Both the position numbers and the translations under genes were made by a program. Source: Nitrosopumilaceae archaeon (GTDB lineage Archaea; Thermoproteota; Nitrososphaeria; Nitrososphaerales; Nitrosopumilaceae). Taken from it: a stretch of DNA of 64,000 bases. Positions 1-64,000 of this stretch are shown one piece after another. Positions within the stretch are counted from its first letter, which is position 1. Every line of letters starts with the position of its first letter. The stretch lies in contig CBDBCR010000001.1 of NCBI GenBank assembly GCA_965203465.1, positions 704,001 to 768,000 on the forward strand, read 5' to 3'. The notes under the pieces are model-generated. The model worked only from the letters and a program-made list of their open reading frames with translations. It was not told the DNA's origin and made no database searches.

Positions 1-177
1 TCGGCATAGTGCACCGGTGCGCATGGCCCCCGCTGGCACCTAGGGCACAATTCGCACTCCACGTACGCCGCGGCGCGCGTACTGCGGCTACGCGCGCCGC
101 TTTCGAGCGGGCGTTGTCGCTCCCGCCTCCCACGAGAATCCCAAGCCCGGCAGTCTATCAGCCGGGCGCCGCGAGCC

Positions 178-897
178 TCACAGGCACCACGGGGCGTATT
201 CCTTGACGAACTTTATCCAGTCTCCAAAACTCATCCTCTGCGAGCTGTAAACCATCCCCGTGTGGTTTAGTTTCACGTCTGCGACGAAATCCCGACCGTT
301 GATTCTTTGTGTTTTGAAGATCGGCTCGAAATACTGGCATTCTTGGAGCAGCTTGGGGTATTCGGGATCGTCCGTGGCGCACTCTGTCTGGGATACGTAA
401 AAGTCGTTAAACTCTCTGCCCTCGAATTTTTGGAAAAAATGGAACCTTGGCCTGTAGATTTTGTTGGCGTCTTCCTCCAGTATGCCTTCCGTCATTTTTT
501 CAATCTCCTGTTTGGTCAAATATCTCGGTTCGAAGGCGTACTGTTGCGGGTGTAGCAGGGACGCCAGGTATCGGAGCAGCGCGTCCCTGTCCGTCAGGCC
601 AGCCATGATCAAGTACCCCTTCCTGCTGACGCACACGTCGTGGTACGTTATCCGGGGCACGTTCTCTGGCAACTCTCGCTCAGACAGTATTTCATACCAC
701 AGAATGTCGGGGGTTTTGTCCATTTCCGTAAACTTGTACGTGACGTGCCTCTGAACCGGGTCGTCCTTGGACATCCGGATTTTCTGCTTGTGTTCCGGCA
801 CGGCGCTTATCTTGCCGCGTATGGTCTCGAACGTGTGCTGAATTTCCTTCTTGTATTTGTAAATCCTAATGCCCGATTTCGGGCGGTTCTCTGCCAT
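178..897 (-). CDS. hypothetical protein (~239 aa)
   Basis: Lower-GC ORF with natural globular composition. ATG at 897 (MAENRPKSG) lies ~25 bp downstream of a minus-strand GGTTAAAT box (921-928). No recognisable motif. Confidence 0.7.
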   Translation of the reverse strand: MAENRPKSGIRIYKYKKEIQHTFETIRGKISAVPEHKQKIRMSKDDPVQRHVTYKFTEMDKTPDILWYEILSERELPENVPRITYHDVCVSRKGYLIMAGLTDRDALLRYLASLLHPQQYAFEPRYLTKQEIEKMTEGILEEDANKIYRPRFHFFQKFEGREFNDFYVSQTECATDDPEYPKLLQECQYFEPIFKTQRINGRDFVADVKLNHTGMVYSSQRMSFGDWIKFVKEYAPWCL

Positions 898-946
898 GCC
901 CGTGCGGACACCCAAGGCGGATTTAACCCTTTATGCGCGCCGGATC

Positions 947-1051
947 GTATGCACTCACCCCCCCTCCAGCTCGATCGTGCCTAGCGATTAGATCTCGTGT
1001 GTAAGCTCGTGCCTAGCAGAACGAGATTCGTGGGGGGAGCTGAGTGCATAC
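947..1051. mobile_element. 105-bp MITE-like element
   Basis: Terminal inverted repeat GTATGCACTCA (947-957) / TGAGTGCATAC (1041-1051), flanked by a perfect 9-bp direct repeat CGCCGGATC (938-946, 1052-1060). Internal inverted pair ATCTCGT/ACGAGAT and two CGTGCCTAGC copies. Confidence 0.8.
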
Positions 1052-1097
1052 CGCCGGATCCTGCCTCGTGCAACAATAGACGCAACGGGCCGGGCGG

Positions 1098-2492
1098 CTA
1101 GCGCGCCACGGGCGCCTGCTCGAATTCCACCTCTCCCTGGACGATTCCGTATACCTTGCCGCTGATGCCGATCTCGGTCTTTCTGAGGCCCTCCACCAGA
1201 TTCTTCCTGGCGGTCCAGATGGCCCCGTGCTGTTTTTCCTCCCTCGTCTGGAGCGCTTCCAGCTCTTCCCTGGATGCCTGCAGTGAGGCGACGGTGTCTT
1301 GGAACTCCCTGCCCGTCACGTATTCGTACAGCCTGGCTTCCTTTGTGCTCCTGTCCAGCTGAGATTCGGACGCCTTGTGGATGGCTATGATGCCCCTGCG
1401 CAGGGTCGCTGCCACCTCCGTCACGATGGACGGGTGGACTAGCATCACGCCGTCGGCCGAGCCGAGCAGGCGGTTGGGGGACGATTTGGGGAGGGAAGAC
1501 GAGACGATCAGCGAGTATTCGGTGTCGTGCGTGTCCCTGTACTTTTTCGCCTTGGCGATGTCGCGCCGGGTGATCGCGGCCGACGCCTTGTTGTCGTACA
1601 CGATCGGGGTGCCCGGCCGGATGCCTCCTTCCCGTATCTGCTGTATCAGGTCGGAGCTCGACTCGCCGCGCTTTTGCGATCGGAACGTGTCGTCCGGGAA
1701 CGCCCGCCGTAGCGACTGGAGGAGGTTCTCCTCGCCGGCCTCGCCTGCAAGCTCGGGCTGGCGCTGTTCGAGTTGCCTGGACAGCTCTGTTATCTTGTCT
1801 TTGGCCCGCCGGATCTGTACGTCCTTTTCCCGTATCTGCTGGTTTTTGGAATCGAGTTCCACGCCGAGGGACTCGCGCGCGGACGCTTCGGCCGCCGCCC
1901 TGGAATCTGCGACCTGCTTTTTCAGTCCGCGCAGCTCCTTGTCCCGCTCCCGGATCTCGTCAGAGTGCCTCTTGGCGGCGTATTTTGCGTCCTGATCCAG
2001 GCGCTTTTTCAGGCCCGCGATCTCGCGCTCGTGCCGCTTTCTGGTCTTCCGCTCCGCGGATGACAGCGACGCCCTTTTCTCGCGCTCGAGTCTGCCGATC
2101 CGCAGTTTGAGCGACTTTGCTTCGGCCCCCGCGTCCCGCAGCGCCCTCGCCTCGGACTGCTTGTGCCGCTTTTGCTCCTCTCTGATCTCTTTTTTGTGCT
2201 CTGCCGTCAGCCTCTTCTGCCGCTCGGAAAGCATCTCGCTCATCTCCTTGCGGACGGATTCGACTTGATCCTCGTGCGCCGATTTGCGGCTTTCCGCCTC
2301 GCGCTCGTGCTGCGCGCGCATCTCGGACAACTCGCGCTCGTGCTTGGCGAGCGCGGCTTTGAGCTGGGCGTCCGCCCGCGTCCCGGCCTCCGCCGCCAGC
2401 CGGCTTCGCGCCCTCTCGTAGTCGCCGCGCGCCAGCGGGTTGTCGCACAGGGGACACTTCATCTTGGCTGCCTCGTCGGCTCCGATGGCCAC
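1098..2492 (-). CDS. DUF2130-family protein (N-terminal CxxC, long coiled coil, C-terminal nuclease-like domain)
   Basis: CPLC, then ~230 aa of coiled coil, then GEAGEENLLQSLRRAFPDD...SSDLIQQI...IVYDNK, which resembles DUF2130. TTTATA box ~22 bp upstream of GTG 2492. Confidence 0.75.
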   Translation of the reverse strand: MAIGADEAAKMKCPLCDNPLARGDYERARSRLAAEAGTRADAQLKAALAKHERELSEMRAQHEREAESRKSAHEDQVESVRKEMSEMLSERQKRLTAEHKKEIREEQKRHKQSEARALRDAGAEAKSLKLRIGRLEREKRASLSSAERKTRKRHEREIAGLKKRLDQDAKYAAKRHSDEIRERDKELRGLKKQVADSRAAAEASARESLGVELDSKNQQIREKDVQIRRAKDKITELSRQLEQRQPELAGEAGEENLLQSLRRAFPDDTFRSQKRGESSSDLIQQIREGGIRPGTPIVYDNKASAAITRRDIAKAKKYRDTHDTEYSLIVSSSLPKSSPNRLLGSADGVMLVHPSIVTEVAATLRRGIIAIHKASESQLDRSTKEARLYEYVTGREFQDTVASLQASREELEALQTREEKQHGAIWTARKNLVEGLRKTEIGISGKVYGIVQGEVEFEQAPVAR

Positions 2493-3060
2493 GGAGCCCC
2501 GCTCCGGCGGGCGTATAAAAATATGGCTTCCTGTTCAGTCAACTCTGGGTTGGTATCCGCTAGCCCCCTCCGCCCCGCACCCGAGGAACTGCCCACAGCG
2601 CGCCAAGCGCGGCAGGGCAGGCGCTGCCGTGCCCCTCCGGCGGACCCCTTTTGTGCCACCTGCCGTCCGGCCACGCCGACCTGTCCGTCGTCCCACGCGC
2701 CGCGTTTTTTTGCGGCACTCGCGCCCTGCATCGAACGCCGATTTACGGGGCGCCGAAAGCTCCCGTACGGGCCGGCCCGGCCGCCACGCTCGCGATCTTG
2801 GCGTCTGCCGCCTAGCGCCCCTCCGTCCCGGAGTCGCGTCGGGACGCTTGTGCCACGGGCGCAGCGCGGCCCCGATCTTGGCCCTCCTCCGAGCCTGCCA
2901 GGCACCGGAACCAGGGAGGGCAGCTTTCGGCGCCTGCCAAGCCGAGCCTGGGCGCGTACCGCAAGCCCGCATAGCGCGCCAAGCTCGTACGTGCGCCCGG
3001 ATCCGCGGCGCTCTTGCGGCGGCGAGCCCGGCGTCTAGCGCAGGATCGATGCTAGGCAGC

Positions 3061-4011
3061 CTAGCGCTTACGCCGGTGCAGGTCGACGATGCACGCGAAG
3101 GGGCTGTCCGTCTGCAGGTCTTCGTACGCGCACTTGTGCTGGGAAAAGTCCGTCACGGCCAGGGCTCCGGGCTCGTGCCTTATGATCTTGGGGCCCTCGG
3201 CCCTTAGCAGGACGCGGCTCGGCTGCGACGTGACGTAAAGGACACAGTCCGGGCACGCGGGCGAAACTACCATCTTGGGCGTAAGCGGGCTTTGCCCGGA
3301 CAGGCCGGGGAAGGGAAATTCGCCTCCGCAGGTCCGGCAGGCTTCTTCAAAGCGCGGGTCGGCCCCCGTCTCGGTGTCCCGGCCTATCAGCGCCGCGGTG
3401 TTTGGCGAGCACGCGGCGTGTGTCGGGGGCAGTTTCAGGCACTTTGTGAATCGGCAGACAAATCTAAAGATCTCGTCCAGCATCCTAGAGTTGGAGCTCT
3501 CGCCGTCCGGGCAGCAGATCCGCTGCGCGTCGCCGTCCGGCGGCTCGGTTCTGGTGAACTTTAGATCGCCGCTAGCGTCCTTGTGGTAGTGGTACGGTAT
3601 GCGTTCTAGCGCGGCCGCGGCGCTCTGTTCCCGTCTGCGCAGGGCGCGCAGTACGTCTGTAGGGGTCTCGGCGTAGGGCGCGTTTTTGGCAAAGCCGATC
3701 GGCACCTTGTACGAGTTCGGGGCGTTTCGGAGGTCGAACCACAGCGTGCCGTATTTGTTGTTTGACTCGTACCGGCCGAGGCGCGGAACCGTCTGGGCCT
3801 CCGGGACGCTGGTGCAGATTTCTTCACTATGCGTCGTCCCGTTTAGATTCAAGGGGCAGAACATGCTATCCAGCGGCGACAGTTTTTGCTGGAGTTTCTG
3901 CACGCCGTCGTACGCCTGGGCGAGTTTCACAAGTGCTGGGCTGTCGCACCCTTGCCGTTCTCGTGGCACGGACGTGTGCTCTCCTGCAATGCACCCGCTT
4001 ATCGTCGGCAT
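3061..4011 (-). CDS. hypothetical protein, possibly derived from an HK97-fold capsid protein
   Basis: ATG 4011 (MPTISGC) starts the plausible coding part of the 448-aa ORF; the upstream part looks like GC-rich intergenic read-through. C-terminal PTHAACSPNTAALI...MVVSPACPDCVLYV...LRAEGP...TDF pattern is weakly capsid-like. Confidence 0.5.
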   Translation of the reverse strand: MPTISGCIAGEHTSVPRERQGCDSPALVKLAQAYDGVQKLQQKLSPLDSMFCPLNLNGTTHSEEICTSVPEAQTVPRLGRYESNNKYGTLWFDLRNAPNSYKVPIGFAKNAPYAETPTDVLRALRRREQSAAAALERIPYHYHKDASGDLKFTRTEPPDGDAQRICCPDGESSNSRMLDEIFRFVCRFTKCLKLPPTHAACSPNTAALIGRDTETGADPRFEEACRTCGGEFPFPGLSGQSPLTPKMVVSPACPDCVLYVTSQPSRVLLRAEGPKIIRHEPGALAVTDFSQHKCAYEDLQTDSPFACIVDLHRRKR

Positions 4012-4515
4012 GTACGTTACCGCAGTGTCCTCAGGCACCGCTAGATCCCTCCAAGACGGTGGCGCCCCTTGCCCGCAACTTGCCGGGTGCAGGGCCGAGC
4101 TTCCGTTTTCGGTCCCGCACGGGCGCCGATCGCCTGCCCAGCTGCGGGGTGCGTATTGAGCATGTTGCCCCCGCCGCCGTCTTGGATATATACCGTACTG
4201 TGCCGTACATGATGGGTCGGCTGGCGCGCCCGGCCGCCCGGACCGGGCCGCATTCGGCGCCGCCTGCGCGCGGGCCCGGCTCTGCTGAATGAAGCAACGG
4301 CGGCCCGAACCGCCACGCTGCGGACAGGCCCGACCGCGGGCGGAAAACGGCCCCTGCCCGAGGTGCGCCCTTGGACGTATGCGGATCAGGCGGCACCCTA
4401 ATGCCATCTATAGCAGGCGGGCCCCCGCGGCGATCGCTTGTCGGGCCCGATCGGGCTGCTTGTGTTAACGATGTTACTCATCTACAGTTTTATAGGCCAA
4501 TACGAATACAAGTGC

Positions 4516-5139
4516 ATGGCAACAATAGAAATTCCACAGCAATCCACGATTCAAAGCGACGTGGGTAAAAAAATACAATTCCGATGTGTAGATTGTGACG
4601 AGATAACAGATGGGACAATTGTTGCATCTTACATAGGCACTGCCAAAGATTCCGGTCCTGAACCCAAGTTCTTTCTCTATCCAAACGTGAGGTTGGTTCG
4701 ATGCAACGTATGCAAGATGAAACGGGCGCTACGGTGGAGCCGCCCCGAAAGCGACGATACGTATTGGGAAAAACCGGACGAGGACGACTATGTCGGTTTG
4801 GCATACAGGGAAGCCCGCTTATGCATATCGCACGATTTACACGCTGCAACAGTCATGGTTTGTAGGAGGCTCATCATGGCGCTTGCCGTAGACTTGGGGG
4901 CGGTGGAAGGGCTCAGCTACAAAAAATACATAGAGTATATTTTAGATACCGATCTTGCTACGTCTATTATCAGTGTTTTGGATCACATACGCGTCCACGG
5001 CAATCACACGAATCACTACCTTGAACCACCGTCTGAAGAAATCGCAGAGGACATATTCATGCTTACTACTGCCTTCCTGCACACAATACGCGAAGAAGCG
5101 ATGAATCGTGATGCCGATCTGTTTTGTTTTGGCGGATAA
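4516..5139 (+). CDS. DUF4145 (HEPN) domain protein with N-terminal Zn ribbon
   Basis: AYREARLC...ATVMVCRRLI...DHIRVHGNHTNH (RxxGNxxxH); CVDC and CNVC pairs; TTTTATA at 4488-4494 before ATG 4516. Confidence 0.8.
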   Translation: MATIEIPQQSTIQSDVGKKIQFRCVDCDEITDGTIVASYIGTAKDSGPEPKFFLYPNVRLVRCNVCKMKRALRWSRPESDDTYWEKPDEDDYVGLAYREARLCISHDLHAATVMVCRRLIMALAVDLGAVEGLSYKKYIEYILDTDLATSIISVLDHIRVHGNHTNHYLEPPSEEIAEDIFMLTTAFLHTIREEAMNRDADLFCFGG

Positions 5140-5279
5140 ACTGTCAACATGCCCGCGTAAAACCTGGGGCCGAATTTCGGGCGGCTCGTCCGGCGGCGCT
5201 TCGATCCGCTCCTTTTCCGCCGATCAGAAGTTTTGCCCGGAAAGCGCCCGAGGCCGCCGCAACCGAGCGCGCGGCCCGC

Positions 5280-7019
5280 CTATTTTGCGGGCGCGCCGCC
5301 TGCGCCCGGATCGGGCTCGAATTCTTTGGGCAGCCGGCCGATTATGCGCTCGGACTCTAGCCCTGCGTGCACCGCCCGTTCGATGACGGCCACGATGTCG
5401 GCGCCCGCGCACGGGTCGTTGCGGATGCCGCTGTCCCTGTCGATCCTGGCCCTGTACCTGGCCACTACCCATTCGAGCGGCGTGCGGCCGTCGACGCGGT
5501 ACGTGGTCCGGGGGACGTTCTCGAACAGGACGGCGCCGTCTGCGCGCACCACGGATGCGTCCCGCCGGTAGCCGCCTTTGGTCCTGCGCCTGCCGAACGA
5601 GAGCTTTGCGAAACCGCGCGGCGGCGACTTTGGCGTTCCGAGATCGTGCCTCTTGCAGGCCTCGAAGTTCAGGTGCAGGCGCGCCAGCCTTTGGCCCGCG
5701 TCTCTGAACGCCTCAAAGTCGGGCGCCATCGGGATGCGGGGCAGCTCGCGCGACAGGCTGCCGGCGAACTTTTCCCTGTAGCCTGCGTGGTGCAGCATGC
5801 CGTAGACGTAATGGAACACGTCCTTTTTGGACAGTCGGCGGCCGTAAAAGCCCCGGTACTCGGACAGGATTCCGTCCGTCACGTTCTCTTTCCTGGATCC
5901 GCTCTCGTAGGCGTAGAGGGGGAAGCACAGGCCGTTGGAGACGAGCTGCATGTCCGGCGCGGCGCCCGTCGCGAGCGCCGAAAAGTCCCCGCCAATCCTG
6001 GAAACGCATATCGCGACGTTTTCCGAGCCGCCCCGCGGGAAGAACGACGGGATCTTCGACATGGCCGAAATAAAGACCCGGTCAAAGTAGGCGTACTGCC
6101 TGAAGAACGGCCGGTACTGCGCCGTCCTTATCTTCCCCCGATCGAGGCACTGCTTTCCCAGCCTCCTTGACGCGGCCGACAGGTCCTCCGACCACTTGCC
6201 CCGGCTCGGATCTGTCCCGGGCTCGCCGGGATCCTGTCCGTTGTAGTATTCTATGTGGCGCTCCATGTTTCTGGCGAGCTCTTTTCTGGAAGAGTTGTAC
6301 ACCCACGCGTCGCGGCGGGTCGCCATTCCGGGCGAATGCGCCTCGAAGATTCCGTCGCGCCGCCTTCCGGACTTTGCGTCGCTCCCCATGGGCGCGTATT
6401 TTCCGAATTCTTGGCCGCGCTGGTCCAGCCAGTCGTGGCGCGCGTCCGGCTTAATTATCCGCCAGCCTCCGATCCCGCCGACGGATCCTGCTTTCCCGAC
6501 AGCGCCCAGTTTTGTTTTGGCAGGCAGCGAGTCCCCGATGTCCTTGTAGCGTATGGCGCGCTCTTGCCTTTGCGGGTTCTTTACGAGCAGAACGACCGCG
6601 ACGGGGACGCGCGATCCGCTGCCGAACACGTTGCCGCCCTCCTTCTTTGAGGCCTCCCCGCGGGTTCTTCGGTTGCCCCGCAGATCGAGGCACCAGATCT
6701 CGTCGAATTCTTCTGCCAGGCAGGCCCTGATGCCCGAGCCCGTCTCGGACCTGATAAAGCTGGAGTTTGTGACGAACGCGACGATCCCGCGCTTTCCCAC
6801 GCGGTCGCTGGCCCATCTGAGGGCCCTTGCGTAAGAGTCGTACAGCCATCTTGAGCCGCGCGTCTTGGTCTTTGCCCCGTACGTGCCCCTGATCCTTTCG
6901 TCGATTTTCGGATATTCGGCGCCCGGGTTTCCGCCGCCACGGGCGCCCCGGCCGCCGTACGGCGGGTTTCCTACCGCGACGCAGATGCCGGATCGCGCCG
7001 CGCCTAATCGGTTGCCCAT
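5280..7019 (-). CDS. Type ISP restriction-modification enzyme, C-terminal part only (MTase motif IV onward plus target-recognition domain), copy 1
   Basis: GNPPY, LYDSYARALRWASDR, LDLRGN, GGNVFGSGSR, YRPFF, FHYVYGMLH, LSRELPRIP, LEWVVARY, SGIRNDP. Nuclease, helicase and the SAM-binding motif I are absent. Confidence 0.85.
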   Translation of the reverse strand: MGNRLGAARSGICVAVGNPPYGGRGARGGGNPGAEYPKIDERIRGTYGAKTKTRGSRWLYDSYARALRWASDRVGKRGIVAFVTNSSFIRSETGSGIRACLAEEFDEIWCLDLRGNRRTRGEASKKEGGNVFGSGSRVPVAVVLLVKNPQRQERAIRYKDIGDSLPAKTKLGAVGKAGSVGGIGGWRIIKPDARHDWLDQRGQEFGKYAPMGSDAKSGRRRDGIFEAHSPGMATRRDAWVYNSSRKELARNMERHIEYYNGQDPGEPGTDPSRGKWSEDLSAASRRLGKQCLDRGKIRTAQYRPFFRQYAYFDRVFISAMSKIPSFFPRGGSENVAICVSRIGGDFSALATGAAPDMQLVSNGLCFPLYAYESGSRKENVTDGILSEYRGFYGRRLSKKDVFHYVYGMLHHAGYREKFAGSLSRELPRIPMAPDFEAFRDAGQRLARLHLNFEACKRHDLGTPKSPPRGFAKLSFGRRRTKGGYRRDASVVRADGAVLFENVPRTTYRVDGRTPLEWVVARYRARIDRDSGIRNDPCAGADIVAVIERAVHAGLESERIIGRLPKEFEPDPGAGGAPAK

Positions 7020-7077
7020 CTGGAGTTACTGCGCGCTCGCCTATTTTAGGCATGGCGGACAGATCCCGGCCGGTCGC
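5280..7077. repeat. 1.8-kb direct repeat, copy 1 (partner 28701-30498)
   Basis: Near-identical to 28701-30498 from the stop codon to ~58 bp upstream of the ATG, with scattered substitutions. Confidence 0.95.
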
Positions 7078-7249
7078 CCGGCGCCGGCAGCCCGGGGTTG
7101 GACACGCCCCGCCGCGGGTCGCGCGGCACCTCCGCCCTGCACGAAAGACGCGATTCGCGCGGCACGCCGCGGCAAAGGCCGACAGAGAACATATCGCGCC
7201 CCGCCGATCGCGAGGCAAGATTTTTAATCGGTCCTTCGAAAAGGCGGGC

Positions 7250-8026
7250 GTGCCCTATCCGACCAATTCCGCCGACGTCGCGAGGGGGCAGCGCGTCGAG
7301 ATCGAGTCGGGCGGGGGGCACTTTGTAGGAAAAGTCGAATCCGTGCTCACGCCGCACCAGAATTTCCTGGGCGTCAAGGTGCGGCTCGACAACGGCCTGG
7401 TGGGGCGGGTCCGGTCTTTCCCGCAGGCCCGAGACGCCCGCCTGGCGGAAAAGTTTCAAGACGACCGGCGGCGCCCCGAAGACCAAAAGCTGGAGTTCAA
7501 GTCTTCGTTCCTGTTCGATCTAAAGACGTACGAGCGAACGGGGGAGGCAAAGCCGCGCGCGGTGAACGCGCACAGCGTCGCAAAGACCGTCGCGGCCTTT
7601 GCCAATTCGGACGGCGGCACGCTGTACGTGGGAGTCGGCGACGACGGGCAGGTCCTGGGCCTGGAGCGCGACTACCAGATAATAAAGGCGCGCAGGGGCA
7701 AGACGGACATGAAATTCGACAACGGCGAGACCCTCACGCTGGACAGCAACGGCGAGTTCCAAACGACCCTGTACCGCGTCATGCTGCAGCTGTTCCTAGA
7801 CAGATACCACTACTCCGAGGCCGTCAAATTGGAAGTCTTTTCCGCAAGCGGCAGGGACGTGTGCGCCATCACGGTCAGGCCCAGCAAAAGGCCCCTGATA
7901 CTGCGCAGCGGCAAGAAGGGGGGGCCCGAGTTCTACGTCCGGCACACCGACCAGTCCGAACGGTACGACGACATCGCCAGATTCTGCGATTATTGGTGCG
8001 GCCACCTCTGCGGGCTGGCGCCCTAG
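7250..8026 (+). CDS. YwbE/DUF2196-like domain fused to Schlafen/AlbA_2 domain
   Basis: GQRVEI...GKVESVLT...GVKVRLDNGLVGRV (YwbE-like), then EDQKLEFKSS...KTVAAFANSDGGTLYVGVGDDG (AlbA_2). TTTTTAAT box at 7221-7228 favours GTG 7250 over 7052. Confidence 0.8.
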   Translation: MPYPTNSADVARGQRVEIESGGGHFVGKVESVLTPHQNFLGVKVRLDNGLVGRVRSFPQARDARLAEKFQDDRRRPEDQKLEFKSSFLFDLKTYERTGEAKPRAVNAHSVAKTVAAFANSDGGTLYVGVGDDGQVLGLERDYQIIKARRGKTDMKFDNGETLTLDSNGEFQTTLYRVMLQLFLDRYHYSEAVKLEVFSASGRDVCAITVRPSKRPLILRSGKKGGPEFYVRHTDQSERYDDIARFCDYWCGHLCGLAP

Positions 8027-9726
8027 ATCCGGTCGTGCAGCAGCCCGACGATCCTCTCCGTCCTCTCCCCGCCGATGGGCGGCGCCGCCGACTCTGACAG
8101 GTGTTCCGCCGAATCCAGCGCGTAGCCGGCCGCGCCCGATCGCGCGTCCCTGTGCCTTTCGTAATGCGCGCCGAGCAGCCAGTCCAGGTACGGGTGCTCG
8201 CCTCTTGCGGCCTCCAGCGCCCCTCCGGGGCCGATCTTTTCCCTGCAGGTCTTGTTCTTCGCGAGCCTTTTCAGATCGGATCGTACCGGCACCCTGTTCG
8301 CGATGTGGTCCGTCCGCTCGCCCGCCGCGCTCCCTCCGGCCTTCGGCACCAGGTGGTCCAGCGCCCACCCCCCGCCCGGGCCGTAGCGCACCGGCTTGAA
8401 GTCGCCGCCGGCTCCCAGCTCTGGGAGCAGGCACGCGTTGAACATCCTCTTTGTCTTGCCGGCGCTGGATTTTCTGAGGCTGTCTTTGATCCACGCCCTG
8501 CCCACTTTTTCGTCCAGCCGCTCGTCGGTCGGGTTGATCCTGTCCGCGACTGCCTTCATGTCCCGGAGCATCTCCGGGTTCCTTCTGACTATGAGATCGC
8601 CGGCGGCCGCGTCCGCGCGGTTCATGCTGCTGTTGGCTATCCTGCGGTAGAACGCCCGGAGCAGCGCGCGCAAGTCGCCGTCCGTGCTCGCGCTCCCCCC
8701 CAGAAAGTCCGGCAGCTCCCCGCGCTCGCGGTACCTGCGGTAGTAAAACCACACTATTATGGCGAACGGGATGTCCCCGCACTGAAAGTTCTCGTACAGG
8801 TACGGCCACCGCCTGCCCCCGTCCGGCCTGTCCTCGTTGGACGCCTCGTACGCGCCGTCCACGAAGTCGAGGAGATCCGCGACGTCGCCCTTGCCCAGCT
8901 CGTCCCACTTTTCAAACACGGCGGCCCGCTCGCGCATCAGCGCGTCGTACAGGTGCCCCCCGAGGACCTTGGCGGCCCTTATTTTCTGCGACTGGAACAC
9001 CTCGGTGAACCGGTTCTCCGCCTCGCCCACGTCGGCCGGACTCCACCCCGTGGTCTCTGCCTGCTGTATGATCTCGGAGCGCAGCAGATCCACCTCGGTC
9101 AGGTCCATCCCGGTGGAGTTCATGTTGATAAAAGTCTGCGTGTATTCCAGGGGGTTCTTGAACCCGTGGTACGTGTCTATGGCGATCTGCTTTTTCAGGA
9201 ACGTCCGGATCAGCCTGTCGGCCATCGCCTCGGGATCTTCGATCCCCTTGTCGATGATCGACTTTACCGTCTCGCACAGCTGCTTGTAGCTTTCCCGTAT
9301 GCCGCTCCTCGCGCTGTTCCTCAACTCGCCGTCGTTGTGCCTAAAGATCGCCTGCTTGCTCTCGGTCTCTGCCGTCAGCCTCTTGAGGAGTTTTTTCGCG
9401 CCGCCGTCTTTTGGCAGTATCTCGGAGTGCAGGTAGTTGAGTATCGCCGTGGACGCGGCGAACCTCTGCAGCCCGTCCAGCAGGATCAGGGAATCTTCGG
9501 CGGGGGACTGCGCCAGTATGACGGTCCCGAAGAGCACGGCCTTTGATTCCAGAAAGCCCTCGATCGTTTTTTCGTCCCACACGATCCTCCTCTGGTACGG
9601 CGGTATCTTGATCGGGTTCGGATCAAAGTCGTCCACCTCGCCGGGCCATTCCCGCTCCGGCTTTAGGGCGTAGTTTGTGGCGTACTCTACGAATTTGGGG
9701 GTCTTGGTGGGCCTCTCTAGGTTCAC
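8023..9726 (-). CDS. GmrSD-like DUF262 protein with C-terminal HNH-like (DUF1524-type) motif; putative type IV restriction nuclease
   Basis: IPPYQRRIVW, LLDGLQR and FINMNSTG (DUF262 motifs); WALDHLVPK...HIANRV at the C-terminus. GGTATAAG box ~25 bp upstream of GTG 9726. Confidence 0.8.
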   Translation of the reverse strand: MNLERPTKTPKFVEYATNYALKPEREWPGEVDDFDPNPIKIPPYQRRIVWDEKTIEGFLESKAVLFGTVILAQSPAEDSLILLDGLQRFAASTAILNYLHSEILPKDGGAKKLLKRLTAETESKQAIFRHNDGELRNSARSGIRESYKQLCETVKSIIDKGIEDPEAMADRLIRTFLKKQIAIDTYHGFKNPLEYTQTFINMNSTGMDLTEVDLLRSEIIQQAETTGWSPADVGEAENRFTEVFQSQKIRAAKVLGGHLYDALMRERAAVFEKWDELGKGDVADLLDFVDGAYEASNEDRPDGGRRWPYLYENFQCGDIPFAIIVWFYYRRYRERGELPDFLGGSASTDGDLRALLRAFYRRIANSSMNRADAAAGDLIVRRNPEMLRDMKAVADRINPTDERLDEKVGRAWIKDSLRKSSAGKTKRMFNACLLPELGAGGDFKPVRYGPGGGWALDHLVPKAGGSAAGERTDHIANRVPVRSDLKRLAKNKTCREKIGPGGALEAARGEHPYLDWLLGAHYERHRDARSGAAGYALDSAEHLSESAAPPIGGERTERIVGLLHDRI

Positions 9727-9871
9727 GGCGCGGCCCCCGGCCGGCCCCACTTATACCTACGACGCGGCGCGCCGGGCCGCTTCCTGATCCTGCCCGGGCG
9801 CTTCGCCGATGTCACGCTAAATGTCACGGTTCGTGCCTGCGAACCGGGCGTTTTCCCTTTCCGGAAAGCGG

Positions 9872-10224
9872 ATGAAAAAGGCCAGGCGCGCCCGCGTCCG
9901 GGCGGCGCTGCTGGGCTGCGTGCGGCGCATCATTGACGACAACTGGGGCAGCGCGGTATCGCGGCCGTTCCTCACAAAGCTGGAAGGCGCGGCGGACGAC
10001 CTGTTCGCGTTCGTGCTGGACCCGCGCATACAGCCGACCAACAACGCGGCCTGCGCGAGATAGTCATACACCGCAAGATCCGCGGCAGCCTCAGGGCCGA
10101 GGAGAGCATGGAGATCTACGGCAACATCTTCACGCGCCTCGCCACCTGGAAGAACCAGGGCCTGGACTACGTAGAGGAGCTGCGGCAGTACGCGTAAACG
10201 GGCCTAAACTACGCGAACAGTTAC
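9872..10224 (+). mobile_element. IS66-family transposase C-terminal remnant with right end
   Basis: LFAFVLDPRIQPTNNAA, frameshift, then LREIVIHRKIRGSLRAEESMEIYGNIFTRLATWKNQG...stop at 10195-10197. The element ends GAACAGTTAC (reverse GTAACTGTTC), like IS66/ISBst12-group ends. Confidence 0.8.
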
Positions 10225-10258
10225 AACCGGAGAAATGCCAAGCGGCGTGGACGCTTGC

Positions 10259-10705
10259 TCACCATACGCGCAGAATGGGGCTAGGAATACACGTATTGCC
10301 AACGACGTGGAAAGGCAATATGCGTATCTTCCCAAAAGTTCTGCGCTCCCGCACGATTCGCTGTATCATGTTTTTTGCATTGTGCCTGTACTCAAATGGT
10401 ACTGCCACATGCAGTGAAACGGAGGGATTGCGTATGACATAACGCACGAATATGCGCAGCTGGGCTTTGGTGTGTGGATCAGAGACTGATATGTCCGCCT
10501 CGCCTAGGTGGATCCGCCCGCGTCCGTCTTCGCCTTGCAGATCCGGAGTCTTTCCGTATATGGTGGGCGGTTTTGGAAGATTCTGGTACTGTACGTCGAA
10601 CGGTTCCTGCATGCCGTGCCTGGCAAGATGAGTCACGTCTATTTCTTTTTCTTCCAGTTCGTTTGCAAGCGCGTTGAGCAAAACCTGGTGCTTCTTAGAT
10701 ACCAC
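10259..10705 (-). CDS. small PD-(D/E)xK-like hypothetical protein
   Basis: Lower-GC ORF with GKTPDLQG...IHLGEAD, resembling a PD...E-x-K core with the Lys replaced by Asp. Confidence 0.55.
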   Translation of the reverse strand: MVSKKHQVLLNALANELEEKEIDVTHLARHGMQEPFDVQYQNLPKPPTIYGKTPDLQGEDGRGRIHLGEADISVSDPHTKAQLRIFVRYVIRNPSVSLHVAVPFEYRHNAKNMIQRIVRERRTFGKIRILPFHVVGNTCIPSPILRVW

Positions 10706-11096
10706 GCCGTATTATCCAGCCCGGTGCGTAAATACGTTTGCTTTTTCAGCCTTCCCGGACGACGTGCCGCGTGAGAGGCGGCCGCGCCTGAAGACGCATC
10801 GCAAGACTGCGTAGCAGAAAGCCACAGTGATCGCGGAATTGGGCCAGAACTCCGTATCCCGCGCACCCTAGATTCAAACGGGCCGCGATCCGCGTGTCCG
10901 GTTGGTAGAGGATGGGCCGCCTCGTAGGCACCCGGATACCGGAAACGACGGACGGCTAGGCACGGATCGTAACACCTGCCACGGTTGATCGCGACGTGCT
11001 GTTTTCCCGCCGCCCAGCGGCCTTTGCCCAGCTTGGGCAGGTGCCCGAACCGGGCCCGTCCGGCCTGGCCTAATCAAACGGCCCGGGCGCGGAACG

Positions 11097-11200
11097 CGTA
11101 CAATGGGGCCGCAACTCAGGTTGAGGAAAACGCCCGTAGTGCACCTGCGCCCAACGCCCCGTACTAGCTTCAATGGGGCCGCGACGCGGGTTGCGGAATT
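11097..11200 (-). CRISPR. degenerate orphan CRISPR mini-array (2 repeats, 1 spacer), type I-G/I-U-like repeat
   Basis: Repeats cgtaCAATGGGGCCGCAACTCAGGTTGAGGAAAA (11097-11130) and gcttCAATGGGGCCGCGACGCGGGTTGCGGAATT (11167-11200), period 70 bp, 36-bp spacer. Consensus hairpin CCGCAAC/GTTGCGG; the minus strand ends ...GGCCCCATTGAAGC. Confidence 0.6.
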
Positions 11201-11269
11201 TTGCGGGGGCTGGCGGCATGCCTGTGTATTGTGCTACGTGCCCCCAAAACCTCCCCCAAGTTTCCGTTC

Positions 11270-11769
11270 AGAGGCCTGTCGCTGGCTTTGATCGCGCCGA
11301 ACGCGCTTTTGCCCGCCGGCGGCGTCCCGCGGCTGGCAGCATCCGACGCCCGGCGCGGATTCTCCGAGATCGCACCCTGCACAAAGCGGGCGGATTTGGT
11401 CACAAGAAAGGCATGCCGGCGCGGTTCCGGAAGGACGCCGCGGCCTGGACGGGCGGCGGGCGCTGGCCGAGGCCCTATTCGATCGGGCGCGCTACGGGAA
11501 GCACAGATGGTCGAGGGCATATTCGGAGCAGAGACGCGCACCCGCCGGCCGCTCTGCCGGTACAGGAAGAGACGCAGGAGAGGTTCGGCATGCCGCTCGT
11601 GATAACGTGGAACGTGCGCGCCGAACCGGACCCGGCGCTACTCGGAACGGGTCGTCATGCCGGCCGCGGCGTAGGGCCTGGACGTGCCGGAAGCCGCCCT
11701 AGAATCATGCCTCGTAACTTGCCCCCAAACACCGGAATCCGTCATTCTGTGGAATTATGCGGCAACCCC
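11270..11769 (+). mobile_element. IS5-like transposase remnant (frameshifted) with probable terminal inverted repeat
   Basis: Split frames give ...QMVEGIFGAE..R..LCRYRK and EETQERFGMPLVITWNV (DDE third-residue region). The 38-bp end 11732-11769 recurs inverted at 53533-53570. Left boundary uncertain. Confidence 0.6.
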
Positions 11770-11814
11770 GCCAAACACGCATGCTTTATTTAGAGAGGAG
11801 CTTGCCTGCACCCT

Positions 11815-12957
11815 GTGGGAAGGGAAGAACGGCAGAAGATCATCAAGAAAATCCAAGACCTGCGCCGATCCAAGGTTTTGGTGTATTTCGTGGGCGACAG
11901 GCCACTTTTGGGAGCGCAGATCTCCACCGATTCCATAAGATGGATGTACGATCACCTAAAGAGCATGAACGACAACAAAAAGGTGGAAACCATAGATTTT
12001 TACCTCTATTCGTTGGGAGGCGCACTGAACACCCCGTGGCCCGTCGTCAACATGCTGAGGGAATATTGCGACACGCTGAACGTGCTGGTGCCGTACAAGG
12101 CGTACAGCGCCGCCACGCTGACAGCGCTCGGAGCGGACAAGATAAGCATGGGCGGGAAGGGCGAGTTGGGCCCGATAGATCCGCAGATGACGCGGACTAG
12201 TCCCGGCCCCCTGCCAACAAACGAGACAATCAGCACGGAAGACGTGTCGTCATACGTGTCGTTCGTCAAGAACAGGGTGGGCGTCACTGATCAGAGCGCT
12301 CTGGCGGATCTGACCAAGGCGTTGGTGGACAAGACGGGCGCTTTGGGGCTGGGCGAGATAAACCGGGTGCATTCGCACGTGCGGGACGTGGCAAAAAAGC
12401 TGCTGTCGCAGGTCAAGCCCGCGCTGGACACGGCCGAAATCACAAAGATCATAGAGTCCCTCACCGAGAGAACGCACATGCACGGCCACTCGATTGGCAG
12501 GCAAGAGGCGCGGCAGATGGGCCTGCGCATAGACGACATGGATCGCGAACTGGAGCGGTTGTGCTGGAGCCTGTACCTGGAATACGAACAGCACCTCAAA
12601 CTCCATTCGTATACCGATCCCACCGACTTTCTTGACAGCGGCAAGGACGAGTATGTCGAAGACGGCGCGGTTATCGCATGCATAGAGTCGGAGAACCTTC
12701 ATCACGAATATTCCGGGACGCTGGTTTGCAGAAGAATAAGGCAGCCAGGCCCGCAACTAAACTTGACCGTCAGCATCCCGATCCAGCTGCCGGACGGCGA
12801 CCAGGATTCGGCGCAAAGCGGCAAGGCCGCGCTGGAGCAGATCCAGCAAGACGCGATCGACAAGATCGCCCGGCAGATAGCCCGGCAGGTCGAAGCTCAG
12901 ATGCCAACGATCGGGATAGAGCAGAGCCTGACCAAAAGGATGTGGCGGAAGATATAA
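11815..12957 (+). CDS. SDH-family ClpP-fold serine protease
   Basis: LYSLGG, AYSAATLTALGADKISMG..GELGPIDPQ, HGHSIGRQEA; CTTTATTT box at 11784-11791. Confidence 0.85.
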   Translation: MGREERQKIIKKIQDLRRSKVLVYFVGDRPLLGAQISTDSIRWMYDHLKSMNDNKKVETIDFYLYSLGGALNTPWPVVNMLREYCDTLNVLVPYKAYSAATLTALGADKISMGGKGELGPIDPQMTRTSPGPLPTNETISTEDVSSYVSFVKNRVGVTDQSALADLTKALVDKTGALGLGEINRVHSHVRDVAKKLLSQVKPALDTAEITKIIESLTERTHMHGHSIGRQEARQMGLRIDDMDRELERLCWSLYLEYEQHLKLHSYTDPTDFLDSGKDEYVEDGAVIACIESENLHHEYSGTLVCRRIRQPGPQLNLTVSIPIQLPDGDQDSAQSGKAALEQIQQDAIDKIARQIARQVEAQMPTIGIEQSLTKRMWRKI

Positions 12958-13358
12958 CCCGGTGCGTGCCGATGCGGCCAATCGCCAGGTTCTGCCACAC
13001 GTCTTGGCCGACGATGGGGGTTCCCGCCAGACGGCACGAAACCTTGCGCGGCCGGCAAGTCAGAGACGGACCCGCGCGCGGCTGCCCCCGATCTGCGCTG
13101 CCAGCCCTCGGCCGTCGGAATTCCGGCCGCCGTGCACGGGCAGAGCGCGGAACTGACCCGAGTTCGTGCGCGATCTTTGACGTCCTTTTATGCCGAGCCG
13201 TCCTCGGGCCTCCACCGCAGCGTCCGGCCGACCCGAATTGCCAAGTACGGTACGCCCCGGCCGCCGCTGCGCGCGGGGCCGGCGCCGTGCCTATCCGGGC
13301 GGGTTCCCGAGCAGAACTCGGAAATACATTTTTATGCCCTACCGCAGGCCGCGCACCT

Positions 13359-13535
13359 ATGCGTAGCGCCACGTCGCGGCACGGCAACGTTACGGTGACG
13401 GTGACCACCTACGTGCACGAGCCCGGATCGTGCCGCATCTCGATTCCTCCCGCAGCACCGGTCAGGCGGCCAGAATCCAAACCGTTCCTGCACTTTCAAA
13501 AAGGCACGTGCCTGTCCCGGAATTTCTTTCGGTGA
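13359..13535 (+). CDS. small hypothetical protein (58 aa)
   Basis: ATG 13359 lies ~24 bp after a TTTTTATG box; MRSATSRHGNVTVTVTTYVHEPG... No homology recognised. Confidence 0.35.
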   Translation: MRSATSRHGNVTVTVTTYVHEPGSCRISIPPAAPVRRPESKPFLHFQKGTCLSRNFFR

Positions 13536-13577
13536 TCCGGTAGCTGCGCGGCCGGCCGCAGGTCCGGCACGCCCAAG

Positions 13578-14273
13578 TTGAGCGGGCTCCGCCGGGCCCG
13601 CCGCCCCAGCACGGCGCCCGGTCCACGGATCCGCTGTTCGGCGCTGCGCGCGCCGTTCACCATATTCCCGCCCAAGCCCAGCGCCGCGTACTATGCGCTC
13701 TCGGCCAACGACTCGGGCGTGCAGCGGTCCATGCTGGTGGAGCCGGACGGGATGGCCGTGCCCAAGGCCGGCGCCGGCAGAAAGCGCGTCAGGGAAAAGG
13801 CCGCCACGCACGTCCACCTCAACATCATCGCCGACTACCGCAGCCAAAAGCTGCTGGTGCTCTACACGGATAGGAAGACGCTGCGCGGCGGCGCGCTCCC
13901 CAGCTTCACGGAGCACGGAAAGGCGCTGGCCGTCTGGGGCAACTCTTCGCTGGGCGTGCTCTGCTTTTGGGCCAACAGCGGCAAGCAAAAGTTCGGCAGG
14001 GGCATATCGTCAAAGACGGCCATGGCCAAGATGCCCGTGCTGGACTTTGAAAGGCTGGGCCCTGCCAAGCTCGGAAAGTTTGACAGGATATTCGACAAGT
14101 ACTCTGCCGAAGAACTCAGGCCCATAAAGCACCCGTACGACGATCCGGCCCGGATCGCCGTGGACGAGGCCGTGTGCGGGGCGCTCGGCATAAATGGCTC
14201 GCTTGACGACATCCGCAGGCGGCTGTGCCGCGAGCCGTCGATCAGCGGCGGCGCGCCGCCTCCGGGCCTGTAG
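13578..14273 (+). pseudogene. C-terminal (specificity-domain) fragment of a Type IIG-like restriction-modification methyltransferase
   Basis: KALAVWGNSSLG...KQKFGRG...MPVLDF...DDPARIAVDEAV...LCREPSI resembles the C-terminus of large IIG enzymes. No MTase motifs and no clear start. Confidence 0.6.
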
Positions 14274-14482
14274 CCGGGGCCGCTCCGCGCGGGCAGGACA
14301 GGATACGCCGCGCCCGCCTTTTGGACCCTGCCGCTGTTTGGACGCATTTGCGATCGTAAATCGGCCAAACCGGGCAAACGGTGGCGTCTAAAAGACTGGC
14401 GAACCCGATCCCGTTCTTGGCGCAACCTTGACCGGCCGGCGCGAGCCGCCGCCTATTCTTTCACACGCGTTTGCCGCCACGG

Positions 14483-17400
14483 CTAGTCGCGCTTTTCCAT
14501 CGCGGACAAAAGCCCCAGGGCGTCGGGCCAGCCGGCCATGGCGTACGTGTCCAGCACGTCCAGGCACCTCTGCGCTTGCCTTTCGGGCAGCGGCTGGTGC
14601 AGCAGGCCCGAGAGCACCTTTAGCGTCTCTTCTGCCAGGACTGGCTGTACTGGAGCGTACCCCTCCATGCCGGCTATTTTTTCCAGGTACTCTAGGGACT
14701 TGCCGGGCATACGTTCCCATTTTTTCGCCAAAAACTTGGCCAGCTCCTCCAAAAGCCGTGGATCACACGGACTGCGCTCCGTCTCCGAGGCGATGCGGTC
14801 CAAGTGCCGCTCGATTTTCGGCAGCAGCCCGCCGTCCGCGCTGTCTTCTGCCCAGCCCAGAAGGAAAAAGCACGCCTTTTCGCGGACTTGGTGGTCCGGA
14901 TCGTCCAGCAGGCGGTAGAATATGTCCAGAGCCTCGTCCCGGAACTCGTCTACGTAGCGTTTCAGGTAGAACGGCAGGTGCATGCAGATCTCGCTCTCCG
15001 CACCGTCGATTGCAGCGTCCAGCAGGCTCGCGGCGCGCGGCTCGCTTTTGGCCAGCGCCAGATAAAGCATGTAGGCGCCGACGTGCTCTGACTTGTTGCC
15101 CGCCCCCACCATGTTTTCCAGCATGCGCAGCGCGTGGGAGGCGTCCTTTCCGGCCGCGATTCGGAGCATGTCCTGCACGAAAAACTGCACGCGCCGGTCT
15201 CTGTCCCGGCTGTATTCCAGTCCGATCTCGTAGGCCAGGCCGTAGTCGTAGTTGGCAAGACGCGGGAGGCTCTTGCACACGTCGGCGCGCACCATGCTCG
15301 ACGGATCTTTTGACAGCTCCCGCACCAGCGGCACCAGCGAGGCGTCCTTGTACATGTCCGTCATAATGATGGCGCACTCGGCTACCAGTCCGCGGACGGT
15401 GAAAGAATACGCCAGAGAGCCGTCCTGTTCGTCTTCGGATTCTGCGGGGTCTGGATCGCCCTTGCAGTCTGACAGCAGCCTGCGCATGCCCGAAACCTCC
15501 ACTTCGTCCAGCTCGACTCCACCCTCTAGGCATTTCAGCAGTGCCATCAGAACATCCCTTCTGTCCAAGCCTTTGTCTCCGCCGCAATGCCGCTCCAGGA
15601 TCTTTCTGGGATCCGGCTCTGCGTCCTTGCGTACTTGGACCTTTGGCCCGGAAGACGGCACGCCTAGCTTGGGCGAATGCCTGTCCAGCACGTCGCGGTG
15701 GACCGGCCCGAGCAGATCCTGCGGGAACGCAGACAGGAACGCCGCCTTGCGCATGAGGGCCGCCGCGCCGCTGCCGCTTTTGCCGGGCTGGCGCGCGTCC
15801 ATGATCGTGTCCAGCAGGCTGGCGGCCTGTTCCTTTTCCAGCATGGCCGCGACGCCGCCGATCGCCGCGAGGACGCTGCCGCCCATGCCGCCCACCAGGT
15901 AGGCCTGCGGGTCGGACAGCTCGGCAAAGATCTCTTGCAGGAACCTTTCCTTCCTGGCCACCATGGCGTCCAAAAGCAGGGCGCGGAAAGTGGCCAGCCT
16001 CGTCTTGCGGATGATCGGGGCCAGCCTGCGCAGCTCTTCTTCGGCGCACCCGCCAACGTATTCCTTGACATCCTTTATGATTTTGTGCCTTGGATCCGCA
16101 ATGTCTGCATAGTACGTGCCGCTGTCTTCTATTATGTCTCCCTCTTGTCTCTTCCGCAGGGGGTGGAGGATCCTCTCGAACAGCTGTATGGCCGCGCGCA
16201 CCATCAGTTCGGGATTCTTTTTCAGCAACCCCGGGAACATCTCGCCCAGCTGCCAGACGACCATCATGTTGTCCTGCCGCAAGTTGCTCGTAAGGTTGAA
16301 CGTGCCGTACGACGCGGCGGTGGTTTTTTCCTTTGACTTTTCCTCGTACGTGAACAGGTCGCAGAATATGTCCGGGACTGCCCGGGGGCACGCATCCATC
16401 AGTTTCGGAAGAGATTCTGCCAGCCCAGCCCGCGCGTGCACGTGCTCGTTGGTGGCCATCTTGGACATCCATCCTTCATGCCCGTCCGTCTCGAGTTCGG
16501 CGGCCAGTTTTACGGCATTTCGCTGATCAAAGACATTGCCTGCGCGCTCTACGATCTTCCGAACTGCGCGGAATATGTCCGCGTGCCTTGCCTCGTGCTT
16601 GATCGAGCGCAGGTAGCTCGTTATCAAGTCCGGCTTCAACGCAGGATCTGAAATCCACTTTTCAAAGTACGCGTCTTTCCACAACTCGAACCAAATGGGA
16701 TTGGCTCGCTTGGCCAACTCTATGAAAAAGTGTCCCCGTAGGACTTTCTCTCTTGTGAGCAGATCGGCTATCGCGGAAAAGTCCTGTCCGCCCAGTTCGG
16801 TTATCTGCGACATGGCGGTAAGCGCGGAGATCTTCCAAAAGTACTTTAGGTCGGATTTCAGTATCCGCTCGACCGTGCAGGCAAACAGCGCGGGCTTGTC
16901 CCTGTGCAGCCAAGACAGTGCGAAAACGACCGTCGGGCGCAGAAACGTATTGTATCCGTCGTTCGAGATGAATTCTACCAAATCTTGGCGCTCGATGATG
17001 AACTTCGATATCACGTAGTCTAGATACGCGTGGTGGAAGAACCCGAGCGAATCTTTGTTTCTGACCAGCACGCCTTCCCCGCAGACCCCGTCCATCAGGC
17101 CTTGATCCCCAAAGTCGTCGTACGGGATGGCCGTCTGCTGCCGCTTGGCCATTTCCAGCGATACGCCATACAGCAGCTCTTTGGCCCTTGCGGGCGACTC
17201 CGTCTTTTCCACGTATTCGTGCCAGTGCTTGTAGTACAGATCGGTTTCGTGCCGCATGTCGCCAAAGTCGGCGTCCGGTGATTTTTCGAGTATGAGCGAC
17301 AGGAGTTTCAGGCGGAACGGGTTGTAGAACATGCCTTTCAGCCTGTCGGGGACGCCGGGGTTGCCCAGATGCTCGAGCATCTGCTCGAGTTCGGAATCGG

Positions 17401-18715
17401 CGATCGGTTTCAGGCGGTATTCCTCCCCCCAGTCCGTCCTGTTTATGTTCGACGAATATTCGTAGTCGTAGCTCCTGACAGAAATGACGGTCGAGATCCT
17501 GTCGTTTGCCCAGAGCTTTTGCAGCAGGTGCTTCAAGGCGTTCATTGGCTTTTTGCTCCTGCTGATGGCGTCTACGGAATCGAAAACGACCACCGGCTTT
17601 GCGCGCCGCGCCACCTCGTACAGCGCGTCTGCAAAATTGAGCCCCGGCACTATGTCCTTGTCCAAGTCTTCGAACGACTCCGCGCCGAGGTGATCGTCGC
17701 ACCTTACGAAGAACGCCGGCCGGCTCTCGGCGAGCCGCTCGTATGCCTTGCACAAGAGGACGCTCTTGCCCGACCCCTTTTCTCCGGTGACTGCCACCCT
17801 GCCGCGTTTTGCCAGGGCTTTCTCGATGTCCGAGACTCGGTCGTCCAGAGGTATCGTTCTGTTACGTATCGTGGTGGAAATGCCGCGGACGGCGCCTCTG
17901 CTGATCTCGTCCATCTTTTGTCTTGCGTCCGCCGAATCCTGCCCGACTCCGCCGGACGCGTAGGGCCTACCCGGTGCCGTTCGAGCTGCGGCCGAGCCGC
18001 CTTTGACGGCGATCTGGATCAGTTTGGACTTTGGGCCGAATCTGATCTCTACAAAGATCTTGTCTGTGCGGCTACCGACGACTTGGCCCGGCCTGAGTTT
18101 GAACCGGAAACGTCCGTGTGGGTCTGTCCTCAATCCCGTCACGTATATGGAATGAGGAGCCCCGTTGCCATCCACGGGGTGGTGCACGTACACTTCGCCG
18201 ACGGGCTCTTGCCCGGTGCCGGAAATGGCAACCTCGCCGTCGAGCGTGCACTCCGCCTTGTCCGCTTCGGCGTCTATCCTGATCCTGTTTCTTGCCAGTG
18301 CACGCTGTTCCAGCATTTCGCTGGATTTCGTAATTGCATCCCACACATCATCCGTTAAATCGTCGTCAATCCTGTTATTTTCTATATACTTGATAGAACT
18401 ATCAAACCACTTAATTTCAGACAGGTGGGGCTTTATCGTTCTGCTAACGACCGGGATTATTTTGATGTTGTGTTCTCTGCAAAAGCAATACTCCCAGCGC
18501 ACCCATTCGCGGTACCGAGATTGAGAATTCAGAATCAGGAAAAGAACATCCGTCTTTACTAGATTTTCCAGGATTGTCTCCATTATCTGATCTCCAGATT
18601 CAATATGATCGATGGAAAAAAACGTCTCCATATCCAGATCGTTTTCGAGCTGCTCCTTGATTGTTCTGCCAGCATGCGAGTGTCCTGCGTGGGAAATAAA
18701 TGCCCTCGATTGCAA
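14483..18715 (-). CDS. TIR - Ig-like - STAND ATPase - HEAT/ARM repeat protein (Avs/AVAST-like antiviral sensor)
   Basis: AFISHA...EWVRWEY (TIR with catalytic Glu); VTGEKGSGKS Walker A; VVFDSVD Walker B; SVRSYD; NPFRL; FFHHAYLDY; long helical C-terminus. TATTTAAG box favours TTG 18715. Confidence 0.85.
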   Translation of the reverse strand: MQSRAFISHAGHSHAGRTIKEQLENDLDMETFFSIDHIESGDQIMETILENLVKTDVLFLILNSQSRYREWVRWEYCFCREHNIKIIPVVSRTIKPHLSEIKWFDSSIKYIENNRIDDDLTDDVWDAITKSSEMLEQRALARNRIRIDAEADKAECTLDGEVAISGTGQEPVGEVYVHHPVDGNGAPHSIYVTGLRTDPHGRFRFKLRPGQVVGSRTDKIFVEIRFGPKSKLIQIAVKGGSAAARTAPGRPYASGGVGQDSADARQKMDEISRGAVRGISTTIRNRTIPLDDRVSDIEKALAKRGRVAVTGEKGSGKSVLLCKAYERLAESRPAFFVRCDDHLGAESFEDLDKDIVPGLNFADALYEVARRAKPVVVFDSVDAISRSKKPMNALKHLLQKLWANDRISTVISVRSYDYEYSSNINRTDWGEEYRLKPIADSELEQMLEHLGNPGVPDRLKGMFYNPFRLKLLSLILEKSPDADFGDMRHETDLYYKHWHEYVEKTESPARAKELLYGVSLEMAKRQQTAIPYDDFGDQGLMDGVCGEGVLVRNKDSLGFFHHAYLDYVISKFIIERQDLVEFISNDGYNTFLRPTVVFALSWLHRDKPALFACTVERILKSDLKYFWKISALTAMSQITELGGQDFSAIADLLTREKVLRGHFFIELAKRANPIWFELWKDAYFEKWISDPALKPDLITSYLRSIKHEARHADIFRAVRKIVERAGNVFDQRNAVKLAAELETDGHEGWMSKMATNEHVHARAGLAESLPKLMDACPRAVPDIFCDLFTYEEKSKEKTTAASYGTFNLTSNLRQDNMMVVWQLGEMFPGLLKKNPELMVRAAIQLFERILHPLRKRQEGDIIEDSGTYYADIADPRHKIIKDVKEYVGGCAEEELRRLAPIIRKTRLATFRALLLDAMVARKERFLQEIFAELSDPQAYLVGGMGGSVLAAIGGVAAMLEKEQAASLLDTIMDARQPGKSGSGAAALMRKAAFLSAFPQDLLGPVHRDVLDRHSPKLGVPSSGPKVQVRKDAEPDPRKILERHCGGDKGLDRRDVLMALLKCLEGGVELDEVEVSGMRRLLSDCKGDPDPAESEDEQDGSLAYSFTVRGLVAECAIIMTDMYKDASLVPLVRELSKDPSSMVRADVCKSLPRLANYDYGLAYEIGLEYSRDRDRRVQFFVQDMLRIAAGKDASHALRMLENMVGAGNKSEHVGAYMLYLALAKSEPRAASLLDAAIDGAESEICMHLPFYLKRYVDEFRDEALDIFYRLLDDPDHQVREKACFFLLGWAEDSADGGLLPKIERHLDRIASETERSPCDPRLLEELAKFLAKKWERMPGKSLEYLEKIAGMEGYAPVQPVLAEETLKVLSGLLHQPLPERQAQRCLDVLDTYAMAGWPDALGLLSAMEKRD

Positions 18716-19038
18716 GACACGCGACTTATCTCCTTTGCTTAAATACCTGCCGTCTATCCCCGGCCAATCTGTTCTCGACCGAATGGCGGTCCATTTCTGA
18801 CGCAGACGTGTCCGAGTCAGCACGGCTGTAAAGGCGGGCGGAGTCCGGTTCGGCGTTGCGTTGTACGGGCGTCAGAGCGGTCATCCGTCGGTGTGGACGC
18901 CATGCCGGAGGCGTCGGAACGGCGCCCCTGCCGTTCCGAGCAGTTTTGCGGTGGCCGCCGTCTTGGTGACATGGGCAGGCATTAACTCCGGGCGCGCCGG
19001 CATCGGAAGTTTTTATACGCGCGCAACCCGGGCGCAGA

Positions 19039-19878
19039 ATGTGCGAACGGGCAAAACCACCGCGATCGGGCCCCGGGCGGGATCCTGATTTGACGAACGT
19101 CCGAGGATCGGAGTGGTCTGGTTTTCTGGATCGCGGCAAGGCGGATCTCGAGGCATGCAAAATGGCCGACGCGCAACTCTCCGCGTACTTGGCGCAGCAG
19201 GCGGTCGAAAAGCACGCAAAGGCCCTGATCCTAAAGTGCGGGATCGGCAGCGGGCCAGGCCGGTTGGGGCACTTTGTGCTGAGAGGCATGATCGACGAGC
19301 TCGTAAACCAAGAGGGCACGGCGCGCAAGATTGCCACAGAAAAAGGATGGTCCATCCAGCAGCTAAAGATAAACTGGGGGCTTCTTGGCGGCAAGCTGCA
19401 AGAGATGGAAAGCGGATCCAAGTTGAAAGAGATGGTGTTCAAAGAATCACTCCAAATAGAGCACAACGACGCGGAGCAAGAGGCCGTCGGCGAGTACGGG
19501 GTAGGTCTCGACATCCCTCCCACCCAAGAGATCGTCGGCATGCTGGACACGTTCAGAGACGCCGTCTCGTCTCAGATCGATGCCTCAAAAGGACGCGCCT
19601 CGGCCGATCCAGACGAGGCAAAGTGCTTCGCCTTGGCTGCGCTCATGGCCGCGTCTGTCAGCATCGTGCGCCTGTTCCCGCACGAGACGTATGGCAGATA
19701 TCCCATCGCCGTGGGGGGCGAGCGGGCTGCCCAAGTCTATCAGAGCCGCCGCAAGGAGCTGGCAGATCTGATAGCCCAGGCCGAAAAAGACTGCGAATTG
19801 CTGGAAAAGGTCGCGCTGGCCGTGCCGGACATGTCGCAGCCGGGCGGTTCCGTACGGGCGGGCGGGAACGGCCCGTAG
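19039..19878 (+). CDS. extended HEPN-domain protein
   Basis: FLDRGKADLEAC...AYLAQQAVEKHAKAL...LGH...TYGRYP; TTTTTATA box at 19010-19017. Confidence 0.75.
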   Translation: MCERAKPPRSGPGRDPDLTNVRGSEWSGFLDRGKADLEACKMADAQLSAYLAQQAVEKHAKALILKCGIGSGPGRLGHFVLRGMIDELVNQEGTARKIATEKGWSIQQLKINWGLLGGKLQEMESGSKLKEMVFKESLQIEHNDAEQEAVGEYGVGLDIPPTQEIVGMLDTFRDAVSSQIDASKGRASADPDEAKCFALAALMAASVSIVRLFPHETYGRYPIAVGGERAAQVYQSRRKELADLIAQAEKDCELLEKVALAVPDMSQPGGSVRAGGNGP

Positions 19879-20161
19879 GCGAGAAGACGGGCCTGCGACT
19901 TTTGCCCGTCAAGAAATGCAAGCCAGTCGGAGCGGAGCGACCGCCCCTCTCCTCCCCGGATCGCGCGCGGCGAAGTGCTGGTGCGGAACCAGAGCGGGCG
20001 CAGACGGGGCGACCGCGCCGCCACGGTCCGGCGCCCGATCTTAACGCCGCGCAGGAAGCAGCATCTTTGGCTCTATCGTGGCCCGCATATGGGCCAAGCC
20101 GCTCAGCAACGGATCGCCGCTCGCCCCGGATTTAATCACGGGCGGCGCGCTGCCAGGTCCG

Positions 20162-20428
20162 TCAAGAGCTGTCCAGGCGGTAAATGTAGACGTGCGTCGG
20201 GTTTTCGCTGCCGCCGCGGCCTCCTTCCATGTAGCGATCGGTGAAATATTTCTCGATTTCGTCTGCGTAGATCTTGCGCCCTACGTTCCACACGCGCCAA
20301 GTGTGAGGATCGCCGTGTTCGCCCTTGCGTCGGTCGGGATCGTTGGTGATTCCGATATACCATTCTTTGTAGTTCCCTTCAGTAATCTCGTGTATTTTCT
20401 CGATTAATTGGCGCGACAGTCCTTGCAC
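20162..20428 (-). CDS. small GIY-YIG-like protein (~88 aa)
   Basis: WYIGITNDPDRRKGEH...ADEIEKYF...GGRGG...VYIY. GTG 20428 follows a CATATA box; the longer ORF N-terminus is GC-rich read-through. Confidence 0.65.
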   Translation of the reverse strand: MQGLSRQLIEKIHEITEGNYKEWYIGITNDPDRRKGEHGDPHTWRVWNVGRKIYADEIEKYFTDRYMEGGRGGSENPTHVYIYRLDSS

Positions 20429-20770
20429 GGCGCAAGTGGCGATCACGCGTATATGAATCCAGCTGTGCGGCATCTGAGCTTTTCCGCGCCTGTCCACTGA
20501 GGATCGGGCGCCGGCGCTTGGCCGCGATCCTTGCTGTCTAGCAGACGGGACTGGCCGTAGGTGCGCCCTTGCACCCAGATCCGACCTTTGGCCGTGCCGC
20601 GAAGCGGGGCGTCTTTCGGCCCCGCCTTCAGTTTCCCGCAGTTTCTTCGTGCACGAGGCGGAGACGCCAGATTCCCATCCAAATGTTTCGGGCTCTAAAA
20701 TCGCTCGCCCCGCTTTGCTCCCGCGGCCCGGCCTGCCGCGCACGATGCAGATCTCGCATTGTCGGAGGTT

Positions 20771-21742
20771 CTAGAGGCGAGACCTCCACTTCCGCAATTC
20801 GGCAAACCCTGCATCGCGCGGTATCGGGTTCTCTTTTGCCGGCACTCCTGCGACGCTCTGTTCGTAGAACGCCTCGCCGGTCCTCCCGGGATATTTGGCC
20901 ATCGAAGACTCGTAGAAATCCCAGTGTACCCGGTAGTGGTTCGTGCCTATGATCGGCTCCCACGCCTCTTCTACCTCTTCGTGTTCCACGTCCGGGCCTA
21001 CTATGAACTCGATCTCTGCTATCTCGCGCAGGCTGTTGCTCTTCCACGCGTTCTGCACTAGTTCGAAAGCCGCGACGTCGGTTTTCGGGGCGCTGTACCC
21101 AAAGACGGTCAGCACGGGCGCCTGCCTCAGCCCCCGCCGCGCGGTCGCCCACTGGGCCCTTACGAACGGCTCCTTGTCGTAGTCTTTCTGCCTGATCGGG
21201 TAGAGCAGCGGGGTGTTTTTGTACGGCTCCCCGCACGTCGTGCACGCCCGCCCGGCGCTGTCGTACTTTTTGTCCCGCTCGCAGTACCCGATCCTCACGT
21301 TGCCGTGCGGATAGACCACTCGGGGCACGTCCAAGCCCGACAGCACGTTCCTTTCCATCGCCATGTGCAACAAGGGATCCCAGTTGAACGTCACGACGAT
21401 GTCGTTTTCTCCAAGCGACAAAACCAGGTGATCGTAGAGCGTGGGCTCGTCTGGAATCTCCAGCCCGCCAAAGTAAGATTCTACCCTGCGTTGGACCTCT
21501 TTTATCTTGTCCGCCTCGCCTTTTTCGTACAGCTCGCTGAAGATGTCTTCGAAGTTCCGCTCGTAGTCGATCCCCCACCCTCGGAGCATGTCCTTGACCC
21601 CTACAACCTTTGCAAAGTCTGCCATCAGGGGGAGTTTTTCCCCGTTCCTGTCGCCGTCCGGAAACGCCGCGCGGCTCGCCCCCGCGCCCAATATGACGAC
21701 GTGGGGGCGGCCTGCCAACGATCTTTTTACTTCGTGCTGCAC
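20771..21742 (-). CDS. stand-alone SIR2-like domain protein
   Basis: VVILGAGAS, LPLM, VTFNWD, YPHGNV, CxxC, VFGYS..TD sirtuin-fold motifs. Confidence 0.8.
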   Translation of the reverse strand: MQHEVKRSLAGRPHVVILGAGASRAAFPDGDRNGEKLPLMADFAKVVGVKDMLRGWGIDYERNFEDIFSELYEKGEADKIKEVQRRVESYFGGLEIPDEPTLYDHLVLSLGENDIVVTFNWDPLLHMAMERNVLSGLDVPRVVYPHGNVRIGYCERDKKYDSAGRACTTCGEPYKNTPLLYPIRQKDYDKEPFVRAQWATARRGLRQAPVLTVFGYSAPKTDVAAFELVQNAWKSNSLREIAEIEFIVGPDVEHEEVEEAWEPIIGTNHYRVHWDFYESSMAKYPGRTGEAFYEQSVAGVPAKENPIPRDAGFAELRKWRSRL

Positions 21743-21976
21743 GCGCGCGCCTTTCGTCCGGGCGTAATGTGCCTTTGCGATCCAAGACTTGGCCGACCCG
21801 GCTGGCCCGCACTGCGTACAAGCGCCTCTGCGGGGCCGCGTGCGTCAACCGGTACCAGATCCGGGCTGCCCTGCTCGGTCTAGGCCCGGCCGCGTCTTTG
21901 GGCTGGCGAAGCCCGGCACGCGCACATCTTCGGGCGCCCGCGCAACGCACATTAGGCGGGGCCACGTCTTTGGCCC

Positions 21977-23410
21977 GTGAGAAGGTTCGATCTAAACATA
22001 GAGCGGGTGCTGGAAGACTGGGACATTCACCACGCCGTCAGGGAGATAATCGCCAACGCCGTCGACGAGCAGGCGCTTACGGGCACCAAAGACGTAGAGA
22101 TCTCGCAAAAGGGGAATCGGCGCTTTTCGATACGCGATTACGGGCGGGGGTTGAGGTACGAGCATCTTACGCAGAACGAGGACGAAGAAAAGGCGTCAGA
22201 GCCGGGGCGCGTGATCGGGAAGTTCGGCGTGGGGCTGAAGGACGCGCTAGCTACGTTCGACCGGCACCAAATAGGCGTGGCGATAAGAACCAGGCACGGG
22301 GACATCGCCATGGCCAAATCCCCCAAGCACGAGTTCGAAGACGTGATCACGCTGCACGCAACGGTCGCCCCGCCGGCAGATCCCCAGATGGACGGGACGG
22401 AAGTGGTTCTTGACGGATGCACGGGGGCAGAGATTGACAAGGCCAAGAGCCTCTTCCTCAGGTTCAGGGGCGACCGGGTGCTGGAAAAAACGCAATACGG
22501 GGAAATTCTAGAAGCAAAGGCCACGGTTGGCGGCAACCCCGTGGCGCGGCTCTCGGCCGCGTCGGGGCAGCCGGAAGGCGCGAGAATCTACGTAAACGGG
22601 GTCACAGTCGCCGAAGAGCCCAATTTCCTCTTTTCCTACAACATCACGTCCATGACCGGATCCATGAGAAAGGCGCTCAACCGCGAAAGGACGCACGTGG
22701 GACGCACCGCGTACGCAGACCGGGTGAAATCCATCCTGCTGGCCGGCCGGAGCCTGGAGGTCGCAAGGCTGCTGACGCAGGATCTCGGACGGTACCAGGC
22801 GGGGACGCAACACGACGAGACGAAATACGTGGAAGTCTCGACGCACGCGTCCAGGATCCTCAACGCGCACTCGTCGACGGTCTTTGTCACGCCGCGGCAA
22901 CTGGAAGCCAACGTTAACGCGATAGACCACGCCAGGCGCGACGGCCACTCCGTCACCGTCGTGCCCGAGAGCGTGAGCTACAAAATCAGGGGACTGCGGG
23001 ACATCGTGGGCGAGGTGATCAGAGATCTGCCGCAATACGCCCGAGAATTCGACGAAAGCTTTGAGTTTGAATTCGTAAGCCCGGAGGATCTGACCGCGGC
23101 AGAGCGCAGGATCTACGACAAGACGGAGCGGATCTTTAACCTCATCGGCGGCAGACCCAGGGAGATCAGGACGGTGCGGATCTCTGAGACCATGAGGCCT
23201 GACAGTCTCGGCGCCGACGCGCACGGCGCGTGGGACTCGGACGAAAGCTTGGTGGTGATCAAAAGATCGCAGTTGGCGGATCTCGAATCGTACGCCGGAA
23301 CCCTTCTCCACGAGGCCGCGCACGCCTTGAGCGGAGCGAGCGACGTGTCGCGCGATTTCGAATCCTCGCTCACCCGCATAATAGGCAAGATATGCGCAAG
23401 GCTTTCCTGA
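21977..23410 (+). CDS. GHKL (HATPase) ATPase fused to HExxH zincin-like domain
   Basis: AVREIIANAVD, IRDYGRG, GKFGVGLK and GTEV (GHKL boxes); GTLLHEAAH near the C-terminus. Confidence 0.8.
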   Translation: MRRFDLNIERVLEDWDIHHAVREIIANAVDEQALTGTKDVEISQKGNRRFSIRDYGRGLRYEHLTQNEDEEKASEPGRVIGKFGVGLKDALATFDRHQIGVAIRTRHGDIAMAKSPKHEFEDVITLHATVAPPADPQMDGTEVVLDGCTGAEIDKAKSLFLRFRGDRVLEKTQYGEILEAKATVGGNPVARLSAASGQPEGARIYVNGVTVAEEPNFLFSYNITSMTGSMRKALNRERTHVGRTAYADRVKSILLAGRSLEVARLLTQDLGRYQAGTQHDETKYVEVSTHASRILNAHSSTVFVTPRQLEANVNAIDHARRDGHSVTVVPESVSYKIRGLRDIVGEVIRDLPQYAREFDESFEFEFVSPEDLTAAERRIYDKTERIFNLIGGRPREIRTVRISETMRPDSLGADAHGAWDSDESLVVIKRSQLADLESYAGTLLHEAAHALSGASDVSRDFESSLTRIIGKICARLS

Positions 23411-23509
23411 GGCCGACCGCAGTTCCGGGCGCCGCTGCAGGGCAGACAGGCGCGTTGTGCGCCCGCGCAAGACGGGCCGCCCGTGCGGCCGCCCGGATCG
23501 GGCAGCCGC

Positions 23510-23971
23510 CTACCGGCGCATTTCCAGCGTCTTTGTCATTTTGGAGTGGAATTCCGGCACGTTCTGAGACCATATCCGTATGCGCTCTTCCTCCTCGTAG
23601 TCGTAGCGGTAAAACTCGTTCACGGTCCATTCCAAAAACTCCCCAAACGCGTTCATTTTTTTGTCCCTTTTGTGGAGAAACCCGGTCCTGGCCTCGCGCA
23701 GCTTTTCCGCGACGCGCTGTATCTTTTGCCGGTTGTCGCCAAAGTAAGATCTCAGCGACAAGTCCACCTCGTAGCGCTCTTCCGAGCCGTCGCTCAGGTT
23801 GACGTCGTTCAACATGGCCTTGAGATCCCGGCAGATGTCGCGCGTCTCGTCCAGAACGTCCCCGTTGTTGACCCCGGATCTCCAACGATCGTAGAATATC
23901 TTGCCCACGGCGACGGCCAAGGCGGTTGCGCCCAAAGCGAACCCCAAGACGGCCAGCGACGCCTCATCCAT
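23510..23971 (-). CDS. hypothetical membrane-anchored protein
   Basis: N-terminal hydrophobic helix (SLAVLGFALGATALAVAVG); TTTTAAG box ~22 bp upstream. Confidence 0.7.
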   Translation of the reverse strand: MDEASLAVLGFALGATALAVAVGKIFYDRWRSGVNNGDVLDETRDICRDLKAMLNDVNLSDGSEERYEVDLSLRSYFGDNRQKIQRVAEKLREARTGFLHKRDKKMNAFGEFLEWTVNEFYRYDYEEEERIRIWSQNVPEFHSKMTKTLEMRR

Positions 23972-24444
23972 GCGCGACGCTCCCTCCCTGCCTTAAAATT
24001 CCTATTTATCGCAGGCGCGCCCCCCGCAAGGCCTGCCCGCGCGCCTCCCTCGGGCAGCTTTGGCCCGATCCGGGTCCGCGGGCGGCCGCCCCACCAGTGA
24101 CGGGCGGGCCGCGCGTTATGCCGGATGCTGAAAAACGCCCCCAGTTCAATGGAACGGCGCAGATCCGGCCGCACGGGCAGGCCCGGCGCCTTTGCGGCCG
24201 TCCCGTCCCTGCCGCCGGTTCCCCGTCCAGCCCGCGGTTTGTGCCAGCTGGCTCCGGCGGGACCCGTGCGGGACGAGCCTGCACGGCCCCTGGTTCCGGG
24301 AACCGTCCCGCCTGCCGTCATGCCGGGGGGCTTTTTCTGCACGACGTCCCTAAAGCCCGTGCCGCGCATCGGCGCGGCAGACTACGGGTTGGGGCGAAAA
24401 ATCGGCGTCTCGGGCGGCCGCCACGAACTAAAACGAAACATCGC

Positions 24445-25296
24445 TCAGATCCCGGCGTCTGGCGCGCTAGGCAGAATCTTGGCCCCGCCGGAGCCGCCGG
24501 GCGGTTTCCTGACGGCTTCGGCAAACCGCCCTTTTTCGAATCCGGGCATCTCTTGCATGCCCGTCTTGGGTGCCTTTGGGTATTCGCTGTACGTCCTGCC
24601 GTTGATGGTGCGCCCGCCCGACTTTGGCCTGGGCCCGCCCCACTGCTTGAAGAACACCTTTACTTTCTGCCTTTTGCACTGCCTGATGAGGCCCTCCACC
24701 CACTTTTTCTCCACCTTCCTGTGGCCGGGGCCGCTCTCGCCCCCGATTATGGCCCAGTCTATATCCGCCAGGTCCACCTCGTCTATGTTCTCCAAGAGGG
24801 GCTCAAAGCTGACGAACCGCACGCCGCACCTGACCTTCCTGAGCGCGTCTATCCTGCGCGCCGCCCTGTTGTCCTCGACGCTGACCCCCATCCATATGTG
24901 GCCCGGGATCGGACGCCCAAAGTACCGGCAGAACAGCTCCGCGAAGCGGGCCATCTTTTCGGGGCGCTTTGTGAGTATCTGGTAGGTGTGCCAGTCCGCC
25001 CTGACCATGGTCTCAAAGCAGCTTGCCACAAACTCCATCCTGGACTCCTTGTGGAACAGGTCGGACATGCTGTTGACGAATATCCTGCGCGGCTTTTTCC
25101 ACCTGAGCGGAAGCTCCGCCTCGCCGTCGTGCTCTGTGAACCCAAACTCGTTTTCGTACTTTGCTATACCCATGGCCCGGAGCCTCTTGGAGAGCTTTTC
25201 CGCGTAGCAGTTTTTGCACCCCGCCGAGATCTTCGTGCAGCCCGTGGTCGGGTTCCATGTGGCCTCCGTCCACTCTATAGCCGAGCCTTCCGCCAT
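24445..25296 (-). CDS. DUF5131 family protein (phage Gp37/Gp68-like, three-Cys motif)
   Basis: SAIEWTEATWNPTTGCTKISAGCKNCYA, IFVNSMSDLFH, YQILTKRP, SFEPLL, IIGGESG, FFKQWGG. Confidence 0.9.
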   Translation of the reverse strand: MAEGSAIEWTEATWNPTTGCTKISAGCKNCYAEKLSKRLRAMGIAKYENEFGFTEHDGEAELPLRWKKPRRIFVNSMSDLFHKESRMEFVASCFETMVRADWHTYQILTKRPEKMARFAELFCRYFGRPIPGHIWMGVSVEDNRAARRIDALRKVRCGVRFVSFEPLLENIDEVDLADIDWAIIGGESGPGHRKVEKKWVEGLIRQCKRQKVKVFFKQWGGPRPKSGGRTINGRTYSEYPKAPKTGMQEMPGFEKGRFAEAVRKPPGGSGGAKILPSAPDAGI

Positions 25297-25464
25297 CACA
25301 CACGCCTCCGGCCGCATTGCGGGCCGGGTATATTTCGGCTTTTCGCAGACTTTCTTTGTACCCTATAAAAAGAAAATTTTCTATTGCGAGGCACCAATTA
25401 CGCAAAACCGCGCCGTGTTTTATATCCGTAAACTTAATATTAAGCGGAGCGGGCACCAAGTTCG

Positions 25465-26550
25465 TTGCCCGACACAGACAAGACCGTATGGCCCATAAAG
25501 CTGCACACTAAGGCAAAGCACCAGATTTTGGAAGGGTACCTGAATAGGTGGATGCCCATCTTGGCCGGCACGGTTCCAAAACTGGTGTACCTTGACGGAT
25601 TTGCGGGCCCGGGGGTTTACTCCGACGACGAACCGGGATCTCCGGTCATCGCGCTCACAGCTGCCAAGGAACACAGCCTGGCACACAGATTCAAGAAAAT
25701 CGTTTTTTGGTTCATAGAAGACGATCCGGCGCGGGCCAAGATGCTCGAAAAAACACTGCGGGACAAGTTTCCAGATCTCCCGGAAAAATTTCCGTATACC
25801 GTAGAGACGTCGGAGTTCTCCATAGGCCTGAAGAAGACTCTGGACAAGATTGAAGCCGACGGCGAAAACCTGGCTCCGACGCTTGCATTCATAGACCCGT
25901 TCGGTTTTTCTAAAATTCCGATGGATCTCATTAAACGAATGCTGAGATACGACAAGTGCGAGGTCTTGATAACCTTCATGTCTTCGTACATACTGCGATT
26001 CCATGATGAAAAGAAGGAAAGCGCACTGGACGAACTTTACGGAACGCCAGAATGGCGCAAGATCCTGGACATGGACAACCCGGAAGAGAAAGAGAAATTC
26101 GTGGTCGATCTGTACGTGCGACAGCTCGAGCAGGCCGGTACCAAATTTCATAGGACATTCAAAATGATCGGGAAAAACAACCAGCCGTTGTACTACCTTG
26201 TCTTTGCCACGACGCACATAGCCGGCCTAGAGTCCATGAAGGAAGCCATGATGAAAGTAGATCAGCGAGGCACTTTTAAAATATCAGACAGAACCGATCC
26301 ACAACAAACCTTCCTTTTCGACTATTCGACCAAGGCGTGGATACCTGCCGCAGCCAAAGCGATCCACGAAGAATTTGCGGGACAACAGAAACACATCACT
26401 GCTGTCAAAAAATTCGTCTTGGTAGAAACGCCGTTCCTGTTCAAGAAAGAGATCCTGAAGCACATGGAAAAAGAAGGCAAGATTACGGAAGTCACTGGAA
26501 GAACCAAGAATCTCACGTACCCGGATTTCTGCACCATCACTTTTTCGTAG
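25465..26550 (+). CDS. tcmP: three-Cys-motif partner protein (SAM-binding fold)
   Basis: HTKAKHQILEGYL, YLDGFAGPG, GSP, AFIDPFG, YYLVFAT; adjacent to DUF5131 as expected for this family. Confidence 0.85.
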   Translation: MPDTDKTVWPIKLHTKAKHQILEGYLNRWMPILAGTVPKLVYLDGFAGPGVYSDDEPGSPVIALTAAKEHSLAHRFKKIVFWFIEDDPARAKMLEKTLRDKFPDLPEKFPYTVETSEFSIGLKKTLDKIEADGENLAPTLAFIDPFGFSKIPMDLIKRMLRYDKCEVLITFMSSYILRFHDEKKESALDELYGTPEWRKILDMDNPEEKEKFVVDLYVRQLEQAGTKFHRTFKMIGKNNQPLYYLVFATTHIAGLESMKEAMMKVDQRGTFKISDRTDPQQTFLFDYSTKAWIPAAAKAIHEEFAGQQKHITAVKKFVLVETPFLFKKEILKHMEKEGKITEVTGRTKNLTYPDFCTITFS

Positions 26551-26725
26551 GCGGTTACGGCGTCCGGGCGCGAGACGGAGGCGCGCGTGGGTTCGTCACG
26601 TGGCCGATTGTGCCGGTCGGCGGCGCCTGCCCTCCGCCGAATCCATGCCTTTCCACACAGTTGGCAGGAGCGTCCGGGCAGCCGCCCGCTTCCGTGCCTG
26701 CCTTCGTGCCAGCGGAGCCTGGGTC

Positions 26726-27127
26726 TCAACGCAGACCGCGGCGACAAACGGCGCATTCACGCGCGCCTGAATACGCCGCCCCACCGCCCAAAGCGGCCTT
26801 CGGCTCTCCGCGGCGCTTTTCCCTTGCGCGCAGCTCTGTTTTCCGGCCCTGCCTGGCCCAGACGATCCTGCCCGTTTTGACGAAATAATGCGACCCGCAC
26901 GGCAGGGACCAGTTCCCGATGGACGGATCCAGTGTTACGGACCGGCCTTCCCACAGTAGCGTCCAGCCCACCGGCCTGATCGGCGTCACGACTCTTTGGC
27001 CGCACCCGCAGGCGCACTTGTGCATGGCCGTGGCGTATGCGATCGATACGTACAGGACGCCGTGCTCCAGCTCGTCCGGTATAACGTCAACAAACCGATG
27101 CTCGATTGTCCCGAGTTTTTCCATCAT
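26726..27127 (-). CDS. DUF6527 family protein
   Basis: IPDELEHGVLYVS...HKCACGCG.RVVTP...TLDPSIGNWSLPCGSHYFV; overlaps the E1 gene. Confidence 0.85.
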   Translation of the reverse strand: MMEKLGTIEHRFVDVIPDELEHGVLYVSIAYATAMHKCACGCGQRVVTPIRPVGWTLLWEGRSVTLDPSIGNWSLPCGSHYFVKTGRIVWARQGRKTELRAREKRRGEPKAALGGGAAYSGARECAVCRRGLR

Positions 27128-28274
27128 CTGCCAGGGAGTTCGTGGTGATAGAGTAGACTGCGTGGTGCTCGTTTTTAAAGTCGTGGTAGAACCCGCACAT
27201 GCGCTTCCATTTGATCACGGCCAGCGCCGCGTTGAGCGCGTTCAGGTCGGCCACCTGGATGTTGCTGGAATACTCGTCCCGCACGTCCTCTCCGAGCGGT
27301 ATTCTGTCCAGCGCGCGCGGGTTGTCCGGGGTGCAGGCGGTCACCCTACACGAGCCGGTAAGCGAACCGTCTACGTTTTCAATCCCCATCCCGACGTCGA
27401 TGAAACGCGCGCCGTTTTCCGCCAGGTGCGCGATTATTGTCTTGCGCGATCTGGCGTTGTCGACGCACAAAAACACAATGTCCATCGCGTCCAGATCCCC
27501 GACGTTGGACTCGTCTATGTGCTGCACGTGCTTGACGATGTTGCCGTGCATGCGGGAATAGACGGCGGCGAACCTGTCAGCCTTGGTCACCTCCTTGGAC
27601 AGCTCTTCTCCCGACGGCGCCCCCGGCGAGCGGAAGGCGTTGTGGTTGGAAAACACGTCTTGGTCGAAGATGTGGATCTCCTTGGCAGGCGTCTTGGCCA
27701 CCAGATCCAGAACGTACGAACCGGTGCCCCCGAGCCCCACGATGGCGACGCGCCACTCCCGGAGCTTGTCGTTGACCGACGCTATGCCGGCCCTGCCCGA
27801 GGCGGTGTCCGCGTAGCGGAAAATCTGCCTTTCCGGAGTAACGGCGCGGCCGTGCGCCGTGGCGCTTGCCCCCGGATCGACCGCCCTTGCCTCGTTTGAA
27901 ACAATGCCGACGTATTGCGTCATTTTGTGGTGGTGATCGCTGTAGCCCTCCGGTGGCTTCTGGGAGAACATGTAGCTGGCCCGCAGCCCCTCCCGGATCT
28001 GCTCGTCGCTGGCGCCGCCGCCTAGTCCGGACAGCTGGGAGCCGTGCGAATCGCACGGATGACCTCCCGCCCACAGCACGGTGTGATCGTTGGGCTCTAC
28101 GGCAGTACCCGTGATTTTTATAGACGATGCCAGCGTCCCGTACGCCACTTGCCCGCAGTCGTCGACGTACGGAACGCGCTCGATCACGAGGTGGGTACCT
28201 GAAAGATGCACGGCGTAGCCCTCGTCGCGGAGCCTTTGTAGATCCGAGTTAAGATTTATCAGCTCTGGTGACAT
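27087..28274 (-). CDS. ThiF/E1-like adenylyltransferase with N-terminal E2-like (DUF6791-type) domain
   Basis: DLQRLRDEGY...VPYV...FSQKP N-terminal domain; VAIVGLGGTGSY, FDQD, HNAFRSPG, FLCVD, IDVGMG, NIQVADLNALNA. Confidence 0.88.
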   Translation of the reverse strand: MSPELINLNSDLQRLRDEGYAVHLSGTHLVIERVPYVDDCGQVAYGTLASSIKITGTAVEPNDHTVLWAGGHPCDSHGSQLSGLGGGASDEQIREGLRASYMFSQKPPEGYSDHHHKMTQYVGIVSNEARAVDPGASATAHGRAVTPERQIFRYADTASGRAGIASVNDKLREWRVAIVGLGGTGSYVLDLVAKTPAKEIHIFDQDVFSNHNAFRSPGAPSGEELSKEVTKADRFAAVYSRMHGNIVKHVQHIDESNVGDLDAMDIVFLCVDNARSRKTIIAHLAENGARFIDVGMGIENVDGSLTGSCRVTACTPDNPRALDRIPLGEDVRDEYSSNIQVADLNALNAALAVIKWKRMCGFYHDFKNEHHAVYSITTNSLADDGKTRDNRASVC

Positions 28275-28494
28275 CGAATACCATCCCATTGCCGCAGGTA
28301 ACGCTCTGGTCGGCCACGAGAATCCCCTCCCGGCATCCCTCCGGGCCGCAGCTGTACGTGACGGTAAACATTTCGTCCGGGCCGTGCGGGGACGGAAAGG
28401 CCAATTCCACCACTTCTTCGTACTCGATCGCCCGGGTATGCAGAGTCTTCTTCTGCGCGTTGACGATTATCTCCAGATCGCATGATTCTGCCAT
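28249..28494 (-). CDS. multi-ubiquitin-domain (Ubl) protein
   Basis: IIVNAQKK...IEYEEVVELAF...FTVTY..GP...EG.L...SV....GMVFDVTRADKS beta-grasp pattern; first gene of the operon, TTATAAA box upstream. Confidence 0.85.
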   Translation of the reverse strand: MAESCDLEIIVNAQKKTLHTRAIEYEEVVELAFPSPHGPDEMFTVTYSCGPEGCREGILVADQSVTCGNGMVFDVTRADKS

Positions 28495-28700
28495 GGGGTA
28501 CAGTAAACGTCCGTGTTTATAATATTTGCGAGGCCGCTTTCCGCAAACCCGCCCGTCCTAGGCACGGCTCAGGCACGCGCCGCCCGCAGCTGGAGACGGG
28601 GGCGCGCCGGACTCCGGGCGGCCCGGCGCCGGCCGGGCCTGCGATCGGGCGCCGCCCTTTCGAGCGCCGGCAGATACCCGCCAGCCCCTTCGGGGCCAGC

Positions 28701-30440
28701 CTATTTTTCATGCGCGCCGCCTGCGCCCGGATCGGGCTCGAATTCTTTGGGCAGCCGGCCGATTATGCGCTCGGACTCTAGCCCTGCGTGCACCGCCCGT
28801 TCGATGACGGCCACGATGTCGGCGCCCGCGCACGGGTCGTTGCGGATGCCGCTGTCCCTGTCGATCCTGGCCCCGTACCTGGCCACTACCCATTCGAGCG
28901 GCGTGCGGCCGTCGACGCGGTACGTGGTCCGGGGGACGTTCTCGAACAGGACGGCGCCGTCTGCGCGCACCACGGAGGCGTCCCGCCGGTAGCCGCCTTT
29001 GGTCCTGCGCCTGCCGAACGAGAGCTTTGCGAAACCGCGCGGCGGCGACTTTGGCGTTCCGAGATCGTGCCTCTTGCAGGCCTCGAAGTTCAGGTGCAGG
29101 CGCGCCAGCCTTTGGCCCGCGTCTCTGAACGCCTCAAAGTCGGGCGCCATCGGGATGCGGGGCAGCTCGCGCGACAGGCTGCCGGCGAACTTTTCCCTGT
29201 AGCCTGCGTGGTGCAGCATGCCGTAGACGTAATGGAACACGTCCTTTTTGGACATCCGGCGGCCGTAAAAGCCCCGGTACTCGGACAGGATTCCGTCCGT
29301 CACGTTCTCTTTCCTGGATCCGCTCTCGTAGGCGTAGAGGGGGAAGCACAGGCCGTTGGAGACTAGCTGCATGTCCGGCGCGGCGCCCGTCGCGAGCGCC
29401 GAAAAGTCCCCGCCAATCCTGGAAACGCATATCGCGACGTTTTCCGAGCCGCCCCGCGGGAAGAACGACGGGATCTTCGACATGGCCGAAATAAAGACCC
29501 GGTCAAAGTAGGCGTACTGCCTGAAGAACGGCCGGTACTGCGCCGGCCTTATCTTCCCCCGATCGAGGCTCTGCTTTCCCAGCCTTCTTGACGCGGCCGA
29601 CAGGTCTTCCGACCACTTGCCCCGGCTCGGATCCGCTCCGGGCCCGCCGGGATCCCGCCCGTTGTAGTATTCTATGTGGCGCTCCATGTTTCTGGCGAGC
29701 TCTTTTCTGGAAGAGTTGTACACCCACGCGTCGCGGCGTGTCGCCATTCCGGGCGAATGCGCCTCGAAGATTCCGTCGCGCCGCCTTCCGGACTTTGCGT
29801 CGCTCCCCATGGGCGCGTATTTTCCGAATTCTTGGCCGCGCTGGTCCAGCCAGTCGTGGCGCGCGTCCGGCTTAATTATCCGCCAGCGTCCGATCCCGCC
29901 GACGGATCCTGCTTTCCCGACAGCGCCCAGTTTTGTTTTGGCAGGCAGCGAGTCCCCGATGTCCTTGTAGCGTATGGCGCGCTCTTGCCTTTGCGGGTTC
30001 TTTACGAGCAGAACGACCGCGACGGGGACGCGCGATCCGCTGCCGAACACGTTGCCGCCCTCCTTCTTTGAGGCCTCCCCGCGGGTTCTTCGGTTGCCCC
30101 GCAGATCGAGGCACCAGATCTCGTCGAATTCTTCTGCCAGGCAGGCCCTGATGCCCGAGCCCGTCTCGGACCTGATAAAGCTGGAGTTTGTGATGAACGC
30201 GACGATCCCGCGCTTTCCCACGCGGTCGCTGGCCCATCTGAGGGCCCTTGCGTAAGAGTCGTACAGCCATCTTGAGCCGCGCGTCTTGGTCTTTGCCCCG
30301 TACGTGCCCCTGATCCTTTCGTCGATTTTCGGATATTCGGCGCCCGGGTTTCCGCCGCCACGGGCGCCCCGGCCGCCGTACGGCGGGTTTCCTACCGCGA
30401 CGCAGATGCCGGATCGCGCCGCCCCTAATCGGGGGCCCAT
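28701..30440 (-). CDS. Type ISP R-M C-terminal part (MTase motif IV plus TRD), copy 2
   Basis: 579 aa, about a dozen amino-acid differences from 5280-7019. Confidence 0.85.
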   Translation of the reverse strand: MGPRLGAARSGICVAVGNPPYGGRGARGGGNPGAEYPKIDERIRGTYGAKTKTRGSRWLYDSYARALRWASDRVGKRGIVAFITNSSFIRSETGSGIRACLAEEFDEIWCLDLRGNRRTRGEASKKEGGNVFGSGSRVPVAVVLLVKNPQRQERAIRYKDIGDSLPAKTKLGAVGKAGSVGGIGRWRIIKPDARHDWLDQRGQEFGKYAPMGSDAKSGRRRDGIFEAHSPGMATRRDAWVYNSSRKELARNMERHIEYYNGRDPGGPGADPSRGKWSEDLSAASRRLGKQSLDRGKIRPAQYRPFFRQYAYFDRVFISAMSKIPSFFPRGGSENVAICVSRIGGDFSALATGAAPDMQLVSNGLCFPLYAYESGSRKENVTDGILSEYRGFYGRRMSKKDVFHYVYGMLHHAGYREKFAGSLSRELPRIPMAPDFEAFRDAGQRLARLHLNFEACKRHDLGTPKSPPRGFAKLSFGRRRTKGGYRRDASVVRADGAVLFENVPRTTYRVDGRTPLEWVVARYGARIDRDSGIRNDPCAGADIVAVIERAVHAGLESERIIGRLPKEFEPDPGAGGAHEK

Positions 30441-30498
30441 CTGGAGCTACTGCGCGCTCGCCTATTTTAGGCATGGCGGACAGATCCCGGCCGGTCGC
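28701..30498. repeat. 1.8-kb direct repeat, copy 2
   Basis: Near-identical to 5280-7077. Confidence 0.95.
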
Positions 30499-30590
30499 GC
30501 GGCGCCCGAACCCGTGCAAGAGATCGAAGTCAAGACACAAACTCCGACGTGCCGTGCAGAACCTCGATTGGCGCACTTTACGCACGACTT

Positions 30591-31058
30591 CTAAAACCCT
30601 CTTCGGCGCCTTTCGTGTTCTCGGTGCATTTCATTCACTTTTTCTTCTAGCCTGCCGATTTTTTGTTTTAGTTCGTCAACGTCACCCTCTAAAGGCCGTG
30701 CCCAATTACTCTTCGCAAAAGTGCTCCCTCCTACCCCGAACAACCTTTCTTCGGTCTGTTTTAATTTTGCAAGCGTCTCTTGCACCTCGCGTCTAGTCCG
30801 CTCCACTTTTCGCTTAGTCCGCTCCAAATTATTCCTGTCTCTGCCGATCTGCACTTTCAGATCTTTCAAGTCGGAAGAAAACGTCCACAATAATCTAAGA
30901 CCCAAAAACAGGCCTAAGACCACCAACGGCGCACCTAGAATACTGCCATACAGGTCTAGCAGATCAGAACCAAGCAAAAACCCACCGCCTGCCAAAAAAA
31001 CATCCGCGGCCACAAATTCAGCAGTTTCGTGTTTTGTCTTGAGTATTCTTGCCTTCAA
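30591..31058 (-). CDS. two-TM plus coiled-coil hypothetical protein
   Basis: Two hydrophobic segments followed by a charged heptad-rich tail; low GC; TTTTAAAC box upstream. Confidence 0.7.
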   Translation of the reverse strand: MKARILKTKHETAEFVAADVFLAGGGFLLGSDLLDLYGSILGAPLVVLGLFLGLRLLWTFSSDLKDLKVQIGRDRNNLERTKRKVERTRREVQETLAKLKQTEERLFGVGGSTFAKSNWARPLEGDVDELKQKIGRLEEKVNEMHREHERRRRGF

Positions 31059-31559
31059 CTATTCAGAAAATAACGCCTTTGTTTAAAAAGCTTGTTTTTG
31101 AGTGGCTTTGACAATTCGTATTTTCGTGCATGCGCAGTTGGATCGGCCAAAAAACGGCTCTACCCAAGCACGGAGTGTAGAATTGACTAACAACGCCCCT
31201 TTGATCGGCTCTCCTACAACCCTTCCGCTCTAGGCCGACCTCCAGATCCGGTCTTTTTTTGAGCCCCGTGCAATGCGCCTTTCGCAGCAGCTACGGCGTG
31301 TGTAATATGGGATGCCTAGCGGAGCGGCGCCAAACTATATTGGGATGCGCGCAGTTTGTGGACCGGGAGGATTCTATGACGGGCAGATGCGGATTGCCAA
31401 ACTCTGCTTGCGCCGCAGCATGCACTAGCAAGACTCGGGGCATCGAACGGCGCCAGTCTTCTATAACACCACGCCAAAGCAATTTCCCTCTCGTACTTCG
31501 GGCGTAGGCTAGGGTGGAGGGAAATACATCTGAGTGGTGTTATAGATCTGCCCCACACA

Positions 31560-31958
31560 TCACCAAAGTACCACGCTTGTCGCTTTTGCTAAAGATTCCA
31601 ACGTGGCTGAACTGTGGATAATTTTTCTCCCAACTTGTCCAGTATTTTTAGGATGCTGTCGTCTTCAATCCCGGCTTTGACGTCCGGTTTCAGATCGTCC
31701 AGCAAACCTCTGACTGTCTCTTCGACTTGGTCCATGCCATCAGCAGTAATGTCGGCAGGAAAAACATTGACGGATCCGTCGCCCACGTACTGCTTAGTTC
31801 CATTGATTAGGCCCTTGTCAACCAAATACTCTATATTCACATTCCTGTTTATCTCGTCCACACCGTCAAGTTTCTAGATTGTATGGTGGGTGTTTTCCGC
31901 TGAATTTGGCCCTGTAATATTGACACAAGATAGAAAACCGGATCCTGTCGTTGTTCAC
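31560..31958 (-). pseudogene. frameshifted winged-helix-like protein
   Basis: GTG 31958 gives MNNDRIRFSILCQYY...NLET*. A shifted frame continues KLDGVDEINRNVNIEYLVDKGLING...ITADGMDQVE (wHTH wing). Possible second shift near the 3' end. Confidence 0.55.
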
Positions 31959-32417
31959 GCCGTTTCTCCGCTACATGATGTTATATGCGTTACTGTAGGT
32001 CCTAAGTGTGGACTCAGGTCGATTTGACTGGCGTGCCTAGGCTGCTCCGGTTTGGCATGCACGGTGCCGTTGCGCGCGGGCTCTGGCTCCGCTGCGCGGC
32101 GAAACGGGATTCCGAGCCGCCGCCCGGCGGCGAAACGGCCCAACTGCGGCCGGGGCCGGAGAACGGCCTCTGTTTGCGGCGCGCGTTTGCGCCGTGGACG
32201 GATGCGCGTCAGGCGGCGGCGCCCGAAAAGGCCACCGGGCCTGCATCTGCCCGCCCGTGCCGGGCGGATCGCCGGCTCGGGCCGCGGATGTATGTGACAA
32301 GTGGATGCGAATCCTAGGCACGGATCGATACGCTATTGGGCAAGCCGCCCCCGGGTTTTACACGAATGGCGTACATGATCAAACACGCCAACTATAAATA
32401 CGGGGTTCACGCCACCT

Positions 32418-32930
32418 GTGTTTAGTTTGGAAGGAGATTGGTACGATGTTGCACAGATCTGCATGAACGGGCACGTTATAAACGATCGTGTAAAGTCAGA
32501 CCCAGAATCCAACCACAAGTTTTGCCGAACGTGTGGAGAAAAAACGATAACTAATTGCACAGACTGCGACAAAGAGATCCAAGGGCGCCATCACATAAAA
32601 AATGCATTCATAAATGTTGTCGGTCTTTTGCCCACAGCTCCGCCATATTGTGAAGGCTGCGGATTCCCGTATCCTTGGACAAAATCGCGAATGGCGGCGT
32701 TGAAGAAATTGCTGGGCGAGTTGGAGATGGAAAAGGCAGAAAAGGCCAAACTGCGCGGGACTGTTAAAGATCTAGTGCGCGAAACGACTAGAACCGAACT
32801 CGCGGCAAACCGCTTTAGGGTGATTTTCAACAAAATAAAACCCGAGCACAAGAAGATGGTTGAGAATATGGCAGTCAATGTAATCTGCGAACCAGCCAAG
32901 AGGCTGATATTCGGAGAACTGGGCGCATAG
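32418..32930 (+). CDS. DUF2321 family Zn-ribbon protein
   Basis: YDVAQICMNGH...KFCRTCGEKTITNCTDC...PPYCEGCGFPYPWT; TATAAATA box at 32393-32400. Confidence 0.8.
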   Translation: MFSLEGDWYDVAQICMNGHVINDRVKSDPESNHKFCRTCGEKTITNCTDCDKEIQGRHHIKNAFINVVGLLPTAPPYCEGCGFPYPWTKSRMAALKKLLGELEMEKAEKAKLRGTVKDLVRETTRTELAANRFRVIFNKIKPEHKKMVENMAVNVICEPAKRLIFGELGA

Positions 32931-33094
32931 TCCCGTGCGCGCTATCGGGACAACGGGCGCATGGCCACATAACCGCCGAAATAGGCCACAAGATCATGCA
33001 CGCAGACGCACGCTGGCCGTGGCGGGGGGAGCGAATGCGCGGCTAACCTGCCTAGGAAGACGGGCGCGGGGCCGCCGCCGGCGCGGGAGCGCGC

Positions 33095-34912
33095 TCACGG
33101 CAGGTTGTCTAGCAGAACGTGGCGGTCCAGCCACATGTTCCGGTGCTCGCACGAGGTCTCCGACGTCATTAGGCACGCGTAGCACGAGGCCCCGCTGTAG
33201 CCGCCGCTGCGGAATTCGGCGTCCCCGCAGAGCGGGTCCCCCGAGCACGAAGAGGCCTTTTCGAGCGCCGCGCGCAGTATCTTTTCCATGTGCGGTGCAA
33301 GGCCGATCAGCCCGCCCAGCGTGCCCTCGTTCCCCGGCTGGGTCGCGTACAGGAGCACGCCGCCCCTGCACCTGCCCCCGTCTCGCTCGAAATACACGCG
33401 CTCCCTTATGGAAGCGGGCGAATACCCCGCCTCCTCGCCTATGGCCCTTATCAGCAGGTGGGAAACGGTGTGCCACCACACGAACCCCGGATCCAGCTCG
33501 TCCCTAGAGCTGTCCGCGTCGCGGAACACGAACCCCGAATACTGCCCGGCGCCGGCCGCGCCGCCCGTCCACGCCCCGGCATGCGCGCCTTTTGCGCAAC
33601 CCGACCACCCGCAGTCCTTGTCCAGGCGCACGAATACGCCCTCCCCGAAAAATTCCACGCCCGGAAACCAGAGGCCGGATCCTTGTCGGCTGTGGCCTAT
33701 CCGGACCAGCTTGGGGGGCGCCGACCCGACGCTTTCCGGCATGTCCCTGCGGAACCCCGTCTGGACGGTGACCGTCCTGAGCGTCTGGACGGGGGTGATC
33801 CTGAACGCCGTGCCTTTTTTGGTGCGCACGATTCCGATCTCGCGCGGCTCGATCTCGAAAATGATCTTGGCCTTGGGCCTTTCGGCCTCCTGGGGAGGGG
33901 CACCGTGCACGGACGCCTTTACGAGCTCGTGGAATTCGTCCATTATGAGGTCGTGGTACGGGCGGGGCCGGATTTTCCCGTGCTCTTCGACGGCCTGGCG
34001 TATCTCGCTCCAGTCCGACTCCCGGAACTCGTCGAGCACGTCCTTGCGTATTTTTCCGGCGGAGTGGAGTTTTTCCAGCACTTTCATCATTTTCCCCTTG
34101 GATCTGGCCGGCTGGAACATCAGGGCCGTCTGAATGTCGCTGTTTTGCAGGTGCAGGTTCAGGCTGGTGTTGGTAGATCGTATGGACAGCAGGGTCCGGG
34201 TCTCGGGCAGCCTGAGGTTGGAGGCGCGCCTGGTGATCACCTTTGCCTTTCTTTTACACGCCTCGCTGGAGCGCTCGGATCCCCCGTATTCCCTCTGCGG
34301 ATGCCTTCCGCGGCAGGGCCATTCGGAATAGTATATCCTGCCGAACTGCTGGGTCGTGCCGCACCGCGGGCATTCGAGCACCACGTCGCTCATGGTGCTC
34401 CCGCGCCGGTGCCATCTGACCGCGTCCCCCGAAAGCCCCGGGTGGAGCGATCCGGTCTTGCCCGCGCAGGCTGCCCCGCGGTGGACCATCCCGAACCAGT
34501 TGATCTCGTCCAAATGGCCGTCCCCGCACGCCATCACGAACCCGACTGCCGCCCTGCCGCCTCCGGTCTCCGCGTCCTTGCACACGGGGCACAGATCTTC
34601 CCTGTAGATCAGCGATCCTCCGCCGTGGTTCTGGTTGGGGCAGATCTTCCAGACTGGAAACGGCGCGGTGCGGTATACGTCCCCCTCGTGCCCGAGCTCG
34701 GGATTGGTCGGGAGCCTGTATATCTTGGCGCCGTCTAGCAGGCCCTCGGACATCCTCTTGTCGTCTATGCGGTAGTCCTCCGGCCGGAAGCCGGACGGAT
34801 GAAAGAGCCCGATCCCCGCGTCCGGTATAAGCCGGGGGCCGTCCCTGCCCTCCAGAATCGCGCCCGGGCCGTACACGAGTATGAACTGCGAGGGCCTGAT
34901 CTTCTGGGTCAT
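33095..34912 (-). CDS. drmB: DrmB-like DUF1998 protein
   Basis: IRPSQFILVYGPGA, MACGDGHL, GEGVF, HTVSHLLI, SIRERVY, GTLGGL, CSGDPLC...CYACL..SETSCE.RN..LDR; ATGA overlap with the helicase stop. Confidence 0.85.
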   Translation of the reverse strand: MTQKIRPSQFILVYGPGAILEGRDGPRLIPDAGIGLFHPSGFRPEDYRIDDKRMSEGLLDGAKIYRLPTNPELGHEGDVYRTAPFPVWKICPNQNHGGGSLIYREDLCPVCKDAETGGGRAAVGFVMACGDGHLDEINWFGMVHRGAACAGKTGSLHPGLSGDAVRWHRRGSTMSDVVLECPRCGTTQQFGRIYYSEWPCRGRHPQREYGGSERSSEACKRKAKVITRRASNLRLPETRTLLSIRSTNTSLNLHLQNSDIQTALMFQPARSKGKMMKVLEKLHSAGKIRKDVLDEFRESDWSEIRQAVEEHGKIRPRPYHDLIMDEFHELVKASVHGAPPQEAERPKAKIIFEIEPREIGIVRTKKGTAFRITPVQTLRTVTVQTGFRRDMPESVGSAPPKLVRIGHSRQGSGLWFPGVEFFGEGVFVRLDKDCGWSGCAKGAHAGAWTGGAAGAGQYSGFVFRDADSSRDELDPGFVWWHTVSHLLIRAIGEEAGYSPASIRERVYFERDGGRCRGGVLLYATQPGNEGTLGGLIGLAPHMEKILRAALEKASSCSGDPLCGDAEFRSGGYSGASCYACLMTSETSCEHRNMWLDRHVLLDNLP

Positions 34913-37900
34913 GTCTGGAAGCCGGTCTCCTCTTCTATGTTCCTGAGGGACTGCGGGGCGTTGCGGTACACGACTGCGGCGTTCGAATGCTCGTGCCTCG
35001 GATCCCCCAGCACCACCGCCTTTTTCGGGGCGCCGTATTCGACGTACGCCAGGTCCGGATCCCGCTCTGCGCTGCTCCTCCACCGCTCTATCGCCCTCCG
35101 CGCGCCCTTTTCCGTCTCGCCCTCCGCGGGCCTTCTGGAGCCGGGCTGCTTTTGCGATCTGGCCTCCAGAATGCGCGGAACCGCGCCGACTTCCGGGGCG
35201 CCGAAGTCCCGGCCCATTTTGGAGGCGTTTTTGCCCGCCCATTCCTGGGATGCCTCGCGGGCGTTCCTCAGTATGCCGACCATGACCGGCCCCTCCGCCC
35301 GCTCCCTGACCCGCTTGGCGAACGGGAACACGGTGGGCGGCTCGACGAACCTGTGGAGCTGGCGGTGGTGCCTGACGAAAAACTCGTAATGGTTCAGATC
35401 GCGCGGCTTTGAGGCCTGGTGCAGCGTGACCACTATCGCGCCGCTTTTCCTGCCCACCCTGCCGGTGGCCTGTATGTAGGCAGACGAGGTCTTGGGCTGG
35501 CCGTTGACTATCATGGCCCCGAGCCTCTGCACGTCCACGCCGGTGCCGAACATGGAGGTGGTGAACAGCGCGTCCAGTGCGTCTTCGGATCCGGGGTGTT
35601 GCTTGCCCAGCAGATCCAGTATCGACGGCAGGTTGGTAGAAGGCGTCCTTCCGGACAGCTCTTGGCACCTCTCTTCCCTGACGACCCGGGCCTCCGATCC
35701 GGAACGCTCTGCCAAGTGGCGCATCCACTCGGGGATCTCTTGCCTGTACAGCGCCCGCGCGCCCGCCAGCTCCCTTACCGTGTTAAAGTACCCTATCACG
35801 GTCCAGAACCGGTCCGCGCCCAGTTCGCCGGCGCTCTGGGTCAGCCTGGACCATATCCTGACGACCGGCGTGAGCGCGCCGCGGCCCGGGGCGCAGATTC
35901 CGACGTGCAGACGCCCGGCTTCCGCGTCTTGGAGCGGGTGGGCCGGCGTTTCCCGGACGAAGAACCTGTCGTCGGCGTCCAGCCCCTTGGGCGGGAACAC
36001 CGCGATGCCCCTGGCGAACAGGGCCTTTACGTGGTCGCCCGAGCGCTTGGCGGTGGCCGTCGACGCGACGTACTTTACCCGGCCGTCGGCGGAGCACAGG
36101 TGATCCACGGCAGACTCGTATATGCCCACCATGCTGCCCAGCGGGCCGTCGAGCAGGTGGAGTTCGTCCTGGATCATGAGATCGGGCGGCCGTATCCTCC
36201 GCGCCAGCTTTGCGTGGTTCTTTTCCCTGCCGCCCGCCGGGCTCGGATGCGCGACCGACCTCCTGTGGTAGCCCTTGACGTTGTGGTGGTAGTCGACGTT
36301 GCCGAACAGCGAGCCGCTCTGGGGCTCGAATGGGATCCGGGCCAGTTTGTCCACGGTCGAGACGATCATGGTGGGCAGGATCCTGTACAGCTGCTCGTCT
36401 ACGGTGAACGCCGGGATGGGTATGCGGTCCGAAAGGCTGCGCTCTATGGCGAACGCTCCGTTGACGTCCATCATGCAGTTGCCGTCCATGCTCCGGACGC
36501 CGCGCACGGCCTCTTCGGTGTCTGCGCAGTCGGGCACCCTGCCGTGGACCCTGCCCAGGGGCGCCCCTCCGGCCCATTTCGCGACCAGCCGGCAGCCGGG
36601 GTTCGGGCAGAATATCTCAAAGTCGTATTCCCTTCTCTTCCCGTCCTTGGCATAGTCCCGTATAAAGTACCCCGGCCGAGACGCGCTGGCCGGCGCGAGC
36701 CTTGCGGGGGTGCCGTTTTCCCCCAGGCGCTTCCGTATCCTGGACCAGAGCCCGTCCAGATCGCTGCCCCGGATCCTCGAATCGGAGTGGAGCCCGACGG
36801 ACAGGGTGAACACGCCTTCGACCGCGTTCTTGGTGACGCGGGACTTTGTGATTTTCACGTATGGCGCCTCGATCCCGGACAGGCCCGCCGCGTTCAGTCC
36901 CCGGGCCGCGGTGCGCACCACGTAGTGTATCTCGGCGTCTTCGAGCCCCATCTTGGGCGTGGCCAGCACGGATCCGCACGCGGGGCATTCGAGTATCTGG
37001 GCCGGCTCGCCGTCGTTTTCGTGCTCGCCGGCGTGCTTGAGGATCTCCAGGGCTCCGGGCACCGTGCTCCCCCCGAACCACGTGTCGTCCAGCTTGTTGG
37101 GCGTCACGGTGCTGCCCACCCAGAGCCCCACCGAAAAGGGCGCGGTGCCCCACAAAAACCCCTCGTCGCCCCGCCGGCCCCGGGGCCTCCAGCCGACGCG
37201 GCCCCCGCTCAGCCCGTCCACCCTGAGGCGCTCCATGGCCGTAAACAGCGCCGCGGTCCTCCTGAACTGCTGTATGGTCAACAGCCGCAGGGTGTACCTG
37301 CTTATCACCGAGACGCCCTCCCCCGAGCGCGCCCACGTGTGGCTTTTTGCCGCCCGGAGCCGCCTGTATGCAGAGACCATGGCCACCAGGAACAGGTAAG
37401 CCTCGGTCTTGCCTCCCCCGGTGGGAACCCAGAGCAGATCGCACGTGCCCCTGTCTTCGGACTTGCGGTTCAGGATGGATTCGGCGCTCATCAGTATGAA
37501 GCCTAGCTGGAACGGCCTGAATTCCATGCCCTTCCGCCCGGCCCATTCGGCCTGCTCGTCGATGGCGCGGCTTGCAAAACAGAACGCCAGCCTGGCGTCG
37601 TCGTCCTCGCACACCGTCTCTATCCCGAGCTTTATGCGCCTGTGAGCTTCTTGCGCCGCGCGTATGATCTCCGACTTTACGTCGCGCCGGACTCGGCAGC
37701 CGCGCAGCTCGTCTATCCACCGCCCGTACTCGGAGTCGAACGGCTCCAGGTGGCGCCTGAGGGCGGCCTTGTCGTACTCTTGCGCGTATTCGCCCGGTTT
37801 CAGCAGGGGCCGGTTTTTCCCGCGCCATTCAAAGTCCGGCGACATGACGTTGTGCATGGGCACGAATTCTGTCCTCGCGTCGCAGGCGGCAAACTTGGCG

Positions 37901-38742
37901 CGCTGTTTTGCGGGCAGGATCTCGCGGTCGGCCCACGCGAATCCTGGCTGCGATGCGCATTCGGGGGAGCCCGGATGGTCCGTCTCGGGGTCGACGCCCT
38001 TCCAAACGGCGGACGTCATGTGGCCCCTGGCCAGGGATTCCCTGTTTCTGTACAGCACCTCGTCCTCGCTTTCGTCCTTTGAAGCCGCTTCGGCGCCCCG
38101 GCCCGGGACGATCTTCGTGCCCGCGCCGCACACGATCCTGATCTGGGGCTGGAACACGTGGTGGTCGGATCCCGCCTTTTTCCCGGGGGGGACTTTGATC
38201 CTGTTGACCACGTGCATGCTCACGGAGCGCGCCCCGGGGCCCCGGCCCACGCGCACGTGCACCGAAATCTCGCCGTCCCCGCCCGCCGCGTTTCCGTCAG
38301 AATCAAACCACCTCGTCTCTTTGCCCTTTCCGCCCACGCGGAAAATGGCGCACTTTGGAGACCTCGTCCATTGCCCGGCGTCCGGATCCTGCCTGTACCT
38401 GGCCCAAGTAACGCACGCGTCGATCTTGGGGACCCCCGACGACGAGATGGAGAACGTAATGCCCATCGTAGACGGGATCTTTTTTGGATCGAGGGCCGGC
38501 GACAGCATGGAAGACGGCGAGATCCCGGGTTCGGCGTCCTCGTCCCCCTCCCTCTTTTCCGCGGTGCCGGCGAGATCCGAGTCTGATCCGGGCTCTTCGT
38601 CGCGGCGCTCCGCCTCGGCGCCTACGGGCGCCAGTATGCCCGTGATGTATTCGACTATGGGCTTGTCTGCCAGGGTTTCCCGCGGCCCGCCGCGCGGGCC
38701 CAGGAGGTTCTTGACCAGATCGCAGACCAAAACTTCCCTCAA
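34909..38742 (-). CDS. drmA: DrmA-like SF2 helicase, copy 1
   Basis: FRPFQ, PTGGGKTEAY, RYTLRLLT.QQF, TVDK, IQDELH, STAT, TSMFGTGVD, QPK, YIQATGRVGR, RDLNHYE, QSLRNIE. Confidence 0.88.
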   Translation of the reverse strand: MREVLVCDLVKNLLGPRGGPRETLADKPIVEYITGILAPVGAEAERRDEEPGSDSDLAGTAEKREGDEDAEPGISPSSMLSPALDPKKIPSTMGITFSISSSGVPKIDACVTWARYRQDPDAGQWTRSPKCAIFRVGGKGKETRWFDSDGNAAGGDGEISVHVRVGRGPGARSVSMHVVNRIKVPPGKKAGSDHHVFQPQIRIVCGAGTKIVPGRGAEAASKDESEDEVLYRNRESLARGHMTSAVWKGVDPETDHPGSPECASQPGFAWADREILPAKQRAKFAACDARTEFVPMHNVMSPDFEWRGKNRPLLKPGEYAQEYDKAALRRHLEPFDSEYGRWIDELRGCRVRRDVKSEIIRAAQEAHRRIKLGIETVCEDDDARLAFCFASRAIDEQAEWAGRKGMEFRPFQLGFILMSAESILNRKSEDRGTCDLLWVPTGGGKTEAYLFLVAMVSAYRRLRAAKSHTWARSGEGVSVISRYTLRLLTIQQFRRTAALFTAMERLRVDGLSGGRVGWRPRGRRGDEGFLWGTAPFSVGLWVGSTVTPNKLDDTWFGGSTVPGALEILKHAGEHENDGEPAQILECPACGSVLATPKMGLEDAEIHYVVRTAARGLNAAGLSGIEAPYVKITKSRVTKNAVEGVFTLSVGLHSDSRIRGSDLDGLWSRIRKRLGENGTPARLAPASASRPGYFIRDYAKDGKRREYDFEIFCPNPGCRLVAKWAGGAPLGRVHGRVPDCADTEEAVRGVRSMDGNCMMDVNGAFAIERSLSDRIPIPAFTVDEQLYRILPTMIVSTVDKLARIPFEPQSGSLFGNVDYHHNVKGYHRRSVAHPSPAGGREKNHAKLARRIRPPDLMIQDELHLLDGPLGSMVGIYESAVDHLCSADGRVKYVASTATAKRSGDHVKALFARGIAVFPPKGLDADDRFFVRETPAHPLQDAEAGRLHVGICAPGRGALTPVVRIWSRLTQSAGELGADRFWTVIGYFNTVRELAGARALYRQEIPEWMRHLAERSGSEARVVREERCQELSGRTPSTNLPSILDLLGKQHPGSEDALDALFTTSMFGTGVDVQRLGAMIVNGQPKTSSAYIQATGRVGRKSGAIVVTLHQASKPRDLNHYEFFVRHHRQLHRFVEPPTVFPFAKRVRERAEGPVMVGILRNAREASQEWAGKNASKMGRDFGAPEVGAVPRILEARSQKQPGSRRPAEGETEKGARRAIERWRSSAERDPDLAYVEYGAPKKAVVLGDPRHEHSNAAVVYRNAPQSLRNIEEETGFQT

Positions 38743-39265
38743 GGCGTGCGCCTTGGAGCGGGCCGACTTTATAATGTTGCATCCGGGGCCCGGTAAGCGG
38801 TCAGGTCAGTGGATAGCCTAGTCACGAAAAAGCGCCGCGTGTAGATCGGGCCGTGCCTAAACGCAAGCCCGGCCTGGCCGGTTACGGGGCCCGAGAGTTG
38901 CCCAACCCCCGTGGCCGGGGTCGCCTCGCGCCACCCTACGTCATCCGTACCTAATTTCCGGGCGTCAAGCGCGCCACGGCGTCGGCGACGGCCCCGCATC
39001 CAAGGTTAGGCGGCAGACTGCTTGGTGTGCGCGTGAGTCACGTCTGCCGACAAGTTCCAAGAGCGGAATGGCGCTTTATGGCCGCCTGCAAAAGCCGCCC
39101 GCGTCGGGCGGCGCCGCATCGAGTGTTCTTTGGCCCCTGCGGGCGGCTCCGCCTGCCGCCGAGCCCCCAAAACGACGGAATCCGCCGCTTTGGGAGATTT
39201 ACGGGGGAATTATGCGGCGACCCCCTACGGTTATCTCTTTATTTGCGTGCCGGGGGCCCCCGAGT

Positions 39266-41158
39266 GTGGGTAGGCCGTATTCGAAAGAACTGGACATGGT
39301 GCCCCTGACCTACGCGTGGGCAAACCGCGCCCCGATCGGCGATCTTGGGGCGCTGGTAAACAGGTGCGCCAATGCTCCGCTGTACGCCGTAGGCTCCGGC
39401 GGATCTTTTACCGCCGCGACGTTCGCTTCCGCACTGCACCAGCGGGGGGGCAAGATCTCCAGGTGCATGACGCCACTGGAGTTTGTCTGGCACCCGAGCC
39501 TTGACGGCGACGCCTGCGTGGCCATAGTCACGGCCGGCGGCAACAACAAGGACATACTGGCGTCCTTCGACAAGGCGGCCGCGTCTGCGCCGCTGACGGG
39601 CGTAGTCTCTACAAGCGCGGAGAGCAGGCTGGTCAGAAGGGCGGGCGGCGTCAAGAACGTGCTTGTCCACGCCGCGTGCCCTCCCTCCGGCAGGGACGGG
39701 TTTCTTGCCACGAACTCGCTGATCGCCACGATGCTCTGGCTGTCCCGCGCGTACATAGAGGGGCTCTCGCTCCCGTACGAGATTCCAAAATTTGCGAGGC
39801 TTGCTTCCTGCGGGCCCGGCGCGTTCGAAAAGGCGCGCGGCAAAAAAACGCTAGTCGTGCTGCACGATGACTGGGGCAAGACGGCCGCGGTCGACGCAGA
39901 ATCAAAGATGGTGGAAGCCGGCCTGGCCAACGTCCAGATTTCGGACTACCGCAACTTTGCCCACGGCAGGCACAACTGGCTGGACAAGGCTTCAAGCGAG
40001 ACCTGCGTCGTGGCGATGATCACGCCGCAGTGCCTCGGCCTGGCCGACAGGACGATAGGGTTCGTTCCGGCCGACGTGCCGGTCGTTCGCCTGGCGACGG
40101 ACTTGGACGGTCCTGCGGCGGCGATAGACCTGACCCTCCAGGTGTTCCGCATGGTGGAGTTTTTCGGCGCCGTCCGGGGGATCGATCCTGGGCGGCCCGG
40201 CGTCAAGGACTTTGGACGCCGGATCTACGGCATCGGCGTGCCGAACTTGTGCGAGGACGACCTGGCCGACTTTGAAAGGCTGGCGCTGCGCCGAAAGTTC
40301 GGCAGCGCCGGATCCAAAGCCAAGTCGCGCCAAAAGTCGCTTGGCCGTTTCGTCTCCAAGATGCTCCGGCAGGAGTTTGGAGCGGTCGTATTCGACTACG
40401 ACGGGACGCTCTGCGACGACGGCCGGCGGTTTGAAGGGCCCTCCCCCGAGATCGGATCCATGCTGGCAGGACTGGTCAGGCGCGGGGTGTACGTGGGGGT
40501 GGCGACCGGCCGGGGGGAATCGGTCCGCACGCAACTAGCAAGGCTCCTCCCCGGCAAATACCACGCAGGCGTGCTAATCGGATACCACAACGGCTCCCAG
40601 ATGGGCGGCCTTGCGGACCGCAACGTGCCAGACCCGCACCTGCCTCCAGACGAAGCGCTGCATTCGGCCTTTGAGGCGCTCCAGGCCCGCGGGTTTGAAA
40701 AAAACGGCGCCTCGGCTGGGCCTGCGCAGATATCTCTCAGATTGCCCAACCCGGACGCGCGGCAAGTGCAGCGCCTCGTGGAAGAGTCGGGCGTGGCAGG
40801 TGTCAGGGCGGTCGAATCTGGGCATTCGGTGGACCTGCTTGCTCCGGGGGTATCCAAACTCTCCCTGCTCTGCCACATCAAGGAGCGGTTGCCGAAGGGG
40901 CGCAAGATCCTATGTGTCGGAGACAGGGGCCGGTGGCCCGGCAACGACCACGAACTCCTGGGGACGGAGTACTCTCTCAGCGTCGACGAGGCGTCCGAAG
41001 ACCCATCGAGGTGCTGGAACCTGCTCCCTGCCCACAAGCGCGGCGCGGCAGGAACTTTGCATTATATGGGATGGTTTGGTGTGCGCGACGGCTTTGTCAA
41101 GCTCGAAAAAAATCTCGCAGATATGCGCGGCTCGAATGCCGCTGGAAGGAGACGATGA
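39266..41158 (+). CDS. double-SIS sugar-phosphate-binding domain fused to HAD (Cof-type) phosphatase
   Basis: AVGSGGS, TAGGNNKD, DGFLATNS, KMVEAG, DYRNFAHGRH (SIS); FDYDGTL, ATGR, SK, GDRG..PGND (HAD motifs I-IV). CTTTATTT box favours GTG 39266 (MGRPYSKEL). Confidence 0.82.
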   Translation: MGRPYSKELDMVPLTYAWANRAPIGDLGALVNRCANAPLYAVGSGGSFTAATFASALHQRGGKISRCMTPLEFVWHPSLDGDACVAIVTAGGNNKDILASFDKAAASAPLTGVVSTSAESRLVRRAGGVKNVLVHAACPPSGRDGFLATNSLIATMLWLSRAYIEGLSLPYEIPKFARLASCGPGAFEKARGKKTLVVLHDDWGKTAAVDAESKMVEAGLANVQISDYRNFAHGRHNWLDKASSETCVVAMITPQCLGLADRTIGFVPADVPVVRLATDLDGPAAAIDLTLQVFRMVEFFGAVRGIDPGRPGVKDFGRRIYGIGVPNLCEDDLADFERLALRRKFGSAGSKAKSRQKSLGRFVSKMLRQEFGAVVFDYDGTLCDDGRRFEGPSPEIGSMLAGLVRRGVYVGVATGRGESVRTQLARLLPGKYHAGVLIGYHNGSQMGGLADRNVPDPHLPPDEALHSAFEALQARGFEKNGASAGPAQISLRLPNPDARQVQRLVEESGVAGVRAVESGHSVDLLAPGVSKLSLLCHIKERLPKGRKILCVGDRGRWPGNDHELLGTEYSLSVDEASEDPSRCWNLLPAHKRGAAGTLHYMGWFGVRDGFVKLEKNLADMRGSNAAGRRR

Positions 41159-42237
41159 TCGACATACGTGAGACCATCTTGGCCCACGTGCTGGGATGGG
41201 AAGAAGACATAGGAGACGAGTACTACGATCTACAAGCGCTGGGAAACTCCGGCTACGACGATTACATGCAGTTCAGGCCCGGGATGAGGTTCGTGGCCAG
41301 CCTGGCAATGTGGCTAAAGCAGTTTCCGCCCGAGAAACGCACGGCCGCATACGAGTTTGTCAAAAAGCACGTCTTGTGTATCACGCGGGCACAAATGGAG
41401 CAGCTCGTGTCCGTAGCGTATCCGGACTATGTAATACCCATCCTCGCCAAGCAGATTGCGGGCGACGAGTCCAACAGCCTGCGCCGATGGGACGTAACCA
41501 AGACGCTCCGCTCTCGAGAGTTCGACATGCTGCACAAACGATGCCTGTTCATGGGCATGAGCGACGGATCCCACATCGACGAATTCAGGCGGAGCGGCGA
41601 CAAGATAGACCACGAGCAGGTGACAAGAACGCATGAAATAAACAGGGCCAGGGCAGACACGTTGCGCAGAAAACTGGAGAAGAGAACGAATTCGTCTGGA
41701 CAAAAAACATATTTCCAAAACGTCTTTCTGCTGGACGATTTTTCCGCCACGGGTACAAGCTACATAACCGAGGACGGGCAGTCTGGCAAGATCGCAGCTT
41801 TCCACAAAGCCATAACGTCTCCAGAAGACCCGCTGCACGGCTTGGTCGACCTTAAAGATTTGAAAGTTCACGTGATCCTGTACGTCGCCACGGAGCGGGC
41901 CGTTGGAACCATACGCAGCAATGGCGAAAAATTGTTTGGCGCCGTCCGGTTTTCGGTTACTGCCATACACACCATACCCGACTCTGTCAAGTTCGACGAA
42001 TCCGCAAATCCCGAATTTGCAGAACTGGTGCGTAATGAGTGTTTCGGGTACGAGAACATACTAGACGAGCACATGACCGCCGAAAACTCGCCTCAGCCGT
42101 GGCTCGGCTTTGGAAGTTGCGGCCTTCCGCTCGTGTTGTACCACAACACACCCAACAACTCTCTGCCCATCCTGTATAGGAACGACGAAAAGACCAAGTT
42201 TAAGGGGCTGTTTCCAAGGGTCAGGAGGCACCAGTGA
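41155..42237 (+). CDS. phosphoribosyltransferase-like protein
   Basis: VFLLDDFSATGTS PRPP-binding loop; HNTPNNSLPIL and LFPR C-terminal motifs; ATGA overlap with the upstream gene. Confidence 0.78.
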   Translation: MIDIRETILAHVLGWEEDIGDEYYDLQALGNSGYDDYMQFRPGMRFVASLAMWLKQFPPEKRTAAYEFVKKHVLCITRAQMEQLVSVAYPDYVIPILAKQIAGDESNSLRRWDVTKTLRSREFDMLHKRCLFMGMSDGSHIDEFRRSGDKIDHEQVTRTHEINRARADTLRRKLEKRTNSSGQKTYFQNVFLLDDFSATGTSYITEDGQSGKIAAFHKAITSPEDPLHGLVDLKDLKVHVILYVATERAVGTIRSNGEKLFGAVRFSVTAIHTIPDSVKFDESANPEFAELVRNECFGYENILDEHMTAENSPQPWLGFGSCGLPLVLYHNTPNNSLPILYRNDEKTKFKGLFPRVRRHQ

Positions 42238-44153
42238 TGGCCCCCCGGAACCTCTTCCGCGTGCGCACAGCAGAATATTTGGACGATTACGCGTTTTTGA
42301 AATTGTTTGGCGCCGAAGCATTGGATATATTCAACGCCGATAAAGTTTGGGCACAGATGCAAATAATTAGAAGCTCGCGCGGAGGAGGCAAAACATCGTT
42401 GTTGCGGATTTTTTCCCCGCGTTCTTTAAACCAGATAAAAAACCAAGCGACGTCCCTAAAACCGCTTGTAGACAAACTGGTGGAACTCGGCGTGCTTTCG
42501 GACACACACGAGATCAACATGCTGGGAGTCTCACTCTCGCTGTTTGGAAACTATTCCCTCTTGGAGCATCTGGGCTTTGAGCGGCCACGGCAACAACGTC
42601 TGTTCTTCGCGCTGTTGGCAAGCAAGATCGTCATATCTGCCCTCCGGAGCGTGTGCGAGTTGAAGAAGGCCAAGTTTCCGGACGATCTAATCCGCATACG
42701 CATAGACCGTCCGCCCGATCCGAACATACGCGAATGCGTCCCAGTTCCGTGTGACGGACAACGGCTGTACGAATGGGCGGCGGAAATAGAAAACCGCGTG
42801 TATGCCATCATAGAACAACAGTCGGATTCGGACAAGGATCTGGGCGGGTACGAGACGCTTTCCCTCATACACCTGATCCAGTCTTCCAACCTGTCTTATG
42901 ACGGCAAACGCGTAGCTGAAAAGACGTTGCTGATGTTGGACGACGCACATTGTCTTACTCCTACACAAAGGAAACATCTTGCGCGCGCTTTAACCAACCT
43001 GCGGGTGCCGTTGATATGGGTAGCCGAGAGGCTCGAAGCTTTGAATCCGGAAGACATGCTCTCGCCCGACGGAACCGACGGGAGAGAATGGGGGCCGTCC
43101 TTGATAGTAGAGCAGTTTTGGCGACATAAACGCCGTCGTTCAAAGTTCGTTTCCTTCCTGAAGGCAATATCCAACAAACGCGCAAGTTCGGGAGACTCGG
43201 ACGTGGATTTTTCTGGCATGCTGACTGACGCACTCACACAACATGAGCGTTTCGAAGAAGCGATAGAACAGGAATCCAAACGCATAACTCGAGCGTTCGG
43301 CACAAACCCGCAGTACAAAGAGTGGTTTTCCAACTGCCAAAATTGTAGCGGGAGTCAGTCAGAGAGGGCCATGCAGTGGAGGCTGTTGGAGATAAACATA
43401 GAAAGGCTAAAACACCACAAACAGCAGCTGCTTTTCCCCAACGATCCCTTAGCTGTCGGTCTGCAGACCACGTCTCCGTCTACTAGGCACGTGGCAAATT
43501 TTTACATACGCAAAAAATACAACATTCCGCACTATTATGGTTTCGACAGCCTTGCACGCTTGTCCTCCTCCAACGTGCAGCAGTTTCTTTATTTGGCGGG
43601 TGGCCTTTTTGACCAGATCACGAACGCCCGCATAGCCGGCAGGCCTGTCGAACTATCTCCAAAAAAGCAGGACGAAATACTCACACAGGCGGCGGCCCGG
43701 CGCTGGGACGACATAATACGAATCATAGACGATCAAGCTCTAGAAAACTTTGTAGACAACATGGCCGACTTTTGCACCAAAGAGACGGATCTTCCCAACG
43801 CTCCGTACGACAGCGTTACCGGAATAGCAATATCGACAGAGAATCTCAGGCTCCTGCAAAACCTCCCCCCAAACGGCCATTCTCAACACAGACGGCTGGC
43901 CAGCATTCTGTCCACCTGCTTTGCCCACAACATACTGGAGCCCAGACCGTACGCCAAGCAGGGATCTCCGGGAACCACTCATCTGGTAATGTATCTCAAT
44001 CGACTCTTTTGCATACGCTACAAACTACCGCTTGCGTACGGAGGATGGAGGGAAAAGTCGCTTTCCGATCTGCTGGTTTTCTCACAGACCCGATCCAGCA
44101 GGATCCCGCTCCTAGATCACGTTCAAAGCGAACTGGGGGCGAGCTCCGCGTGA
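42234..44153 (+). CDS. ORC/CDC6-like AAA+ ATPase
   Basis: NLFRVRTAE, SRGGGKTSLLR Walker A, LLMLDD Walker B, C-terminal wHTH-like YLNRLFC..Y.LP; GTGA overlap. Confidence 0.75.
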   Translation: MMAPRNLFRVRTAEYLDDYAFLKLFGAEALDIFNADKVWAQMQIIRSSRGGGKTSLLRIFSPRSLNQIKNQATSLKPLVDKLVELGVLSDTHEINMLGVSLSLFGNYSLLEHLGFERPRQQRLFFALLASKIVISALRSVCELKKAKFPDDLIRIRIDRPPDPNIRECVPVPCDGQRLYEWAAEIENRVYAIIEQQSDSDKDLGGYETLSLIHLIQSSNLSYDGKRVAEKTLLMLDDAHCLTPTQRKHLARALTNLRVPLIWVAERLEALNPEDMLSPDGTDGREWGPSLIVEQFWRHKRRRSKFVSFLKAISNKRASSGDSDVDFSGMLTDALTQHERFEEAIEQESKRITRAFGTNPQYKEWFSNCQNCSGSQSERAMQWRLLEINIERLKHHKQQLLFPNDPLAVGLQTTSPSTRHVANFYIRKKYNIPHYYGFDSLARLSSSNVQQFLYLAGGLFDQITNARIAGRPVELSPKKQDEILTQAAARRWDDIIRIIDDQALENFVDNMADFCTKETDLPNAPYDSVTGIAISTENLRLLQNLPPNGHSQHRRLASILSTCFAHNILEPRPYAKQGSPGTTHLVMYLNRLFCIRYKLPLAYGGWREKSLSDLLVFSQTRSSRIPLLDHVQSELGASSA

Positions 44154-45238
44154 CGGACTACGTTCGGCGTTATTTCGCGCCCAGCGGCCCTGATTTTGAG
44201 GGGTTTTGGAAGGAATACTTGAAGACAGAGCGCCGGATCATGTTCGTGACTGGGCTGGGATTTGATCCGAGATCATTTGACTGCCTCAAAAAAATCATAG
44301 CGTGCAACACCAAATCCACGATCGATTACAGGATCGTCGAATACGACTATTTTATCCAGAACGGCAAGATGAGGGACATGTATGAAAATAACCGGAACGA
44401 ACTGGAAGAAATGGGGTTGCCACAGGCGTCCAAACAACCTATACGCATGCAGGGTGACGAGAACATGACATCCACCGACGCCATCAGGTCAGTTACAGGC
44501 GAAGATCTCTGCACGCATTCTGACATCGTCGTCGACGTCACCTCGATGCCGGTGGGGGCTTATTTCCCGATGATTAAAAGCATCTTGTCCATGATCAAAC
44601 GGTCCGCAGACCCCAAAGTCAGAAAAACCAACCTGCACATAACCGTATCTGAAAACCCCCGCATGGACGCGTCAATACAGGAAACCACCAAAAACGAGAA
44701 ATCCGCGCACATGCACAGGTTTAGCCAGAGTCTTGAAAAAGAGACGATGCGCGGCGTGCCAAAGGTATGGATTCCGGTGCTTGGCGCCAACCAAAAAGAC
44801 CAGTTTGGCAAAATAAAATCCCAGATCACCCCCGCCGAAACCATCCCTGTGCTTCCAATGCCGTCGTCTGATCCGTATGAATCCAGAGACATACTCTTGG
44901 AATACAGCGCGCTTTTCGACGATCTCCAGATCGAGCAAAGAAACGTGGCCTATTCGGACGAACAAAACCCGTCGGAGACGTGCGCAAAAATAATGGCGAT
45001 CGCCAGAGACTACGATCGCCTGTGCGCCACAATGAGAAGATGCGTCGTAGTGATCTCCCCGCTCGCAAACAAGCTGCGTTGCATAGGGTGCCTGATGGCA
45101 GCATGCGACCTGCTTGACGAGGGCATAGATCTAGCAGTCGCATACGTGCCCAACCAATCATACAGCATCAAAGACACTTTTACGAAAAGCCCCAGCACAC
45201 TTTGCACGATATGGCTTGCCGGTGAGTGCTATGAGTGA
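44150..45238 (+). CDS. hypothetical protein, tandem CARF/Rossmann-like domains
   Basis: GLGFDPR, IVVDVTSMP, WIPVLG, VISPLANK pattern; GTGA overlap with the ATPase stop. Confidence 0.6.
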   Translation: MTDYVRRYFAPSGPDFEGFWKEYLKTERRIMFVTGLGFDPRSFDCLKKIIACNTKSTIDYRIVEYDYFIQNGKMRDMYENNRNELEEMGLPQASKQPIRMQGDENMTSTDAIRSVTGEDLCTHSDIVVDVTSMPVGAYFPMIKSILSMIKRSADPKVRKTNLHITVSENPRMDASIQETTKNEKSAHMHRFSQSLEKETMRGVPKVWIPVLGANQKDQFGKIKSQITPAETIPVLPMPSSDPYESRDILLEYSALFDDLQIEQRNVAYSDEQNPSETCAKIMAIARDYDRLCATMRRCVVVISPLANKLRCIGCLMAACDLLDEGIDLAVAYVPNQSYSIKDTFTKSPSTLCTIWLAGECYE

Positions 45239-46235
45239 CGCCGCTAGGCCCGCATGCGTCGGGACGGGTCTGGTGGTACTCGACGCGATTTATGACGCAA
45301 GAGGCGCAGGCCCCAAGTTCTTGGCGGGAGGCTCGTGTGCCAACGTGCTCACGATACTGTCGTACCTGGGATGGGATTCGTACCCGGTGGCGCGACTCGG
45401 AGGCGATCTAGAAGGGAGGCGCGTGATCGCGGACATGAAATCGTGGGGTGTGCACATGGAGTTTGTGCAGACCGAGACTGAATTGGCCACCCCTCGGATC
45501 ATAGAGCAGGTGGGGAGGGGAGGGCGCAAGACGCACAGGTTCCGTTTCACGTGCGACCACGGCCGCCGGCTCCCCCGGCGGAGGCCGTACACCCTCCGGG
45601 CGGCCGGCGAGGCGCTGGCCCGGCTGCCGGCGGCCGGCGTGTTTTACTTTGACCGGGCGGGTCCGGGCGTGCTAAAGATGGCCCTGCGCATGAAGGCCGG
45701 CGGGGCCGTCGTGTTCTTTGAGCCCCACAAGCCCTCAGGCGGCGCGATCTTTGAAAGGTGCCTGCGGGCAGCCGACATAGTCAAGCACTGCGGCGACGCC
45801 ACGGGCAACCCGCAGGTTCCGTTGGAGATACAGACGCTGGGAGGGGACGGCCTGCGGTACAGGACGCGCGGGACGGACTGGGTGAGCATGCATGCCTTTC
45901 CCGTCCGTGACTTGGTAGACACGGCCGGATCGGGCGACTGGCTGTCGGCGGGCCTGATCCACCGCATGTTCGGCGGCGGCTCGTCCAGAATTCCCGCCCG
46001 GCGCGGCATCGAGTCCGCACTCAGATTTGGGGAAGCGTTGGCCGCAGCAAACTGCAGCTTTGTAGGCGGTCGCGGGATGATGTATTCCGTAACGCGGGAT
46101 CGGGCGCTCGGACTGGCAGAAAAGATAGCGTCTAGCCGGATGGCGGTACCCGTCGGCACCAGCACGCTGCGGGCAGGCCGGGCACCCGGATGCAGGGTAT
46201 GCCTATGCGGGACGGCCGACGGGTACCGCCGCTAG
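45231..46235 (+). CDS. PfkB/ribokinase-family carbohydrate kinase
   Basis: GLVVLD, AGGSCANV, LGGD..G, ADIVK, TLGGDG, VDTAGSGD; ATG 45231 overlaps the upstream gene. Confidence 0.85.
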   Translation: MSDAARPACVGTGLVVLDAIYDARGAGPKFLAGGSCANVLTILSYLGWDSYPVARLGGDLEGRRVIADMKSWGVHMEFVQTETELATPRIIEQVGRGGRKTHRFRFTCDHGRRLPRRRPYTLRAAGEALARLPAAGVFYFDRAGPGVLKMALRMKAGGAVVFFEPHKPSGGAIFERCLRAADIVKHCGDATGNPQVPLEIQTLGGDGLRYRTRGTDWVSMHAFPVRDLVDTAGSGDWLSAGLIHRMFGGGSSRIPARRGIESALRFGEALAAANCSFVGGRGMMYSVTRDRALGLAEKIASSRMAVPVGTSTLRAGRAPGCRVCLCGTADGYRR

Positions 46236-46806
46236 GCCCATTCTGGCGTACAGTGCGAATTCCCACCGCGCCGCATGCCGTAAGCACAGGATTTTCGCAA
46301 ATCTGCCCTATCCGGCTGGCAGGCGTTCACGCTGTTTGGGCCTGCTTACGCATACTAACCACACGTGCCAGAATGCTGCATTCAGGCGGCCGGCGCGATG
46401 TGAGCCCGCCCTCGCCGGATCCACCCATCCGGCCCAAAAGCCCGATCCGGGCCGAAAAGCGGCAGCCGCGGAACCTATATCCGAAAACGGCCCGCCCCGG
46501 GCGGCGCCCGGGAAGGAGCGCGCCCGGGCCCCGGTGCCGCATAGGCGACGGCGCAACCGTGGGACTTGGCGTCTATTGCCAACGACCTGACCGCGTGCGA
46601 CGCGCAGGCGCGGCAGAGGGACGCCGGCGCCAAACGGCCAACGAGAGGGGCACGGAGAGGCTCTCGGCCACGGTCTCGTCCGCCCACACGCGCAAGATCA
46701 GGGCGTAGTCGTACCGGACGCTATCTGCAAGCCGCGATCCGGCAGCCTCGGCCTAGCGCGCCTTGTGCGGCCAAACGTTAACATGTTTGGCGCGGCGGGT
46801 GCCGGC

Positions 46807-49800
46807 ATGGATCCCGGAAGCCCGGATGCGCGCCCGGGCCTGTTCCGCCCGGACGAGCCGGCCCCGAGCGTCCGGCAGGACAGGTTCGGCCACGGGGACT
46901 TTGTGGAGTTGCTAAAGTACGTGATCCGCAACGGCGAGGCGCCCCTCAACATAGCCCTCTACGGAAAGTGGGGGGTCGGAAAGTCGAGCATCCTGAAGTT
47001 TTTCCGCACGGAGGTGTCCAGGGACAAGAACCTGAACGACAAGTTCGTCTTCGTGCCCATAGACGTGTGGAAGCTTTCGCCCCGCATACTAAAGCAGGAG
47101 TTTCTGGACGCCCTGAACCAAGAGCTGGGGTCGCTGACCGACGAGGAAATGAACGAGAGGCTCTGGCACCACAAGGAAGAGACCTCTGACCGGAGCGCGT
47201 CGTTGAGAAAAAGATACGCTCTTGCGACTGCGGGCGGCGTTGGGTTATTTGCGGCTTTGGCGGCTGCGAGCCAATATTTTCCCACATATTTTGAAAATCA
47301 TCCGTGGATGTCCTCCTCGTTTCTGATAAGCGTGGTTCCGTTTTTTGTGGCCATGTTGCAGGAGCTTGGAAGACTTTCCAAAAGCGTGGCCAAGTCTAGA
47401 AAGACAATCATCCCGAGGATCGAGTCATACGCGCAGTTCCGAAAACTGTTCGAGGACATAGTCAACGCCAAGAGCGGCAAAAAGCCGATAATCGCCATAG
47501 ACAACCTGGACAGGTGCGACAGCGAATCGGTGGTGGCGATACTGGGCATGATCAAGACGTTCCTGGACGATCCCAAATGCTTCTTTGTCGTGGCCTGCGA
47601 CCAAGACGCGATAATCAAGCACCTGCAGGTAAAGAAGGGGCTGTTCGATCAGAGGTACGCCAAAGAGTTCCTGGGCAAGTTTTTCCAGGTTTCCCTGTAC
47701 ATACCGGACCAGATAAAGGGGCAGCTCTACGAGTACGCCAAATCCCAACTCGGTGCGTTCGAGCCCGATATAGAGTTTGATCCGAACGTGGCCGACATTT
47801 TCGCGAATGCCGGGACCCGGAACCCCAGGAAAATCCGGCAGTTTGTGTACAATTTCGCCATAGCGTACAGGATGGCATCCATCAAGGAAAACGCGGGCGC
47901 CATCGCCAAAGGCACGGTCACCGGGAACGCGCCGTTCCTTGCCAAGATCACGGTGCTCAGGGAAGACTGGCCGGATTTCTTTCAAAAGTTGGAGAAAAAG
48001 CCTGCTCTTTTGAAAAGAATCCAAGAATTCATAGACGGCAGCTCCGAGCACGATTACGACGAAATCTTGAAGCACAACGAAGGCTTGGAGAATTTTCTCA
48101 GATCTACCCGCACGGTAAAATCCGCACAGATTCTGGCCTTTGTGAATCTGAACCAGGAATCGTTCGAGGCCTCGCTGTCGAAACTGGACAGGCTGATTGT
48201 CGCGGTAAACCAGGACGATGCAGAATCCGTGAAGGAAATCGTGCTGGAAGACCCGGAAAAACAGCACGAATATGTCCTGAAATTGTGCAGCTTGGTACAA
48301 GAGTACGTAGAAAATGGAAGAAACTTGGTTGCAGGCAACGCGCTCGGCGTGCTGGTCGACATGCATGGCGTTGTAAACGAAGAATCCAAGGAAAAGATCA
48401 TAGAACTGCTTGACCGGTTCATGGCCGGCAGCGACATGCTCAAAAATCTGCGGACGTTTGATGTCGACGCCCTGTTTTCAATCACGCCCTCTCTGGATTC
48501 AGACACCAAGGAGCGAATCTATCTGGAATACTCGGAAAGCTTGTCCGTGCCGGACGGCGAGTTTTTGATCCTCAAGAAACTCATAGGCAAGGCCCCGTTG
48601 GTCAGCTCTCTTGTCTGCGACAACATAGACCGCAAACTGGGATCGTGGGCGCAAAAAAACGAGAATCTGTTTTATGACATGACGGCGCTGCTGATTGCAA
48701 GTGACGTGCACGCAAAATTCATCAAAGACGACATACTGAGGGGAATAATAGGCGCCGCCAAATCCGGAAAAGACAAATGGACAGAGAGGTACTTGGAGCT
48801 GAAGTATCTTGCCAGGGAAAACGTCAAACGGGCGTTTGTCGAAAGGATGCTTTCGTCAGTCGTGGCAAAGAAAGGAGAAAGTATGCCTGCCGATCACAGA
48901 AAAAAATACGAAACGCTCGGAAAAATGTCCCCGGATGACTTTACGGCAGACGCCGCCAAACACGCGTACGATGTATTGAAAGGTCCGGCTAGGCACTATG
49001 CGGACGCGGGCGACAAGGCACTGGCGGCAGGGATCATCCTGAAGATATACGCAAAACTGGATCCTGCCGACAGGGAAGAGTTTGCGGCCGACGTCTTTGC
49101 CCCGCTGCTAGGACAGAGCGGCCCGCAGAACCTCGCCCCCCTAGCAGAGGTCGTCCGCAAGGAAGGCATCCGGATTCTCGAGCTCGAGGCCGCCGCGGAC
49201 GCTGTCTTTTCCCTGCTGCGAAACGCGCCCTCGCGCGAGTCGGTCGATCTCATGTACGCAGGCGTGCCGGAAGGCAAGTGGGCGGACGTGGAAGAAAAAA
49301 TAGTCCAGATACACGATGCGGACTTCGGCAAGGTCGAGGTTCTTGCGTCCGCGTTCGAGCTGTCTGCCCGCGCGCCCGAAGAGCTGAGGGCGAAGGCTCT
49401 TGGCAGGATGGCACAATCCTGCCAAAGCTTTAGCTGGGTGCAGCAATCGTCAATCCACCGAAAGCTGTCCAAAGCGCTGGGATCTGAAAGCGGTCTTATG
49501 GGCGCGTTCGCCGACGGTCTGTCGTTCGGGCTCGTATCAAACGACCGCTCGGAGATCGACGCGTATCTGGAACTCGCGGGGGAGTGTCTTGGAAAAGTTG
49601 CGGAAACAAAGCGCAGGGAGATATTTTCCGCGCTCTTTGACAAGCTGCAGCAGTATCCCCCGCCAAAGAAAGACCGGAGCATGTTGAAATTCCTGATGTC
49701 TAAAAACAAGAGCATGGATCAGGGCGAGAAGGGGCAATTGGGAGGCGTCGTGATCAAAATCCTACGGACAAACAACAGTTCACTGATAGGGGAAATTCTG

Positions 49801-49935
49801 GACGAGTTTAGCAACCTGGACTTGGGGGACAACAAAGAGCCCGCGTACGAGCTTGTCCGCAAACTGTGCGAGTCTCACGACCAAGACGTCAAGAGCAAGG
49901 CTCTGGAGATCGTGGAAGGGCACGGCCTTCACTAG
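46807..49935 (+). CDS. KAP-family P-loop NTPase with two TM helices and long helical C-terminus
   Basis: QDRFGH, IALYGKWGVGKSS, DVWK, two TM segments, IAIDNLDRC, FLGKFFQV, NPRKIRQF. Confidence 0.88.
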   Translation: MDPGSPDARPGLFRPDEPAPSVRQDRFGHGDFVELLKYVIRNGEAPLNIALYGKWGVGKSSILKFFRTEVSRDKNLNDKFVFVPIDVWKLSPRILKQEFLDALNQELGSLTDEEMNERLWHHKEETSDRSASLRKRYALATAGGVGLFAALAAASQYFPTYFENHPWMSSSFLISVVPFFVAMLQELGRLSKSVAKSRKTIIPRIESYAQFRKLFEDIVNAKSGKKPIIAIDNLDRCDSESVVAILGMIKTFLDDPKCFFVVACDQDAIIKHLQVKKGLFDQRYAKEFLGKFFQVSLYIPDQIKGQLYEYAKSQLGAFEPDIEFDPNVADIFANAGTRNPRKIRQFVYNFAIAYRMASIKENAGAIAKGTVTGNAPFLAKITVLREDWPDFFQKLEKKPALLKRIQEFIDGSSEHDYDEILKHNEGLENFLRSTRTVKSAQILAFVNLNQESFEASLSKLDRLIVAVNQDDAESVKEIVLEDPEKQHEYVLKLCSLVQEYVENGRNLVAGNALGVLVDMHGVVNEESKEKIIELLDRFMAGSDMLKNLRTFDVDALFSITPSLDSDTKERIYLEYSESLSVPDGEFLILKKLIGKAPLVSSLVCDNIDRKLGSWAQKNENLFYDMTALLIASDVHAKFIKDDILRGIIGAAKSGKDKWTERYLELKYLARENVKRAFVERMLSSVVAKKGESMPADHRKKYETLGKMSPDDFTADAAKHAYDVLKGPARHYADAGDKALAAGIILKIYAKLDPADREEFAADVFAPLLGQSGPQNLAPLAEVVRKEGIRILELEAAADAVFSLLRNAPSRESVDLMYAGVPEGKWADVEEKIVQIHDADFGKVEVLASAFELSARAPEELRAKALGRMAQSCQSFSWVQQSSIHRKLSKALGSESGLMGAFADGLSFGLVSNDRSEIDAYLELAGECLGKVAETKRREIFSALFDKLQQYPPPKKDRSMLKFLMSKNKSMDQGEKGQLGGVVIKILRTNNSSLIGEILDEFSNLDLGDNKEPAYELVRKLCESHDQDVKSKALEIVEGHGLH

Positions 49936-50168
49936 AACAGGCGCAAACGCACAGGCTCACGTCTGCAAAACGGCGGATCGGCCGCCTGCGCGGGTCGGCG
50001 AACGGGCCGAGAGGCGGCTGCCTGGCCGGGCAGCGCCCGCAACCCGCGCCGCGGCGGGAGGCGGGTAGATTCACCGCCGGCAAACTACACGTGCCGCGCA
50101 AGAGCGCACCACCCCCGCCCTCCGGCAAAACCAACAGTATTATTGCCGCCCCGGACGGCGCGCTCCGC

Positions 50169-50681
50169 ATGGAATACGGCGACTTTTCCGTGGTAAAGGA
50201 CACCTAGGTGGGCGAGGGCACGGTAATACGGGGCCACTGCAACATCTTCGGCTCCAAGATAGGCAGGGACTGCAAGATAGGCCCCATGGCCTACCTCGAG
50301 CCCGGATCCAGCATGGGCGACCGGAGCACGCTGCGCCCCGGGTGCCACATAGGCGACGGCGTCACGATAGGAAACGACGTGTTCGTGGGGCCCGGCGTCT
50401 ATACGACCAACGACCTGTACCCCGCGCCGCTACACGTGCCGCCGCTAAAGACCGACATATGCGACGGGGCCGTGATAGGGGCAGGCGCCATACTGCTGCC
50501 CGTCCGCATAGGGTGCAAGGCGTTCGTGGCCGCCGGCGCGGTGGTCACGCGCGACGTGCCAGATTACGCCGTCGTGGCCGGCTCGCCGGCAAAGGTAATC
50601 GGCAGCACAAAGGATACAGCCTTTGTCGAAAAGCAGAGGATGCGGGACGCCGGCAAGGATCCGAGGGGCCCTACGTCCTAG
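50169..50681 (+). pseudogene. hexapeptide-repeat (WbpD/WxcM-like) sugar N-acetyltransferase interrupted by an in-frame TAG
   Basis: MEYGDFSVVKDT*VGEGTVI... (TAG at 50205-50207); left-handed beta-helix repeats; VFVGPGVYTTND, GAVVTRDVP..AVVAGSPAK. Confidence 0.75.
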
Positions 50682-52326
50682 GGACCATCTGCAGGGCGCG
50701 GTAGTAGGGGTACCCGTTGGGCAGCTCAAAGTCGGTCGCGACCACGTCCAAGCCGTTCCTTTCGGCGGCCGATTCGACGAACCACGCCTGCAGGCACTGG
50801 TTGGCCAGCGGTATCTGCGAGGCGTCCATGTCCGATATACAGTCGAACTTTTCGGGGTACGTGTATATCACAAAGGCCACGTCGGTCCTTACAAGATCCA
50901 CGTCCTCGGCTGCCAGCGCCGCCCCGCGCCAATCAGGATCGAAGCCGGTCCCGTTGTCGGCCCCTATCCGGACCTTTACGGGCACGTGCCTCCCGTCCAT
51001 CTCGAAGAACAGGCTGCGCGTCCAAAAGTCCATCTCGACCGGCGCCAAACCTTGCTCGGACAGGTAAGCGTCGAGGGCCCCCACGGCGTGCGCGTACTGC
51101 GAGTAGGGCTGGCCCGCAAGGTGGGAATACCCGTCGGACACCACCGGCGCCTGCACGGCGACGACCGCCGCTACCATGCAGGCGGCCACGGCCCCTCCGC
51201 GCAGGGCGCGCCCGCGCGAGATCCTCGCCGCGATCCCGTCCAGGCTGCCCCCTATCAGCATGAATACAAAGGGCACCATTATCCCCAGCTGCATTATGGA
51301 GAGGAACGAGACGGTGAACGTGCTGGCCACAAACATGACCGACAGCAATACGAGCAGCCCCGCCGCCCGCCTCCAGTTCTCTTTTTTCCCGGCCACCCAA
51401 AAGAGCGCGAACCCAAAGCCGGCCGCGGCCAGCACCAAAAAGGTCGGATCGAAGGGCTGCCAGCCGTCCAGATTCGCAAAGGTGAACCCGTGGTGCGGCT
51501 TTGCCAGTATCTCGAACAGGTGGTACGCCCGCACCGCGAGGTTGTGCGCCAGGTCGAAGTTGTCCGAGGCCAGGGTGGCGCTGTCCCCCGATACGGTGCG
51601 CAAAATCAGGGCCGTCGGCGACCCCTCCGGGGACATGACGTGCTGCACGGCCAGCGGGACGGCCCCTACCGCCGACGCGCAGAGCGCCCACGCGAGCCGC
51701 ATCCTGGAAGGGGCGCGGTTTCTGAAGGCCGCCGCCCAGAGGGGCGCTGCGGCCAAAACCCCCAGCACGAACCACGCCGTGAACAGGTACGCCCACAGCA
51801 TCACGAATACGACAGAGAGCGCCGCCCACAAATTCCACAGGCTCCGGCCCCTGAGGAACCTCATGCCAAAGTAAACGGCGCACAGCGCCAGCGCCAATAC
51901 AATCCAGTCGTACGTCATGCTCTGACGGGAATAGAATATGACCAGCGGGAACGCCGAAAACAGGGATACGGCGATGCCGGCCGCGCGCGCCGAAAAGAGC
52001 TCCCGGGTGGCAAAGTACAGCGATATCTGTATCAATATGGTGGAAAACAGGCTGTACGCCCTTATGGCCTCGGCGCTCGGGCCCAGCGCCCACTGGAAGG
52101 GCAGCGACGCGTACGCGCCCAGCGCCCCTATGTACGGGCCGTAAAAGACCGGAAACGGCCCCAGGTAGTTGCGGTGGGCCGGCTGCACGACGTACGCCTC
52201 GTACGCCCCGCCCGGCTCTAGCATGGGCAGGGCCATGAACGGCAGCGAGGTCTCGTCGGGCTGCAGGGGCGGCAGGCCGAAATGGACAGCGTGCAGGCCG
52301 GCCATCGCGCACGCGGCGGCCGCCAA
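50671..52326 (-). CDS. GT-C fold (ArnT/PMT-like) membrane glycosyltransferase
   Basis: QPDE motif after the first TM, many TM helices, soluble C-terminal domain; start codon uncertain. Confidence 0.7.
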   Translation of the reverse strand: MAAAACAMAGLHAVHFGLPPLQPDETSLPFMALPMLEPGGAYEAYVVQPAHRNYLGPFPVFYGPYIGALGAYASLPFQWALGPSAEAIRAYSLFSTILIQISLYFATRELFSARAAGIAVSLFSAFPLVIFYSRQSMTYDWIVLALALCAVYFGMRFLRGRSLWNLWAALSVVFVMLWAYLFTAWFVLGVLAAAPLWAAAFRNRAPSRMRLAWALCASAVGAVPLAVQHVMSPEGSPTALILRTVSGDSATLASDNFDLAHNLAVRAYHLFEILAKPHHGFTFANLDGWQPFDPTFLVLAAAGFGFALFWVAGKKENWRRAAGLLVLLSVMFVASTFTVSFLSIMQLGIMVPFVFMLIGGSLDGIAARISRGRALRGGAVAACMVAAVVAVQAPVVSDGYSHLAGQPYSQYAHAVGALDAYLSEQGLAPVEMDFWTRSLFFEMDGRHVPVKVRIGADNGTGFDPDWRGAALAAEDVDLVRTDVAFVIYTYPEKFDCISDMDASQIPLANQCLQAWFVESAAERNGLDVVATDFELPNGYPYYRALQMVPRT

Positions 52327-52457
52327 AAACGCGGCCTCTTTTTTGGATACCGTGTCCGGCGGGGCCCCGCCGGCGCTTTATAACTCTCCGTCGCGGCGCC
52401 TTTGTTCTTGCGCCCGCGGGGGGCTTTGGCCTCCCGGACGGACTCCCGTACTCCGCT

Positions 52458-53408
52458 TCAGTTCGCGCCCTGGCCGTCTTTGGGCCGCCCGCCCGAGAGT
52501 TTTTTGAGGAACACGATGCCGGCCCCGGTCAGAAACCACGTAAACGACACCCTGTACATCAGGGCGAAGAGCAGCGCCTGCGCGTATCCTATGCCGTACA
52601 GGCCCGTCAGGATACCGATCTGGCCGCCCTCGGCCACGAACAGGCCGCCGGGCACGAACGAAAGAGCCGCCACGATTACCGAGACCGAGATAGCAAAGAC
52701 GGCCTCCGCAAAGGCAAGGTCGATGCCGAGGCCCAGCATCAGCACGTATGCGCCGGCCATGTCCATCAGCGGCACGGCCGTGCCCATGCCGGCCGATATA
52801 GCGAAGAACCTCGGGCGGGTCAGCTCTGACAGAGTAGTGCTCGATTCGGCCGCGTCTGGCGCGAACTTTGAGAGGAACCTTATCCTGCCTATCCGGGCCA
52901 GCATGCGCTCGACGAGGTTCTTTCTGCGCGAGACGATCAGGGCCGCGGCTATAAGCGAGGCGGGCAGCGCCAACAGCGCCGGCTCGGAATCCGAATAAGT
53001 CATGCTCGCCGCTAGCAGCACCGACAGGCCCACCAGATCGTAGAACCGCTCCAGCAATACGAGCGGGACGGTCCTCGACTTTGCGGTGCCGAATTTTTCC
53101 TTTATGAATATGGAAATGACCGCCTCGCCCATCCGCGCCGGCGTGACCAGGAACGAGAGGCCCGCCACGTAGTATCTGGCCGTGTCCTTGTAGGAGATGC
53201 CGGGCACCATGGTGCGCAGCCACAGGTGGTAGCGCAGTACCCGCACGGCCACGGACGCGGAAAATATCCCCAGCACCAAGGGCAGGTAGTGCCACTGAAA
53301 CCCCTCCAAGCCGCCTGCCAGCTGCGGCCAGTCGCCCGCCAGTATCAGGACGCTGTATATGGCGACGCTGGCGGCGGCTATCTTCCAGAGGTGTTTGGAG
53401 ACGTCCAC
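52458..53408 (-). CDS. lysylphosphatidylglycerol-synthase-TM / flippase-like membrane protein
   Basis: LRYHLWL, TPARMGE, LERFYD, PGGL.VAEG, LMYRV; TATTTAT box ~23 bp upstream of GTG 53408. Confidence 0.82.
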   Translation of the reverse strand: MDVSKHLWKIAAASVAIYSVLILAGDWPQLAGGLEGFQWHYLPLVLGIFSASVAVRVLRYHLWLRTMVPGISYKDTARYYVAGLSFLVTPARMGEAVISIFIKEKFGTAKSRTVPLVLLERFYDLVGLSVLLAASMTYSDSEPALLALPASLIAAALIVSRRKNLVERMLARIGRIRFLSKFAPDAAESSTTLSELTRPRFFAISAGMGTAVPLMDMAGAYVLMLGLGIDLAFAEAVFAISVSVIVAALSFVPGGLFVAEGGQIGILTGLYGIGYAQALLFALMYRVSFTWFLTGAGIVFLKKLSGGRPKDGQGAN

Positions 53409-53509
53409 TCGCCGGAGCCGGACTGCTGGTGATAAATACCGGCGCGTCCGGGGCCCCCTGCAAGGTCCGGCTCCGGCGCGAGCAAAGCGGTTCCTGCCGG
53501 GCGCGCGCA

Positions 53510-53532
53510 AATTACACGCCGCTGGACAAGAG
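53510..53532 (+). repeat. 23-bp direct repeat, copy 1 (partner 56734-56756)
   Basis: AATTACACGCCGCTGGACAAGAG identical at both positions, with imperfect similarity for ~12 bp further left. Confidence 0.9.
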
Positions 53533-53570
53533 GGGGTTGCCGCATAATTCCCCAGAATGACGGATTCCGG
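53533..53570 (-). mobile_element. solo IS terminal repeat matching 11732-11769
   Basis: GGGGTTGCCGCATAATTCCCCAGAATGACGGATTCCGG is the reverse complement of 11732-11769 with one mismatch. Confidence 0.75.
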
Positions 53571-53820
53571 CGCATCCGGGGCCCGGTGCCCGCAGGGGGG
53601 CCGCGCAGATCAGTTTTTCCCCGACTCGTGCCTGAACCACGTCCAGCTCACGCAGATTTGGAAGAACAGCCTAACGCTAACTCTATAAACGCCGGATCCA
53701 ACTGCGTCCATGCGAGACGGGCAAGATCTGCGCCCGAGTTCCAGAAACGGAGCCCGGGCCGCTCAGGCAATGCCGACTGCAAGGGGCGACAGGGCGCCGG
53801 AGAATGGAGCGTGATCGACG

Positions 53821-55551
53821 TTGGAACTTGTAGCCGTCTCTTTTGAAAACTACAAGAGCTTCAAGGAGCGCATCGAATTGGACCTCGGCCGGATCACCTA
53901 CCTGATCGGCCCAAACGGCGCCGGCAAGTCAAACGTCTTTGCGGGCATAAATTTCATTTCGGCGATGGTTCAAAAGGAGGATCGTCCGAGCTTGGATGAT
54001 TGCTTTGACGGGATGCAAGATGCGGCCACAACCTTTTCGTTCACGGTGAAATTGTCCGAAGACGAACGGCGCAGACTTGGGAAGGATCGCGGTCATGGCG
54101 AAATCGTGACTCCAGACAACAGTGCGTTGAAGCTTCTAAAACACGAAGTGTCGTTTCAAAACAACCGGCAGATACGACAAAAACTTTTACTGTCGGATGC
54201 TGGCGGAACGCTACGGCTCGTGCAAGATCTGCGTATCGACGATGATGTGTACAAGCTAGACGACCGTGTAGGTGGAAGCATGGGTCTGAAGGCCGAGTAC
54301 ACCCTGAAACTGAACCAAGAAGATTTAGCCGCCCTGCCTATTCAGGATTTTATTACTGCTTTTGACCAATCTTTATACCGCCTCATGACTGCCCTGTTCT
54401 CTTCTCTAAGATTGGTGGGAGAGCGTAAAAAATTCCCAGGCAGTGCGTCCGTGAGCCAAGACGACGAAGTTTCATCGGACGGCGATAATCTACCAAACCA
54501 ACTAATGACCGTGTTCAATGATCGATCCCAAATTCAAAAATTTAGCAGCAAACTCAACCACCTTTCTTCGGGGGCGATTGACGGAATCGATTCAAAATTG
54601 CAAGGAACAAAAGCCGTGATAGAATTACAAGAAAAATGGAGAAAGAGCACCACCGACCCTTCTGAGATCAGCAGCGGACACCACCAGCAGGTCATCCTGT
54701 TGTCTTTTTTGGCTCGGTTCAAAGAACCGCTCGTCATGATCGAGGAGCCAGAGCTACACCTGCACGCATCGGTTCAAAAAAACCTGCTCGATTTCATACG
54801 TGACCATCTTCCCGACAAGCAAGTGATCATAGCTACGCATTCCCCGATATTCGTAAACGTCTCGGAGACCGAATCGACGTTCCTGCTGTCTAAAGACGAA
54901 CGGGGATCGCACGCGACTCCGATTTCCAAGTCCAACGCTAATTTGATCCGGCTGCGCATGGGGATCGACCACTCAGACATCCTCGGCGGCGGACACCTGC
55001 TGTGCGTGGAGGGCCTGTCGGAAAAGACAGCAATACCGGCGCTTGCGCGCAGGCTGGGGTACGAGGCGGGTCCGTCCCCTTGGATACTGGACCTCGAGGG
55101 GTACGGCAACACAAAACACTTAGAGCTGCTGCTCAAATACTTGGGTATGGAGGACAAGAAGTTCTTCATCCTTTTGGACAAGAACGGCAAAGCTCGAGCT
55201 CATGTAGAACAGCTCTTAAAAAAAGACAAGTTTACGGAAGATCAGTGCTATTTTTTGGAGGGCAATTTCGAGGACCTGTTTCCAAGCAGCATGCTGGCCG
55301 AATGCAGCAGGCAGCTTGCCAAAGAACGCGGCGTCGCGCTAGAGCTGTCCGGGGAAGAGCTGGAGCGGCGCAGGAAGGAAGGCAGCGTTACGGACGTGCT
55401 CGAAGAAGCGTGGCAAAGGCGCGCGCCGGGGCACGGCTATCCAAAGAAGGATCTTGCAGCACTCTTGGCCCGGGAGCCGGGAGAGGTGCCGGAAAAAGCG
55501 GCAGAGGCCGTGGGCAAGGTCATGGCCGGGCTCGGGATATCGAGGGCATAG
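53821..55551 (+). CDS. OLD-family ATP-dependent nuclease (ABC ATPase plus TOPRIM)
   Basis: FENYKSF, GPNGAGKS, ISSG, MIEEPELHLH, IATHS; TOPRIM CVEGLSE...LLDKN, NFEDLF. Confidence 0.88.
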   Translation: MELVAVSFENYKSFKERIELDLGRITYLIGPNGAGKSNVFAGINFISAMVQKEDRPSLDDCFDGMQDAATTFSFTVKLSEDERRRLGKDRGHGEIVTPDNSALKLLKHEVSFQNNRQIRQKLLLSDAGGTLRLVQDLRIDDDVYKLDDRVGGSMGLKAEYTLKLNQEDLAALPIQDFITAFDQSLYRLMTALFSSLRLVGERKKFPGSASVSQDDEVSSDGDNLPNQLMTVFNDRSQIQKFSSKLNHLSSGAIDGIDSKLQGTKAVIELQEKWRKSTTDPSEISSGHHQQVILLSFLARFKEPLVMIEEPELHLHASVQKNLLDFIRDHLPDKQVIIATHSPIFVNVSETESTFLLSKDERGSHATPISKSNANLIRLRMGIDHSDILGGGHLLCVEGLSEKTAIPALARRLGYEAGPSPWILDLEGYGNTKHLELLLKYLGMEDKKFFILLDKNGKARAHVEQLLKKDKFTEDQCYFLEGNFEDLFPSSMLAECSRQLAKERGVALELSGEELERRRKEGSVTDVLEEAWQRRAPGHGYPKKDLAALLAREPGEVPEKAAEAVGKVMAGLGISRA

Positions 55552-55565
55552 CGGGGCCCCCGGCG

Positions 55566-56516
55566 CTAGTCCGTCGGCTCGGCCGGATCAGTAAACGGCT
55601 CCAGCCGTATCTTCAAATTCTTGGTGTATTCGGCCTTGTCCGGGTACATGCTGGCCATCATGTAGTGTCTGCCCAAGTCATTCGCGGCGATCCCTAGAAA
55701 CTGTTCGGTTTTCTCCCAGAGCCCGAGCTCCTTCAAAGGCCCGCTCTGGGCGTTGGCCAGCAAAAACAGGCTGAAGAAAGACAGATGGGTGGCAAAATCC
55801 ACGAAGCGCTCCGTCAGCACCGGATCGCGCCGGATCTGAAACTTCCCGAACGGGTTTGCGTGGGAGCTGGAGTTGAGATGCGCGTACAAGACCGCCTGGT
55901 CCTTGAGGGCCTTGTCGCTGTAGAGGCATCTGCGTACGCGCCCGGCCGAGTATTTTCTGCGGAGTTCGTCGAACTCGCCTGACGTGATCTTCCCGTCGAG
56001 AAGCTTTCGGGGTCCGGGCAACTGCAGAAACTCCTCGAACGGTTGTGGGCGTTTTTTGTGCGGGTTCTCTGACACCCATTGGGAATGAAGGTCTATCAAC
56101 TCGAAGTGATTGACGGCTTGCGGGCGCCTCATGAGATAGAACGACTTTTGGATGGACTCGGCCACGGGGCGCATCAGGCACTTGCATGCGGCGACAAGGT
56201 CCTGTTCAAGGGCCTGCACCGCCGGAAGCAGGTAGCTTGCGTTATGGCCGAGCGTGAACAGGACGTAGTTTTCTGCCCGGATCTGGCCGGAACCGTCTTG
56301 CGCGCGACCGCTTTTGGTCCCGGCAAGGTTCGGGTTCGATGCCCTGTCGCGCAGGTATAATTGAAAGCCGAGCAGGCGCTCAAAGAGGCCGCCCGGTTGG
56401 ATGCCCTGCCTCCCGAATTCGAGCCTGTTTTTTTCCAGCGATCCCGCAAAATCGACAAAGGCGCCGAGCGCAAAGGCGCGCAGGTCTTGTGCGGAGCGGC
56501 AGTCCGGCAAATCCAT
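55566..56516 (-). CDS. hypothetical protein, DUF5677/HEPN-like
   Basis: LMRPVAES and LYAHLNSSSH motifs in an all-helical protein; ATG 56516 (MDLPDC). Confidence 0.55.
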   Translation of the reverse strand: MDLPDCRSAQDLRAFALGAFVDFAGSLEKNRLEFGRQGIQPGGLFERLLGFQLYLRDRASNPNLAGTKSGRAQDGSGQIRAENYVLFTLGHNASYLLPAVQALEQDLVAACKCLMRPVAESIQKSFYLMRRPQAVNHFELIDLHSQWVSENPHKKRPQPFEEFLQLPGPRKLLDGKITSGEFDELRRKYSAGRVRRCLYSDKALKDQAVLYAHLNSSSHANPFGKFQIRRDPVLTERFVDFATHLSFFSLFLLANAQSGPLKELGLWEKTEQFLGIAANDLGRHYMMASMYPDKAEYTKNLKIRLEPFTDPAEPTD

Positions 56517-56733
56517 GCCCGGCTGCAGCAGCCGCCCGACTAAAGGCGTTATGCGCGATCCCCAGTCGACCGTCTTGCGCGACAATTGGAACAATCGGCT
56601 AGGCGCGCCGGCCTTGCAGGCTGCCCGCGCCGGGCATCTTGGCCGGACAGACTCCGCCGAAAGTGGATGCCGAAGTCGCCACGCTCCGTGCATTGTGCTT
56701 TAGGACCGGGCGGCGCCCTAGCCGGCGCGCGAG

Positions 56734-56756
56734 AATTACACGCCGCTGGACAAGAG
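56734..56756 (+). repeat. 23-bp direct repeat, copy 2
   Basis: Identical to 53510-53532. Confidence 0.9.
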
Positions 56757-56793
56757 ACAATATTTATACGCATTTGGCCGGCGCCTGCGACGT

Positions 56794-57918
56794 ATGGAAG
56801 GCGCGGGCATAAGCGGCATAGAGTTCGGGTATCCGGAGCACAAGTACTCTACTGCCGAGATGTTCGACATTCTGGGGCCAAAGCTGTCCGACGGGGTGCG
56901 GCAGAACGTGCAGCAGCTGGGCGTGGAAAACAGGTACTTTGTGAGGCCCATGGAAAGCTATCTCGGGAACGGCCGCGCGGACAGGCGCGACGGCGAGCCC
57001 ATATCCGATCTCTCGGCCGAGGTGGCAAAAAGGTGCCTCGCGAACCTGGGGCTCGACCCTTCGGACATAACGTGCCTGGTGGCCGCCTCGGAGAACAGCG
57101 ACTACCTCAGCCCGGGGCTGAGCGCCGTGCTGGTGCGCAGGATAGGGCTGTCCAATTTCGTCCCGCACTTTAACCTGCAGGGGATGGCCTGCTCTACCTT
57201 TCCCAAGGTGCTGGAGCTGGGCAAGAGCCTGGCGCGGAAAGAAAGTGACAAGGTCCTGGTGGTGATCTCGGGGTGCAACTCGGGCTGGTACCTGCCGCAC
57301 CTGGGCGACGGCACGGCCGTCGTGAACCCCAAGGAGATGGGGGACTTGCCGGATCGCGAAAAGCGGATCAAAAAGTGGGTGTCCACCATGTTTTCGTTCC
57401 TGTTCGGGGACGGCGTGGTGGCGTTCGTGCTCTCCGGCGGCGCGCCCATAAGGGTGGGCCGGGGCGAGCACGCCGTCAACTTCGACCAGCAAGACTACCT
57501 AAAGGCGTGCGTGCGGCTCAGGCCCAACCTGCCCGACAAGTCCTACGAGTACGAGCTGACCGCCGGCAGCCGGGTGATCGACCTGGCCCTGGACTACTCC
57601 AAAAAGGTGGTCGGAAAGTTCCTTGGCGGCGAGTTCGACGAGGGGCGCTCGCGCGAGTACATGGGGGGCATGGACAAGGTGATGATCCACACGGGCAGCA
57701 TGAAGATACTCGATGGGTTCAAGAGGGTTTACAGCCTGCGGGACGGCCAGCTCCGGGAATCGTACGAGACGCTGCGCGACTACGGGAACCTGACCGGCTG
57801 CAGCATCCCCACGGTCATGCGGAAGGCGTTCGTGGAGAACGGCGGGGCCCGCAGGGGCGTGCTGGTCGGCATAACGATGGGGTTCGGACTGGATGTCGTC
57901 GAAGTCGAAAAGGACTGA
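56794..57918 (+). CDS. type III polyketide synthase / FabH-like condensing enzyme
   Basis: GVENRYF, SPGLS, QGMACS (Cys), LFGDG, IHTGS.KILD (His), YGNLTG (Asn); TATTTATA box at 56761-56768. Confidence 0.82.
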   Translation: MEGAGISGIEFGYPEHKYSTAEMFDILGPKLSDGVRQNVQQLGVENRYFVRPMESYLGNGRADRRDGEPISDLSAEVAKRCLANLGLDPSDITCLVAASENSDYLSPGLSAVLVRRIGLSNFVPHFNLQGMACSTFPKVLELGKSLARKESDKVLVVISGCNSGWYLPHLGDGTAVVNPKEMGDLPDREKRIKKWVSTMFSFLFGDGVVAFVLSGGAPIRVGRGEHAVNFDQQDYLKACVRLRPNLPDKSYEYELTAGSRVIDLALDYSKKVVGKFLGGEFDEGRSREYMGGMDKVMIHTGSMKILDGFKRVYSLRDGQLRESYETLRDYGNLTGCSIPTVMRKAFVENGGARRGVLVGITMGFGLDVVEVEKD

Positions 57919-58636
57919 GCCAAAGACCGCGATAATCACCGGCGCGTCGGGGGGCTTGGGCGCGCGGCTCGCGGTATCCCTGGCGGGGGCAGGTCTCAAC
58001 CTGGTGCTGACCTACAACAAGAACGGGGGCGCGGCCGCCAAGCTCTGCAAAGAGCTGCCCGGCGAAGCCGAGGCGGTGCGCGCGGACGCGTCGAGGTACG
58101 GCGACGCGCAAAAGGCAGTCCGGCTCGCGGCCAGGCGCTTCGGCGGGGCCGACGTTCTGATCAACAACGCCGGCATCCACGACGACAGTCCGGTGATCAG
58201 GATGTCCGCCAAGCAGTGGGATTCGGTGATCGCGACCAACCTAAAGGGGGCGTTCAACTTTACCAAGGCCGTATTGCCCGGCATGAAGGCGCGCGGGTTC
58301 GGCCGCATAGTCAACGTCTCGTCGTTCACGGCCTTTTCGGGCACCGCCGGCGCTGCAAACTACGCCGCCTCCAAGGCGGGCATCGTGGGCCTGACAAAGT
58401 CGGCGGCCCGCGAGGTGGCAAGGTACGGCATCACCGTCAACTCGGTCTCGCCGGGGTACTTTGACGCCGGGATGTTTTACCACCTGGACCAAAAGGCGCG
58501 GGAGTCCATAGTCGGCAGGATACCGGCCGGCAGGCTCGGCAGGCCCGAAGAGCTGTCCGAGCTGGTGCTCGTGTTGATCTCGTGCGGGTACATCACGGGG
58601 CAGGACTTTGTGCTGGACGGCGGGTTTTCGGCGTAG
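57893..58636 (+). CDS. fabG: FabG-like short-chain dehydrogenase/reductase
   Basis: ITGASGGLG, NNAG, NVSS, YAASK, VNSVSPG; overlaps the condensing-enzyme gene. Confidence 0.82.
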   Translation: MSSKSKRTEPKTAIITGASGGLGARLAVSLAGAGLNLVLTYNKNGGAAAKLCKELPGEAEAVRADASRYGDAQKAVRLAARRFGGADVLINNAGIHDDSPVIRMSAKQWDSVIATNLKGAFNFTKAVLPGMKARGFGRIVNVSSFTAFSGTAGAANYAASKAGIVGLTKSAAREVARYGITVNSVSPGYFDAGMFYHLDQKARESIVGRIPAGRLGRPEELSELVLVLISCGYITGQDFVLDGGFSA

Positions 58637-58688
58637 GCGGCGCGGCCGGCAGAGCTTTTGTCAGATGCGCGTGAACAGTTCCGAATTC

Positions 58689-59288
58689 TCAGAGTTTGCG
58701 GAAATTCCTGAGCATGCTCGATATGGACGGATCCGGGAATTCGTCGGGCGGATAAGTCAGCACTTTCGTGAACAGTGGTTTTGTCACCTTCAGAACCAGG
58801 GCCAGAACCGCCATGCCTGCCAAATTGTTGAACAGCCTGAAGAATGCGGAGACGAGGCGCCCTTTGGGGCGCATGACGAGTATTATGACGTCCCGCGTCA
58901 TGTCGGGCGTATATCGTATCCGGAAGATTGGGCGAAACCCGAAAAAGTCGTGAAGCTTTATCGCCCTAGTGTTCTCTGGATTCCGCGACCCCGAAATGAA
59001 CGAGTAGCCCCTCTTGTCCGCCTCCTTGAGCATTTCTCCAAGGAGCCTTTTGCCCACTCCTTTTCCTTGGCACCTGTCGGCTATCTGGAGCGACGGCACG
59101 TTAAAGAGCCCGCCCACGCCGCACGCGCCGATGATCTCTTCCCCGTCTTCCTCCAGCACCAGAAACTTGCACGATTCCAAACTGCCCATCTGCTTGGAAA
59201 TGCCAGACTCTCTCATCCTGTCGATGATCTCTGCGTCGGTGTCCGCCGTTCTCACGGTGCCAAAACTCAGAGATCTGGATTTAAACAT
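58689..59288 (-). CDS. GNAT-family acetyltransferase
   Basis: QGKGVGKRLL acetyl-CoA motif, NTRAIKLH..FGF. Confidence 0.8.
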   Translation of the reverse strand: MFKSRSLSFGTVRTADTDAEIIDRMRESGISKQMGSLESCKFLVLEEDGEEIIGACGVGGLFNVPSLQIADRCQGKGVGKRLLGEMLKEADKRGYSFISGSRNPENTRAIKLHDFFGFRPIFRIRYTPDMTRDVIILVMRPKGRLVSAFFRLFNNLAGMAVLALVLKVTKPLFTKVLTYPPDEFPDPSISSMLRNFRKL

Positions 59289-59314
59289 ATGTTTGAACTT
59301 GCGAAAGGCGCTTT

Positions 59315-59703
59315 GTTTACATGAACGTCTCTGAGTACCTCAGGTGGCGCCCCACCATGGCTGGCACGCCGCAGACCTCTACCGCGCGCGCAGGATCCGC
59401 GCATTAGGCCCCGTCCATGCCCAGCGACTTTTCGACGAATACGCCCACCCCGGCCTCCGCGCAGGACTTGGCGATGGCCGCGTGCGAGCGCACCGGCGTG
59501 GCGATATACGCCGCGTCTATGCCGGGCAGCATGTCGCGGTAGTCGCGGTGCACCGGCGCCTTGGCCACGCTCTTGAGTATGCCCGAGACGGGCCGCTCCG
59601 GCTCTGCGAATCCTGTCATCTCCGATCCGTCCAGCGAGTTGAGCATCGCCGTGCGCAGTAGCCCCATCTTGCCCGTGCCTATCACACCCACCCTGATCCG
59701 CCC
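59315..59703 (-). pseudogene. Gfo/Idh/MocA oxidoreductase N-terminal remnant
   Basis: RIRVGVIGTGKMG...DAAYIATP..SH...VFVEK, stop at 59404, then frameshifted ...PAMVG / HLRYSETF; no C-terminal domain. Confidence 0.75.
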
Positions 59704-59814
59704 AACGCGACCGGGGCTGGCGGGGGCGGCGACGATGCAGTTGGCGGCTCGTCAGGTTCCAAACCTGCAAGTGCCGCATGGACGCACGACAGGCGGGTTT
59801 AAAAGGGCGCGATT

Positions 59815-62800
59815 GTGCCGACCATCGTGCGCGAGCTGTTCGTCACCGATCTTGCAAAAAGCCTGCTGGGCCCGCGCGACGGCCCGCACGAAGAACTGGC
59901 GCAATCCCAGTCGCCGTTTTACGAGTACGTGACTGGAATGCTGGCGCCGGAAGGTCAGGATCAGAGCGAAAACCGCCAAGAATTGGCGGGAGGCGGCCAC
60001 CTGCCGGCAGACGCCCCGATTTCGCACAAAGACGACGAAGGCGCCGACAGCGGCGAGGATCTGTCGCCGGGCACGGCTTCCCCCTCAATCGATCCATCGA
60101 GAATTCCGTCATCCATGGGGTTGTCGTTTTACGTATCCGCAGAGCAGGACGGGCCAAGGTTCGACGTGTGCCTGACGTGGGCCAAATACGTAAAAAACGA
60201 CGAAGGGTGGAAGAGGTGCCCGCGCCGCGCGGTCGCCTCTTCCATGGGGCTGGACGAAAAATTCAGCTACGACATGGAAGGCCGCCTGACTACAGCCGAT
60301 GCGGAAGTCGAGCTTTCTTCAAAACACACCCCGATAGGAAAAGGCAAATACCACGTGAGCATGTTTATGAAGAACGTGTCGAGCGAAAAGAAAAAAGAGC
60401 AGACTATTTTTCAGGCCCAGATTCGAGTCGTGTGCGCGCCGGGAACCGCGTTAATACCGGCAGAAGATTCCCACCACGCCCAAGCAAGCGATCCGGAAGA
60501 CGCGTTCGCGTACAGGAAAAAACCGAGCTACGGCAAGGGCCACATGACCTCGGTCGTGTGGTCTAGAATAGACCCGGAGCAGGTGCCTCCGGACATCCCG
60601 CAAGAGTACTCGCGGTGCGCCGCGCAGCCGCCGTTTGCGTGGGCCGACGAATCGCTGCTGGAGCCGGGCGACGCCGAAAAATTCAGAAAACCCCACATCA
60701 GGACGGAGTTTCTTCCAATGCTGTCCGTCCCGTCTCCCGAGACCGGCTGGGACGGCCGTTTAGGCCAGTCCCCCGTCCTTAAGGCCGCAGATCTGGCCGA
60801 AATGTACGATCCAGACAAGCTGCGCGAGGCCCTGTCCCCAGTTTCCGACGAATACAAAAAGTGGATAGGCCGCATGGACGCAGAAAAGGACGGGCAAAAC
60901 GACGCGCATGTATCCAGAATACAGGAGGAGTGCAGGGCGGTTCTTTCAAGAATCGAGGGCGGCATAGAGAGGCTCGCAAGCGACGAGAACGCCAGGCTCG
61001 CGTTCTGCTTTGCCAACAAGGCAGTCGACCTGGCCTACCGGTGGCCGAAAACTCAGGCGGCGCGCGACGGCATGGAGTACAGGCCGTTCCAGCTGGCCTT
61101 TGCGCTCATGTCGCTCGACTCTGTAATAGACCCGTCGTCTCCCCACCGCGACACGTGCGACATGCTGTGGGTTCCCACGGCCGCGGGCAAGACGGAGGCG
61201 TACCTCGTGCTGGCCGCGCTTTCGATGGCCCACAGGAGGCTGAGAGAGACCGAGGAGGGCAAGTCCGGCGCCGGCGTCGACGTGCTGAGCAGGTACACGC
61301 TGCGCCTTTTGACCATGCAGCAGTTCAAGAGGACGCTCAAGATGATCTGCGCCGCAGAATCGTTGAGGGTGGACAACCTGCCCGCGGGCGCCGGGGCGCC
61401 CGTAGGGTGGCGGCCGCCGGGCTGTTGCAACGAACGAGACTTTCTGTGGGGATCGGCGCCGTTTTCGCTGGGCCTCTGGGTGGGCGGCACCGTCACACCC
61501 AACCGCCTGAAAGACGGCGGGCGGAACAGCCGGATAAAGGGGGCCATTTCTATACTCCAGTCGGGCCGCGCGGGAGAGAACGGAGATCCGGCCCAAGTGA
61601 TCACCTGCCCGGCGTGCGATGGCCTGATGGCCGTGATCGAAAAGGGGCTCGCCGCGTCCAAAAAACACGTCCTGCCGTGGGTGGTCAAGACCGACGCCGA
61701 CCTTGCGAGCCTCCGGGCCGTGCCGATCGGGCGCGGCGACGTGGGAACCGACTCGTTCAACGTGGATTTTGACGAGCTGCCCAACGCCAAATACAAGATC
61801 TTGCGCGCAGAGTTTTCGCTCTCGTACCCTGCCGGCAGCGTAAAAGTAGATTCCATCTGGAAGGCGGTCTCAGAGGCGTTCGAGTCGCGCGGCATGCGCT
61901 TGGAACTGGCGTGCATGTCGCCTGCGCGCCCCGGCTACTTTGCCAGAAGGTACGCGGCCGCCATGTCGGGGCTGCAAGAGTACGATTTTGACGTGGTCTG
62001 CCCGGGCAAGGACTGCCCGTTGGGCTCGGACTGGATGGGCGGTGCAGAGTACGGCCGGGTGGCAGACACTGCCCCTAGCCCGGCACTGCCGCCGGCAGAG
62101 CCGGGCGAGGCCGAATGGAGCGACGGCAACCGTCCGATCGAGGCGCTGCCGTGCTTTGCCAAGTCCGCACACGTATCGTGCCGCGTGCCGATCACCGCCA
62201 TGACAGTCGACGATCAGATATATCGACACGCGCCGACCGTGGTGATCGCCACGGTGGACAAGTTCGCGCGGCTCCCGTTCGAGCCGCAGGCCGGAATCCT
62301 GTTCGGCAACGCCGAGTGGCTCCACCACCTCCACGGGTACTACAGGCTGGCAAAAGAACACCCAAATCCGCACGGCCGGCCCGAGCGCCTGTACGACAAG
62401 GTGCCCCTGACGCGGAGGCTGGCCCCGCCGTCGCTCATAATACAGGACGAACTTCACCTCATCGAGGGGCCGCTCGGTAGCCTCGTGGGGCTGTACGAGG
62501 CCTGCATCGACTTTCTCTCGTCGGGCAAGGCAGCCAGGGCGAAATACGTGGCCGCTACGGCCACCACAAAGAACGGGAAAGACCAGGTAAGGTCGCTCTT
62601 TGACAGGGATCTGCAGGTGTTCCCGCCGGCGGGGCCGGACGTGTCGAACAGGTTTTTCGTGCGCGAGGCGCAATACGCGCATCCGGCGCTTGACGCCGAG
62701 GCCGGGCGCCTCTACATGGGAATGCTCGCGCCGGGCGGGGGCACCCTGACCCCGCTGGTCCGGGCATGGGCCAGGATGGCGCAGACCGGGCACTTAGCCA

Positions 62801-63714
62801 GAAAGTCCGGCGCGCCCGACATTGACGACTTTTGGACGGTGACCGGCTACTTTAACACGATCAGGGATCTGGCCGGCGCCAGGGCGCTGTACATGCAGGA
62901 CATCCCCGTATGGATACGGCAGATAGACCCCGACGATCCCAGGAACATACCGGACACGAGGGTTGAAGAGCTGTCGGGGCGCATGAAGTCGTCAGAAATA
63001 CCGGCCACGCTTGAGATTCTGGAGCGCGAATTCGCCGCCGACGGGTTGCTGACCACGTCGATGTTCGGGACCGGGGTGGACATAAGCCGGATAGGCGCCA
63101 TGGTGGTGGTCGGGCAGCCAAAGACCTCCTCGTCGTACATACAGTCCACCGGGCGCGTGGGCAGGAAGCGAGGCGGCCTCGTGCTCGTGTTTTACCGAGC
63201 CTCGCGGCCGCGCGACCTGAGCCACTACGAGTATTTCGGACGCAACCATGTCCAGCTCCACCGGACCGTCGAGCCGCCCACCGTGAGCCCGTTTTCAAGC
63301 GGAACCATGGACAGGTGCCTGGGCCCGGTGATGGTGGGCATGCTCAGAAACAAGCGTCGGCGCGGCGGCGCGGACTGGGTACTCGACGAGTCCGCCTCGC
63401 TGCCAGCCTCAATGCCAGCCTCGGGGGAGGCTGACGTGGAGGAGGTGATAGGCTACCTCACAGACCGCTCGCAGTCGCAGCCGGACGGCGCTCGGCCCGA
63501 CCGCGCCGACGTGGAAGGCAGGGCCAGAGCCTGCATGAAACGCTGGAAAGAGATCGCCGCGGGCGGCAGCATCGAGTACGTAGAGTACAACAGGGCGGAT
63601 TCCGCTGTCGTGCTGGGAGACCACCTGCACGAGTCACGCGGCATGGGCGTGGTGTTCGACAGCGCGCCGCAGTCGCTGCGCGACGTAGAGGGGGAGGCGG
63701 GATTCGGGGGTTGA
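59815..63714 (+). CDS. drmA: DrmA-like SF2 helicase, copy 2
   Basis: YRPFQ, PTAAGKTEAY, IQDELH, ATAT, YIQSTGRVGR, QSLRDVE; collinear but diverged paralogue of 34909-38742. Confidence 0.88.
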   Translation: MPTIVRELFVTDLAKSLLGPRDGPHEELAQSQSPFYEYVTGMLAPEGQDQSENRQELAGGGHLPADAPISHKDDEGADSGEDLSPGTASPSIDPSRIPSSMGLSFYVSAEQDGPRFDVCLTWAKYVKNDEGWKRCPRRAVASSMGLDEKFSYDMEGRLTTADAEVELSSKHTPIGKGKYHVSMFMKNVSSEKKKEQTIFQAQIRVVCAPGTALIPAEDSHHAQASDPEDAFAYRKKPSYGKGHMTSVVWSRIDPEQVPPDIPQEYSRCAAQPPFAWADESLLEPGDAEKFRKPHIRTEFLPMLSVPSPETGWDGRLGQSPVLKAADLAEMYDPDKLREALSPVSDEYKKWIGRMDAEKDGQNDAHVSRIQEECRAVLSRIEGGIERLASDENARLAFCFANKAVDLAYRWPKTQAARDGMEYRPFQLAFALMSLDSVIDPSSPHRDTCDMLWVPTAAGKTEAYLVLAALSMAHRRLRETEEGKSGAGVDVLSRYTLRLLTMQQFKRTLKMICAAESLRVDNLPAGAGAPVGWRPPGCCNERDFLWGSAPFSLGLWVGGTVTPNRLKDGGRNSRIKGAISILQSGRAGENGDPAQVITCPACDGLMAVIEKGLAASKKHVLPWVVKTDADLASLRAVPIGRGDVGTDSFNVDFDELPNAKYKILRAEFSLSYPAGSVKVDSIWKAVSEAFESRGMRLELACMSPARPGYFARRYAAAMSGLQEYDFDVVCPGKDCPLGSDWMGGAEYGRVADTAPSPALPPAEPGEAEWSDGNRPIEALPCFAKSAHVSCRVPITAMTVDDQIYRHAPTVVIATVDKFARLPFEPQAGILFGNAEWLHHLHGYYRLAKEHPNPHGRPERLYDKVPLTRRLAPPSLIIQDELHLIEGPLGSLVGLYEACIDFLSSGKAARAKYVAATATTKNGKDQVRSLFDRDLQVFPPAGPDVSNRFFVREAQYAHPALDAEAGRLYMGMLAPGGGTLTPLVRAWARMAQTGHLARKSGAPDIDDFWTVTGYFNTIRDLAGARALYMQDIPVWIRQIDPDDPRNIPDTRVEELSGRMKSSEIPATLEILEREFAADGLLTTSMFGTGVDISRIGAMVVVGQPKTSSSYIQSTGRVGRKRGGLVLVFYRASRPRDLSHYEYFGRNHVQLHRTVEPPTVSPFSSGTMDRCLGPVMVGMLRNKRRRGGADWVLDESASLPASMPASGEADVEEVIGYLTDRSQSQPDGARPDRADVEGRARACMKRWKEIAAGGSIEYVEYNRADSAVVLGDHLHESRGMGVVFDSAPQSLRDVEGEAGFGG

Positions 63715-64000
63715 CCGAAGGGATAAGGCCCTCGCAGTTCGTGACCGTGTACGGGCCTGGCACGATACTCGAGACGACAAGCGGCCCCGTCGTGATACCG
63801 ACCCCGGATACGGGGCTTTTTGCTGGTCAAACGGATCTCTTGCCCGCAGACTACTCCGTGGACAGGGTACTCGAGCGCATGGTATCTGAGATACACAGCA
63901 AGGACGGCGCCGACCGCAACATCGGGATATTCCGGGTTCCGGTCAACGCCGAACTCGGGCTAGAATCCGAACGCGTCATATACAAGACGATTCCGTTCTC
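63711..64000 (+). CDS. drmB: DrmB-like protein, copy 2 (5' part, cut by the window end)
   Basis: TTGA overlap; MTEGIRPSQFVTVYGPGTILE..GPVVIP..D.GLF matches the N-terminus of 33095-34912. Confidence 0.8.
   Translation, partial: MTEGIRPSQFVTVYGPGTILETTSGPVVIPTPDTGLFAGQTDLLPADYSVDRVLERMVSEIHSKDGADRNIGIFRVPVNAELGLESERVIYKTIPF

Follow-up and report, generated by a model that had tools for sequence, protein, structure and literature searches.

Among the described systems closest to the locus analysed here are the type III-A retrons and the ShosTA/PsyrTA systems, both of which employ a PRTase. In the case of Retron-Eco11, activation of the PRTase leads to depletion of PRPP, and retron PRTases carry the motif Gx14PNNxP, according to the available excerpt of PMC12746101. 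The ShosTA/PsyrTA systems pair a PRTase toxin with a DprA-like antitoxin, and the excerpted account of ShosT (PMC11961720) describes toxicity that depends on the PRTase site, a fused hydrolase domain that aids by removing PPi, and an absence of purine binding. Very few PRTases of the family discussed below have been characterised.

The window, a 64,000-nucleotide stretch of Nitrosopumilaceae DNA, contains a PRTase gene as the second of five co-directional genes (Table 1). The initial annotation had described overlapping stop/start junctions between positions 39266 and 46235, which were confirmed with all ORFs on the + strand, and its five domain calls (SIS-HAD, PRTase, ORC/Cdc6-like ATPase, CARF and PfkB) were upheld by profile and structure searches. 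The catalytic motifs that it had considered intact are likewise present in the translations, and kept across 70-79 homologues. The stop codon of gene A overlaps the start of gene B, creating the arrangement ATGA at 41155, and the B/C and C/D junctions are GTGA at 42234 and 44150. The ATG of gene E at 45231 lies 8 nt ahead of the stop codon of gene D (45236-45238), and gene E terminates with TAG at 46233-46235. For gene A, the GTG at 39266 is favoured as the start codon because the 'EL' residues directly 5' of the ATG at 39296 agree with the conserved N-terminus of homologues. The centre of a TTTATTT box is positioned 25 nt upstream of this GTG, a spacing that, to judge from the sequence, would be compatible with a leaderless archaeal transcript; the host SSU scores 1441.8 bits against the archaeal model versus 1088.5 against the bacterial model. 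The GC content of B-C-D in the window is 0.51-0.54, as opposed to 0.64-0.67 for A and E.

Table 1. Features of the five-gene cassette (positions in the window)
Feature	Position	Strand	Basis
Gene A, double-SIS + HAD-IIB fusion	39266..41158	+	profile searches, conserved motifs
Gene B, retron III-A type PRTase (PF24390)	41155..42237	+	Pfam, PADLOC, PRPP loop
Gene C, ORC/Cdc6-STAND-like AAA+ ATPase (PF24389)	42234..44153	+	Pfam, AF2 model
Gene D, stand-alone two-lobed (tandem) CARF protein	44150..45238	+	PADLOC CARF6, AF2
Gene E, PfkB-family kinase	45231..46235	+	Pfam, profile against PDB
TATA-like box TTTATTT, putative promoter element	39238..39244	+	sequence read

Gene B matches Pfam PRTase-CE (1.4e-21) and the PADLOC PRTase_III-A model (1e-13), and possesses the PRPP loop LLDDFSATGT, of which LxDDF..G is invariant in an alignment of 70-79 homologues. 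In addition, B carries G318-x14-P333NN, corresponding to the clade-specific signature of the retron enzymes. These sequence features place B in the retron type III-A PRTase effector clade, a predicted affiliation that was overlooked in the initial annotation, and B probably targets PRPP and nucleotide pools as its retron relatives do. The cassette nevertheless differs from these retrons in lacking a reverse transcriptase, ncRNA and msDNA, and B lacks a C-terminal wHTH, possesses its own N-terminal helical extension of ~130 aa without a Pfam match, and would be under the control of an ORC-like ATPase and a CARF protein. A PRTase toxic principle, as presumed for B, acting together with a phosphohydrolase is also found in ShosTA/PsyrTA, where the hydrolase is fused in ShosT; the HAD domain of A is the candidate here, and ShosT may thus be regarded as a precedent for a PRTase paired with a phosphohydrolase helper. 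In contrast to that two-gene toxin-antitoxin pair, the cassette has five genes and no DprA/SLOG-like antitoxin, and no ShosT family matched B at E<=0.1 in the PADLOC scan. Since the retron III-A relative depletes PRPP, a role for B as an effector is, by analogy, at least as likely as a role as the writer of a signal.

Gene C (Pfam PF24389, 6.7e-24) shares an AAA+ core, lid, winged helix and intact Walker motifs with the STAND/ORC-Cdc6-like NTPases of conflict systems, including Avs/NLR-like, BrxC and TnsC/MuB-like proteins. In the AF2 model (pLDDT 87.5), the lid is helical and the C-terminal domain resembles a winged helix, and VIA matched the model to PAB2304 (2qen, Z 11.9 over 313 residues) and Cdc6/Orc1 (2qby, Z 10.6); a Foldseek search with the model returned no match at E<=0.001. 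Walker A (GGGKT) and Walker B (LLMLDD) are conserved across 70-79 homologues, with G50, G52, K53 and D236 being invariant, and C is likely to be an NTP-dependent switch. Unlike these NTPases, C is not fused to sensor repeats or to an effector domain, and it always occurs alongside a PRTase and a CARF protein; neither Pfam scan nor structure comparison revealed a recognisable domain for killing or nuclease activity.

Gene D matches PADLOC CARF6 (PDLC01910, 4.7e-79) and belongs to a family with 937 representatives at E<=1e-3 (416 at E<=1e-30), nearly all of them stand-alone proteins 360-390 aa in length. In VIA, the AF2 model of D (pLDDT 89.6, pTM 0.91) was closest to Can1 (6sce, Z 15.5, 232 residues over 29-337), superposing on both Can1 CARF domains, followed by Csm6, Cam1, Can2, Card1, Csa3, Crn1 and, more weakly (Z about 8), SAVED. 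Foldseek gave mainly low-TM matches unrelated to CARF. The CARF-type motifs D-x-[ST] and S..K are conserved, and R41, D129 and K308 are invariant. As the halves of D show no detectable profile similarity to each other (hhalign probability 0.3%), the assignment of a tandem CARF fold across both lobes rests on predicted structure. As in Can1 and SAVED proteins, a single nucleotide ligand is presumably bound by D in a pseudo-dimeric pocket; unlike them, D is not fused to a nuclease or another effector domain according to Pfam and PADLOC scans, and there is no cyclase or Cas10 at the locus. The Csm1 and Cmr2 models for Cas10 matched in none of five host genomes, including the window's own, with control genomes positive, and the ligand of D would therefore originate elsewhere and is probably not a CRISPR-made cOA. 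It is thus hardly probable that the cassette responds to cOA as an accessory of type III CRISPR-Cas or CBASS acting in trans, even though the nearest structural matches of D bind cA4/cA6 and one surveyed flank ORF encodes a CARF3 protein, as cas and cyclase genes are absent both from the window's operon and from the matches listed for flank ORFs.

The remaining genes encode what appear to be accessory enzymes. The N-terminal part of A is a double-SIS module of the GlmS/NagB-II/FrlB-like type (profile against PDB: SIS protein 2aml, 1.7e-6; GlcN-6-P deaminase 8eol, 3.6e-6), and the C-terminal part is a Cof/PMM-like HAD-IIB phosphatase or mutase (2pq0, 1.2e-6; 1ymq, 2.1e-6; NCBIfam HAD-IIB, 2.5e-8), with phosphomannomutases among its PDB matches. 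The HAD motifs FDYDGTL, ATGRG.S, K and GD..GND are conserved in 70-79 homologues, and GSGGS, ES..E and F.HGRH are also conserved in A. Gene E (Pfam PfkB, 5.4e-16) falls into the fructokinase/ketohexokinase/riboside-kinase-like subgroup; it carries Cys pairs that are conserved, and has matches to fructokinase 5ey7 (2.2e-14), PH1459 (3.6e-14) and 1tyy (7.3e-12); DTAGSGD and an N-terminal GG are conserved across 70-79 homologues, with D230, G233, G235 and D236 invariant. A double-SIS protein with a PfkB kinase is the family pairing of FrlB/FrlD in fructosamine deglycation, and the GmhA/HldA/GmhB route of sugar-1-phosphate (heptose) activation draws on SIS, PfkB and HAD enzymes. The cassette departs from both in scoring far under the cut-offs of those equivalogs (E, in fact, far under those of all NCBIfam equivalogs), in residing in defence islands rather than in catabolic or LPS synthesis settings, and in having NADAR, a family of N-glycosidases, in place of the kinase in one clade.

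The likeness to heptose activation would also suit an antiviral nucleoside or nucleotide analogue factory, in which E, A and B build an unusual sugar-modified product directed against viral polymerases, gated by C and D. Prokaryotic viperins poison viral polymerases with their products, and the phosphomannomutases among the HAD-IIB matches of A would be in keeping with such a route. In excerpted sources, PRTase and HAD dyads of Ter systems are predicted to make nucleoside-like metabolites (PMC7824862), and Ophion, for which comparable poisoning of viral polymerases is proposed, pairs a PRTase with nucleotide-modifying enzymes (bioRxiv 10.1101/2025.09.30.679545). The cassette, however, includes no nucleotidyltransferase or PRPP-synthetase-like gene, its NADAR variant lacks the kinase, and B groups with retron PRTases, for which the effect documented in the available excerpt is PRPP depletion. 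We consider such a factory quite unlikely.

The conservation of the cassette was assessed in 80 related loci, fetched independently, from many bacterial and archaeal phyla. The order A-B-C-D-E is found in 64 of them, bearing out the five-gene synteny; the recurrence of the arrangement is far above chance. One locus each has B-C-D-A-E and A-E-B-C-D, seven have A-B-C-D without E, with NADAR (1e-24 to 1e-29) directly upstream of A in six and the seventh cut there, and the last seven are interrupted by contig ends. B-C-D is not broken up in any locus, and A-D are present in all loci free of contig-end cuts. In three loci, a dCTP-deaminase/dUTPase-like gene is inserted between A and B, which, with NADAR, would fit a theme of nucleotide or ribosyl chemistry. 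Pairwise identities of B, C and D are mutually correlated (Spearman 0.80-0.89), versus 0.52-0.67 for pairs involving A or E. The flanking genes are not conserved, with no family common to more than eight loci. Gene D is found on 19 plasmid records, nine of them conjugative and many rhizobial, and is missing from 400 further genomes belonging to the phylum of the host; archaeal-labelled loci occupy at least four separate positions in the B+C+D tree. Thus, the five-gene set is a conserved, horizontally mobile cassette. No named system matched the whole set in the PADLOC scan, and no named or experimentally tested system of this composition was found in the literature, of which coverage was incomplete. 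The description of the cassette as new would hold for its composition and not for its parts, as PF24389, PF24390 and PADLOC CARF6 already match C, B and D.

The cassette is probably antiviral through interference with nucleotide building blocks, and may represent a self-contained, mobile unit against viruses (or mobile elements) with a core module of B-C-D and an accessory module in which A is joined by E or, in one clade, by NADAR. In the reading that we tentatively prefer, at somewhat less than even confidence, B drains PRPP by phosphoribosyl transfer under the control of C and D, and A with E/NADAR processes the product. Once on, B would act as the effector, moving phosphoribosyl from PRPP onto some acceptor, such that nucleotide synthesis is starved and abortive infection or growth arrest ensues. 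Here, C would be a switch powered by NTP and responsive to DNA or protein of the invader, and D a receptor for a small-nucleotide input other than the cOA of a type III CRISPR system in the host. The accessory set, namely an isomerase/deglycase-like double SIS, a HAD-IIB phosphatase/mutase and a furanose/riboside kinase or N-glycosidase, may process the (phospho)ribosyl compound that B generates, either pulling the reaction forward and recycling the acceptor, or removing this compound so that self-damage is contained and the system is reset.

The presence of A in every untruncated locus argues against A being just a dispensable helper, leaving room for a signalling mechanism in which B with A and E/NADAR makes and degrades a phosphoribosyl or ribosyl-amine molecule, D reads it, and C is the output or hub. 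Such a cyclase-free CARF circuit, which is close to the write/read/erase idea of the initial annotation and whose output might be, for instance, an ATP-dependent DNA-binding block by C, would agree with the lack of a fused effector in D and of a cyclase in the operon, with the need for a ligand source other than Cas10, and with the second C'-D' pair that adjoins A-E on a Sinorhizobium plasmid. The accessory enzymes would also all be suited to chemistry of the N-(phospho)ribosyl-amine or Amadori type, given the FrlD/FrlB families and NADAR N-glycosidases. We know of no CARF ligand made by a PRTase, however, and C has no recognisable killing or nuclease domain. B alone among the components has a documented toxic homologue, as far as the excerpted sources extend, and the tightest co-evolution is that of B, C and D, as expected of an effector and its regulators, making the circuit rather unlikely. 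The initial interpretation is partly supported: the NADAR-for-PfkB swap and the double-SIS/PfkB pairing argue for its phosphoribosyl or sugar-phosphate theme, and the production of a CARF-read messenger and the removal of sugar adducts from viral DNA are hypothetical.

The genomic context bears on whether the cassette functions in defence at all. Three of the five proteins look like ordinary sugar or nucleotide enzymes, publicly annotated as 'HAD hydrolase', 'PfkB carbohydrate kinase' or 'fructokinase', plasmid carriers are often rhizobial, and some flanks hold housekeeping genes (Pol III alpha, NrdD, acetyl-CoA carboxylase, SRP54), as might be expected of a mobile operon that metabolises or salvages a ribosyl or ketosamine compound, with the ATPase and ligand-binding protein as regulators. 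We find this very doubtful, as metabolic operons are not typically regulated by a stand-alone CARF protein and an ORC-like ATPase, E falls far below every NCBIfam equivalog cut-off, B is in a defence-PRTase clade, and the cassette is distributed patchily across both domains. No transporter is linked to it; for the 174 ORFs located up to two genes away (one locus per 80% C-identity cluster), the top 25 families listed per scan include one ABC_tran and two periplasmic-binding matches. The PADLOC matches listed at E<=1e-10, which are raw counts without background comparison on ORFs from crude greedy calling, include BrxL (3), BrxHI/II (2), PglZ, DrmD (2), DrmMI, JetC, type I/IIG/III R-M, ZorD (2), GajB, AbiEi and mad2 (4), and the Pfam matches listed include TrwC (2), IS66, IstB, integrase, TrbI and PIN (2). 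The recurrence of BREX, DISARM, R-M, Wadjet and Zorya neighbours points to a setting of defence, as initially proposed, or of mobile elements, rather than a sugar-catabolic one. In the window itself, PADLOC and Pfam verified the reported flanks, the upstream minus-strand genes being DrmA (E=0) and DrmB (8e-177) and the downstream one a KAP NTPase (2.7e-33), and the window also holds a type IIG RM fragment, an OLD/GajA-like ATPase, a second DrmA and an Avs2/PDC-M54A-like protein.

The cassette is a co-directional run of five ORFs, A to E, and all five are read on the + strand between positions 39266 and 46235, as the initial annotation had described. The junctions fall exactly where they had been placed, with start and stop codons overlapping as ATGA at 41155 (A/B) and as GTGA at 42234 (B/C) and 44150 (C/D). 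The ATG of E at 45231 lies 8 nt ahead of the stop of D, as claimed, and E ends with a TAG at 46233-46235. Overall, the five-gene coupled operon is confirmed. The TATA-like box reported upstream is also present, as TTTATTT at 39238-39244, its centre 25 nt 5' of the GTG at 39266. The host can be taken as an archaeon because its rRNA gene scores 1441.8 bits with the archaeal SSU model and the same gene 1088.5 bits with the bacterial model; given an archaeal host, it is plausible that this is a TATA box and that gene A has a leaderless GTG start. The GTG start is supported by the residues EL just 5' of the ATG at 39296, which match the conserved N-terminus of homologues.

Features of the window and of related loci (L-numbers are loci from the survey of cassette homologues)
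Feature	Position	Strand	Assignment or location
Gene A	39266-41158	+	N-terminal ~320 residues double-SIS, C-terminal HAD-IIB
Gene B	41155-42237	+	Pfam PRTase-CE, PADLOC PRTase_III-A
Gene C	42234-44153	+	Pfam ORC-CDC6-like, AF2 model
Gene D	44150-45238	+	PADLOC CARF6, AF2 model
Gene E	45231-46235	+	Pfam PfkB
1,446-aa giant protein	14483-18823	-	PDC-M54A 8e-27, weakly Avs2
DrmB	33095-35728		PADLOC 8e-177; upstream of cassette, adjoins DrmA
DrmA	34909-38742	-	PADLOC E=0; immediately upstream of cassette
KAP NTPase (PifA/QatA-like)			Downstream of cassette
OLD/GajA/AriA/HEC-01A-like ATPase	53821-55551	+	PADLOC about 1e-24
Second DrmA	59815-63714	+	Full-length
dCTP-deaminase/dUTPase-like insert	L013:6280-6939; L014:6305-6952; L017:5047-5706		PF22769 down to 4.3e-10, PF00692

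The only component of the cassette with experimentally characterised toxic relatives is the PRTase, B, which matches Pfam PRTase-CE (PF24390) at 1.4e-21 and the retron PRTase_III-A models of PADLOC at 1e-13. For one such relative, ShosT, passages of PMC11961720 report that toxicity needs the active site of the PRTase and that a fused hydrolase domain helps by removing PPi. The PRPP loop of B, L.DDF..G, is invariant, and a G318-x14-P333-N-N motif is also found. According to parts of PMC12746101, a Gx14PNN motif marks retron-associated PRTases, and B possesses both the PRPP loop and the Gx14PNN motif by which the PRTase effector of type III-A retrons is recognised; the window protein reads PNNSLP, that is PNNxxP, as against PNNxP in the retron motif definition. 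The first ~130 residues of B constitute a conserved domain with no match in Pfam, and sequence and profile searches of the PDB with B gave no match.

The neighbouring gene, C, encodes an ATPase of the ORC/Cdc6-STAND AAA+ type, as judged from the family cut-off (Pfam ORC-CDC6-like PF24389, 6.7e-24; 85 bits versus a cut-off of 27), the Walker motifs (G50, G52 and K53 of Walker A and D236 of Walker B, all invariant) and the AAA+ fold. The AF2 model (pLDDT 87.5) best matches PAB2304, an archaeal AAA+/winged-helix ATPase (2qen; Z 11.9, rmsd 4.8, 313 residues), and Cdc6/Orc1 (2qby) at Z 10.6, followed by MalT, MuB, TnsC, BrxC and NLRs. A Foldseek search with C gave nothing at E<=0.001, Cdc6/Orc1 ranking first, and sequence and profile searches of the PDB found no homologue, the single match being a designed protein at E 0.03. 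C would be the same kind of switch as the ORC/STAND-like proteins, but without their sensor repeats. In five host genomes the strong matches to PF24389 are the cassette C genes, and just one other match, a fragment of 40 positions, lies above the cut-off; PF24389 thus seems to be in essence the C family of the cassette. A predicted complex of C with B scored 0.00 in a run made without controls, a score that carries no information on binding.

For D, a protein of 362 aa, the PADLOC CARF6 model PDLC01910 matches end to end (4.7e-79; 6-348 of 348 model positions), and together with the Rossmann-like CARF fold of the AF2 model (pLDDT 89.6, pTM 0.91) this places D in the CARF superfamily. The best superposition is on Can1, whose single chain carries two CARF domains (6sce; Z 15.5, rmsd 3.0, 232 residues, positions 29-337). 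At Z 9-13 follow Csm6, Cam1, Can2, Card1 and Csa3, as well as the ring nuclease Sso2081 on the second lobe, and SAVED domains match at a Z of about 8 over both lobes. The modelled structure makes D a tandem CARF protein, and this call rests on structure because the N- and C-terminal halves have no similarity in a profile comparison (hhalign, probability 0.3%). D has no Pfam family, its sequence and profile searches of the PDB gave chance-level matches only, its Foldseek results are dominated by low-TM matches unrelated to CARF, and its matches in the ESM Atlas are solely 'hypothetical protein' clusters without Pfam families.

The two CARF-like lobes make up the whole of D, with no further domain. 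D is a CARF protein but no ancillary effector of the type III CRISPR kind, for it has neither the fused effector domain that characterises these nor a Cas10 partner. No cyclase was found among the operon proteins with Pfam and PADLOC, and the Cas10 models TIGR02578 and TIGR02577 (Csm1, Cmr2) matched in none of five host genomes (G000, G401, G402, G403 and G405), the window's own genome among them, whereas control genomes gave matches with the same models. It is therefore unlikely that the ligand of D is a cOA from a resident type III system.

The outer genes of the operon, A and E, encode enzymes of sugar-phosphate type. The N-terminal ~320 residues of A are similar to double-SIS proteins of the GlmS/NagB-II/FrlB type in profile searches of the PDB (2aml at 1.7e-6; 8eol and 3hba at 3.6e-6), and two SIS domains, the phosphate-binding loop and the E..K..E/HG motifs of the second domain could all be found. 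Positions 13-240 align to 2aml and take in two motifs of the second SIS domain, ES(K)..E and F.HG, whose residues are presumably catalytic; as a single sequence, the SIS part had no match in the PDB. The C-terminal part of A is a HAD-IIB domain (Cof/PMM-like), with PDB profile matches at 1e-6 and with Pfam and NCBIfam scores under the curated cut-offs. All four HAD motifs are invariant in 35 sequences (D367, D369, G370, T371, G405-R-G407, S409, K521, G542-D543 and N550-D551).

E is a PfkB kinase (Pfam 5.4e-16, 59.2 bits versus a cut-off of 25.8), with invariant residues in the N-terminal GG motif (G33, G34) and in the catalytic DxxGxGD (D230, G233, G235, D236). Its nearest relatives in the profile search are fructokinases, PH1459, 1tyy and ketohexokinases, and it scores far under every cut-off of the NCBIfam equivalogs. 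In the E family, a pair of cysteines that follows the first lobe is also conserved (consensus CPxCG; the window protein has C108/H110), as is a C-terminal CxxC (C321/C324), and these residues suggest a Zn-binding element that is, to our knowledge, not typical of PfkB kinases.

Close relatives of D are rare, forming 48 clusters among 5.8 billion proteins; a profile search was more productive, with 937 representatives at E<=1e-3, 699 at <=1e-10 and 416 at <=1e-30, nearly all of them stand-alone proteins of 360-390 aa. As a single query against genome contigs, D found no relatives, and a profile alignment did. When one genome of each prokaryotic species was scanned with profile guidance, 100 relatives were obtained, and the 80 best loci were carried forward. 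Taxa named on the locus records include Chloroflexi/Anaerolineae, Nitrospirae, Armatimonadota, cyanobacteria, Acidobacteriota, Bacillota, Myxococcota, Planctomycetota, Verrucomicrobiota, Desulfobacteraceae, Alpha-, Beta- and Gammaproteobacteria, Bacteroidota and Chlorobiales among bacteria, and Methanoregula, Methanosarcina, Methanobacteriota, Thermoplasmata and Nitrosopumilus among archaea. Loci labelled archaeal fall in at least four separate places in a concatenated B+C+D tree (FastTree, midpoint-rooted, with placements read without support values). The nearest relative of all five window proteins is a single locus, L074, in a MAG labelled Nitrosopumilus. The cassette was not found in 400 other genomes of the host's phylum, where six other matches were weak fragments spanning 65-76 positions of the model.

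When gene order was scored by searching the 80 loci with the five window proteins, A-B-C-D-E was found in 64, a conserved five-gene synteny. The order is B-C-D-A-E in one locus (L023) and A-E-B-C-D in another (L078), seven loci have A-B-C-D without E (L081, L082 and L084-L088), and seven are incomplete, being cut by contig ends. Wherever a locus is not truncated by a contig end it has A to D, and B-C-D is never split. Pairwise identities among B, C and D are correlated at a Spearman coefficient of 0.80-0.89, against 0.52-0.67 for pairs involving A or E, a co-variation that is descriptive only, as related loci are not independent. GC content in the window is 0.51-0.54 for B, C and D and 0.64-0.67 for A and E, with a window average of 0.61. 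This co-variation and the GC split set a B-C-D core apart from an A/E module. The GC split, which parallels the modularity in gene order and co-variation, could reflect mosaic origin or amino-acid composition within what is one translationally coupled operon.

In six of the seven loci without E, a NADAR gene (Pfam 1e-24 to 1e-29) lies immediately upstream of A, the seventh being cut at that point. In the B+C+D tree all seven group in a single clade, and its sister clade is alphaproteobacterial. A member of the latter, L078, and a Sinorhizobium plasmid carry both E and NADAR. In three other loci, a dCTP-deaminase/dUTPase-like gene is inserted between A and B; the carriers are two MAGs labelled Armatimonadota and one labelled Bacillota.

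D is also found on 19 plasmid records, nine of them typed as conjugative, where the cassette genes are annotated as 'hypothetical', 'HAD hydrolase', 'PfkB kinase', 'NADAR' or 'fructokinase'. Plasmid variants include B-C-D-A-E in Paenarthrobacter pTC2 and C'-D'-A-E-NADAR-HTH-B-C-D on the Sinorhizobium plasmid. In the latter (S. meliloti pRRI128_5; locus L098, 1-10140), a divergent second C'-D' pair sits directly upstream of A-E, and A-E is separated from B-C-D by NADAR and an HTH regulator; the match to B is split in two (6016-6786 and 6810-7085), and this B may be frameshifted. No relative of D was found in viral contigs, nor any of C in phage records. Taken as a whole, the cassette is very probably a real, conserved and mobile unit.

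The window is a defence island. Around the cassettes, flanking genes were surveyed after clustering at 80% C identity, with one locus per cluster and 174 ORFs within two genes of the cassette; ORF calling was crude, and the top 25 families per scan were considered with no background control. No flanking family recurred in more than eight loci, the largest being NADAR itself. Among the matches listed, Pfam families include ResIII (4), DEAD (3), BrxL (2), SNF2 (2), TrwC (2) and PIN (2), along with IS66, IstB, an integrase, TrbI and TrwB. PADLOC matches listed at E<=1e-10 are BrxL (3), BrxHI/II (2), PglZ, DrmD (2), DrmMI and JetC, together with type I, IIG and III R-M, ZorD (2), GajB, AbiEi, mad2 (4), PbeA and CARF3. 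Housekeeping genes (Pol III alpha, NrdD and acetyl-CoA carboxylase, for example) are also among the matches listed, and transport-type genes account for only one ABC_tran and two periplasmic-binding matches there. The cassette probably serves defence or conflict. A biosynthetic operon of the heptose or GDP-mannose type is discarded on the defence context and the lack of a nucleotidyltransferase, and a catabolic operon of the frl type on the lack of a transporter and on scores far under the cut-offs.

The initial annotation knew of no characterised system with this composition. At the level of the system this stands: PADLOC-DB v2.0.0 has no named multi-gene match, and the literature searched, which lay outside the CARF classification of Makarova et al. 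(2020) and its supplements, contains no description or test of the gene combination, nor of PF24389 or PF24390. That classification may already list the CARF6 neighbourhood; a term search of the main text of the 2014 CARF/WYL paper found no PRTase, ribokinase or sugar kinase. At the level of the parts, however, the claim needs qualification, as PF24389 (C), PF24390 (B) and PADLOC CARF6 (D) are already catalogued. In PADLOC-DB v2.0.0, the matches of B are confined to the retron PRTase models and those of D to generic CARF6 models, and A, C and E match no family at E<=0.1. The cassette differs from type III-A retrons in that none of the five proteins has an RT domain and the neighbours are DrmA and a KAP NTPase, and from ShosTA in that Pfam and PADLOC detect no DprA/SLOG-like antitoxin in A-E.

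Tentatively, the cassette may be viewed as an effector (B) with two regulators (C and D) and a set of processing enzymes (A with E or NADAR), and it would then work like the PRTase-effector abortive-infection systems. B is assigned the role of effector, acting through phosphoribosyl chemistry, because it alone has characterised toxic relatives. B would be regulated by C, a winged-helix NTP switch, and by D, a nucleotide receptor, an arrangement in keeping with a B-C-D block that is never broken up and whose members co-vary tightly. A and E or NADAR would act on the (phospho)ribosyl product of B, with the HAD domain of A able to remove or move phosphate. They may draw the reaction forward and return the acceptor to use, or they may remove the product so that the host is protected and the system is reset. 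Double-SIS and PfkB are the families of the FrlB deglycase/FrlD kinase pair, and NADAR proteins are N-glycosidases; A, with its HAD domain, PfkB and NADAR would all fit the chemistry of an N-(5-phosphoribosyl)-amine or ketosamine.

The presence of A in every complete locus suggests that its role is essential, and keeps alive another reading, in which the enzymes make and destroy the ligand of D. Here, CARF signalling would be self-sufficient and independent of a cyclase, with the PRTase writing, the double CARF and ORC-like ATPase reading, and SIS-HAD with PfkB or NADAR erasing an N-(5-phosphoribosyl) compound that would serve as a small messenger or else as a mark carried by a base or protein. 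We consider this unlikely; if true, bacteria and archaea would share an immune second messenger, or a reversible modification, of a new class. The removal of sugar adducts from hypermodified viral DNA, also raised in the initial annotation, is rejected, as there is no DNA glycosylase or nuclease and nothing in support.

By its labels, the cassette extends over at least 12 bacterial phyla and several archaeal lineages, and occurs on conjugative plasmids; no experimental study of it was found. It unites three established immune modules (PRTase effector, CARF sensor and STAND/ORC-like switch), adds sugar-phosphate enzymes that no characterised defence system is known to use, and includes a CARF receptor for which no accompanying cyclase is apparent. 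Understanding it would reveal what a CRISPR-independent CARF protein senses, could identify the acceptor substrate of defence PRTases, and could show how PRPP/ribosyl chemistry is controlled during infection. The variants provide natural experiments, for instance PfkB versus NADAR, the dCTP-deaminase-like insert and the duplicated C-D pairs.

Defence-type genes extend over much of the window (about 14-64 kb). The two DrmA genes are both full-length, 44% identical and oppositely oriented, and only the first has a neighbouring DrmB. An inverted repeat of 267 nt (35321-35587 and 63027-63293; 73% complementary) lies within or beside the two DrmA genes. In addition, a direct repeat of 1,816 bp (98.5% identity) is found at 5270-7085 and 28691-30506, 23.4 kb apart, each copy encoding a 579-aa protein (98% identical to one another). 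The similarity of these proteins to type IIG/ISP restriction-methyltransferases is limited to the C-terminal part of the latter (PF18135; PADLOC REase_MTase_IIG 3.6e-132, profile positions 1024-1636 of 1646), and the repeat may represent an R-M specificity module that was duplicated or fragmented, or it may mark the two ends of an inserted segment. A gene for a DUF2321 protein (32418-32930, + strand; Pfam 2.3e-46) and then a 190-aa ORF without a family lie between the R-M fragment and DrmB, with no match in PADLOC.
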